NCBI GenBank assembly: GCA_009103225.1
Contig: RHPI01002823.1
Location: 381,104 to 445,103, forward strand
Direction of reading: 5' to 3'
Source: Chlorokybus atmophyticus
Lineage: Eukaryota > Plantae > Mesostigma and Chlorokybus algae
DNA: 64,000 nucleotides
Shown: piece after piece, positions 1-64,000 of the stretch
How the letters are laid out: each line of letters starts with the position of its first letter
Position numbering within the stretch: the stretch's first letter is position 1
Notes under the pieces: generated by a model
The model's input: the letters and a program-made list of their open reading frames with translations, nothing else
Database searches by the model: none
What the model was told of the DNA's origin: nothing
Translations under genes and position numbers: made by a program

Positions 1-88
1 AACTTGAGCTGAGCATGATAGCCATGCACACGCACGGACAAGCGCATGACTCCTCGCATAGGAATTTTGTGCTTGTTCAAGGCCACAA

Positions 89-540
89 CTATGTCATCAC
101 ACTGGTGACACGAATGCTTAAGCACCACACTAGAGACTCACTCACAAAGTTCTTCGGCGTGCCCGTGTCTATCATCAAGATGCACGATGCATGCGCAACT
201 AATGCCTTTAACAGCCAAGTCAAGTCTAAGGAACTTCTTGGATCGATGGTAGGAGGGTCATACAACACATGTGCACACCCCTTTTTCAGCTTAACTTCAC
301 CCAAGACTTGCATACCTTTGGTGAGGCGAACCCATGGGCCAGGATGCTTGGGTACAATAACGCACGCACTCGTGTTGTGCGCGCTCTGGCTCTTGCATGC
401 GACATAGTGCTTGAGAGTGTTGTACAACTTGTCAACGGGCACATTAAGCAAAACACATATGCCCGCACGTTCGTGCTGTAGAAATCGAGTCCACATGTAT
501 ATTTATCTCATTCTTCCACAAAGCAACATTGCATGGTTGG
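89..540 (-). pseudogene. Dam-like N6-adenine MTase-like domain followed by aspartic protease (Gypsy pol N-terminus), frameshifted
   Basis: ORF 89..496 reads FLQHERAGICVLLNVPVDKLYNTLKHYVACKSQSAHNTSACVIVPKHPGPWVRL, which aligns by eye to the DIRS MT domain at 20.9-21.1 kb, then IDTGT (D-T/S-G motif). Confidence 0.65.
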
Positions 541-1299
541 GGAAGGCGTGACAACAAGTCACTATAAGCACACTGCTTATCATTGTCCAACGAGCAACTA
601 GCTAAAGGCAATCCCTGTTGCATGCATGGCTTCTTGCTCTCTTCATGCCCCTCGTACATGAGAACATGGCCCCGAGCGGCATCCGCTTCAGCGTCACAGA
701 GCTGAGCTTCACAGTTGCGCTTTCGAATTCGATGACCGTGTCGAGCATCACTAGACGCTTCAACATGTCTTTCATGAGGGACTTGATCAGCTCTCGACAA
801 CTGCAAGCGAGAAATTTCGGCCTCGTGTTGTTGTGGCAACCCTGTTACTTGTTCACACAATGTGGCAACCAAAGTGGACAAGTGTTAAGTGGTCTTGGCA
901 ACATCATTACCCCAAGATGCCTCTTCATATGCTGCTTACTGTTGCTCAGCCATCTCCACAATGAGCGAACCAACACCACACGGTGTGGTCACCGTAACAG
1001 ATGCACACGCGCGCACACGTGCGTACGCGAGCAGCAAAGTGCAGCAAAAGGCAGATGCGTGTGCACGACTATGCACCAGCAGTAAATGCACACAAGTAAT
1101 GCACAAATCAGCGTGCAAGACGGCCCACACCTAGCATGCAAGTGTGCTTGCAGCTGCAACGATCAACTAGCATGCACAATCACCACGAAAACACTGCCAT
1201 GCAGCACATGCATACCAAAAATGGAATGCATGCACCGTTCAGCAAGTGCACAGGCTGATGGACAAGCATGCAAGGCTTAGAAACAAGCTTCAAGTCCAA

Positions 1300-2163
1300 T
1301 GTAACGATGCCCCTACTTACTTGCTGGTCGGGGCTTGGCAAATGCACAAGCACTAAGGACTTACAGCGAAAGTCACACCAGCACCACGATGCACGGGAAG
1401 TTGTAGAAGCACACCAAGTGAGGAGAGGATGACTACCAACCTCTCACACAGTCCCAGCTCCAGGCACACCCACGCCCAACACACCCACATGCACACACAC
1501 AACACCACACCCCATAAGGGATGAGGGGGAGAGCCCCTCTCACAGCTTCAACCAGGCACCCCACACACAAGTGGCCCTCAAGTGGTGAACACACTCCAAT
1601 CCCTATTTAAGGTTGCTACTGAGCTTATATACCACTTTCCGCTCTCCCGACCTGGCACACAACATTTCCAAAGTCCAAGGTCTTGTCATTGTGTGCTGGC
1701 CTAGCAGCACAAGCTGACTATATTTAACATAGGATTTGTCCCATCATAGGGCATCAACCTCGGGATTATTAAACCTCGAGATTGTCAAACACAGGACAAG
1801 TCAACCTCGGATTGATGAACTGCCACAATCCGTCATATGTGTGTCCACAACACATCATCTTGGTAAACCGCAGGATTGACTTGCGATTTGCCACTTGCAG
1901 CACGTATGCTGTCCCAGTGTCACAGCACTGGCACTCCACAAGTCATGCAGAGCCTATGGCATCGATCAGCCTTGTGCTTGCTGACATACAGTGCCTTGTG
2001 TAGTTCATTACACCCATGGCCATATAAGCTCAAAAGTAGACCTACATGAGAGCGCACCCCACAAGCACTACACATGCTTATGGAATGGAAAACCCACTTA
2101 GTCTCTTCTTACTACATAAGTAAGGGACAGAGAATGACTTTTGCCAGCCTTATAGGCGTGACA
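1300..2163 (-). repeat. 5' LTR (864 bp, TG...CA) of chromovirus-type family
   Basis: Starts TGTAACG at 1300 and ends GCGTGACA at 2163. Both ends are similar to 5363-6366 (shared 3' block taagtaagggacagagaatgacttttgcc). Confidence 0.85.
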
Positions 2164-2387
2164 TCATAGCAATTATCCGCAATTGCTCTTTGCTTGCAGC
2201 ATGCTGACATTGTCTGCACCACAATTTCGGTGTCCGCGACATACTGATTGGTTTTATTCTGTGCACAGGCCCAGTAATAGGCCGGTTGCAATTTTCATGG
2301 TTGTACGCCGGCTCAGCCCGTCAGCAGTGAGAAAGCGGCACAAGACATGCTACAAGAATATCGTTTTTAAGGTCAAGAAACGGTGCG

Positions 2388-2993
2388 ATGAGTGTGATGA
2401 GTACGCCTTTTAAGTGTGATAATTGTGATGAGTGTGATGATTGTGTCTATTGTTGCGTGCTGCTGTCCAGTAATGGACCGCTTTGCAATTTCTCAGATTG
2501 TGCTCATCGGCTCGTCGCATTAAAAGTGAGAGAGGGCGCCATGAAATGCTACAAGCATACCGATCGAAGGGCCAAGACGCGGTGCGATGCGTGTGGAGTA
2601 GTTGGAATGGGATCCAGCCGGGCAAAGGTGTGGGGTAATGGTGTCAATATTTGCAGCGAGTGCCTTAAGAACAGGTCAGTGAACTTCAGGCATCAAGATC
2701 TGCGCTGTTGTAAACTGTTGTTGGTGAACTTTTGTTATGTAAAAGCTGAACGGTTGTCAAACATGCACAGGCGGGCAGCAAATCGAGCTCGTCACATGAC
2801 TTGCTCAGTGGACGCATGTGACAAGGATCCCATGCTCCTAAGCAAGACAATCTGTAAAGAACATGGCTACCCGCCCAAAAAGTGCCACAATGACAATTAT
2901 GACAAGCACTGCTGGCAGGTGCCTATTGGCGACGAAAGTCTGTTGTGTTATCGTTGTCATACGCAAAAGATGGAGGTAGAGTTTTCAGGGTGA
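2388..2993 (+). CDS. Cys-rich ORF (201 aa) with repeated C-x4-C-xn-C-x2-H and CxxC motifs; origin unknown (TE- or virus-like)
   Basis: CNFSDC...KCYKH..RCDAC...ICSEC and CSVDAC...ICKEH...KC...LCYRCH. Imperfect internal duplication (~2270-2400 vs ~2470-2600). No introns seen. Confidence 0.45.
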   Translation: MSVMSTPFKCDNCDECDDCVYCCVLLSSNGPLCNFSDCAHRLVALKVREGAMKCYKHTDRRAKTRCDACGVVGMGSSRAKVWGNGVNICSECLKNRSVNFRHQDLRCCKLLLVNFCYVKAERLSNMHRRAANRARHMTCSVDACDKDPMLLSKTICKEHGYPPKKCHNDNYDKHCWQVPIGDESLLCYRCHTQKMEVEFSG

Positions 2994-4469
2994 GTGGTTT
3001 CTGTGCCAATCAATGAGTGCTTGCTACCACTTTGCAATGTGATCATATGTATAGCTGTGTCGCACTCTTGCTTCAGTGGATGTTCAAGGACGGGATTGCA
3101 GAGTAACGGACTGCAATGGCAAAATCCGGGCATGTGAGACAAATGTGCTCAGCCTAGCCTGCCGGACAAAGCGAGTTGAACCATTGTATTTAAAGTAAGC
3201 ATATTGCAATTATTATGATGGCAAGCAAAGGTGTGTGGCCAACAAGGCGCTCGACTCACTGTTCTGTCACCCCATTGCAGTGGTCGCATCTGCAAGCTCG
3301 GTAGCTGTGAGTTGCAGACGATCGACATCTTCAGCAGGCTGTATTGATATCACTTGTATCTCAAGAGAGCCTGCGCCAACCCCATGTGCAGGTTGCAGAT
3401 GCATGCGAGCACATCACATCGTGTTTGTAACTTCTGCAGGACAATGGACAAAGGGAAGGATGCCTACCGAAAGTACGTTTATACAGTACAAGTCTACTCT
3501 TTGTAGCATCACCGAACGACAATGCTCTATGCTCTACAGTCTGGTCTAACTGTCTATGCATATATCAAGGCTATTTACCCACAAACACACAGGCTTGACG
3601 TGGAGGACGCCTTGGACCGCTGGCTGGGCGGTCGCTCAGAAGAAAGGTCGGGCCTAGAGCCATGGGAGCATTCCTATTTGGTAATCATTTGAAACTGCGA
3701 ACACAAGTTGAGGCACAGAGGCTGCCTTCTTTGGCAAAAGCCGAGCATGTGCGGTTGCTTGGCTCTGTTGAGGACGTCAAGCGACAAATGCAGAAGTATC
3801 TCCTACTGGCCTATAAGTGTAGTATGCTAGACATGTCACTTGCAGCATTGAGTATCAGATGCAATGCATCTCATCTTGTGTGTAGAACGGCATGATGGGA
3901 TGGGAGAACAAGATCTTTCTGGTCTCATGATCATTACCCGTCGACCAAAGACTACGACTTGAGCGACCCACAGCAGCGGGCACAGCCCTTCACCAATAAG
4001 CGCGTCTTTCCAAAAGATTTCAGCTGCGCCAAGGGTAGCAAGCATATTCCCCCAACATATGAAGCTTATGACTACTGGATGCGCATACGTAACACCACTA
4101 GATAGCTTCGCTATCTAGCCTAAGTTTCAGTTAAAACGCGATAGATAGGCAAAAAGCTGCACACGCGTGTGGGTGGGTGGGTGGGTGCGCGTGCGTGCGT
4201 GTGCGTGTGACTGACCTGTAGCAAGGTGGTGCTCGAGGCTCTTATCTGCATGATGTTTGTCAGCTGCTCTCCCGCCAGCTGCAAGTTAAACAGCAATAGG
4301 TCCACCAGACCCATAATGACAGTCACAGGGGTCTGGGACACATTAACCAATCAGTCCCCTTCATTATCCACACACACACACGCGCGGGCGCGCACATGCA
4401 CACGCACACACCCTAATATCATGTGACAGGCACGAGAAAAAGGCATTCCTGCTATTCACCGCTTCCTCT

Positions 4470-5270
4470 GCCCTCTACTTCAGATACTTTATTAACAGCG
4501 TCTGCAGCCGGTTCTTCAGCAGTATCTCGTTGGACACTTGGATCGTGGCAATGTATGTCACCATGCATCCGATGACAACCCCGCAAATGAGATGGATAGA
4601 GCCAGAGCCGTGTTGTGAGCCGCCTTATCCAGCGGACCCAACACGCTCTTCCTAGGGATGCACAACACCACGCGCACGACAAAGCCTTGCATGGTGTCGT
4701 TGGCATAGCTAATGCTATAGAGCGAGTTGTCGGCTAGGGAGACCTCGTTGAGGTGGTGCAAGGTTGGTGTTGGTGTTGTTGGTGTGGGGTTGGATGGGAG
4801 TGGAGAAAAGGAGGTGGGTGGCAGCGCTAAGAGAGGGGACGGAGGCCTCGAGGGCGGAGACGAGAGAGAAGGATTGACCCCTGAAAGGCGGCAGAGACAT
4901 GTAGATGTGTGTGCGTGTGTGTGTGCGTGTGCGTGTGCGTGTGTCATGCATCTGTTGGTATGCGATCCCCACGCGCGCGCACGCACAACCATTAGATTCC
5001 AATTCGCGCGTACCCTGATCATGGTATGACTGTCGTGACGTTGCAGCTCGTCGCCGAGAGTAGTGTCCCGTCGCTCGTCGTCGCGTACATGAACCCGTCC
5101 AGCAGACTAAGGCTGTTCATGACCTCGAAGATGCTGTTAAGCAATATCCCCCCCTTCACCACGCCCAACAAGGTGGCATCTACGTCGTGGTCCCGCACGG
5201 CCACGGCGATGATGAGGATGGGGAGACTGAGAGAACCGCCAAAGGGAGTCCACACGGGAGTGTGCTTCAG
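4470..5270 (-). pseudogene. Remnant exons of a membrane sensor with an extracellular Cache-like domain plus TM helix
   Basis: 5019-5265: PVWTPFGGSLSLPILIIAVAVRDHDVDATLLGVVKGGILLNSIFEVMNSLSLLDGFMYATTSDGTLLSA. ~4480-4745: YSISYANDTMQGFVVRVVLCIPRKSVLGPLDKAAHNTALALSISFAG, then frameshift to VIGCMVTYIATIQVSNEILLKN. A microsatellite-rich intron lies between; one stop and one frameshift. Confidence 0.6.
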
Positions 5271-5362
5271 AGCGAGCGAGGCGCGGAGGTAAGACTGAGT
5301 AGTGTTGCCGAAGAGAGGGGTTGCAGAGAGAGGGGAGAACGTGGCAAGCGGGCGTGCATGCG

Positions 5363-6366
5363 TGTAACAATACCACTCACTTACTTGCTCGGCGGCTTGG
5401 CAAACTTATGCACAAGCACAAGGATTTAATACTGGAAGCCCTACCAGCTTCACTGGTGCAGTACCTTGCAGAGGAAGTCACAGCACCGCACCAAGGAAGG
5501 AGAGGATGACACCAACCTCTCTACTCAGCTCCCACACACTCACACACTCAAGCACACCTCACACACATGTGCAAAGCTGCCACGGACATCACACCCCACA
5601 TGGGATGAGAGGGAGAGCCCCTTGAACAACCAAACTAGGCACCCCACAGACAAGAGTCGAGTATGCACATGCTGAGTTGCCTAAACACATGTTGAGGCCG
5701 TTCATATACCCTCTCTTTGCTGCTCTCTGGTCTAGAACATCCAAGTCCAAGGCTACATGCCTTGTCATGGCTGCGTAGACCACAACTCATGTCTACAGCT
5801 GCCACATCAGCCCTTGGACGTCTTTCAACGCCCAAGGCTAATCACACATCAGCCTCGGACATTGTAAACGTTCCTAGGCTGGTCACATCAGCCTAGGACA
5901 TCACACACATCATCCTTGGACGTTGTGAATGTCCTTGGCTGGTCACATCAGCCTAAGATAGCATACTCATGCATACATATGCATCCTTATGCATACATAT
6001 GCGCGCATATGCACACATATGCGCATGCATGCATGTACATGCATACATCTAGCACATACCTCTCATGCACGCATACGCACTCATATGCATACATGTGCAC
6101 ACATATGCAAACACATGCATACACATGCGGACATATGCACGCATATGCATCTGTACATCACATGATGTCTCGTAGGCTATGATCAGCCCTGTACTTGCCA
6201 TCGTGCCTTGTGTAGTTCATCATGCTCAAGGCCGCACAGGCGCTAGAGCAGACCTACATAAGAGCACACTTACGCTTGCGTAGTATGGGTCCCCACTTGG
6301 TCTCATCTTACTTACCACATAAGTAAGGGACAGAGAATGACTTTTGCCTGCCTTGTGGGCGTGACA
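5363..6366 (-). repeat. 3' LTR (1004 bp, TG...CA) of a chromovirus
   Basis: TGTAACA at 5363 and GCGTGACA ending 6366. Adjacent polypurine tract at 6367-6377 (minus strand GTGGGGAGGAA). Confidence 0.9.
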
Positions 6367-8955
6367 TTCCTCCCCACTTGCATTGCAACGACCGCGTTGC
6401 AAACGGGTGGGACATTAGTCCCGCACAAACCGCAGGCTAGCCAGGCCTAAGTGAGTAGCAGTGCTTCACGTGAAAGTAGTGCAAATCGTGGGAGTGACAA
6501 CCAACTCTGACACTATGTACCAGTGCATGCGGTGTTGGTATGTCACATGAAGATGCTGTGGGCATGTGCACATGCTCCTATCGGCTGAGCACTAGTAGCT
6601 CTGAGCACACGCTCCTAAGTGGCATCTGTGGATTTGAGCTCATTCTCGAACTCCTCCAACAAGGCAGCACAGTTTGCCAAGTTCGTTCTGGGCTCCCAGA
6701 TGTTATGCTCTTCGCCATAACCAAGCCACTTCACCAAGTATTGGTTTCAAAAGTTCTTCTTGTACTTTCTGAACCGTTTGCCAACAATGGCCTCGCCCTC
6801 AACCTCAACTGGAGGGGGAGGGGGTTGCACTGGACCGTCACTCTTCAACTGTTTCAGCAGTACTACATGAAACACATTATGTACTCCCATGCTCTTCGGC
6901 AAATCAAGCCGAAAGGCACGGTCACCAACACTGTCGGTGATGGGGATTGGACCCAGCCATCTTGGTAGCAACTTGTGTACCCCGCTTGTTTTGAGTTGAG
7001 TGTTCTTCGAGCTCAACAACACTTGATCTCCAACTTGGAGCTCATTTTCAGGCCTACGATGCCTGTTGGCATACATCTTTTGCCTGTCTTGTGCTGCTTT
7101 CAAGCAGTCTTTTGCATGTATCAACGAGGCATGCATGCTCTCTGTGAAGTCTCTAGCCATTGGCACTTTTTTGAATGGCTCGACATTCAGAGAAAAATGG
7201 GTGTCAACACATGACGACCGTAGTTCAGATGGAAAGGAGTGCTTCTTAGCGACTCATGCCATGCATTGTTCACAGCGAACTCAGCAAGTGGCAGGTACAC
7301 ATCCCAATTATCGAACCTGGGTGACGTGTAGTGGCGTAGCACATTTTCCAACACCTGATTGACGCGCTCCATCTGTCCGTCACTTTGTGGATGGTAAGCA
7401 GTGCTTAAGCTTTGCTTAGTCCCCAAGTACTGGCACACAGCTTGCAAGAATTGGCTCACAAACTTGGGGTCACGGTCAGACACCAACTCTTTGGGTACAC
7501 CGTGTGATCTGAACACCGAGTTCACAAAGATAAACGCAAACTCTTGCGCATCAATGTCTGTACGATAGGGCTCAAATCTGATCATCGTGGTCAAGCGATC
7601 AACAAAGACAATGACAGCACTGTGTCCCGTTTTGATCACAGGTAGATCTGTGATCAGATCCATGCTCACACTCTCCCGTTCATAGTTGGGAATAGCCAAG
7701 GGCTTCAGCAACCCTGCTGCCTTCCTGTGAGAGGCCTTGTCTCTTTGACAAGTGTCACAATATGCGACATATTTAGATGCATCAGCACCCAAGCTCGGCC
7801 AGCAATACTATTTCTGCAGCTGCTTGATGGTCTTTGCCATTCCCATGTGCCCACTGTATTCGGAATTGTGTGCCTCAAACAGACACTCTTGCCTCAAGCC
7901 GAGTGCATTGGGCACTATCAACTTGCCCTCACGATACCAGAGGCCCTTGTGACAAGTGATCTTGTCGTCTGCCTGCTTCAGCAACTCAACAAACCATGTG
8001 TCAAGTGCATAAGCACTAGGCAAACGCTGTATGATGCCTTCCACATCAACGGCCATTGGGTCCTCCCCACATGGCTCGTGCACTACCAATGGTGCTTCAC
8101 TGTCTGCTCTCTCGAGCTCAGTTGGCATCTCGCTGGTTTCCGTTGCTACTGGTGTCTCATTGACAGCTTGCTCATGCACAGATGGCAACTCTAAAGTATT
8201 GGCACTAGCATCACTTGCTTGTGCGCACCCTTGGCTTCGTGCACGTGCACGTGTTGTCGCTGCCAGCAGCAATGGCGAACGGCTCAAAGGGGCAGCCACA
8301 TTCACTCTCCCCGGTCTGTAAACCCAGGTAAAGTTGAATCTAGACAAGTACTCAGCCCACCGCGCTTGTCTTCTCGACAAGGTTGGTTGGGTTTAAAAGA
8401 AAATAAGGGGGTTGTGGTCCATGATCACACTAAACCCGCCTTCCAGCCCCTGTAGATAGCAACGCCACTCTCGTAGCGCATGAACTACCCCCAACAACTC
8501 TTGCTCAATTTGTATACTTCCTCTCAGCATGAGAGAACTTCTTGCTAGCATAAGCAGGGGTGCCCACTCTAGAGCAACACATCACTAGTGCCTTCAACAA
8601 ATGCATCACAGTTTACCTCAAAGGGCTGGGTGAAGTTCGGCAGCTGCAACACATGCGCTGTCACCAAAGCCTCTTTTATGGACGCAAAGGCTTCTTGCTG
8701 CCTATGTGACCACCTTCACATGACCTTGTCACGCAACAGATTAGTGAGAGGGGCAACACGCGATGAGTAACCCAGAATGTACTTGCGGAAGTAGTTGCTC
8801 AAGCCTAAGAATGCGCGCAGCTCGTGCACATTCTTGCGTATCAACGTCCACAGAGTCGCTAGCCATTGGCAATCCCTCTTGTATACATGGCTTCTTGCTC
8901 TCTTCATGTCCCTCATACATGAGAGCATGGCCCCGAGCAGCATCAGCTTCAGTCC
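5363..8955 (-). mobile_element. Degenerate chromovirus (Ty3/Gypsy): RT thumb, RNase H, integrase, chromodomain, 3' LTR; internally deleted and 5'-truncated
   Basis: [17 protein letters not shown] (8716-8943); RWAEYLSRFNFTWVYRPG and integrase zinc-binding region (7808-8380); rve core SMDLITDLP..VSDRDPKF..STAYHPQSDGQMER (7187-7792); GPY/F region (6747-7166); chromodomain QYLVKWLGYGEEHNIWEPRTNL (~6640-6750). Confidence 0.92.
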
Positions 8956-11900
8956 CTACATACAAGTGTGCACACACTAAGGACAAGTGCAGCAAGCACG
9001 CCAACTATAGAGACAATGTGCAACCCACTGTACTAAGCAGTATACAGTGTCTTATATACTATGCTACTAAGTACTAGTCAACTCTAGTGAACACTGGTCA
9101 AAGTCAACACTAGTCAACACTGGTCAATGGTCAAAGTCAACGGTCAAAGTCAAAGTTGACTATGGTTGACCATAACTGCCGTAACTCCCGTAACTCTCGT
9201 AACTCCCATAACTATAAAGGTTAAGCTGATTGTACCAACTACATGTAGGCGCCGCCTATATATGTACTTTCAACAAGCTATAACATTTAACATGCTGCAC
9301 GAAGATTTGTTCCTCCAACTCTCCATAAAGGAAGGCAGTCTTCATATCTAGATGATGCAGCTCCAAGTCCTCCACAGCAACCTTGGCAAGTAATGCTCTA
9401 AAAGTTGTGTGCTTGCTGGCAGGTGCAAATACCTCCTTATAGTCAACTCTCTCCTGTTGAAGGAATCCCTTTGCCACAAGTCGTGCCTTGTAGCGCTCAA
9501 TGTTGCCCTTGCCGTCACGCCTGACCTTGGACACCCACTTGACAGGTATAGGCTTCACACCTTGTGGAACCTGCACAAGTGCTCAAGTCTGGTTGGCGTG
9601 AAGCGAAGCAATCTCCTCATCCATGGCCTTACGCCACAACTCTGCATCCGGAGCTGTAATGGCCTCATGGTAGGTGCTTAGCTCTTTCTCCTCAATAATA
9701 TCAGCGCTCATAGCCTGAAACCTTTGGGTGAAGTGTGGTGGCGCTCTTGTTCGTAGAGGGTAGCGCCTCTCCTGCTCCTCAACAGGTGCAATCACTTCCT
9801 CCTCGAGGTGTGGCGCATCGCCAGGGACCTTCGTATTGACAAGTGGTGCAACGACGACCTCCGGCTCATTAGTAATGTCAATGTCCATAATTAGTGAAGA
9901 TGTTGTCAATGTTGTTGCCACCATCTTCTCGTCGAAGACAATATCCCTTTTGAACCATAATCTTGCCGTCCGCATGCAAGATCCTGTACGCCTTGGAATT
10001 GAGCTCATATCCTACAAAGACGCCTGTCTCCCTCACATTTTCCAGCTTCCTCCTCAAGTGCTTAGGGATGTGCGGATATGCCTTGGCTCCAAACACACGC
10101 ATGTGCGTAAAGTCGGGCTTCTCACCATGAAACAACTCCCATGGGGTCTTGGCTTTGTTGCTCGTAGGTGACCTGTTGCGGATGTAGTTGGCCGTGACAA
10201 ATGCCTCAGCCCATAAAGCTTTCTTCAGCTTTGCATCTGTAAACATGGCACGCACACGCTCCACAAGTGTGCGGTTGAGACGCTCAGCAGCACCGTTTTG
10301 CTCGGGGGTGTAAGGTGCAGTGGTCTCATGCTTGATACCGTGCTCTTCCAGGTAGCTCTTCAAGGTGTAGTTGAGGTATTCAGCGCCCCGATTACTTCTC
10401 AACGCCAACACCTTTATCTTTGCTTGTGTAGCCGGTAGAGTGAGAGTCCTCTTGACTACAGCAGCAACATTTGGCTTTGCAGCAACAGGTACAATGGCAG
10501 ATAGCTTGCTGAAGTCATCTAAAAAAGTGGCAACGTACCAATGTCCTCCTACGGATGCAATTGGCATGGGTCCGCACACGTCCATGTATACGAGCTGCAA
10601 GGGTGCTGTACTGGTGCGGGAAGACGTGGGAAAGGGTTGCCTAGGCATCTTGCTCAACACACATGTCTCGCACAGATCACCTTTTGCTGCTTTCATGTCC
10701 TCCACTTGTATGTTGATCCCATTTACCATGCCTTCAGCCACCAATCTTGCCATGTTGTCCCACCCAAGATATCCGAATTGCCAATACCATTGAAGTGCTG
10801 TCGCTGATGCAGTGACTGCCGCAGACATCGCATGCTGCCGGTCCAATTGGATGCAATACAGATTTCTTAGCAATGTGCCCTCCATCGCAATGATGTTTTT
10901 CACCTTGACTTGACACTTCGCAGCAGTGAAGTCAACTTTGGCGCCCGCGCTTGTAGCTCTTCGGACAGAGAACAGGCTGGAGGCTAGTCCCGGCACGTAG
11001 ATTACCTCCTGCACGGCCACTTTTTGTGTAGCGCCCGCCACCTTTGTGTGTAGAATGACGATGCCCACTCCCACAGCTTGCAAGTGCAGTCTGCTGCCAA
11101 AGCTCGATTTTACAGCAGCAGCATCGCTCAGAGCATGATATTCCTGGGACTCATGTCTGTGTCGGGTCATATGCTGGGTGCACGCAGAATCCAACAACCA
11201 AGCGCTCTCAATAGCAGTAGTGCTAGCAGCAAGTGCTACAGCATGCCTATTAGACCTTGCTTCTGTTACTGATCGCGCTTCAACATTCGGCAGTCCCTCT
11301 GTAGGTGTCCCTTCTTGTCACAGTAGTGGCAGTTACGCGTCTCCTTTTTTCCACCACCATTGTTATTGTTGAAACGTGGACTAGATTGCGCTGCGAATGC
11401 CACAGCTTCAGCCTCATCCTGGCGTAAAGTGGATGCGCGTTGCTCGATCTGAAGTAGGCGTGGGGTGATGGTCTCGAGGGTGAGCTCCTCACTGGTTGAC
11501 TCCATAATGGTGACAGTCATCTCGAACTTCTTGGGTAAGCCAGCAAGGATGACCCAGACCACCTCCACCTCCTTCACATCATGTCCAATGGCAAGCAAGT
11601 CGTCCCACAGCTGCCTGGCTCGTGAGATGAACTTCATGACAGGTTCAGCAGCATCCTCTCTCAAAGCATTCAACTGCTTCCTCAACTGCAACTTCCTATC
11701 ATTGTTCTTGGCCTTGTAAACCTCAGAAAACTTCTGCCACAATTCTCTAGCAGACCTACAACGTGCAACAAGCGCTAAGGTATGATGTACCACACTCAAT
11801 CCTATCAACGCAAGTGCCTAATTGGACTTTTTCTTTGTGGGTGCGTCCTCAAAGTCGAGAGGGCGCTCCATGGGATCCACCACCGACCATAGATCTTTAT

Positions 11901-12395
11901 GCATGAGTAGCATTTGCATCCGGATGCTCCATGTCCCATAGTTATCCAGGTCCAGGGGTTCGATATTCACCTTGTCGTGGTTGGTCGCCATGCTTTCATT
12001 GCTAGCCTGCAATGAAGACGGCGCCTCCCCAAGCTATACCAGCTTGTGTGTGCTATGCTAGCGCTAGCGTGGGCTTATAACCTATTGAGAGATTGCACAA
12101 TAGCAACAATGCATACACACAAGTGTGGCGTCAACAAGTGAAGACCAGATCTTACTGTATTACACATTAAATAGTGTCTTATATAGTACACTAGTGAGTG
12201 CTAGTCAACACTAGTCAACACTAGTCACAGTCAAAGTCAACATTGACTAAGGTTGACCGTAACTCCCGTAACTCTCATAACAGCCGTTGACCATAACTCC
12301 CGTAACTCCTGAAGTTATCTTCAGGAGTTACGGGAGTTATATAAGTTGATTGTAGAAGTTTAGCTAAGGCGCCACCTACATAGGTACCTTTAACA
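8956..12395 (-). mobile_element. Old Ty1/Copia element, degenerate; RT truncated, RNase H absent
   Basis: gag with CHYCDKKGHLQRDC (11266-12012); LDSAC protease, GAG-pre-integrase and rve (9878-11197); RT start [25 protein letters not shown] (9256-9576). LTRs at 8956-9275 (truncated) and 12083-12395; PBS-like GGTTATAAGCCC at 12071-12082. Confidence 0.9.
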
Positions 12396-15151
12396 TTGAG
12401 TTGTTCCATGAGGGCTTACAGTGTTCACGCACGATAAAGGGTTTGCAGTACGGCACGGAGCTACCCGGGCTGCCCATAGCTATTGTATGCGCGGGAGTCA
12501 CATAAGGCCCCCCACTAGTCCCACTTAATTGCATAAGACGACCCTACAATGGCTAGACCCCGCACCATATTTGTACAACCTCATATAGCGGGGTCTTGTC
12601 TCTTCCTTTTGCTAGCACTATAGATGAGTTTGTTAGCGGGCTTGTGCATAAGTGCAAGTATTATAATGAGCTAAAGACATTACATGTCAACCACAATGGT
12701 CAAGCATTGTCGTATGCTGGTAAACAATACATTTATGCTTAGTGTATAGGCCTCTAAATCAAACAAGGCCAGGTCATTTTTAACAACGTATCCGACGTCT
12801 CAATTTGTAACAGCAACTGACCGACTTTATGAAGAAATAGCAGCAATTGTGGTAATAAGGAAACGTGTTTAAAGTACGACCTGTATATGTGCCCAATGAC
12901 TCATCTTCCACTGTGTGTAACGCTGCTCACACTCATTCTATTAGTATTGGGGTCATAACAACAATCTTGACCTCATTGTCTTCACCTAATTGTTTGTTTC
13001 ATATTCACTTGCTTACCTCATCATTTTCAGAATGCATTATACACCTAATCAATATGCATTTTTTTCCATAACACGAAAATGCATCTCTGCAGCAAAAGAA
13101 GCTCAGCCTATTCCATATGTTGCAGATTAAGGCTTGATCTGCGTCAGATGGCACAAGTTTGGTCGCTGGCCCCCTCTGGTTGAGTATTTGCGCTTGCTCG
13201 GCGCAGGTGTAACCAACCATGACACTTCATGAATAATGGGGATGCATTAGCCATTTTATCATACAGCAATAGCAAATCATTGCAACTCCATGCAGGCACT
13301 ACACCCATTAATTGCACATCTATCAAGTTGCATGCACATTCATTTTGTTAATGCTTGTAATATTTGCAATTATACAATAGCTTAATGGTGTGACCACACA
13401 CAGGTTTTGTGCTCGTGTAGTGTATTAGTAGTTTACGTTTAAAACCACTGTACACAAGTTACTTGCAAGTTTAGAACATATATTGTGCAACTCACACATT
13501 GCCATAGCTATCCCTATTATCAAAGGTTCTATGCGAACTTTCGATGGTGCTGCCTCCTCAAAATAAGCCCACACATATATGCAACCTCGTCTTGCAACTT
13601 GGTCTGCACGCCAACACAGTGTATCCATGCATAATTATTGGCATTCTCGCATGCTATCACTAAGTTGCAAGTGCAATTACAATGATCATGGCATTGAAGG
13701 ACATGCACACCTTTTCGCATTCAAAGACCTCATGCGCAATGCGCCTCCTTGCTGCTTCTCCTCGCATGCCTCTTAATTTACTCTTTGCAAATGCGACGTC
13801 TATACACATTACCATGTTGCAATGCCATGTTGTCTACTTTTGTACACCCTAAACATGGCCCATGTTCAACTTGATGTGTATAGTCACAACCTGATTGCGC
13901 GTCACAATTTGGTTGTGACTCTACACACGCTATTTCAATGAAAGCCTCTCATTGTGCCGGGCTTGTATAAACCTTTTTAAGGGTGTTGTGTTGTGCATTT
14001 ACATCAAAGCGTGAATCTCAATAGTTGGGGACGGCCCATCCCAATGCACGCATGGACTTCAATACAACAAGCCTGGCGTTCATAGCCTTGCGCCACACCT
14101 GTCAACCGCAATGCATGTATGTATACTTGTGCACAATGTTGCACGTGCGCGCGCTTATACATGCGCAATTGCATGCGTGTGCGTGAGCGCGCATGCGCAT
14201 GCTTGTGTTGCAATGATAATGTGATGTGGTGTGAGCATATGTGATCCAGCTCAGCATGCGTGCTCAGTGATGTGCCATGTGAACGCATGCACGTTCCTGC
14301 ATATCATTGTCATCAACAAAAAGATAGATTCATTATTAGCCTTATGAAGTGCTGACTGTAGCTTCTTTACGGGATTGGCTTATAGCCAATCACTGGTTCC
14401 GCCACAAGTTGACAACCGCAAGAAAGCTGTTTTAAAGACAGTGCAAGCACACCTCATGGTTCAAATAGACAATGCCACTGTCAAAGCTCATATATGGAGC
14501 GCAATCATTTGTGGTAATCGTTTAACTGTTGCCTCTGCACAGTGCTAGGACATAAATGGCATTGCCGCGCCAATTTCAATCTTGCCCTGCCAAATCGATC
14601 TCAATAACTCTTATAACATGTTAATACTAAATTGAGTGGCTTTGAATAATATTCTTGTGGCCCATTGTATTTGCAGTAATGTTATTGTCGTAGTCATATC
14701 ATCATGGGAATCACTGTCCTGCTTAAGGTCACCTTACAAGTGCAAGGGCCAGGAACGGGGCTGTTGAAGCGGTGGGTTGCACAATATGTCGCAACCATCC
14801 ACAACACTACTAAATCCACCATACCCCGTTGCCCTCATTGCCGACAAAGCTTCGATATAGGATAAGCGCGAACATGTGAGGACTTGCCCACATGCAATAC
14901 ATAATGCTTACACAACACCTGTAATTATTGTTGCTATGGATACAATATAATAAATACAATAATAATACATTATAGTTGTTAAATGTTGTTGATAGTTGCG
15001 TGAATAAGCATATGCCATAAATAGGCCTTATCTATGGCATGCAAACACAAACCCTACTTTATAGCGGTTGAGTGGCTTGCAACATCAAGCAATGCACGAG
15101 CATGAGTGTGGCAACGAATGCAGCTTTCAGATCCTACCAAAGGTTATGGGT

Positions 15152-15476
15152 TGTTAAAGTTATATACATAGGCAGCGCCTATATGTAGTTCGTACAGTCA
15201 GCTTAACCTTTATAGTTACGGGAGTTACGAGAGCTTCGAGATGTCGACTTCAACCATTGACTTTAACCATTGACTAGTGTTAATTTTGACCATAGTGGAT
15301 TACTGTTCACCAGTGTTTAGTAGCATATGACATAAAACACTGTATACTGCTTAATATAGTTGGTCGCCCACTGTCTGCGAAATTGGTGTGCTTGCAGCAC
15401 TTGTCATTAGTGTGTGCACACTTGTATGTGAGAGGCGCGTATACACACACTAGGCGCATCACTAGTTTTTAATACA
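15152..15476 (+). repeat. Isolated Copia LTR copy, inverted relative to 8956-9275
   Basis: Reverse complement matches 8956-9275 (cacacttgtatg, cttaacctttatagttacgggagttacgagag, ataggc.gcgcct). No TSD found. Confidence 0.8.
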
Positions 15477-15996
15477 TTGACATTTGCATTTTTGTTCTAA
15501 TTGTGGCTATTGCTTTATCACTTCTATCATGTTGCTGTTGCAATAGGCAACATTGCAGCGGCACCTCAAATAGTTCATGACATTGGTGTCACCGCCAATG
15601 TGCGTCCTGTTGCAATTATGCTATTATTAATTGGTTAATAGACCTCGCTACCGCTACTTAAAACTGAGCTTGCATTGGGCCCCTGCCATTGGCCCCTTGA
15701 TACAAAAATAGAAGATTATTGCATGTTTGCTGATAAGGGTATCCACTTACGCAGGTTAGCGCATGTGTGGCAAAGCTTATGGAATAAAGCTCTGTGCGTG
15801 TGAACAATTGCTCAGTCAAATGCACGTCAGGCTTGTGATAGCACTTCATTCCGCATGCATGGCAAAGCTCATTGGTACAATGCTTGCATAAACAACACCA
15901 TCAAGTGATGCATGCACATTACAACATGGTAGTGCTATGCAGTATGCATGCTACGCGGCTCATAACTAGCTTAGCACACCATTATGGGGTGCATCC

Positions 15997-16620
15997 CGTT
16001 AGGCCTATAAGGCTGGTAACAGTTATTCTCTGTCCCTTACTTGTGTTAGGAAGAAGGGACCAAATGGGAATTTCCATTTACGCGTGTGTAAGTGCTTATG
16101 GCGTGTGCTCTCATGCAATTCGTTCTTGAGCCTACAAGGTCTTGAGTTGATTAACACATGGCATTAACGAGGGCTAGCATAGAGCTGGTCAATGCCTATG
16201 GTGCATGAGCGTTACATAGTGTACTGCGAGTTGCTATAGAAAGTGGCAGTTGCAAGGTTGTAAGCTGAGTTGGCAAGCCACATCATCTGTGCTATGGCAG
16301 TGCAATTTGCTACAGGCATGACAAGTCGCAAGGCAAGTGGTGCATGTGGGCAATTCGCAAATACATGTGTATGAGGGGAGCCCGAGTTTGTGACTTCAAG
16401 GTAGAATCGTTGTTCCTATAAGAGTCCGAGGTGGTTTGATACTCCCGAGGTGGAGTTTGTTGATTCCCATGCTTGAACAAGGTCAACACATGGTGACAAG
16501 GCCGTAGTGGCCTTGAACATTGTGTGCCAGGTTGGGAGAGCAGCATGTGGTATGAATGCTATGTTGCATCCTTACATAGGGATTGGATCAGTATTGATCA
16601 AGACATTTGTGTGTGTTTGC
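15997..16620 (+). repeat. 5' two-thirds of a chromovirus-family LTR
   Basis: Matches the reverse complement of 1560-2163 (gcctataaggctgg..attctctgtcccttactt; tgtgtgccaggt.gggagagc; cctta.atagggattgg). Stops at a (TG)n tract. Confidence 0.75.
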
Positions 16621-19180
16621 CTTACAAAAGGGTCACTTCCATCTAGAATGTTATAAGGCGTTGAATCTTTATTTGTAAGCGCTGCATAAGTACATGTGAT
16701 TTTAAAATCACTCTACAACGTTTTTTTACAATAATGTCTTAGAATGTGCGTAGATAAATCTATTGTGGGGTAGTGATAAACATTATGATTTCAATTACAC
16801 TTTATTGACGCTGATGCACCACTTTATACTTCAATGAAACTCGTTGCGGCAATTCATGCTTATAACTAAATGGTCTGCAGGCAGCATACATGCATTCAAG
16901 TAAACAGTTGCAAATAATTAGGCCATTATATTATGTGAGATTAGTCTGCCGCCAATTAATTACCAATTGCTACTCATTTATTGATCATAGTAAGCACCTT
17001 GGCGGAAGCTACTATAAATAGTATGAGACTAGGCGTGAGTTGTTAGTCACAAGCTGCTTATCTATTTGCTTGAAACCCTAGCACGGCGGCGCCATCCTTG
17101 GTGTGGGTGGCGAGTATATAAGCTCATGAAGCGCATGAAATGCGCGCCCATGAACTCAAGAGCTCATTAATGAGTTATGAGACTCTTGTGCCCCTAGTGC
17201 CTTGGGCACTTGGGGCACAAGCACTCCAGATGTGAATTGTGAGTCACAAGCTCCTTATCTAGTCGCTTAAAACCTTAGCGCGGCGGCGCCATCCTTAGCG
17301 AGGGTGGCGCGTGTGGTGAGAAGGTGTAGACGGAGGCGGCCCTCCACCATGGTCATATGGTCACAAGCGAGTGCCCACGATAATGGAGAGGAGGTGGCGG
17401 CCACGGCGGCGGCGGCGTTGCTAGCCGCCAATCGCTTGTCGCGGCCTAAGAGTCCGCATTGTGAGGTGGAGGAGGGAGGGGTGCGCCCCGCCGGCGGTGG
17501 GAGAGAAGAGGAGGTAAATAAGGAGGGTGGTGGTGGAGGCAAGGATGAGGAGTCGGATGAGGAATTTCGCCCAAAGTGCCAAAAGCGGGCTCCAAGTTCA
17601 AGTCGCTCTACCACCCCGTTCATGATGTCCGTCGAGGACATGGCGAGGAGGTTGGAAGTGTTAGAGGCGGAGAACATTCGTGTACAGTGTGGGAAGGCGT
17701 CCGCCATCCCTCATGACGAGCTCGGTCACGAGCCCAACCACCCCCTACTTGTGAGCATCCTTTGTCGCGATAATGGCGATTCCACCAACCCCAACGCTTG
17801 AGTGGGAGCCATGGCCACCCGCATCAGCGAGACCGCTACCCCTTGAAAGAACAACTTGAAGCAGCGGGCTCGACAATACCTCGAAGTGGCGGCTTATTTC
17901 GGCTCGGCGGCATCCTCCTTCGCCCGAGTGCCCACGCACCCTGCCGAGGACCCCCACTTGCCAAAGGCCGAAAGGAGAACATGACAGGTGGGCTCATTCT
18001 CTGTTGCGCACCGCCATATGCACGCACACGTAGGCACACGGTCATGTGGGTGCGGACTTCGCCCATGCACGCTTGCAAATTCGTGCATTATGGGCCTTAT
18101 GAAGGCGCCAGCCCGTATAGCTACACACTCATTCCATTAGCTACATGTGTTCCGCATTCCTCCTCCCCCCATATCCGGAGGGGGGGGGAGGGGCCCGCAC
18201 TTAACACCATTGTATGTTCACCTCTGTATTCACAGTATGACTACCCCACAGCAAGGGAACGAGCACAACAGGGCACAACATCTGCATTTGCATGCGCATA
18301 TGCACATGATAGGTATGGGAATAGATTGGGGTGGCGCTTGGCGCTAGACCCGGCTTTGAGCCCGTAGAAACATGCTACGCGTGTTGCTCATGTGTGCTCT
18401 GTGCGCAGCATTTAATGAGGTGTGTAAGCCGCCCACTATGTGGAAGTGGCCAACAAGCATGATTGAAAGGTCACAGATGAGCTGGTGCGCAACCTTCTCG
18501 CCGTGGATGATGATGAGGCAAAGCGCCTGAAGAAAGCGTTGAAGGATGTGGCTGCGGCGCAGCCTAAGCCCAAGGCAAAGCCTGCCTACCATCTCAACAA
18601 GGGGCGGGGCTAGTACCCCCCCGCTACTCTGGGTCCTATGTATCGGATGCGGGGCAGACCAGCTACCGGACCGCTCATATGCAGTCTCAGGCAGCTTCTA
18701 CTGGGGGCCAGCGGGATGTCGGCACCTGCTACAGTTGTGGGAAGCCCGAGCACCGGCGTGTGTATTGCCGTGAGCCTGCAGGGCGTGGGGGCTATTAGCT
18801 CTCATAGCAGCCCCATAGCTGTGTCGCGACAGCCTAGTAGCTGTGCACTTATGCGCATGTATTGACTGTACTTGCTTTTTACGTTTCAAGTGACCCTTGA
18901 CTGGATTGAAACTTTGAGTTCATGATTATGACACAGTGACGCTCCCGTAGACCCCAAGAACCTGCAATTTGAACACGGTTTGCTATGGTTGCAACGTGTT
19001 TGGCTCGTAACTTTCGTTTGAGGCCCTGGCCAGACGACGTTTCTTTCTTTCTTTATGCGGAGAGCCGATCTTCGCATTAAGCGCTGAGAAACGCTTCCTC
19101 TTGGCACCTTCAACGTCCCCATCGGACATCGTTTGCAAAATTTATGACCGTGCCAAGATGAGAGTACATGCACTCACTTC

Positions 19181-21224
19181 TTGCACATACGCGGTGCAGA
19201 AACGGTGGCAGCGTGCACGGTGGCACTTGAATACACTTCATTTGAGTCAGAGTTGGTGGAGGACCGGATGAAACACCGTGAGTTTGCACGAGCACCTAGC
19301 AATCTGGTGGTGGAAGGCCCATACATGAGGCACAGCTTACCGGGCCCTACAAGCATGGCAGCAATTTTGTGAGTCTACCATCGTGCTCTCGTGGGTGGAG
19401 TACGGGTAAAAGCTACCATGGGCGACTGACCCACCCCCCGAATGGGCATTCACCAACCACAAGGGTGTGCATGAGTTTGCGGACTTTACTGCGGCTACCA
19501 TCGCCAACCTAGTGCATAGTGGGGACGCACAAGAGTGTGTGACACCCCCCCTCGTGGTGAGCCCACTCAACGTGGTCGATGATGGCCACAAGCTGCGCCT
19601 CATCATGGACTTGCGCTATGTTAACTCCTACTTGGTGAACACGCCGTTCAAGTATGAGGATGTGCGCAGCATTCCAGACTTGCTGCAGCCCGAGAACTGG
19701 TTGTTCTCAACGGACTTGAAGTCCGGATACCATGATGTAGACATACACCCCGCCTTTTGAGGCTACTTGGGGTTCACCTTGGTGGGCAAAGTGTACAACT
19801 TTTGCTCGTTGCCGTTTGGGTTGAGCACAGCTTGCTGCGTATTCACCAAGGTGATGAAGCAACTAGTGCACCGTTGGCGTGTACAAGGCATCCGTGTCCT
19901 GCCATACATTGACGATTTCCTGTTTGCTGCTCGCTCCAAGGCACAAACGGTGTTCAGTCCGGTGCGCATGCCTCCACCCTGGCCGTGGTGAAAACAGATG
20001 CAGCATGGTGCGGTGTGGTAATCAATGCCAAGGCGCAAACGGTGTTCAGTCCGGTGATTGTGTTCTTGGGCTTTGTGTGGGATACACACGCTGGCGTGGT
20101 ACGTGTTCCCGGCAAGAAGAGGGATGGTTTCCTTAGAGATTTGCAGCGTGCTTTTGGTGATATGCGCCATGTCCCAGTGAAGTTGCTGGCCAGGATTTGT
20201 GGCAAGCTACAATCCATGTTCCTAGTGTTGGGGCCTTCAGTCAAACTCACGACTTGGCATACACGCCACTTGTTTGAGACGCGCCGCTCCTGGAATTCAC
20301 ACATGATGCTGCGCAAAGCGGAGATTGATGAGTTGATGTGGTTGCGAGACCACTTCAAAGAGCTGAACATGACACCTATATGGCCAAAAGTGCAGCTGGA
20401 CATAGTGCAGTTGGTGGATGCTAGCGGCACTGGTTGGGGACTAGTGCGCCATGGCACAGCTACCCCCGTGGCGAAAGGCACATTTACACCGGTTGAGTGC
20501 TTGACTTCATCAACATGTCGCGAGCTACTCGGACTTGAGCGTGCCCTACTCACTGTGGAGGAGGAGCTACATGGACGCACAGTGCTGTGCTATGGCGATA
20601 CCCGTAATGTTTACAACATTATGCGCAAAGGGGGCAGTGAGGCCAAGCACTTGCAGCAAGTGGCATGCCGTATTTTCTTACATTGCCACCGGCATTGCAT
20701 CCGCTTGCATGTGAAGTGGTTACCACGTGAGCTCAATAAGGAGGCGAACGCGCTCTCCAAAGCACCGGATTACAACGGTTGGACGTTGCAAACCCCATGG
20801 GTCCGCTTGCTCGCCCGCAAGTGGGCCCCCTTTAATGTAGACCGCTTCGCCACGGATGCCAACACCGTGTGTGGCCTCTAACGCGGTGTTGCCATGTCCG
20901 GGTTAATCCGGCAATGCCTTTCACTCTGACTGAAGTGGTTGCAACAACTGGTGCCATCCCCCACCACACAGGGATGGCACTGTCTTGCGCCATGCCCGCG
21001 AATGCAAGGCTCGCATGTGCCTCATTGTGCCCGAGTGGACAACCCAACCTTGGTGGCCCGTGCTTTGCCCCGGCGGGGTGTGGGCACTATCTGTCACAGA
21101 TGTTGTAAGCCTACCCAGAGGCCCGGCCTGCTTGTGGCCTAGCCCTCAAGCCACGGAACTTCAAGGGGGCTTGCCCAGTAGTTGCATGTGGGCATTGTGG
21201 ATTGACTTAAGTCTTGGCCATTGA
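19181..21224 (+). pseudogene. DIRS pol: RT, RNase H and Dam-like MT domain, with stops and frameshifts
   Basis: ORFs 19181..19372, 19467..19760, 19767..19991, 19985..20881 and 20985..21224. MT motifs VDRFATDAN, NNWCHPP and CLIVPEWTTQPWWP. Confidence 0.9.
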
Positions 21225-21249
21225 CACATGCTGTGTGCATCTGCTATTG

Positions 21250-22284
21250 AGCGTAGCCTACGGTCGCTCATGCCCACCGTCCCTGGAAACTATGAGATTG
21301 AGCGCCTATGCACCTTATACCCGGCAGTGGCAACGGCGTTACGTGCTACTAGCACCCTCCGCGGCCATGAGGGCTACTGGCGCCGCTTTGTGTAGTTCTG
21401 CACGTAACGTGTGATTGGGCTGCCCTACCAGCAGACCCTGACACAGTGGCTCTTGTCCTAAGCAAGGTGTTGGCGGATTCCACCACCCCGGCACCTATGA
21501 AACATGCCTCTTCGGCCATACATGCTGCGCATGCCATGGCAGGCCAGGCCTCTCCCACTGCGCATGCACTCGTTGCAGTGATTCGTGAGGCCGCTGCCAG
21601 GTTGCTGCCCTTGAACACACGGAAGAAGGACGCCTACACGCCTGAGCTCTTGCGAGCCATGATCTCGCACTTTGCTCGTAATGGGTGGGACTTGGTGGCC
21701 AGGTTGCCAACGGTGACGGTGCTGCTGAGATTTGCGGGTATGATGTATTCTGATCTGGCGGAGGTCAATGCGCCGGACTTTATTTTTCGCCTAGGCCGTA
21801 TGGATCTCGTCATCCCGCGCAGCAACACCAATCGACACGATGTGGGCGCCACAGTGCACATAGCTGCTGTGGGCGGTGCCTTATGCACGGTGATGCACAC
21901 TGAGAAATTGTTATTTGCCTCGGGATATCGGCACGCGGGACCAGGCAAGTTGGTACGCTCCATCATCCAAGCGGGGGGAACGTGCGTCATACACAACGCT
22001 GTGGTGCCATACGGCACTATCCTTGGTTGGAGAAGGCAGCCATTAAGGCGGCAGGGGAGGACCCCATGCATTTTAGCACACACTCTGCTCATTTGAGAGC
22101 TGCGACCCAAGCCGTGAAGGCTGGTGTGCCCCAACACCAGTGGCAGCAGTTTGGGCGTTGGAAGTCTGCTACTGCAGCTGAGGGCTATGTGCGCGCAGCG
22201 TTGCCTGAGTTGCACACACTGACGAGGAGCCTCGGCTTGGGTGGTACATGCTCTCATTATTTTTATCCATCTATCGACCCATAG
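21250..22284 (+). pseudogene. DIRS tyrosine recombinase, frameshifted
   Basis: FAGMMYSDL (R-box, degenerate), LVIPRSNTN (K), FSTHSAHLRAAT (H-x-x-R) and QFGRWKSATAAEGYVR (H/W...Y). Confidence 0.9.
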
Positions 22285-23495
22285 CGACCCCCCAGCATGA
22301 GCTATATGTCTCATATAACTCGTGTGTGAGTTATATGAGCTCATGAAGCGCATGAAATGCGCGCCCATGAACTCATGAACTCGTCAATGAGTAATGAGAC
22401 TCTTGTGCCCCTAGTGCCTTGGGGGCACAAGCACTCACCAGATGTGAGTTGTGAGTCACAAGCTCCTTATCTAGTCGCTTGAAACCCTTGTGCGGCGGCG
22501 CCATCCTTGGCGAGGGTGGTATACTTTGCAGGTGTACAGGCTTCTCAGGCTTTAACCTCGGCGTCGGCAGCAGTGGCACTATCGATGAGTCAAAGACCGA
22601 AGAAGCGCGTGACTTTCGCACCTGGCGTCAAGAAGTAGATCCCGTAGTTGTAGCCTTGCGCCCTAGTGCAAACTTGTGTATAGATCAACCTATATATGTA
22701 CACTTGTACATTTGTATTGTAATGCACTTGGGTGCTGGGCATAGCCACCATGTTATCGACCCATAGCGACCCCCAACATGAGCTGTGTGTCGCAGATAAC
22801 TCGTTTGTGAGTTGTGTGGTTTAATTTGCAGGTGTACAGGCTTCTCAGGCTCTGACCTAGGCGTCGGCAGCAAGGGCGCCATTGACAAGTCGAAGACCGT
22901 GGAAGCGAGTGACTTTCGCACCTGATGTGACGAAGCAGTAGTTCCCATCGTTGTAGCCTAGCACCCTAGTGCAGACCGCGTGTATAGATTAGCCTATGTC
23001 TGTACACTTTCGCTGTTGTATTGTACCGCACTTGGGTGCTGGGCGTAACCATTGTGCTTTCGACCCATAGTGACCCCCCAACATGAGCTGTGAGTTGCAT
23101 ATAACTCGTGCGTGAGTTTTGAATTACGTAACTAGCTACTACGAATACTTTGCTAATACCAATTTTTAGCGACTACAACAACATCTGCATTACTACGCTA
23201 GCCAACCTGAATACATTAGCAATATCAGCGCCAGCGCCAGCCCCCGCAACCACAGCCGACCCTTGCAAGCAGCGCCGTCAGGCCCTACGCCCCAGGTGCA
23301 GCACCATCGCCAGTATCAAGGGGGAGTGCCCCTCCTCCCTTAAATCCCCTACCCCAACACCACCACCAACCACGCCGATGCCGCTGCCGTGGCAGCTGCC
23401 AGAGTAACAAATGCTCTGGCGATGGCGGTCGCTGCGTTAACAGCGCCATACGGCTGATATCAGCATAAGTCTCATGCCAATATCAGTTCTTTGTT

Positions 23496-25285
23496 GTAAC
23501 ACTACATTAGGGCATTAACACTAGGTAATTGGCCTTAGTATGTCTTGATTGGTTGTATAATCCCATTGGGACCCTTATATAGTCTTAAATAAGGGCGGGA
23601 AACCTCTATGGAGGGTAGCACTCCGTTAGATTCCCCCCTACTTTGATTTTCATGATGTAAATTGAAGGGTTTGCAAAGCGCCACCATGAGTAAAGCAACA
23701 AAAGTAGTGAGAGATGCAGGGCCGAAGCGGTAAAAACGTCTGCCATCACCCCTTTACCATTCGCACGTGAACACAGTACTCCAGTATTCCCGAAAAATTC
23801 CAACTGTTGGTAAGATTCCTTTTGAACTCCCATGTATTGTGCTCAACACCATACCCTTTCCATTTTAACAAGTACAACGGCGCGTTCGCGGTGAGGCTTA
23901 TGGTGAGTCAGAATTACTTCCACCTCATACTCAAAAGTATTGTCGCCATCCGTTGCAACGAGGGGTGGAGGAGGTTACGCTCGACCTTTAAAGCGGTATG
24001 GTTCAGTACGTTCATATGAAACACATTATGAATGCGTAACAAGTTTGGCAAGTCCAAATGATAAGCATGAGTGCCAACCCAATCAATCACGCTGAAAGGG
24101 CCTATCCAGCAAGGGCAGAACATGTGGATACCCACTCCCTTGATGGATATATTTTTGGTGTTAAAATTATTGAACAGCCCACATTGTAATAGGCCTTTTT
24201 ATAGTGTGCATCAGCATGGGCTGTTTGTATATCTTGCAGTGCGCACAGACTGTCTGTTGCCAATGCTAACGTATCCTGCATGGTCAAAGCTATTTCGCGA
24301 TGCAGGTGCGCGAGTACTTTTATAGTGGGCAACTTGTTATTCGCAGGACTTAATGGACGCACTTCGTAACTTCTAAAAAAACGGAGTTTCTTGCACACTC
24401 TCTTGCCAGGCATCGTTCAATGCAAACTCAGCCTTTGGGATAGATATCCCAATCACGTCAGTTCGAATGCACATCATGCCGGATGGTTTCCTCAATCACT
24501 TGATTAGCACGCTCTGCCTGCCCATTTGTCTGCGGATGATAATCTGTGCCCGTGTTTGAATTGAATGTGCAAGAAGCTGCATAGCAACTTCTCACACTAA
24601 GTTACAAAGCGCAAATTGAGATTGGATATCATGTTGCGAGGCAAGTTAACGCAACTTAAACGCAGACATGACAAAAACCATCGCCAACTTATGGGAGCCT
24701 GTTTCCATGCGACAAGGGATAATGTGAACCATTTGTACTTAACGGTCTACTAAGATTGCAATTGTATGACCTAATGCTGTCTTTAAGAGCTTAATAATAA
24801 GGTCAATACACACACTTTCCCATTTGCCATAAGCAATAGGCAAAGATTACAGTAACCTAGCGGGTTTTTGACATAATAACTTGTCATGTTGCAATTCGTA
24901 ACACGTGTCAATATAATGCTTATGTCAACAGGCAACAATGGCCACCAGTGCAGTTGTCGCGCTACTTTAGCCGTCTTGTAATTGTGAAATTGCCTAGCAT
25001 AAGGTGGATCGTATACATCAGCTATGCATGTTATGTGCAGTCCATCATGGTCAGGTATCACCAAAGTGGCGCCCATGTAATACAAGTTGTCTTGTGTGTC
25101 AAGTTTTGTACATTCTCTTCCCTTTACAACAATGAGTCTAAGGCATTCCCATGTAAATTAGCTTGCACAGACTCATTAGGAGTGGGCAACGTACCTTGCG
25201 TTGCACGCACTGGCGCGCGAATCACTACCAATAACGATGGACAGCGACTCAGAGTATCGGCCACATTGGTCCTACCAGGCTGACA
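23496..25285 (-). mobile_element. Highly degenerate chromovirus remnant (RNase H end, integrase, chromodomain, PPT, possible short LTR)
   Basis: QPGRTNVADTLSRCP (~25240-25285); LVIPD..D.PYA..KT..WWP zinc-binding region (24783-25085); WIGPF..AYHLDLP..IHNVFH (23914-24135); FEYEVEVIL..LKWKGYGVEHNTWE (~23800-23950); PPT GTAGGGGGGAA near 23632-23642. Confidence 0.8.
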
Positions 25286-25904
25286 TACCCATAACTCACA
25301 CACGAGTTATATGCGACACACAGCTCGTGCTGGGGGGTCGCTATGGGTCGATAGATCGACCCATAGCGACCCCCCAGCACGAGCTGTGTGTCGCATATAA
25401 CTCGTGTGTGAGTTATGGGTATGTCAGCCTGGTAGGACCAATGTGGCCGATACTCTGAGTCGCTGTCCATCGTTATTGGTAGTGATTCGCGCGCCAGTGC
25501 GTGCAACGCAAGGTACGTTGCCCACTCCTAATGAGTCTGTGCAAGCTAATTTACATGGGAATGCCTTAGACTCATTGTTGTAAAGGGAAGAGAATGTACA
25601 AAACTTGACACACAAGACAACTTGTATTACATGGGCGCCACTTTGGTGATACCTGACCATGATGGACTGCACATAACATGCATAGCTGATGTATACGATC
25701 CACCTTATGCTAGGCAATTTCACAATTACAAGACGGCTAAAGTAGCGCGACAACTGCACTGGTGGCCATTGTTGCCTGTTGACATAAGCATTATATTGAC
25801 ACGTGTTACGAATTGCAACATGACAAGTTATTATGTCAAAAACCCGCTAGGTTACTGTAATCTTTGCCTATTGCTTATGGCAAATGGGAAAGTGTGTGTA
25901 TTGA
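24803..25904. repeat. Perfect-looking inverted duplication: 550-bp arms (24803-25352 and 25355-25904) with a 2-nt spacer
   Basis: Centre gtcgat-ag-atcgac. Mirrored ORFs in the track (24948..25283 + vs 25424..25759 -). The right arm ends at the N at 25905. Confidence 0.95.
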
Positions 25905-25905
25905 N

Positions 25906-27890
25906 GAGGGAGGAGGGAAAGGTGCGCCCCCCCGTGGGGAGGGGAGAGGAGGAGGTAAACAAGTAAGGTGACGGTGGTGATGAGGACGACGAGGACGACG
26001 AGGACCCGCTCTTCGTCACCTACAAGCGTAGGAAGAGGGAGGCAAGCCCGTTCTCCAACGCTTCTACCCCGTCCATGACACCCACGGAGGCAATGGCACG
26101 GAGGTTGGAGGAGTTGGAGGCGGAGAACATGCGCCTCAAGCGTGGGAAGGCGCCCGCCATCCCTCGTAATGAGCCCGTTGACGAGCCCAACCACCCCCTA
26201 CTTGTGAGCATCCTTCGTCGTGACAACGGCGACTCCACCAACCCCAATGCTCGAGTGGGAGCCATGGCCACCCGCTTCAGCGAGCCCGTTACCCCTTGGA
26301 AGGAAAACTTGAAGAAGCGGGCGCTACAACACCTTGAGGTAACGGCTCATCTCGGCTCGGCGGCATCCTCTTTCGATCGTGTGCCCGCTCACCTCGCCGA
26401 GGACCCCCACTTCGCTAAAGGCCGCAAGGAAAACATAAAAGGTGGGCTCATTCTTTGTTGTGCATCACCATATGCACGCGCATATTGGCAAATCATCATG
26501 TGGGTGCGGACTTAGCCCACGCACACTTGCACATGCGTGCATCATGGGCCTTTTGAAGGCGCCAGCCCGACATCTATATAGATGCACAGTCATTCCATTA
26601 GTTACATGTGTTCCGCATCCCTCCTCCCCCCATGTCTGGAGGGGGGGGAGGGGCCCGCACTTAACACCATTGTATGTTCACCCCTGTATTCAGATTATGA
26701 CTACCCCACAGCAAGGGAACGAGCACAACAGGGCACAACATCTGCATTTGCATGCGCATATGCACATGATAGGTACGGGAATGGAATAGGGGTGCGCTTG
26801 GCGCTAGACCCGGTGGCTTTGAGCCCGTATGAACATGCAACGCGTGTTGCTCATATGTGCTCTGTGCGCAGCATTGGATGAGGTGTGTAAGCAATTCCAC
26901 TATGTGGAAGTGGCCAACAAGCATGACTGGAAGGTCGTGGACGAGCTGGTGCGCAACCCCCTCGCCGTGGATGATGATGAGGCAAAGCGCCAGAAGAAGG
27001 CGTTGAAGGACGTGGCTGCGGCGCAGCCCAAGCCCAAGGCAAAGCCTGCCTACCATCCCAACAAGGGGCGGGGCCAGCACCCCCCCCGCTACTCTGGGTC
27101 CTATGCATCTGGTGCGGGGCATACCAGTTACAGGACTGCTCCTATGCAGTCTCAAGCCGCTTCCACTGGGGGTCAACGTGACTCCCGCACTTGCTACAAT
27201 TGCGGGGAGCCAGGGCACCTGCGTGCCTATTGCCGTAAGCCCTTTGCAGGCCGTGGCGGCCATTAGTTTGGTAGCACAGCTCTGTAGATGATGTGACAGC
27301 CTTGTAGCTGTACACTTGTGCGCATGTAGTGCCTATAATTTCTTGTTGAGGTCTCAGATGACCTCTGAATGGCATGAAACTTTGAGTTCGTTATTGTGGC
27401 ACAGCGACGCTTGTGCAGAGCCAAGGAACGTGAAAGCGAACGCGGTTTGCTATGGTTGCACATTGTTTGGCTTATAACTTTCGTTTGCGGCCTCGGCTAG
27501 ACGCAAATTCCTATTATTTGGAGCCGCTTTTGGGTTTAAGCGCTGAGAAACGCTTTCTCATGACACCTTAAACGTCCTAATCGGACATCGTTTGCAGTGA
27601 GGCCGAGCACTTACAGCAAGTGGCATGCCGTATTTTCTTACATTGCCACCGGCATCGCATCCGCTTGCACATGGAGTGGTTGCCACGTGAGCTCAATGAG
27701 GAGGCGGACGCGCTCTCCAAAGCACCGGAGTGGAACGGTTGGACCTTGCAAACCCCATGGGTCCGCTTGCTCGCTCGCAAGTGGGGCCCCTTTGATGTGG
27801 ACCGCTTTGCCACGGATGCCAACACTGTGTGTGTGGCCTTCAACTCGGTGTTGCCATGTTCGGGCTCATCCGGCAATGCCTTTCATTCAT
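25906..27890 (+). mobile_element. Second DIRS copy: gag, internal deletion of RT/RNase H, start of MT; truncated at both ends
   Basis: Colinear with 17480-19137, then jumps to the equivalent of 20637. Gag zinc knuckle CYNCGEPGHLRAYC; MT start VDRFATDANTVCVAFNS. Confidence 0.9.
26075..27266 (+). CDS. DIRS Gag, spliced: 26075-26441 + 26872-27266 (253 aa from this ATG)
   Basis: Phase-1 intron GTGGGC...TGTGCGCAG joins RKENIK to ALDEVCKQFHYVEVANKHDWKVVDEL..DDDEAKRQKKA, a DIRS-gag-like helix, ending in a CCHC knuckle. Confidence 0.7.
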
Positions 27891-30319
27891 TATTCGGCAC
27901 CACCCACTCAAACTATAGGCTCGCAGAAGTAATGGGGTTCCCAATTAGGGCTATGTTTGCAAACATGGTTTTGTCGCAGCTGGCGCTCATCTTCACGCAG
28001 AAGTCCAGTACATCTGGAGGTGTCACAGCCCACTTGACCATAAAGCCTGAGTGCTTTCATAGTCGATTTGTGGTTATTCAATGTACCTTCCCGTTATAGT
28101 CCCCCCGACTTAAAAAATGCTGACATCTTCGGCAGCTGCCTTATTTAGCTGGCCCCACTGCCAAGGCTGAGTTTTTACACGCCCATACCAATTAATTGCG
28201 TGCCAAGCGCGTTGCCGGCCCCACAGGTCGCGGCGCCGCGATAGGCAGGTCGCATCTTGCCGCGCCAACTGAACTGGTCAGTTCACGACTGCCATTAGGC
28301 AATTTGCGACTCATCAATGATGGCACAGAGTGACCATTTACAATGTTACTAGATTGAGAAACAACGACCGCGAAAGTCATGTGCGAAGCAGGATTCGTCT
28401 CCGGTTCTCACTCGATCTGACTCGATGCTTTTATGGTTGATCTGTGGTTATGTAATGTACCTTCCCGTTACAAGAGGGGAGGGTCATCCTCGCTTGCCTC
28501 CGGTGGCCCCACGCTCACCGGGACGTCATAGCATTGTGGGTCTACCGCCACCACGCTAGCAATAAGGCCAGCACTTACAGCAATGGCCTCCTCGGCCATT
28601 CTTAGCCGCACGTAGCGCTTTGGCATTGGCATCACTTAAACAACACCCATTGCCACCGCCATTTTGCACCCCGTGCATGCTATCAAGGAAGGCTTGTTCC
28701 AAGACTGCCACCTTACTTATGGACTTTTAGCATTCAATCCGAATTCACTTTCAGATCGACTGCCATAATCATCAACGACTTGGAAGCCTTGAGAGCTTCC
28801 CGCGCGAATCAATGGACCAAATGTAATAAGACAGACAGTTACGGCGATTATAATTGATGTGACTACACAGTGGTGAAAATACCCAGCTAGCATTCTTAAT
28901 TAGGCAGTTGGTAATGCAAGTCTCTCTTTCTCGTTCACTGGCGATACGCTGTTAACTCTTAGCTTTCCCTGTACCTTTAGTTGACTGGTTAGAGCCAAGA
29001 CTTCTTGGTTGAACGTTGTAATAGCAATTGTTCTTCACTTTGGAAGTGTGAGTGTTGAGAGAGTGTGTTGATGTGATGAGCATAGTGCATGCCTTTGAGA
29101 AGCCTGCCGACATGTTGCACACATTGCAACCACCCCAACGCTATTACACCATCCATAGCTGACCGTGTTCTCTCCATACTCGCAACCTGTACGGTAATGT
29201 GCATTGCATGCTTGTAATGCTATAGTCGAGTTGCAAGCACAGAGCATCAAGAGTGACTTAGCACCAACTTCAAGTCAATCATTCCGTGCACCACGGGATC
29301 ACCGTATTATGAATGCATGACATGCATTGAGTGTTTTCAGTTTATAGGCTTCACAACTACTAGTAGAACAACCATTGTGCCATACTTGCTCATTGCCTAT
29401 TCGCACATCTCCCCATTATCATGAATAGCACGGGAGCGAGCTGTGCTGGGCAAGAATGATTCTTTAGATCAAACTTGAGACACGGCCAGGTCTTAAACAC
29501 ATAGCAGGCAACATCTCCAATGCGGGAGGGAGCACAAAGTTTACACATGCACATTGCACATGTACAATAGGTTATTCACATTAGTCTTAACCTGCGTCCT
29601 CATCAAGATCATGAGGCTTGGTGTGCCATCATAGCGGTGCAGTGCAGGGCAACCTTGTACACAACGTTGTTGCTCATACCACGCGCACATGTGTATCAAG
29701 CCAGGCCTACTAGACTGGCACAACCCTCTACATGTCCGGGAAGAAGGACACTCGGGGAACACTGCTCTGATCGGGTGGCACTAGCGTTGCGTTGCTCCTC
29801 CCACAGTAGTAAGGTGTGGAGTAATTACCAGGCTCAGCCTTCCATAATGGCTCGCACACATGCATAGGGACATGTTTGCCACAACAACGGAGAGGTGGCC
29901 CGTATACTGGCATGTACCAGCAAGGCCATTTGCCAGTGAACATGAAGGGGGGGCGGAGGGGTTACCACCGCTGAGCCACCTCAATATAGATGTCACCTCC
30001 ACCTCATCCTTGTCGGGTCGGGGGAAGTCGAGGGTTACACTGTCTTGGGCCGCTGCAGAGAAAGTCATGCGTGCTGGTTCTGGTGCTGCAACACGTTATA
30101 ACCTGTGGCAAAAGTAAAAGATAACCCAGCTTGTATGGCAAGAGGTGCTTGGTGGAGCTGCTCCACTGTTGCTGAGTCACACGGACATGTGGAGGCGGTG
30201 TTTTCCTTGGTATACATGCTGTGGTATAGGACATACAGTCAACAAGCCCCCCCCCCCTGAGCTTTTGACGAGGTTCCAGCTCCAGAACTTAGCTGCTAAC
30301 GCAGGTGAGGAGGACCGCT

Positions 30320-30480
30320 GGTGCGGCAATTGTTGCACCAGTACTCCTCCATGGGTATTGCGTCCAATGGGGGCTCCAGACAGTAGCAATGCAGGCCGTT
30401 GTTACAGCCATCGCAAAGCATCATAAGTGCATCATCGCCGGCGCTACGGCAGCGTTCACAGCGTGTGCTGCGGGCGGGGC
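30320..30480 (-). pseudogene. PHD finger at the Gypsy integrase C-terminus (second copy at ~35650-35810)
   Basis: CERCRSAGDDALMMLCDGCNNGLHCYCLEPPLDAIPMEEYWCNNC is a canonical C4-H-C3 pattern. Confidence 0.92.
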
Positions 30481-30582
30481 GAGGGTGCTGGATGCGCGTG
30501 AAGCCTGCTATGTAAGGGAGGTGACATGGCGCGCAGTTCACCATATTGTCTTTCAGCCTCTCACCATTCTAACCAAGGAGAT

Positions 30583-33247
30583 TCAGCACTTTTGTGGGGT
30601 ACACCTTGAGTACTTTGTAGACGGTGCGGCCCACGGAGGTGTCGAGCGTGTCTTTAATGGCTGCCATGCGGTAAGCAAAGTCACCTGTCCGGTGTGAAAC
30701 CGCCGTTGGCGCTCCTTGTAGAAGCCGCTGCGCACGCGCTCGTAGCGCAGAATGTCACGATGCTGTGCGATGCGCAGGTTGTGGAAGGCCATCGGGACGG
30801 TGTGCTCGAACAGCGTGGCACGTGTGATGATATCGTGATGCATCCAGTCGGGATCGTTGAGGTTGTCCACCACGCGGTCTACTTCCTGCTGTGCACGCAA
30901 CGGAAGCAACGGCGGACGCCCGAACAGCAAGTAGTATGGGCTGCACTCGCGCAGAGCCGCCTGGTTCGACAATTCGTAGCCAAGAGCCACCCATGGAAGG
31001 TGGTCGTCCCTGGTGTTCTTCTCATAATCCAGCACGTATTTGCCGAGTGCCTTCTCGATAGTCTGCACCGTCCGCTCAGCGAGACCGTCGGGTTGAGGGT
31101 GGTCACGCGAAGTACGGCGGTGATCAATGTAGCATTTGTTCAGCAGGGTGTCGAACTCCCCTCTGAACTCGATGCCCTAGTTGGTAATGACCTCAGCGCA
31201 GCTGCCAAACCGGCTGAGGTTGTGGGAGAGGAAAGCTTGCGCCACCTCCCTGCTGCTCTTGTCGGGTAATGGCACCAGCTCCACCCATTTGGAGAAGTGC
31301 TCGATCATGACCAGGATGTAGCGGTTGCCCCGCGCTGAGGGTGCCAAGTCTCCCAAAATGTCGAGTCCCCAGCGGTAGAACAGCCCAGAGATGGGAGAGG
31401 GTGCAAGGCGGCGCTGCGTGTGTTGAGGCTGGCACGTACCATGTCACACTGCTGGCAGCGACTGATGAACCCCTGCACCTGTTTGGACAACCCATACCAC
31501 CAATAATGCGCCCTTACCAGGCTGACGGTACACCTGACTCCGAAGTGCCCAAGCTCCGTGTGTAGGGCAGCGACGATGCCCTCGCATGTGGCTTGCGTTG
31601 GCACCTCCTTGTCCTCGTCCTGGAAGCGGCGGTACACTTTGTCACTCGCCCACCGGTGGTGGCGGGTTGCGCTGACTGACCCGATCTTTCTCTTGTGCAC
31701 TCATATTGGAGGGGAGCTGGCCACTTTAAAGGAAGGGAAGTGTTGGCTTGTCCAGCCGTATGTCTTGCCTGGTGGTCGATGGGTGCCAGCTCGATGTCGT
31801 CGACTTCGATGTCGACCGCGTGGACGTCCCCTTGTGGTGTGATCACTGTGGGGTCGGTAGCCTTAAGGGCCGGAACCTCCTGTGTCGTTGAGGTGGTGTT
31901 GATCTGACGCCCTGACCGTAACGCGGCAGCAGCAGACATGGCTCCCATGGTGGGAGCCACTGCTGCGGGGCCGAGCTCGTGCCAAGCTCCGGTTGCATTG
32001 TAGGTACTGCGGTGAGGGTTTCAACTAAGACCATCAGCGTCCTGGTTGGTGAGGCCGGCGCGGTGGTCGATCTCGAAGTCATACTCCTGAAGCAACAGGG
32101 CCCAGCGAGCACGTTTCCCTGTCAGATGTTGGTTGGTCATTAACCATTTGAGTGGCTGATGATCGGTGATCAGCTGAAAGTGTCGACTAAAAGGGAAAGG
32201 TCTGAAAAAGGAGATAGCCCATACTGCGGCGAGGCACTCCCCCTCGTAGCTGCTGTAGTTGGCCTCAGCACTGTTGTTGCTCTGGCTGGCGTATGACACC
32301 ACCCGCTCCTTCTTGTTCTCATCGTGCTGTACCAGCACAGCCCCCATCCCAAGTTTGCTCCAGTCGGTGTGGAGAATAAAAGGCTTGTTCTAGTCAGGCC
32401 GTTGCAGGATGGGAGCGGTGGTGAGCCTGCCCTTTAGCTCCTCAGACGCCTGCTGTTGTGGCCCCTTCCACGCAAACTCCATCTCTTGCTTCAGGAGCTC
32501 GGTGAGGGGTCGCGCGATCTTTGCAAAGTCCTTCACGAACCGACGAGTAGTAGTTGACAAGGCCCAGAAAGGCACGCAGACGCGTAAGGTCTGTGGGAGC
32601 AGGGATAGCCGCCAAAGCCTCCACCTTTGCCTGCTGTACGTACACACCGTGAGGCACAATCATGTGCCCTAAGTAGGGTACCTTGCGAGTGAAAAGGTGC
32701 ACTTGTTGGGGTGCACTGTCATCCCCACCCCCTTGAGTCTCCAGCACTTCCTCGATGTGCTGCAGGTGCTCGTCGTTGCTGCGACTGAAGATGAGAACGT
32801 CGTCGATGTAGCATCGCGCAAAGTCCAGCCCCTTGAAGGCTTTGTCCATGACGCGCTGGAACTTGGCAGCAGCATTCTTCAGTCCGAAGTGCATGACCTT
32901 CCACTGATACAGCTGCCGATTGCCCCAGAAAGAGGTCTTGTGCTTGTCCTCCTCCTTGATGGCAATCTGGTGGTACCCTTGTCGCATATCCAGGATGCTG
33001 AAGACGGTGCAGTCTCCTACATCATTTGGGATACCCTCTGCAATAGGCATTGGCTACCTATCTTGTTTTGTCTTGTTCTTTAAGGGGGCGATAGTCGCCG
33101 CACATGCGCCGGTCAGTTGCTTGCTAAGTCCTTATTTAGGGGCATGACGGTCGCGGCCGCAAAGTCCGATGTGGACACCTCAATCAGGCTTGCATCTAAC
33201 AGAGCCTTGCACCTCTGCTTCACCAAGTCTTCTTTCAACTTGGAGAG
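30583..33247 (-). pseudogene. Gypsy RT, RNase H and integrase with frameshifts and stops (duplicated at 35913-38577)
   Basis: LDMRQGYHQI..FGLKNA..YIDDVLIFS (32442-33050); SYEGECLAAVWA..TDHQPLKWL..RWALLLQEY (32021-32347); HTELGHFG..YWWYGL..CQQC (31305-31700); rve core and C-terminus (30583-31300). Confidence 0.92.
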
Positions 33248-35637
33248 TGTTGAAGGACTAGCATGCACATGTAGCTAAGGCAAGCATGGATGCACAGAGA
33301 CAGAGCTACCGCCACCAGAGCATACACAAGTCACATCACATTCATCTATTACAAGTTGTCCGCTGGTTCTTATACCAGCCAGTTACACACACGTCTACGT
33401 TTGCAAGCACTGCGTAAGCTATACTCAGCCTTTTGACGCGCTCTAAGCTGCGTTGTCTTTCTTACAACCAGAGCTTTCCAACAAGCTCTCACACGCCTAA
33501 TATGAGTAAGTATACGCGGAGATACGAAGCAGTTAGTAAGGCTCCAGTCTGGAGTCCGGAGTCTGGTCCGACGATGCCATCTTGCTAAGTCCGGACCTAG
33601 TGCTCGTCCTTACGACCTTCTACTCCTGTGTGGAGGGTCGATGCTGATCGTATGTAGGAATACTCTCAACACTCCCACGCGAGCAGCTTGACCTCCAACG
33701 CTTGCTCCTGTAGTCAAACACAGATGCCAAGTCCTGCACAACAAGTCTTGAACTTGAGTGGTGACAATGGCTTTGTCATGAAGTCCGCCAGCATGCCCTC
33801 GGTGTTGCAGTACTGGAACTCCACCTCCTTCCTTGTGACTCTGTCACGCACAAAGTGATGCATGACATCAATGTGCTTCGTCCTTGCTGAGGCGATAGGG
33901 TGCTTCAACAACTTGATGGCTCCTTGGTTGTCACAGTTGATGACGATGCACGCCATGGGGTGCTCCAAGTCTGCCATGAGCTTGCGAAGCCAGAGTGCCT
34001 CCTTCACTGCTGCTGCCGCTGCCATGTACTCAGCCTCTGATGTAGATGCTGCTGTTGTTGGCTGCAGCCTGCTGTTCCAGCTCACCACGCCTCCGTTCAG
34101 CTTGAAGACGTAGCCTGTAGTGGACCTCCTGCTGTTGAGGTCACCAGCAAAGTCCGAGTCGCAGTAGCCCTCCAACTCAGTGCTCCCGCTCCCAAACTTG
34201 ATGCCAACTGTTGCACTCCCAGCAACATAGCGTAGTACTCCCTTTGCTGCTCTCCAGTGCTCCATGCTCGGTGCAGACATGTAGCGAGCAAGTACTCCCA
34301 CAGCATGTGCAACATCGGGACGTGTGCACACTGCCAGATAGAGCATGCTGCCTACCAGCTCACCATATGGATACTGAGCCTTGTCGAGTACCTCCTCATC
34401 CTTTGCCTTGATGAGGGCAGTGCCAAGTGCCAACGGTGTGGTCTTGGTCTTCGCTTCAGTGAGCCCAAACTTGATGACGAGTCTTCTCACCATCTGCTCC
34501 TGACTGATCTTGATTGTGCGAGCAGCCCTGTCGCGCTCAATCACCATGCCAAGGAACCACTTGGCCTCTCCAAGATCACGAACTGAGAATGCTTGCTGTA
34601 GAGCAAGTTTCGTCTCCTGCAGGTGGTGCACCTGCCAGGCGGTGATGATGATATCATCAACATACACGAGCAGCCAGACCTTGTTGTCTGCATGGATGAA
34701 GAGCCCAGGGTCTGCAGAGGATGCGGTGAAGCCAAGTGCCTCCAGCTCCTTGGTGAGCTTGATGTGCCACATACGCGGTGCCTGTCGCAGCCCGTACAGT
34801 GCCTTGATCAGCTTGCACGCTGTGCCTCTCTCCCCTTCTTCATATCCAGGTGGTTGCTCGATGAAGATCTCCTCCTCCAGCTCTCCGTAGAGGAAGGCAG
34901 TCTTCACGTCCAGGTGATGCAGCTCTGGGTCTTCAGCAGCAACCATAGCTAACAGTGCACGGAAGGTGGTATGCTTACTTGCAGGTGCAAACACTTCGTT
35001 GAAGTCCACACCTTCCTGCTGCAAGAAGCCCTTTGCCACCAGTCTTGCCTTGTAGCGCTCAATGTTGCCCTGACCATCACGCTTCACCTTGAAGACCCAT
35101 TTCACTGGAATGGTCTTCACTCCTTGCGGTAACTGCTCCAGTGACCAAGTGTTGTTGGCATGGAGTGACGCAATCTCCTCGTCCATAGCACGCTGCCATT
35201 GCTCCGCATCTGGTGCTAACAATGCCTCCTCGTAGGTGCTTGGCTCCTCATTCTGCACACTGGCGACGTGTGCCTTGTGTAAGAAGTCAGGTGCCTTTCT
35301 CTCCCTCACTGGGTATCTCCGAGCTGCGTGCTCCTGCTGTGGGTACGGCCCCTCTTGGCCTGCTACAGCTGAGTCCTGCTCACCCTTGTTGTTGATGATG
35401 GCCTTGCCTGTAGCCTCCACCGTTTCAGGATGCTCCGGCTGTGCTTCATCTTCAGGAAAGAAGCCTGCTTCTGGTTGTGATAATCCCTCGTGGAAAACCA
35501 CCTCTATCTGGTGTGGCTCCATAGAAGTGCTCCCACGGAGTCTTCTGCTCTGAGCTCACCGGAGACCTGTTGCGGATGTAGTTGGCAGTGAGTACCGCCT
35601 CCTTCCACAAACTGTCTTCCATCTTTGTGTCGTTGAG
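33248..35637 (-). mobile_element. Partial Copia (3' LTR 33248-33671, RT/RNase H), part of the duplicated block
   Basis: 424-bp LTR TGTTGAAGG...CTCAACA preceded by GAGAG. ORF 33714..35522 has LLVYVDD, YCDSDFAGD and RTKHIDV motifs. Confidence 0.93.
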
Positions 35638-38600
35638 NAGTTGACCGCTGGTGCGGCAATTGTTGCACCAGTACTCCTCCATGGGTATTGCGTCCAATGG
35701 GGGCTCCAGACAGTAGCAATGCAGGCCGTTGTTACAGCCATCGCAAAGCATCATAAGTGCATCATCGCCGGCGCTACGGCAGCGTTCACAGCGTGTGCTG
35801 CGGGCGGGGCGAGGGTGCTGGATGCGCGTGAAGCCTGCTATGTAAGGGAGGTGACATGGCGCGCAGTTCACCATATTGTCTTTCAGCCTCTCACCATTCT
35901 AACCAAGGAGATTCAGCACTTTTGTGGGGTACACCTTGAGTACTTTGTAGACGGTGCGGCCCACGGAGGTGTCGAGCGTGTCTTTAATGGCTGCCATGCG
36001 GTAAGCAAAGTCACCTGTCCGGTGTGAAACCGCCGTTGGCGCTCCTTGTAGAAGCCGCTGCGCACGCGCTCGTAGCGCAGAATGTCACGATGCTGTGCGA
36101 TGCGCAGGTTGTGGAAGGCCATCGGGACGGTGTGCTCGAACAGCGTGGCACGTGTGATGATATCGTGATGCATCCAGTCGGGATCGTTGAGGTTGTCCAC
36201 CACGCGGTCTACTTCCTGCTGTGCACGCAACGGAAGCAACGGCGGACGCCCGAACAGCAAGTAGTATGGGCTGCACTCGCGCAGAGCCGCCTGGTTCGAC
36301 AATTCGTAGCCAAGAGCCACCCATGGAAGGTGGTCGTCCCTGGTGTTCTTCTCATAATCCAGCACGTATTTGCCGAGTGCCTTCTCGATAGTCTGCACCG
36401 TCCGCTCAGCGAGACCGTCGGGTTGAGGGTGGTCACGCGAAGTACGGCGGTGATCAATGTAGCATTTGTTCAGCAGGGTGTCGAACTCCCCTCTGAACTC
36501 GATGCCCTAGTTGGTAATGACCTCAGCGCAGCTGCCAAACCGGCTGAGGTTGTGGGAGAGGAAAGCTTGCGCCACCTCCCTGCTGCTCTTGTCGGGTAAT
36601 GGCACCAGCTCCACCCATTTGGAGAAGTGCTCGATCATGACCAGGATGTAGCGGTTGCCCCGCGCTGAGGGTGCCAAGTCTCCCAAAATGTCGAGTCCCC
36701 AGCGGTAGAACAGCCCAGAGATGGGAGAGGGTGCAAGGCGGCGCTGCGTGTGTTGAGGCTGGCACGTACCATGTCACACTGCTGGCAGCGACTGATGAAC
36801 CCCTGCACCTGTTTGGACAACCCATACCACCAATAATGCGCCCTTACCAGGCTGACGGTACACCTGACTCCGAAGTGCCCAAGCTCCGTGTGTAGGGCAG
36901 CGACGATGCCCTCGCATGTGGCTTGCGTTGGCACCTCCTTGTCCTCGTCCTGGAAGCGGCGGTACACTTTGTCACTCGCCCACCGGTGGTGGCGGGTTGC
37001 GCTGACTGACCCGATCTTTCTCTTGTGCACTCATATTGGAGGGGAGCTGGCCACTTTAAAGGAAGGGAAGTGTTGGCTTGTCCAGCCGTATGTCTTGCCT
37101 GGTGGTCGATGGGTGCCAGCTCGATGTCGTCGACTTCGATGTCGACCGCGTGGACGTCCCCTTGTGGTGTGATCACTGTGGGGTCGGTAGCCTTAAGGGC
37201 CGGAACCTCCTGTGTCGTTGAGGTGGTGTTGATCTGACGCCCTGACCGTAACGCGGCAGCAGCAGACATGGCTCCCATGGTGGGAGCCACTGCTGCGGGG
37301 CCGAGCTCGTGCCAAGCTCCGGTTGCATTGTAGGTACTGCGGTGAGGGTTTCAACTAAGACCATCAGCGTCCTGGTTGGTGAGGCCGGCGCGGTGGTCGA
37401 TCTCGAAGTCATACTCCTGAAGCAACAGGGCCCAGCGAGCACGTTTCCCTGTCAGATGTTGGTTGGTCATTAACCATTTGAGTGGCTGATGATCGGTGAT
37501 CAGCTGAAAGTGTCGACTAAAAGGGAAAGGTCTGAAAAAGGAGATAGCCCATACTGCGGCGAGGCACTCCCCCTCGTAGCTGCTGTAGTTGGCCTCAGCA
37601 CTGTTGTTGCTCTGGCTGGCGTATGACACCACCCGCTCCTTCTTGTTCTCATCGTGCTGTACCAGCACAGCCCCCATCCCAAGTTTGCTCCAGTCGGTGT
37701 GGAGAATAAAAGGCTTGTTCTAGTCAGGCCGTTGCAGGATGGGAGCGGTGGTGAGCCTGCCCTTTAGCTCCTCAGACGCCTGCTGTTGTGGCCCCTTCCA
37801 CGCAAACTCCATCTCTTGCTTCAGGAGCTCGGTGAGGGGTCGCGCGATCTTTGCAAAGTCCTTCACGAACCGACGAGTAGTAGTTGACAAGGCCCAGAAA
37901 GGCACGCAGACGCGTAAGGTCTGTGGGAGCAGGGATAGCCGCCAAAGCCTCCACCTTTGCCTGCTGTACGTACACACCGTGAGGCACAATCATGTGCCCT
38001 AAGTAGGGTACCTTGCGAGTGAAAAGGTGCACTTGTTGGGGTGCACTGTCATCCCCACCCCCTTGAGTCTCCAGCACTTCCTCGATGTGCTGCAGGTGCT
38101 CGTCGTTGCTGCGACTGAAGATGAGAACGTCGTCGATGTAGCATCGCGCAAAGTCCAGCCCCTTGAAGGCTTTGTCCATGACGCGCTGGAACTTGGCAGC
38201 AGCATTCTTCAGTCCGAAGTGCATGACCTTCCACTGATACAGCTGCCGATTGCCCCAGAAAGAGGTCTTGTGCTTGTCCTCCTCCTTGATGGCAATCTGG
38301 TGGTACCCTTGTCGCATATCCAGGATGCTGAAGACGGTGCAGTCTCCTACATCATTTGGGATACCCTCTGCAATAGGCATTGGCTACCTATCTTGTTTTG
38401 TCTTGTTCTTTAAGGGGGCGATAGTCGCCGCACATGCGCCGGTCAGTTGCTTGCTAAGTCCTTATTTAGGGGCATGACGGTCGCGGCCGCAAAGTCCGAT
38501 GTGGACACCTCAATCAGGCTTGCATCTAACAGAGCCTTGCACCTCTGCTTCACCAAGTCTTCTTTCAACTTGGAGAGTGTTGAAGGACTAGCATGCACAT

Positions 38601-39043
38601 GTAGCTAAGGCAAGCATGGATGCACAGAGACAGAGCTACCGCCACCAGAGCATACACAAGTCACATCACATTCATCTATTACAAGTTGTCCGCTGGTTCT
38701 TATACCAGCCAGTTACACACACGTCTACGTTTGCAAGCACTGCGTAGGCTATACTCAGCCTTTTGACGCGCTCTAAGCTGCGTTGTCTTTCTTACAACCA
38801 GAGCTTTCCAACAAGCTCTTACACGCCTAATATGAGTAAGTATACGCGGAGATACGAAGCAGTTAGTAAGGCTCCAGTCTGGAGTCCGGAGTCTGGTCCG
38901 ACGATGCCATCTTGCTAAGTCCGGACCTAGTGCTCGTCCTTACGACCTTCTACTCCTGTGTGGAGGGTCGATGCTGATCGTATGTAGGAATACTCTCAAC
39001 ACTCCCACGCGAGCAGCTTGACCTCCAACGCTTGCTCCTGTAG

Positions 39044-42000
39044 TCAAACACAGATGCCAAGTCCTGCACAACAAGTCTTGAACTTGAGTGGTGACAATGG
39101 CTTTGTCATGAAGTCCGCCAGCATGCCCTCGGTGTTGCAGTACTGGAACTCCACCTCCTTCCTTGTGACTCTGTCACGCACAAAGTGATGCATGACATCA
39201 ATGTGCTTCGTCCTTGCCGAGGCGATAGGGTGCTTCAACAACTTGATGGCTCCTTGGTTGTCACAGTTGATGACGATGCACGCCATGGGGTGCTCCAAGT
39301 CTGCCATGAGCTTGCGAAGCCAGAGTGCCTCCTTCACTGCTGCTGCCGCTGCCATGTACTCAGCCTCTGATGTAGATGCTGCTGTTGTTGGCTGCAGCCT
39401 GCTGTTCCAGCTCACCACGCCTCCGTTCAGCTTGAAGACGTAGCCTGTAGTGGACCTCCTGCTGTTGAGGTCACCAGCAAAGTCCGAGTCGCAGTAGCCC
39501 TCCAACTCAGTGCTCCCGCTCCCAAACTTGATGCCAACTGTTGCGCTCCCAGCAACATAGCGTAGTACTCCCTTTGCTGCTCTCCAGTGCTCCATGCTCG
39601 GTGCAGACATGTAGCGAGCAAGTACTCCCACAGCATGTGCAACATCGGGACGTGTGCACACTGCCAGATAGAGCATGCTGCCTACCAGCTCACCATATGG
39701 ATACTGAGCCTTGTCGAGTACCTCCTCATCCTTTGCCTTGATGAGGGCAGTGCCAAGTGCCAACGGTGTGGTCTTGGTCTTCGCTTCAGTGAGCCCAAAC
39801 TTGGTGACGAGTCTTCTCACCATCTGCTCCTGACTGATCTTGATTGTGCGAGCCGCCCTGTCGCGCTCAATCACCATGCCAAGGAACCACTTGGCCTCTC
39901 CAAGATCACGAACTGAGAATGCTTGCTGTAGAGCAAGTTTCGTCTCCTGCAGGTGGTGCACCTGCCTGGCGGTGATGATGATATCATCAACATACACGAG
40001 CAGCCAGACCTTGTTGTCTGCATGGATGAAGAGCCCAGGGTCTGCAGAGGATGCGGTGAAGCCAAGTGCCTCCAGCTCCTTGGTGAGCTTGATGTGCCAC
40101 ATACGCGGTGCCTGTCGCAGCCCGTACAGTGCCTTGATCAGCTTGCACGCTGTGCCTCTCTCCCCTTCTTCATATCCAGGTGGTTGCTCGATGAAGATCT
40201 CCTCCTCCAGCTCTCCGTAGAGGAAGGCAGTCTTCACATCCAGGTGATGCAGCTCTAGGTCTTCAGCAGCAACCATAGCTAGCAGTGCACGGAAGGTGGT
40301 ATGCTTACTTGCAGGTGCAAACACTTCGTTGAAGTCCACACCTTCCTGCTGCAAGAAGCCCTTTGCCACCAGTCTTGCCTTGTAGCGCTCAATGTTGCCC
40401 TGACCATCACGCTTCACCTTGAAGACCCATTTCACTGGAATGGTCTTCACTCCTTGCGGTAACTGCTCCAGTGACCAAGTGTTGTTGGCATGGAGTGACG
40501 CAATCTCCTCGTCCATAGCACGCTGCCATTGCTCCGCATCTGGTGCTAACAATGCCTCCTCGTAGGTGCTTGGCTCCTCATTGTGCACACTGGCGACGTG
40601 TGCCTTGTGTAAGAAGTCAGGTGCCTTTCTCTCCCTCACTGGGTATCTCCGAGCTGCGTGCTCCTGCTGCAGGTGCGACTGCTTGTCTGCTACAGTGGAG
40701 TCCTGCTCACCCTTATCGTCGATGATGGCCTTGCCTGTAGCCTCCACTGTTTCAGGATGCTCCGGCTGTGCTTCATCTTCAGGAAAGAAGCCTGCTTCTG
40801 GTTGTGATAATCCCTCGTGGAAAACCACCTCTATCTGGTGTGGCTCCATAGAAGTGCTCCCACGGAGTCTTCTGCTCTGAGCTCACCGGAGACCTGTTGC
40901 GGATGTAGTTGGCAGTGAGTACCGCCTCCTTCCACAAACTGTCTTCCATCTTTGTGTCGTTGAGCATGGCTCGAACACGCTCCAAGAGTGTCCTGTTGAG
41001 GCGTTCAGCTGCTCCATTCTGCTGCGGGGTGTAGGGTGCCGTTGTCTCGTGGCGTATGCCCTTGCTGGCGAAGAACTCCTTCAACTCCTTGTTGATGTAC
41101 TCCCCTCCTCGATCACTCCTCATTGCCTTCATCTTGTTGCCAGACTGCGTCTCCAACAAGGCCACGACTGTGCGCACAGCTCCAGCAACTTCTGACTTGA
41201 GCGTCAATGGAAAGATGATGGACAGCTTGCTGTAGTCGTCGAGCAACGTAGCAAAGTACCTGGCCCCTCCCTTCGCCACAATGCGCATAGGGCCATAGAC
41301 ATCCATGTGCACAAGCTCGCAAGGATGCTGACTGCTAGAAGAGGATGATGGGAATGGCATAGCATGCTGCTTTGCAACCAGGCATGGTTCACAAAGTGCA
41401 CCTGATGCATTCTTGAGTTCTTCTGTGCTGAGATGGATGCCCTTGACCATCTTCTCAGCGACAAGGCGAGTGAGGTTGACGTAGCTGAGATGCCCGAACC
41501 TTCGATGCCACAATGTTGGCGACTCCTTGTCCTTCACCACCATGGCTTGAATGTCTATGTCTTGAGGCTGCTCCACGTGGTAGAGCCCTCCCGGATCAGC
41601 GATTCCAACCATGTGCACGACCCCATCAAGGATGACTGAGCAGCCACCCTTTCGAAATAGGATCTCCGCGCCTAAGCGCTCCGCAACCCTCACAGAGAAT
41701 AGACTCGCAATAGCCTTAGGAACATGCAGGACGTTGCGTAACAACACCTCGCGTAGTGTGTTACCAACCTTGCACTGGAGTCGTATGTTGCCAACTCCCT
41801 CAGCCACCAGTACTTCGCCACCGAAGCCCGCCACCTTTATTGTAGACGTCAGCTTCCTGTAGCCCTCCATCACCTCCTTGTTTGGTGTGAGATGACGATC
41901 GCAGCCAGAGTCCACCACCCAGAAAGCTGTGCCCGCCCTCGAACTGGATGCAGTGAAGGCGACATGTTTCTCCTTGTGTTGGTGCTCGTTGCCGCTGTTG

Positions 42001-42764
42001 CTGGTGCTTGCTCTAGGTTGCCCCTGTTGTTTCTTCCTACAGTCCTTCACAATGTGCCCCTTCCAACCACACCAGTGGCATGTGAGGTCTTTGTGACGAG
42101 GATTGCCTGGCTTGTTGCCCTTGTACTTCTCTTCATGGTTGCTCTTCTTTGCGTGCTTGCCGGTGTAGAAGGCGACGGCATCCGCTTGCTCGTCCTTCTT
42201 CACAACCCTCTGCTCCACGGTGAGCAGCTTCGGTAGCACATCGTCCAACGTCAACTCCGATGATGACGTCTCCAGCAGGGTTGCGACGACCTCGTACTCT
42301 GCTGGTAGCCCTGCAACAATGGCCAGCACTACCTCCGTCTCCCCCATGTTGTGGCCGACGTTGATGAGGTCCGCCCACAGCTCTCTCGCGCGCGCAACAT
42401 ACTTTGTGATGGGTTCTGCTGCCTCCTTCCTGAGTGCGCTGAGCTGCTTGCGTAGATGCAACTTTCTGGCATTGTTCTTGGCTCTGAAAACGGCTGATAG
42501 CTTTTCCCAAGCTTGTCTACCATCTTCACATGCAGTGAGCATGGGAAAGTGATGCGGTTTGCTGTTCAACACAAGCAAAGAGTGTGCTTCTGCTGAATGC
42601 TCTGACCACACAGTGTTCGCTCCTGGTGTTGGTGGTGGTGCCTTCGGATCAACGTACTTCCACACCTTCTTGTGGATGAGCAAGGCCTTCATCTCCACGC
42701 ACCATGTGTTGTAGTTGTCGGTGTCCAGCTTTGCAATCTGCCCCTTGTCGTAGGTCGCCTCCAT
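39044..42764 (-). pseudogene. Copia gag-pol of unit A, broken by a 167-bp deletion at ~40834
   Basis: ORF 40779..42848 (gag, protease, integrase core) and ORF 39044..40849 (RT, RNase H). The junction acctct|atctgg lacks the equivalent of 45147-45313. Confidence 0.93.
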
Positions 42765-43357
42765 TTCTGTCGAGCCTGCCTTTCTTGCAGTTGACACCCA
42801 AGGCTCTGCTACCAACAAGCTACCGTAGTGTAGAACTACTATGCACACAAGCTAGTCTCACACTCCTCAAGCGTAGTGTGGGCCCATAACCTGTTGAAGG
42901 ACTAGCATGCACATGTAGTTGAGGCAAGCATAGATACACACGGACAGAGCTACCGCCACCAGAGCATACACAAGTCACATCACATTCATCTATTACAAGT
43001 TGTTTGCTGGTTCTTATACCAGCCAGTTACACACACGTCTACGTTTGCAAGCACTGCGTAAGCTATACTCAGCCTTTTGACGCGCTCTAAGCTGCGTTGT
43101 CTTTCTTACAACCAGAGCTTTTCAACAAGCTCTTACACGCCTAATATGAGTAAGTATACGCGGAGATACGAAGCAGTTAGTAAGGCTCCAGTCTGGAGTC
43201 CGGAGTCTGGTCCGACGATGCCATCTTGCTAAGTCCGGACCTAGTGCTCGTCCTTACGACCTTCTACTCCTGTGTGGAGGGTCGATGCTGATCGTATGTA
43301 GGAATACTCTCAACACTCCCACGCGAGCAGCTTGACCTCCAACGCTTGCTCCTGTAG

Positions 43358-46300
43358 TCAAACACAGATGCCAAGTCCTGCACAACAAGTCTTGAACTTG
43401 AGTGGTGACAATGGCTTTGTCATGAAGTCCGCCAGCATGCCCTCGGTGTTGCAGTACTGGAACTCCACCTCCTTCCTTGTGACTCTGTCACGCACAAAGT
43501 GATGCATGACATCAATGTGCTTCGTCCTTGCCGAGGCGATAGGGTGCTTTAACAACTTGATGGCTCCTTGGTTGTCACAGTTGATGACGATGCACGCCAT
43601 GGGGTGCTCCAAGTCTGCCATGAGCTTGCGAAGCCAGAGTGCCTCCTTCACTGCTGCTGCCGCTGCCATGTACTCAGCCTCTGATGTAGATGCTGCTGTT
43701 GTTGGCTGCAGCCTGCTGATCCAGCTTACCACGCCTCCGTTCAGCTTAAAGACGTAGCCTGTAGTGGACCTCCTGCTGTTGAGGTCACCAGCAAAGTCCG
43801 AGTCGCAGTAGCCCTCCAACTCAGTGCTCCCGCTCCCAAACTTGATGCCAACTGTTGCGCTCCCAGCAACATAGCGTAGTACTCCCTTTGCTGCTCTCCA
43901 GTGCTCCATGCTCGGTGCAGACATGTAGCGAGCAAGTACTCCCACAGCATGTGCAACATCGGGACGTGTGCACACTGCCAGATAGAGCATGCTGCCTACC
44001 AGCTCACCATATGGATACTGAGCCTTGTCGAGTACCTCCTCATACTTTGCATTGATGAGGGCAGTGCCAAGTGCCAACGGTGTGGTCTTGGTCTTCGCTT
44101 CAGTGAGCCCAAACTTGGTGACGAGTCTTCTCACCATCTGCTCCTGACTGATCTTGATTGTGCGAGCCGCCCTGTCGCGCTCAATCACCATGCCAAGGAA
44201 CCACTTGGCCTCTCCAAGATCACGAACTGAGAATGCTTGCTGTAGAGCAAGTTTCGTCTCCTGCAGGTGGTGCACCTGCCAGGCGGTGATGATGATATCA
44301 TCAACATACACGAGCAGCCAGACCTTGTTGTCTGCATGGATGAAGAGCTCAGGGTCTGCAGAGGATGCGGTGTAGCCAAGTGCCTCAAGCTCCTTGGTGA
44401 GCCTGATGTGCCACATACGCGGTGCCTGTCGCAGCCCGTACAGTGCCTTAATCAGCTTGCACGCTGTGCCTCTCTCCCCTTCTTCATATCCAGGTGGTTG
44501 CTCGATGAAGATCTCCTCCTCCAGCTCTCCGTAGAGGAAGGCAGTCTTCACATCCAGGTGATGCAGCTCTAGGTCTTCAGCAGCAACCATAGCTAGCAGT
44601 GCACGGAAGGTGGTATGCTTACTTGCAGGTGCAAACACTTCGTTGAAGTCCACACCTTCCTGCTGCAAGAAGCCCTTTGCCACCAGTCTTGCCTTGTAGC
44701 GCTCAATGTTGCCCTGACCATCACGCTTCACCTTGAAGACCCATTTCACTGGAATGGTCTTCACTCCTTGCGGTAACTGCTCCAGTGACCAAGTGTTGTT
44801 GGCATGGAGTGACGCAATCTCCTCGTCCATAGCACGCTGCCATTGCTCCGCATCTGGTGCTAACAATGCCTCCTCGTAGGTGCTTGGCTCCTCATTGTGC
44901 ACACTGGCGACGTGTGCCTTGTGTAGGAAGTCAGGTGCCTTTCTCTCCCTCACTGGGTATCTCCGAGCTGCGTGCTCCTGCTGCAGGTGCGACTGCTTGT
45001 CTGCTACAGTGGAGTCCTGCTCACCCTTATCGTCGATGATGGCCTTGCCTGTAGCCTCCACTGTTTCAGGATGCTCCGGCTGTGCTTCATCTTCAGGAAA
45101 GAAGCCTGCTTCTGGTTGTGATAATCCCTCGTGGAAAACCACCTCTCTGCTCACGATGATCTTCTGAGTGTCCTCGAGCAAGATCCTGTAAGCCTTGGAA
45201 CCCGGTTCATAGCCAACGAAGATGCCCTTCTTGCTGACCGGCTCCAGCTTGTGCCTGAGCTGTTTAGGCACTAGTGCATATGCCGTGCATCCAAACACAC
45301 GCATACCACTCACATCTGGTGTGGCTCCATAGAAGTGCTCCCACGGAGTCTTCTGCTCTGAGCTCACCGGAGACCTGTTGCGGATGTAGTTGGCAGTGAG
45401 TACCGCCTCCTTCCACAGACTGTCTTCCATCTTTGTGTCGCTGAGCATGGCTCGAACACGCTCCAAGAGTGTCCTGTTGAGGCGTTCAGCTGCTCCATTC
45501 TGCTGCGGGGTGTAGGGTGCCGTTGTCTCGTGGCGTATGCCCTTGCTGGCGAAGAACTCCTTCAACTCCTTGTTGATGTACTCCCCTCCTCGATCACTCC
45601 TCATTGCCTTCATCTTGTTGCCAGACTGCGTCTCCAACAAGGCCACGACTGTGCGCACAGCTCCAGCAACTTCTGACTTGAGCGTCAATGGAAAGATGAT
45701 GGACAGCTTGCTGTAGTCGTCGAGGAATGTAGCAAAGTACCTGGCCCCTCCCTTCGCCACAATGCGCATAGGGCCACAGACATCCATGTGCACAAGCTCG
45801 CAAGGATGCTGACTGCTAGAAGAGGATGATGGGAATGGCATAGCATGCTGCTTTGCAACCAGGCATGGTTCACAAAGTGCACCTGATGCTGTCTTGAGTT
45901 CTTCTGTGCTGAGATGGATGCCCTTGACCATCTTCTCAGCGACAAGGCGAGTGAGGTTGACGTAGCTGAGATGCCCGAACCTTCGATGCCACAATGTTGG
46001 CGACTCCTTGTCCTTCACCACCATGGCTTGAATGTCTCTGTCTTGAGGCTGCTCCACGTGGTAGAGCCCTCCCGGATCAGCGATTCCAACCATGTGCACG
46101 ACCCCATCAAGGATGACTGAGCAGCCACCCTTCCGAAATAGGATCTCCGCGCCTAAGCGCTCCGCAACCCTCACAGAGAATAGACTCGCAATAGCCTTAG
46201 GAACATGCAGGACGTTGCGTAACAACACCTCGCGTAGTGTGTTACCAACCTTGCACTGGAGTCGTACGTTGCCAACTCCCTCAGCCACCAGTACTTCGCC

Positions 46301-47244
46301 ACCGAAGCCCGCCACCTTGATTGTGGACGTCAGCTTCCTGTAGCCCTCCATCACCTCCTTGTTTGGTGTGAGATGACGATCGCAGCCAGAGTCCACCACC
46401 CAGAAAGCTGTGCCCGCCCTCGAACTGGATGCAGTGAAGGCGACATGTTTCTCCTTGTGTTGGTGCTCGTTGCCGCTGTTGCTGGTGCTTGCTCTAGGTT
46501 GCCCCTGTTGTTTCTTCCTACAGTCCTTCACAATGTGCCCCTTCCAACCACACCAGTGGCATGTGAGGTCTTTGTGACGAGGATTGCCTGGCTTGTTGCC
46601 CTTGTACTTCTCTTCATGGTTGCTCTTCTTTGCGTGCTTGCCGGTGTAGAAGGCGACGGCATCCGCTTGCTCGTCCTTCTTCACAACCCTCTGCTCCACG
46701 GTGAGCAGCTTCGGTAGCACATCGTCCAACGTCAACTCCGATGATGACGTCTCCAGCAGGGTTGCGACGACCTCGTACTCTGCTGGTAGCCCTGCAACAA
46801 TGGCCAGCACTACCTCCGTCTCCCCCATGTTGTGGCCGACGTTGATGAGGTCCGCCCACAGCTCTCTCGCGCGCGCAACATACTTTGTGATGGGTTCTGC
46901 TGCCTCCTTCCTGAGTGCGCTGAGCTGCTTGCGTAGATGCAACTTTCTGGCATTGTTCTTGGCTCTGAAAACGGCTGATAGCTTTTCCCAAGCTTGTCTA
47001 CCATCTTCACATGCAGTGAGCATGGGAAAGTGATGCGGTTTGCTGTTCAACACAAGCAAAGAATGTGCTTCTGCTGAATGCTCTGACCACACAGTGTTCG
47101 CTCCTGGTGTTGGTGGTGGTGCCTTCGGATCAACGTACTTCCACACCTCTTATGGATGAGCAAGGCCTTCATCTCCACGCACCATGTGTTGTAGTTGTCG
47201 GTGTCCAGCTTTGCAATCTGCCCCTTGTCGTAGGTCGCCTCCAT
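43358..47244 (-). CDS. Copia Gag-Pol of unit B (1262-aa open frame; 1-bp deletion near 47148 separates the first ~32 codons)
   Basis: CHWCGWKGHIVKDC knuckle, VVDSGC protease, LWHRRFGH, rve D-D-E region, YVDD RT and RNase H are uninterrupted. The probable start MEATYDKGQ at 47244 lies in another frame. Confidence 0.93.
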
Positions 47245-48138
47245 TTCTGTCGAGCCTGCCTTTCTCGCAGTTGACACCCAAGGCTCTGCTACCAACAAGC
47301 TACCGTAGTGTAGAACTACTATGCACACAAGCTAGTCTCACACTCCTCAAGCGTAGTGTGGGCCCATAACCTGTTGAAGGACTAGCATGCACATGTAGCT
47401 AAGGCAAGCATGGATGCACAGAGACAGAGCTACCGCCACCAGAGCATACACAAGTCACATCACATTCATCTATTACAAGTTGTCCGCTAGTTCTTATACC
47501 AGCCAGTTACACACACGTCTACGTTTGCAAGCACTGCGTAGGCTATACTCAGCCTTTTGACGCGCTCTAAGCTGCGTTGTCTTTCTTACAACCAGAGCTT
47601 TTCAACAAGCTCTTACACGCCTAATATGAGTAAGTATACGCGGAGATACGAAGCAGTTAGTAAGGCTCCAGTCTTGAGTCCGGAGTCTGGTCCGACGATG
47701 CCATCTTGCTAAGTCCGGACCTAGTGCTCGTCCTTACGACCTTCTACTCCTGTGTGGAGGGTCGATGCTGATTGTATGTAGGAATACTCTCAACAGAGAG
47801 TCGGTACTGTCGTCAAAACACCGGTTTGGTGTCCACCAACTCGATGTCCATCTGGTAAACTGAGCAAACCTCCAGGTTCCTTACGTTGAAACTAAACTGA
47901 GTTCTCTTCTTGTTGAGGAGAGCCTTCAGTTGTTCTCGCGTCTGGCCTGTAGCCAGCGGTCCAATGGCATGGGAGCAAGAGGTGGCGTTGGCAACCACTA
48001 GGATGTCCTCGACAGTGACTGCTGCCTGCTCCTCCGTATGGACGATTTCGAGGGCGGTGTGTGCCGCTTTGGTCTCTGCACGCGATCGGCCCACCCCCCT
48101 GCCAGGTGTTCGAGCTCCAAGAAGGACACATGGCGGTC

Positions 48139-49115
48139 TTAGAGAGCAAAGCACATTTCTAACAACCATAACATGCTGTTCCGATCCATGGCGCGTCCAA
48201 ATAATTGGCATTGCTGATTGTCGGTCAGCGTGGAATCTGTGATTCTGCTTGGAGAGAATCCCATGGCGCGTTCGCGCTCACGTGCGTTGGGTTCCTCCAG
48301 CTGGCCTGTGCTAGAATCCAACACCATGCCTGCGCCGTGGTTGCGGAAGGCGTACGATCCTGGGTAGGACACCAGCGTGGGGAGCGCACGAGGTGGTTGC
48401 CCAGGCTGGTTGCACTTGTAGAAGTGGTGGTGATCGCGTTGGGTGACTAGTTGTGCTCTTTAACCAGGGTCCAGGATAGCATCGACTGTCAAATTGCGTG
48501 GACGACTGCTGTGCAAATATTCAGCAGCAAAGAGATTTTTGATTGTTGCCAGGTTGGTCCACTTGGCGCGGACACGATGAGCACGGGAGCCATGCCGCGC
48601 TGCATTAATTTTGAGAGGATGCCCCAGTAAGGAACACACCTGTCGGAAGTTGTTGGCCACGTGATGGCGCTTATCGACCTCGGAGTGCACATTCTCGATG
48701 ATGTATCCTGGAGGCCTGAACAGCAGGTTGCTCTGCAGAATTTTGATGACACGCATCCGTTTTCAGAACAATTGCGAGCGAGGGTCAACGAGTCCTTTGC
48801 CGCTGCCTGCTCTGGAGTGTTCTTAACACTCCCATCCTGCTATCAGCAGGTTTATGTTGCCCACTACTAGGAGGTGATCCGCAATGATTAAACGGATGTC
48901 CTGTGGTAATGCCTTCAGGCTGCCTTGCAGTGCCGATACCGGCAATCGCTGCGGGTAGCCTTTGTGTAGGTGGCGCAGGTGGTGGCCCAAGGCAATATGT
49001 GCGTGTAGATCAGGGTCGCAGTAGAAGTACTTGGTAACCGTCGCGCCGGTGTTGAGGACAGCACCGAGGCCACTACCTATTCCTCCGAATAATTCCAACA
49101 TGGTGATGCCTTGTT
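48139..49115 (-). pseudogene. Cytosine-5 DNA methyltransferase domain (DNMT3-like motif layout) inside Gypsy pol
   Basis: Motif I ITMLELFGGIGSG; II KYFYCD; III PQDIR; IV LLIAGWEC*EHSRAG..GL.DPRSQLF; VI YIIENV; VIII AHRVRAKWTN; IX RERERAMGF; X QLFGRAMD. All are in canonical order, with stops and frameshifts. Confidence 0.92.
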
Positions 49116-49599
49116 GTCGCGGAAACACGTGAAACTCCACTACGCCAGTGGCCACCTGGTGTTGTTCCTGGACAGCAGCTTGGTCCTTGTAGAGAGGGAA
49201 CCGTGAAGTGAGCCGCGGTCTGGTCAGTAGCAGATGGGCGACCACCTGTGCGCGCCAGCGGCATTCCGCTGGTTGCTGGTGGGCCACTTCCTCAGTGGCA
49301 TTTTTCTGAGACTCGTCGTATGGGATTGGAGAGTCTTGGTTTGCGTCGTGGGTGACCACCGCAAATGATCTGTCAGTGGTTGTCGAGCCCGACCTGTGGG
49401 TGGCTGTTGCAGCTGACTTGTCAGTGGTTGCCGACAACGACCTGTAGGTGGTTGTTGCAGCTGACCTTTGGTGGGAGCGAGTGCAAGCCACCAACTCGAG
49501 AGGCAGATATCCTTGAACCTCTCCGTCCTCCTCATCCCAATGAAGACAAAACCAGGCCTTCTCTGTCCAGCAGTCTAGCCCCATGCCAACAAGGAAGTG

Positions 49600-49950
49600 G
49601 AAGTCCTGTTCCAACAGCAGGTCGAAGGATCCTGCGTCGGTGACTACACAAATCTGTATGACCTCGGTGATGTGGAACGGGTCCACTCCTGTCTAGCGAA
49701 TGCAGAGGACTTGCTTGGTGATGCCGATCACCTTGTCACGGCTGCCGGTTGCGGTGTCGAGCACGTATGGGCACGGCATCAGCTCAGCGCTGGTGATGCC
49801 AAATGCACGTGCGAGGTAACGTTTGATGATGACAAGCTGGGCTCCAGAGTCCAGCATTACCCGCTTGGGTGCTTGCCCATTGATCGTGACATGCTTGCCT
49901 TGGTTGGCGGTCATAGCCGCGTTGGCGTGGATGCGCAGCCGATTGAATTG
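49600..49950 (-). pseudogene. Retropepsin-type protease of the DNMT-Gypsy
   Basis: VTINGQAPKRVMLDSGAQLVII..., followed by VVTDAGSFDLLLEQDF (flap/DxLLGxDF-like). Confidence 0.8.
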
Positions 49951-52064
49951 TCGGTAGCGGGTGCATGGGGTGTCTCCTGCTGCAGTCTCCTCCGATGGTG
50001 TCAAGCGCAGTGGGGCAAGCGCCTCTCGACCAGCTGGGTATTGAGCACCTCTTTGACCGCGGCCTGGCCCGAACCGTCCTTGTCTTGGCTGTTGATGAAC
50101 ATGCTGTGGCCTGGGTGCTGGCGGTGCTGCTTGTAGTTGTCCTGGTTGCGGTGCCGGGGGATTGCGTCTCTGTGTGGCCGGGGTCATTCCTGGCGGCGTG
50201 GCCAGTGGCTGCTGGGGAATCCCTGAAGGACCGGGTGTTTGTGGGCCCGCCTCCCGTGCGGCCTGTTCTTCCACATAAGTCCAGCGTACGGCATGAGCTG
50301 CCTCCCTAACCAATGTACCTTCCCATGTGGCTCTTGGGTTGTTGATCACATCACTCCACCGACGAGTCTGAGGCATGGGCTCGAAATACACTGCGCGAAG
50401 GAGCCTCGCTCTTATGTCGTAGGTGATGGTGGGAACCCTTAGAATCCCTGTGTAGGAATCCCATCTGCCATTGACCACTACCACCTCCAACACCGTTGTT
50501 GCTCGCGCCCGCACAGTGAGGAAAATCTCTGGCTGTTGAACATGCTGCTGTAGGCAGCTGAGATACGTCTGCGTTGCCGCGCTGCTTCCACCCCTGGCAA
50601 CCTCAATATGGCCTCTTGTACTCCTTCTAAGGTGTTGGTGGATGTTGAGGCAACCTTGTCATAGGCTTGCCGTAGTGACAGCAGGAAGGCGTCCACTCAG
50701 AGCCATCTGGTGCTGAAGGCGAGCAGGGGGATTGCGGGGTAATTGGTGACTAGCCAAGTCAGCAGTCTTGCTCGAGCTGCGTTACCACCTCCTCGCATCC
50801 CCAGCATCCGCCTCAGGCCGATGCCTGTGCAGCATGGTTGCTTGTTGCAACAGGGCAGTACGTAGTTGCTGTTCCCCAATTGAACCTGTTTCATCTCGTT
50901 GTGTCCACCCTTGCGCTGTGAGGTAGCCTCTCCCTAAATTACGTTGATTTTCAGGCAAGTCTTACAACAAGGCGGGTAGCAGCGGGGCGATCACCCCCGT
51001 GGTTCATTGGGCCAGCGCCCTCGTCTGGTCACCATTGGGCCCACCAACGAGAGGTGTTGTACTGGATGATGGGCCAGCGGCTGTTGGCTGAAGAAGGCCA
51101 GCGCGAGCGCATCGGCAAGGGCGTGCGCTCTTGCGTCGATGGCCGCCGCTTGATCTTGTCGCCAGATGAATGCCTGTTCCAGCGCGGTGTAGCGCTCATG
51201 ACGTCGAACGGTATGGAGGGACCTCAGTGCTTCATTGTCACCCAGAGGCATGTCGGTTGTATCAGTGATGTGCTGCTGTACGTTGGGTTGCCGGTCCCTA
51301 TACGTGTCAAGTGGGCTGGGATCAAAGGGTTCGTGACGGACTGGTGTGGGTTGGCGTGGCGCCGTCTGCATATCGTTATGCAGAGTTTAGAACAACTGCA
51401 GTGTCAGCTCCAATACGACAGGCGTTCTGATAACGAAGACACGGTCTCGCATAGGAGGTGCCGTGCCGGCGAGAATTTTATCCTCCAGTTGTCGCTGAGT
51501 CTGGTCTGGCAGCGTGTGATATTCAGGCAGTAGGAAGACTCGATCACTGCGTTCAATGCGTGTTGTGCACTCCCCTCCTCGCCCCAAAGCAATGGTAGTG
51601 GGATCTGCCCCATGCATAATGGTCTCCCCGGCACGCTCAGCTTGCCGACCTCGCTGGACAGCCTGAGTGACGTCAAGGGCGGGCAATGTAGTTGAGCGTG
51701 TTGCTGCAGCGATAGCAGGCTCGATAATAGCACTGTCGGTGGTGGCGCGAGTGCCGCTCAATGGCGCGAGAGTGGTCTCAACGCCTGCTGGCACAGGGAG
51801 TGATGTTGGAGTGGGATCGGTGTGATCTACGCCTGCAGAGTCGGTAACGGCAGTGGTGGCTGTTGTCTGCGTGCTCACCAGTGTGGGCGCGACGGTGCTC
51901 ACTGGTAGACCAGTTTTTGGTGAGATTGGAACAGTCCCTGCTAGCGTCGACGAAGTTGACGTCGTAGCCGGTGTGACCGTCTCGGCTGGTGTAGTGCCAC
52001 TGGTGGCTTCAGAGGAGGTGGCTGCTGACGATGTTGCGGCTTTCCCTCAGACTCGCCGGGATGG

Positions 52065-53900
52065 TTAAATACGCGACGGAGTGCTGGTGTCTCTCGTGCG
52101 CTTTGGAGCCATCAGAGCCCACCGGGCAAAGTAACAGGCGCGGTAGTCCTGCTCCTTGTCTTCCTCCCAGCGTGCCATTCGTGCCATGAGGGCAGCCATA
52201 TGGTCATCAGCTAGCGGTTTAGCTGGAGCCTTGGCGGCAACAGCAGCAGCGCGCGGACTTCCTTGCAGTCCCTTACGTTGAGGAGGGCAATTCCTCCCCT
52301 TGTAGCCTTGCTTTTCCTTGCGAGCGTTGAAGTAGTTGTTAGTGTAGTTATGGCCTCCGGTGTGATTGTTGTTGTAGCCACCAGCGTTGTTGCCGTTGTG
52401 GCCTCCAGTGTTGTTGCTGTTGTAGCCACCAAAGTTGTTGCCGTTGTAACCACCAGAGTTGTTGCCGTTGTGGCCTCCAGTGTTGTTGCTGTTGTAGTTG
52501 TTGACGGGTCTCAACTCGGGGAACTTGAGCCAGCAGACGGACTCCAAGTGGCCTGTCTTGTGATAATAGTCGCAGGCAGAGTTGAGTACTCTTTGGTGCA
52601 CCCCTTTTGGTAGTGCCCATGCCGTCCACAGTGATAACACAGCACAGGGGCAGACAGAGCAGTATGCGCTGACCGTTTCCCTTTGTCGCGTGCTGGTGGA
52701 GCGTCGCAGCCACATTCGCGGCGCGGAGGCTCGATAGTTGGGCTGGCTACAGGCCGTGAGGCGCTGCGGTTGGTATCCAGCAATGCCTTCTCATACACCA
52801 AGCGCTTATGGATGGCTTGTGCAGTCTCAAAAGCTTCCTTGAGCGTGTAGCCAAGGGGCCTGCTGTAGTTCACGGTCAGGCGCGTCGACTCGCTCAGGGT
52901 GGCATCCAAGTCGTTGACATATACCACTGCGGCCGCCTCATTGCTGACGATCTTGTAGTCAGTGTTCTTCAACAGCCCTTCCAGTTTGAAGTACAGGCGT
53001 GGGGGGTCCTCATTGGGCTTGCGCCGGAACCGCCTCAACTCCTCCACTTTACTAGTGGTCTGCAGTGGGAAGGTGCGACGAAGTGCAGCGTATAGATCCT
53101 TGAGTGGAGAGTCAGAGATGGCAGCACCTACAGTGATGGCTGGTGCGTGCAGTGCAACTGACCCAAAGGTGAAAGCACTGCCTCCCGCACGAGAGCCAGG
53201 TGTTGCCATAGGTAGGGGCGTGCCCACCTCAACGGCTGCAATTCATTGTTCCTCAAGGATGGCAGCAAAACGATCCAGAATCCGGGCCCGTCGCGCGGCC
53301 ATCTTGATCTCGATCTCTACAGGGGTCAGGTTGACAATCACCAACTCCGGTTCCTCCTCCTCTGCTCTGTCAATGGCTGCCGCTATGGACAACCCGGTAA
53401 CCGCAGTGGGGGTGGCAGGTGAAAAGACGGCTACTGGACTGTGCAGTGATGCATGTGCTATGGTACTGGCGAGCTCGCCATAACCATTAACTCGATGCAG
53501 TTCAGCAACATACTTCTAGACATCATGTGCTTCATGGTCTAGATACTGAGCAGCAATGTGAAAAGAGATCTCATCTGACGTCTTTGTTCTTCAGAGCCTG
53601 ATGTCGCATCTTGGAGTGGAACTTAATGATGGATCCGTCCAGAGAGGTAGTGCCAGCACGTCTGGAGAAGCGCAGAAACGTGGTTGAGCTGGAAGACTCC
53701 ATCTCATAGTCGTCACTGTCGGACGAGAGTGGGGAAGCTCGATGTAGTGGAGTGGACAGGAACGGAGTGAAGTCGGAGACAGCACGTGAGCCCTTGCTGC
53801 TACGATTGTTGCTCCCGTCGCTGGTCCGCTCGTAGGTGAGGTTGGAGGTTGGGCTCCAACTGCTGAGGTCACCCTCGTCTATTGGAGAGAACGGGGTGGG
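52065..53900 (-). pseudogene. Gag of the DNMT-Gypsy, with two zinc knuckles and an N/G-rich repeat tract
   Basis: LRRFRRKPNEDP..LYFKL (retrotransposon gag-like), CYHCGRHGHYQKGC, then frameshifted CDYYHKTGHLESVC followed by NNxGG[HY]N repeats. Confidence 0.8.
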
Positions 53901-55269
53901 CCTGCTCATACAGCTAGTCCAGAGGTGAAAGTGTATGCAGGGTTGAGTGTTTGTGCTCTATCGCCTGTCTCGATGCCGCTATCACTCACCACACTAGTGG
54001 TTATGTGCGCACTATGTAATGACAGTGATAACGAATGCCCAGGGATGTGTCCCCAAATATAGACTGCACTTATTTGATGCAGAATGCCACACACTCACTT
54101 GAGCAAAGAGGGTGACATTGTGAGTCAACAAGCTACTACTATAGGTACGGATGTTTACACAGTTCTTTGCATGAGCGGAAAATGTGTTCCGCTGTTAAGT
54201 GAGGTGAATGAGCAAGCAACACGTGGATACTATGCCCTGACTGATGCCCACAAACACACTGCAACCAGGCACACCAGGCTCACAGCGATAACAAGCAAGA
54301 TGCACACGAGCATGCACAGGCTCTCACACAGTAAGGGGGTTCTTGGTAACCGGGATGGCGTGTTCGTAGTTCAAGTCGTTTCACAAGCTCTTAGCTTTCT
54401 CACTCACAGTGTCACCAGCTGATCCGGTGAAAACTGAGACTACTTATACAAGTTAAATCATGACTGTCTAGAATATAAGCTAACGGTCATATCGAGGCTG
54501 TTTCCACAGCGATTGTCACTCGATATAGAACACAACTTATAATTGAACTCACAACTGAACAGCTACGCGCGGTGCTTTTGGGCTATGGTCGTGGGCTACC
54601 CTGAAGTCATGACCTAGCTACTGTCAGGGACGCGCGCGCGTTAATATGTCGGTAGGCCGGGCGCCGATTTTGATGTAGACATGCCCGATGAAGGCTGGTA
54701 TGTGTGGGCACCAGGCATGACATCTTCCACAATTGCTGTGCAGAAGCTGGCGTTTACGGAGGCAGTCTCACCCTTGCTGGGCCATACATATTGCTGCGCC
54801 GCCACTATTGCGGGCAGATCAACCCACATGCACAAGGCCGGGGGCATGCAACCCAAAGCATTGCAAACACTTGAGATAACAAGCCGCCATCAATTTCTGT
54901 GGAACAAGACAGTGAATTCACCGTGAGGGTGGATATCAAGCACTATCCGCACAATAGCTATTAGCACGACAACAGTGTCGCAACAGCGTTACACAAACAG
55001 TACCTTCACAATGCTGCCATAGCAACATAATTTCATAGTTTTCAGACATGTGCACATGATGTTAAGCATGCACTGTCGCGTCATCAGAAAAATGTGGGCT
55101 CCAGTATCAATTTGAGTACACAAAGCATGAGTTGAACAATTGTGAGTGGACGGGAATCGTTGTAATGTTGCTTCGCAAAAATGGACCACAACAAGATAAC
55201 AACGATTTTTGAACGCTACTGCTTGATAATTGCTGACAAATTGTTATTAACAGCTTGTCCATTTTTAAG

Positions 55270-55352
55270 GTGTGCGTGGGGTGCCTGGTTGTCAGCTGTT
55301 GAGCGGGCTCTCCCCCTCATCCCTTGTGGGGTGTGGTCACCAACACGTTATT

Positions 55353-55408
<56 letters not shown>

Positions 55409-55409
55409 N

Positions 55410-55445
<36 letters not shown>

Positions 55446-55623
55446 CGTGGGCGTGTCTGGGGCTGGAGCTATGTGGAGAGGCTAGTGGTCATCCTCTCCT
55501 TTCTTGGTGCGCTACTGTAACTTCCCCTGCACCATGATGCTGGAGTGACTTCCTCTGTCAGTCCCTAAGGATTGTGCATAAGTTTGCCAAGCCCCAACCA
55601 GCGAGTAACATCGTAGTCATACA
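55270..55623 (+). repeat. 3' third of a chromovirus-family LTR, containing an expanded (GT)n with an N at 55409
   Basis: Matches the reverse complement of 1300-1570 (ggggtgcctggtt..gctctccccctcatccctt; gtcatcctctcct; gccaagcccc.accagc). Ends ...ATACA. Confidence 0.8.
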
Positions 55624-57071
55624 ATGGCTTGAAATAAGTGTTCATATTGTGTCGCAATGTAGTGTGTAATACATATCAACATGTGCAAAGCACGAAGGAC
55701 TTGCATGAATTATACACTGCTTGCCCTGGATGATCGCATGAACGGTTGCAAGTCAGCGGCTAGCTAAAAGCGCTCAAGCTATTTAGATGAGCAGCTCGCT
55801 ACCCTATAATATATAATAATACAGCATATAAACGGCATATTGTGGAGTATAACCCATCTCTCAAGACTTTGTATATATGCGTAACCGTGATGCCGAGCTG
55901 TGAGTGTGTGTAAGATGGTAACTGAAAATTGCACAATGGCGGTACATGCTGGACTGGAAGGACCATGCATAGAAGCATAGAAGACGCATGGTATGTCAGT
56001 GTAGAGGCCCGTCCCTGTTGGCCATACATATGTGACATTCGCAAACATGAGGCAAGCAGCATCATGTTCGGTCTTGATGGATATTGACGCTGTCGATGAT
56101 GTGCAGGTAAACCGTAAATGCATGCATACATGTAAAGAATGGTATGGCTGTACATCTAGCGTTTGTGCTGGCAGTTCAGCCCTATAGTCATGCGTTGGCG
56201 TGAGGTAAATGTTTGTTGTATAGCGTGGCAAAGTGGTGTGTAAAGCATGCCATGCTTTGCACACCGCACTATGCAACATGTGCGAAGCAGCAGCTGCATG
56301 CTACACTCCTTGCATGGCATGCATTACCGAGTGGCCATTTGCGCCGCGAATTGTTTGCCTGGCGTTGTCAGCGCAAAACCGTCGACGTCGTCCCTGAACT
56401 CGCCTTTCTGCGGCCCCGCAGTGGTTTTGTATCGACGTCGATTGTCGGCCCAACAACAGCTGCTGTACCATGCGTAACACATTTGACTGGCGAACCGATC
56501 GACTGGTCAATATGGCCGGCAACCCACACGACCACCATCGTTGCACCGGTCTGTCAGACTCATGCAACTGATACCGTTCGATTGCCTATCGTGACGTCGG
56601 CATGGCGTCAGCAGCCCGCCCTCTGAATCAGCGGCTCTGCATAGATCTGTCCCATGCGAGATTTGGAGCTATCCGGCTACAAGCAAGGATATTCATTAGA
56701 TTCACACCCCACACTGTGGCGCCTGCAATATCCGCGTCGCTGACGGCAAGTCGCAGCCAGTCAGTCAGTCAGTCAGTCAGACAGTCGACTGCCGACTGTG
56801 ATCGGACCGTTTACCCATCACAATCTACCCGTTGGCAGCTGGGGAGTGAGGTTGGATTCGACCGTTGCTCGGTTTGCTGGCCGCGTCACGGGCACTCACC
56901 TCCGACTCTGACCGAACTGAGCGGGACACCACTGAGCAGAGGCCGTGGGGCCTACTACTACTTGTAGTGCCAAATAGCGAGGGAGTGCGCAAGTTGGTGT
57001 CTAGTGTTGTAACCTGCAGCGCGTCGAAGGTTGAAGCCGTAGTGAAGGCGGCGTGTGTTGCGTGTGTTGCC

Positions 57072-58138
<1,067 letters not shown>

Positions 58139-60603
58139 TCCCCCTTGTGGCTGTAAGTAGTACACACAGGCAGGTAGTCCCAGCACTAGTGTATATTGTC
58201 CATTTCCCCCAAGGTGGCAGAGTGTACATAGCCAGCCATCCGTCAAGAGGTACATAGCAGCAGCAACAGCAGGTTGTAGGTCATTGAGGTAGCTTTGCTA
58301 AACTTGGCATTGTGTTGAATACTTTTTATGCCGTTTATTTTTTCATGTTCATGCTATGCTTGTTGTCTGTCGGTTGTTTGAATCTGGACTGGTAACCACT
58401 TATTCACACTGATTTCTTAGAAACCTAATACTATGCTCACTGCCATGTTCATATCTCATTGCACATCCCCTGCTATATTATCTCGGTGCAATAAAATACG
58501 AGTAAGCCTACAATATCAAGCTCCCTCACCCACCTCTAATTTGCTCTGCCTGCTGCTGCTGCTCCGGCGGCGATGTTTGCCATCTGACCTAGGCATATGC
58601 TGCACAATGTTACCTGCTTACTCGTTGTCTTCCCTTATTGCACAATGCAACCAGTGCATGCATATAGCTGCTGTCGTTGCTTTGATACACCACTCAATAT
58701 ACGCAACCCATTGCCTCTTACCTGTGCTGCTCACCACTGTGCATTGGCCAATTTCTGCTTTGTCCTTGCATCTGATTAACCAGCTACTATGTATCCAACA
58801 ACATGGATATGTCAGTCCCTACTCGAGCAATGCCAGCACTGCGAAAAGTGGTTTTGTGGGCGGAGGAGGAGGGGGAGTCCGTTGAGTCTGCTGCTGCTGC
58901 TGCTGCCTCGGCTAAGACAGGGCCGCTAACCAACGGCTGTTGTGCAGGTGAACGCATATGCATGTACATGGCTAACGGGGTGGTAGGGATAGTGCAGCGT
59001 GTGAGGCAGTGGATGAACCTGGTGGTCAACCTGACAATGGTGTTGTTGGTATGCGCTACGTCACTCTGCATGCTGCTGACTGTGCATGCCACTATGCATG
59101 TGCATTATCGTTTCGCATTGTATGTACATTAGCAATACCAACATCAATAGAGATGCAGACTCCACCGACACTGTCCAACTGGTATATGCCAGTATCCGGA
59201 CTATACTGTCAGTGATGAAGCTCACATGCAGGGGTGCACTACTGTATCCTATGGGTGTCAGTCACACAAAGCCATAGTCACACGCTTCACTCAGCCAACC
59301 ATATTGTGTCTTAATTTACCTTAAGCCACAGTGTACAGGATATGCACGTGATGTATGCAACATGCACGACACATGCATGCACACTTAACCACAACCACAC
59401 TCACCGATATCACGACCACTGGGCTAGGTGCACACTACCTGCTACTTACTTCACTACTCTACTGCCCAACCCTGTCAGTCTGCAAGCATGCATTACCTGC
59501 AACATCGCCAGTAGAGTAGTGTACAGGATATGCGCGAGACAATTGGCGACATGCATAACGTCACAACAGCATAGCATACCAACCAGCATGCAAACACAGT
59601 CACATATACCACCACCGGGCTTTATTGACTGCCTGTTTACCTACCACACTACCCTACTCTAGACCTCCCCGTTAGGCATGCATACATGCGTATTGTTGGT
59701 TAATTACCTGTGCAACACACGAGCAGCAGCTGTATCAGACCACTTGTATGTAAGGGGTATGGTACGGTGGCAGCATGCATGGTGTGGACAATGCGAATGG
59801 CATGCATCAGCACAAGCATACACACGCTTTGCACATCAAGTCTAACCACCGGGCTAGTTCTATGGCTGCTTGCTACACTATACCAATGCTAGCCCGCCCG
59901 GTTAGACAAACAAGCATGCAGTGAGTTAGTACCTGCTCACATGGGCGCTGGTCAGTCTGTTGTCAACCACGGCCACAGCTGCAACAGCATCAACATGCAG
60001 GACGACTCCCCCTCTCCCTCCGCTCCCTCTGCCTCCGCCCTCCTCTCAGCCACCACTGCGCGGGCTGCTGCCTGCCGCTGTTGTCAACAACCCTTACCGC
60101 GCAGTGCTCACGTCAGCACTGCGCCGGACAGAGACCTTTAGGTCGTACGCTGGGGCTGTGCTGTTGTGCTGGTTAGGTGCAGCTGGTAGGGTTGGGTGGT
60201 GGGGTTGGTTGGTTGTGTCTGTGGCACGGTTAATTCCGTAGTCTCCCTTTTTTTAAAGACGAAACATAATGCGTACAGTAACCACGATAGCTGTCTCAAT
60301 TCAGTGCTCTTGGATTACTCTTTGACAGAATACACTGCAGTGATGACAACATTTCACAGCCCGAGTACACCACCTGTATGCAGCATACCAAACCTCCACC
60401 GGCAGGCAGTACATGTCTTGTTAGATGAGAGTGCATGCGAACAATCCTACCAAGTTACCAAGTGCTTGAACACGATCATCATGAAGCAATGCATGGTGAG
60501 ATATTTACACAGATTGTGCGCATTGCACCAGAAAGGGACGCCCGGATTTCGTTAAAACCAGCCACAGCCCTGCGCAACTCACTATCTCTTGCAGTGCATT
60601 ATG

Positions 60604-63600
60604 TTAGGGACATTTCCTGCCAATCATTGACGTGCCGTGCTCTTCATACCTGCACACAGAGAATGTTGGCAAGAAATCACCACCACGTGCAATGACGCCA
60701 GACGCCAGCAGAAGTGAGGATCTGCTGCTTTGCACTCTCACTCTGCTTTGGATAGCCACATCTGCTGGAAAGACCCGAGTGATGCTAGTATGGACCCGCC
60801 TATCCACACGCTGCCACATACATATACGCACGACAATGTTACGACCTACCAGATGGGCCAGCAACAAACTGGTAATGTGATGCTCAGCAGCAGGTGGCTA
60901 CCTGAACCGACGCTCGTTAGGGACGGTGCTTGCAATCACTTTTATCCTCGCTGTCTGCGGCGCCAACTGCAACAAACATTGGAGGATTGTGAGCCAAAGG
61001 ATCGACCATGCATTACCAATTCCTTGCATACCATCAGTCTCAGAATCAGCAGCACGATGAAATGGGTGCACCCCACCTCTAGTAGTTCTCGCTCAACCCG
61101 TTCCTTCATGTTTGGGAAAAGTGACGTACCTCCCGACAACTGCACACAACACGTGATTTACTTGGACTACCTCTACACTTCTGCGGTCAAGTCAAGAAGT
61201 GAATCACAACAAGTGCTGCGCGTACTAGCACTCCGTTGAACAGGTCTCTCCTCGCGTCCACATCGCATCGGTTTATGCTCTCTATCACCTGCGCAACCAC
61301 AACCATCAGAAACAAAGCGTACTTGATTGCAACTGCCCTGACTACCTAAGATAGAATTGGCCGTCAACTCACCAGCGCGGGAACGCCTTTTGACTCCACG
61401 GCCGGCAGCAGCGCTTCGCCGCCGGGGTACGTCTTGGCAATGGAGGGGTTGAACAGCACTTCCGGCAGCTTGAAGCGATCCGCACCAATCTGGGCACAAA
61501 GTTTATATAACATGTGCATAACAACTTGCTTGCAAGCATGAGCAGCGTCTGTGTGTATCTCTCTCTCTCACCTCGACCACGTTGCCGTCCGGCAGCTCGT
61601 ACGACATGGTGGGCATGTTGGCGCTGGCAGCCTCGTCGAACGCGCTCTCAGACACCCTGCATATGGACTCCTTGATGTCCGCCACGATCTGCATCTGCAT
61701 GTACTGTCTGTAGCTCTCCATCGTGTGCGGGAGGTCCACCTCCTCGATCTCAAGCTCTCCACCAGGCTGCGACACCTCTTTCCGCTTGAAAGAGTAGCGG
61801 GGCCGGACCTGACCGCGCACGCACAGCTCAGAACCAGCAGCACCTTCAACACATAGCAACAAGCAGGTGTGGGTGGATGCGTAACTTGTATATGTGTCTG
61901 TACCTGCGTGCCTTTTGCCTCAAGAGACTTCAGCAAGAAGTTTGTGAGGGACTCGCCGCCTACCGGAGATCGTACTATGCTCTGCAAAGAAACAACGCCA
62001 CAGTGTGAATCGATGCAACGTCCATGAGCCTGGCGCTCAGGTGGTAGCACAAGTCCAACCCCGACAATGCAACGCAAGCAGCGTGTACGGGCAGCATGTG
62101 CCAACTTATTAAGTCATGCAAGGTGAGCGCAACCCACATGCTAAGTGACCCTCTGTAAGCTGCTGTTTGCTATGTCAAGATATCAGTAGTTGCTTTGAAC
62201 CGTATCGCAAGCCAGCAACTTACTTTGGACAGTGCATAGCCATCGTGGACAGCCTGCACAATGGTTTGCCCGCCACCACTGCGCATTGCATACACGTGTC
62301 ACCTACTGAAATTCAGGTCATGACACACCACAACACCACACGCATTTCGTTTTCGCGCACTGGCACAGACTGTGTGCTATGATGGAGTGAGAGCAGCCGC
62401 TTCACCTGTCCACGACGAGCGAGGTGGCGCGGCCGGCGGCAAAGGAAGTCAACACGGGGTTGCGTGCCATGAACAGTGCGGGCACGCCGTACGTCTCAAA
62501 CATCACTTGGCAAACCCTGCGCATTGTTGCAACCTACTCTTATATATCCTTCAACGCCTTCATCACAACTTTATGAAGCTGCCCACACTCCAAGTTTCAA
62601 CGTGCGCTCTACCTCTCTCGCTGCTCGCGCGGAGCAAAGCCGGGTTCTGCCAGCAACACGGGATGCTCTTTCGGATCAACCATCAACCGCTCCCTGCGCG
62701 TCGTCAAGACAGTTACAAAGCAGCAACTCGCATTGCTTGCGCACACGCGCGAGAGCATGCGCCCTAGTAGGCGGTGATGTGTTAAGGTGTGTTGTTGTTC
62801 CCGCTTACTTGAACGCGTGATCCCATATGGCCTCCATCATATCCCAATCGGCAATCAGCCCATCCTTCAGCACCGGAGACACCTACACCACACCATGACA
62901 AACATGTCTGAGCAGTGGTGCCCCAACATACACCACACAACGACCTCTCACCTCCATGTGGTCTCGCCTGTACGTGACGCCCGTGGTGTTGCCAACATAA
63001 TAGCGCTTGGACGGGCCGGGCTTCGACGCCGACGCCGCCCCGTTCGCGTCCGCTGTCGTGGCCGCGTCCGCCATGACGGTGTCGCCCGTGCCGTCCACCG
63101 CTCCCCCTCCCTCCCGCTTCTCCAACACGCCAGCCCACTGCGTCACGCGCGAACACGATGTCTTGATCAAGTTGTGATCAATGATGGTGGGTGGCTTGGT
63201 TTGTTGACATGCTGGGTGCTTACTGATGGGAATACGGCTTTGGGCGTGTCTTCTCCTGCGTAGCCCGCTTTGCACGACACGCCGCCGCAGTCCACAACAA
63301 GCGCAGACACCTCGTCTACAACAGAAGACGATGATGATCAGACCAAACACCTCTCTTCCAGACACACATTGCACAAGAGCACGGTTGTAGAGTGCGCATG
63401 CTACGTGTTGGCATTGACACTCTTGAACGAAGAAGCAGTGGCATCCGGAAACTGTGTAGCTGCCGCGAGCGGACACGAGTGAGATAGGGTCAGACAGTGG
63501 TGCAGCGCATGTTGCGACAATGTGCGTGTGACTTGACTTCCGCAGACAATACAACAACACAATCAGTCGCAAGGGCCTGTCAAAACACGTTCCCTTGTGT

Positions 63601-63897
63601 GCAAGTCTTGAACGCGAATCAGCACAAGCCAGTGCAGCGCAGGTGGGGCATACGTGCATGCGGCTCTAAGTGACACCCGCGCAACGACCATGTGCAGAAC
63701 GGACGCTCACACACAAGCGCTCCGCCTGTAACGTCTTTGCATGCTCACTCTTGCGACTTCAAACACACGAGCCATGTCGTGCTTGAATCACAGGTCCTTC
63801 TGGCTTGCATGCACAGACTGAAGGACCCCCAAGAACTCAATTCCAAACTAAGGTTGCACAAAACACCTTGCTTGATCCACTTACCGCCTCCATACAT
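60604..63897 (-). CDS. ARP4: Actin-related protein 4 (nuclear ARP of INO80/SWR1/NuA4 complexes), 449 aa, 15 exons
   Basis: Exons: 63897-63885, 63315-63224, 63137-62952, 62882-62809, 62693-62613, 62516-62406, 62278-62224, 61981-61904, 61808-61572, 61489-61373, 61288-61226, 61139-61077, 60966-60902, 60810-60742, 60649-60604. All introns GT-AG; total 1350 nt. Starts [29 protein letters not shown] and ends [42 protein letters not shown], typical of plant ARP4. Confidence 0.95.
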
Positions 63898-64000
63898 GGT
63901 CGCCTCCGCCTCCTCGCCCAAGCTGTCTCCCCGTCTTGTCTAACCTAAACCTACCGCCGCCGTGGCCGAGGTGTCCGGCGCGCTTGCAGTGGCAACGACG

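Follow-up and report, generated by a model that had tools for sequence, protein, structure and literature searches.

In a window of 64,000 nucleotides from the alga Chlorokybus atmophyticus, the whole stretch of DNA analysed here, a degenerate Ty3/Gypsy retrotransposon carries a cytosine-5 DNA methyltransferase (DNMT) domain inside its polyprotein, between the protease (PR) and the reverse transcriptase (RT). This DNMT is an old, selected cargo that has descended together with the RT and is not a separate insertion; the family is widespread, with hundreds of relatives, and the window copy is dead and cannot make its proteins. In intact relatives the enzyme is probably released from the polyprotein, packaged, and employed to methylate the new cDNA.

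The DNMT domain occupies 48142..49110 on the minus strand, and motifs I-X follow each other in order within one frame, as the initial annotation had read them: LELFGGIG (49098-49075), AGWEC (48840-48826) with the catalytic cysteine codon at 48828-48826, ENV (48696), AHRVRAKWTN (48582), ERERAMGF (48279) and QLFGRAMD (48207). The catalytic Cys, ENV and RxR of the C5 methyltransferases (PF00145) are all present, with motif IV reading Glu-Cys (E-C) and not the Pro-Cys (P-C) of these enzymes. Three internal stops (48825, 48765, 48462) interrupt the frame and a further one (48141) terminates the domain; with the stops read as X, PF00145 is matched above the cut-off (E 1.2e-7), while the three stop-free pieces, searched singly, gave no domain match. 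The best sequence match in the PDB is DNMT3A (E 9e-4), which has the motif VIII pattern AHRxRxxWxNL in common with the window domain. An AlphaFold2 model, based on a 24-row alignment (pLDDT 83.9), is predicted to lie closest to DNMT3B (Z 27.4, rmsd 2.8, 275 aligned) and DNMT3A (Z 26.5), followed by M.MpeI (25.2), HhaI (22.0), DNMT2 (20-21.6), DNMT5 (19.1) and DNMT1 (18.6). All 34 of the Foldseek PDB matches listed are DNMT3 enzymes, and the viral structural matches are weaker (TM at most 0.59). Closest fold and closest sequence agree, and the domain may be termed DNMT3-like, a call that draws on structure and motifs, the bacterial CpG enzyme M.MpeI trailing by about 1-2 Z units.

The aspartic protease (49534..49941, minus strand, DSG at 49854) shares the frame of the DNMT, one stop (49695) lying between. 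It is preceded on the same strand by a long degenerate gag-protease spacer, rich in Ser/Thr and Pro/Gln (49942..52067), for which the ESM Atlas gave no match, and by a degenerate gag-like region with one or more zinc knuckles (52068..53957), recognized by eye against the relative L005 and by a weak zf-CCHC match; 11 relatives gave no tblastn match in this region. Past the gag zinc knuckle, five tandem units of 24 nt (52337-52504) encode a Gly/Asn-rich stretch. On the other side of the DNMT, the linker and RT start (47796..48141, minus strand) contain a frame break in the window copy, and the remaining domains are found at 38572-35650, past a Copia block of 9.2 kb, again on the minus strand: the frameshifted RT (37877..38572, YIDD at 38140), the RNase H (37345..37725), the integrase (35988..37030; H2C2 zinc finger and core, with frameshifts and one stop) and, just past the latter, a PHD finger (35650..35795), such that the element does end in the integrase-PHD arrangement claimed for it. 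The order gag-PR-RT-RH-INT of Ty3/Gypsy elements is present, the gag being tentatively assigned.

The young Copia block (38578..47795, minus strand) bears the target-site duplication (TSD) CTCTC on both sides and interrupts the RT start. It is arranged in tandem, LTR-unit-LTR-unit-LTR with one unit deleted; its three LTRs of 424 bp each (47372-47795, 42892-43315, 38578-39001) are 97-99% alike, and an open frame of 1263 aa is located at 43358-47149. The motif TGTAA occurs 4 times in the Copia LTR vs 0.5 expected (6 of 5000 single-base shuffles), and 113 times window-wide vs 112 expected. Contigs of two sequencing runs (X1 and X2, from two studies, two contigs each) join 38572 directly to 47796. 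They cover 30 of 30 bins of the stretch, and their identity to it varies, as it should in a family with multiple copies. Among the 40 of 57 between-copy differences listed are the domain-end stop and the linker frame break, the three internal DNMT stops falling outside these 40; other copies also differ within the stop at 49695. The stops, the frameshifts and the Copia insertion from which the initial annotation had concluded that this copy is dead were all recovered.

The RT-to-PHD half is repeated as a 5330-bp tandem duplication (30306-40964) with an N at the seam (35638). Its second copy (30306..35637, minus strand, 99.4%) comprises the Copia 3' half together with RT, RNase H, integrase and PHD, and may represent a tandem duplication or an assembly product. 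In this nest of elements, with its N seams and near-perfect duplication, one could suspect that the DNMT is a mere passenger, i.e., a separate insertion or an assembly chimera, all the more since 23 of the 25 nearest RT proteins lack a DNMT in their own frame. However, the shared protease frame, the contig joins in two studies, the existence of unbroken natural polyproteins, the purifying selection and the congruence of the DNMT and RT trees described below make such an origin very improbable. The DNMT shows no borders of its own, neither TSD nor TIR, as a separate insertion would have. Thirteen of the 23 RT proteins were inspected; they start at most 205 residues before the RT and can therefore be understood as second frames or fragments, and the RT nearest to that of the window, P0017, is DNMT-bearing.

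Elsewhere in the window, two degenerate DIRS-like elements (17115-22519 and 25909-27888), about 82% alike and with short repeats between them, contain RT, RNase H-like and recombinase-like frames. A perfect inverted duplication of 550 bp (24803-25904) ends at an N (25905); together with the 5330-bp tandem duplication it probably marks assembly joints. Positions 6750-8550 and 9293-11817 are occupied by a further Gypsy element, degenerate and with RNase H and integrase, and by another Copia family; no DNMT match was obtained in either. Two host genes were recognized, one on the plus strand (57070-58138) for a membrane protein of no known family, with ESM Atlas scores under 0.9, and one on the minus strand (61500-63340) for an intron-split actin-related protein. 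The richness of the latter gene in introns, the composition and the relatives all point to a probable green algal host, TGTAA adding a weak signal at best.

Homologue searches provided 35 longer proteins from 3559 candidates and 28 of similar length from 2469, and 599 cluster representatives were taken at E 1e-30 or better. Among 599 metagenome stretches 92 loci were confirmed and 80 kept, and a further 4 of 113 in MAG contigs were added; locus searches with a single protein gave no relatives in 135 metagenome stretches and one weak relative in 8 viral stretches. Three viral loci from the alignment search were rejected as distant methyltransferases without retroelement domains. The DNMT domain was present in 241 of the 256 proteins collected (a redundant set), which speaks against the possibility that other members of the family lack it. 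In 56 of these 241 the DNMT follows the protease or precedes the RT as in the window (type A), in 106 it resides between RNase H and integrase (type B), 4 have a Dam domain, and 75 consist of the DNMT alone. With regard to the proposed check for an intact single frame, the relative P0054 is one unbroken protein of 2300 aa with the complete order gag-PR-DNMT-RT-RH-INT-PHD, collinear with the window element from protease to PHD. The feature that defines the Gypsy-DNMT3 elements, a DNMT in frame with RT and RNase H, is found in the unbroken P0054, P0017, P0011 and P0154, the frame of the window copy being broken. A type-B member comes from Scenedesmus sp. PABB004 (KAF8056149.1), and RT frames of Coleochaete scutata and Closterium NIES-68 fall within the type-A clade, although these frames themselves contain no DNMT.

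Some relatives deviate from these two layouts. P0035, P0076 and P0077 are DIRS-like frames that combine an RT and the family DNMT, on the type-A side, with a Dam adenine methyltransferase, and the type-B polyproteins P0025, P0028, P0029 and P0074 carry add-ons, either a G-patch that follows the DNMT or, in P0025, a Tudor-like domain that follows the PHD. In L007 an additional frame of 713 aa (10033-12174) separates the PHD from the terminal repeats, and L031 (1-10135) contains a 3.6-kb direct duplication with identical RT. L005, L006, L007 and protein P0088 are retrotransposon contigs in bacterial MAGs or bacterial-named proteins, likely eukaryotic contamination. DNMT3-like 'genes' in green algal annotations and bacterial MAGs, as in these four cases, can be parts of retrotransposons.

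The catalytic machinery is conserved throughout the family. Both the catalytic Cys, the absence of which from the consensus would have spoken against the annotation, and the Glu of ENV are kept in 148 of 148 aligned DNMTs, and both Arg residues of motif VIII in 146. Of the 148, 78 have Glu and 61 have Pro immediately before the catalytic Cys, and the P-C and E-C forms occur side by side in both clades. Over 56 pairs at dS 0.05-2, drawn exclusively from the 35 loci with a stop-free DNMT, dN/dS amounts to 0.04-0.54, and to 0.08-0.16 in five type-A pairs; in these relatives the DNMT is under purifying selection, with values somewhat above those of RT and integrase. Trees were calculated from 100 rows for RT plus RNase H and from 148 rows for the DNMT (161 sequences with a known architecture, reduced by similarity thinning; another 44 without a known architecture were dropped). 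In each tree one change separates the A and B positions. The SH-aLRT is 99 in the RT tree for a group of 33 out of 34 A-side rows, and in the DNMT tree it is 99 for B; both are rapid reconstructions that rely on one long outgroup, and they are equally compatible with gain, move or double capture. L031n, the intended DNMT-less neighbour, proved identical to L031, which leaves the RT tree without a Gypsy outgroup that lacks a DNMT. Where an element has both domains (78 elements), the DNMT and RT trees share 25 of 75 splits; of the 20 strong DNMT splits, 17 are also present in the RT tree, and strong splits never contradict each other; the Mantel correlation between DNMT and RT is 0.66, a value reached in 0 of 999 permutations.

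Ends of the element type are seen in the relative L062, which has a 4-bp TSD (AAGG) and repeats in the order A-coding-B-A-B, with A at 1679-2012 and 10353-10686 and B at 10238-10350 and 10693-10805. An exact match to the B-A junction GACAGCTGTC occurs in 13 of the 35 PHD-bearing loci, with both clades represented, vs 0.075 in shuffles; the junction is palindromic and usually preceded by C, giving a CpG. Repeats and junction match the DIRS-like repeats of KnitGypsy-Dnmt3 and tie both clades to that kind of element. In the window, a candidate 5' repeat A of 313 bp, TGTCA...TGACA, was tentatively placed at 54410..54722, and a polypurine tract (30258-30246) is followed by a candidate repeat B (30011..30258), the end at 30011 being tentative, both on the minus strand; a second copy of repeat A and the B-A junction were not found there. 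The flanks of the candidate ends 54722 and 30011 match at 3 of 4 bases, a level that chance could give, and a search of the window for an LTR pair of the element found none (score 38 vs up to 43 in shuffles). The sequence TGGTGAC at 54417 may possibly represent the putative end of repeat A or a putative tRNA primer site. Compared with Phygy, the moss non-chromovirus clade of REXdb with its 4-bp NCGN TSD and tRNA-Trp primer site, the one TSD read (that of L062) is likewise 4 bp long but reads AAGG.

The E-C form in 78 of 148 sequences, together with the palindromic, usually C-preceded junction that recurs in both clades (13 of 35 loci), raises the question of whether chemistry or substrate has been altered, such that the protein would bind or flip cytosine at the repeat junction during split-repeat replication, act on RNA or RNA-DNA hybrids, or convert C to T, instead of producing ordinary 5-methylcytosine. 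The window element shows no CpG depletion, and KnitGypsy-Dnmt3 had no activity in yeast (PMC5890265), which would fit such a change. On the other hand, the SAM-binding motif I is retained along with the Cys, ENV and RxR, both clades contain P-C as well as E-C forms, and the predicted fold is that of a complete DNMT3-like domain; altered chemistry is accordingly regarded as improbable, and methylation of new cDNA as the preferred activity.

In a subclade of type A the DNMT is followed by an in-frame stop. It stands at a fixed distance before the RT in all 18 type-A loci having both DNMT and RT, in the form TAG-CAR-YYA at 369 nt in 6 loci and TAR-CAA-CCC at 348 nt in 12; these 18 represent a few families, drawn by an alignment rich in that subclade, and are not a census. 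The stop also occurs in 6 of 9 type-A loci without RT, and no such stop was detected in 33 type-B loci (12,876 bp). The codons after TAG vary (CAA TCA, CAG TTA, CAA TTA) with the pattern kept, and in L005, L009 and L011 this stop is the sole one in about 1700 codons, a second in-frame stop being present in L010. A genetic code with TAG as Gln was rejected for these relatives, one in-frame stop in about 1700 codons facing 65-80 ordinary Gln codons (L005, L009, L011). CAR-YYA after UAG is the readthrough signal of TMV (PMC2754532), and stop-separated frames (gag/pol or pol/env) are described for Tca2, SIRE1 and MuLV (PMC2194720); the relatives share with these systems the in-frame stop and the CAR-YYA context, but in them an enzyme domain precedes the stop, which separates the DNMT from the RT. 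Readthrough would place the DNMT at the level of Gag and the RT at a fraction of it. In the family of 12 loci with TAR-CAA-CCC an ATG follows two codons past the stop, so that reinitiation is a rival to readthrough there. The window's own family seems to be without the stop: neither TAG-CAR-YYA nor TAR-CAA-CCC was found in the window linker (47796..48141), and its nearest relatives, P0017 and P0054, are uninterrupted at this place in the translations given by their sources.

The nearest solved relatives of the window PHD are those of KMT2D/MLL3, BAZ2A, WSTF, UHRF1/2 and KDM5, and a Trp two residues before the zinc-binding His occurs in 1 of 79 family PHDs, features which we take to mark readers of the unmodified H3 tail. 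In animal DNMT3 this tail is read by the ADD domain. Coupling of a DNA-methylation writer with a histone reader, as the initial annotation envisaged, can be no more than a hypothesis, since PHD fingers are common accessories of algal transposons (PMC8557442), and the pairing of PHD and DNMT, which is found in both clades, may be incidental.

Translation as a polyprotein and release of the parts by the protease are general Ty3/Gypsy biology, and the DNMT would be liberated by this route and enclosed in the particle. There it would methylate the new cDNA, probably at CpG, as suggested by DNMT3 and by the yeast assay of SymbioDIRS-Dnmt3, with the consequence that the copy would enter the genome already marked and might pass as host DNA or be tolerated. 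The PHD might bind the unmodified H3 tail and in this way steer integration or dock the enzyme. In the window element, CpG observed/expected is 0.69-0.78, and in its DNMT-less neighbours, the window's two Copias and second Gypsy element, 0.54-0.58; a ratio above that of the neighbours is the opposite of a self-methylation scar. Mutation spectra between the duplicated window elements were too sparse or flat for a signal of CpG methylation to emerge. One should also consider that the enzyme might act on chromosomes rather than cDNA, silencing integrated copies of its own element or competitors and thereby limiting harm to the host, a benefit discussed in PMC5890265. The kinship of the PHD with chromatin-reading PHDs and its company with the DNMT in both clades agree with this, as does the subclade stop after the DNMT, which would give a surplus of enzyme over RT. 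Yet a DNMT that forms part of the gag-pol polyprotein is well placed for packaging, the PHD is joined to the integrase and not to the DNMT, the window element has not lost CpG, and the methylome of K. nitens is ordinary and plant-like despite such elements (PMC5890265); action on chromosomes is considered unlikely, and packaging with methylation of the cDNA remains the favoured role.

A more comprehensive picture, offered with considerable doubt, can be drawn from these data. An old, integrase-using clade with split repeats would span both halves of the green lineage and hold the DNMT3-like enzyme as a component of the particle, at two positions in sister clades and, in one subclade, at Gag level ahead of a leaky TAG-CAR-YYA; the integrase-linked PHD would replace the ADD domain, and copies might already be methylated when they arrive at nucleosomes whose H3 tails are unmodified. 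According to PMC5890265, it is unclear what role retrotransposon-borne DNMTs play. Intact natural elements are numerous in this family, which also offers enzymes of the P-C and E-C forms, two domain positions, a putative built-in stoichiometry switch and a culturable chlorophyte member (Scenedesmus); the idea of self-methylation thereby becomes testable.

With respect to known systems, the literature searched, with most subscription journals, theses and Repbase outside its coverage, held no report of a chlorophyte Gypsy-DNMT3, of two domain positions in Gypsy elements, or of a leaky stop after a DNMT. Apparently new, within this literature, are the two sister clades that differ in where the DNMT sits, the chlorophyte member from Scenedesmus, the PHD of the putative unmodified-H3 type and the subclade with a fixed stop of the leaky type, although a key KnitGypsy figure may pre-empt order and PHD. 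The class as such, as the initial annotation had pointed out, is already known from KnitGypsy-Dnmt3, SymbioDIRS-Dnmt3 and SymbioLINE-Dnmt (PMC5890265). PHD accessories are likewise carried by REM1 and other Chlamydomonas transposons, and the passages on them mention no methyltransferase (PMC6673714, PMC8557442). Cymbomonas and Euglena contain EpiLTRs (bioRxiv 10.64898/2026.05.21.726589), of which one belongs to a chlorophyte, that also unite an LTR element with a cytosine methyltransferase and a histone reader; however, their DNMT is sister to DNMT4, a DAM is carried and the reader is a chromodomain, and they are set apart there from Gypsy-DNMT3, listed as streptophyte. In the window element there is no DAM match, the PHD sits at the integrase end, and the DNMT fold is predicted to be DNMT3-like. 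SymbioDIRS-Dnmt3, with de novo CG methylation in yeast, and SymbioLINE-Dnmt resemble the present family in placing a DNMT in a retrotransposon, SymbioDIRS also in having two domain orders, but they are built on a dinoflagellate DIRS (tyrosine recombinase) or LINE chassis, in contrast to the protease, DDE integrase and PHD found here (PMC5890265). The closest counterpart is KnitGypsy-Dnmt3 of Klebsormidium nitens (de Mendoza et al. 2018, PMC5890265), a Dnmt3-related DNMT in a Gypsy Pol polyprotein, with conserved catalytic residues, Ka/Ks below 0.2 and DIRS-like repeats combined with Gypsy domains; its lack of methylation in yeast was called inconclusive by the authors. Compared by description, its text presents one streptophyte and mentions no PHD, second domain position or DNMT-RT stop, and its figure may show order and PHD. 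What both have in common is a DNMT within a Gypsy polyprotein, conserved catalysis, selection and, in L062, the A-coding-B-A-B arrangement of repeats.
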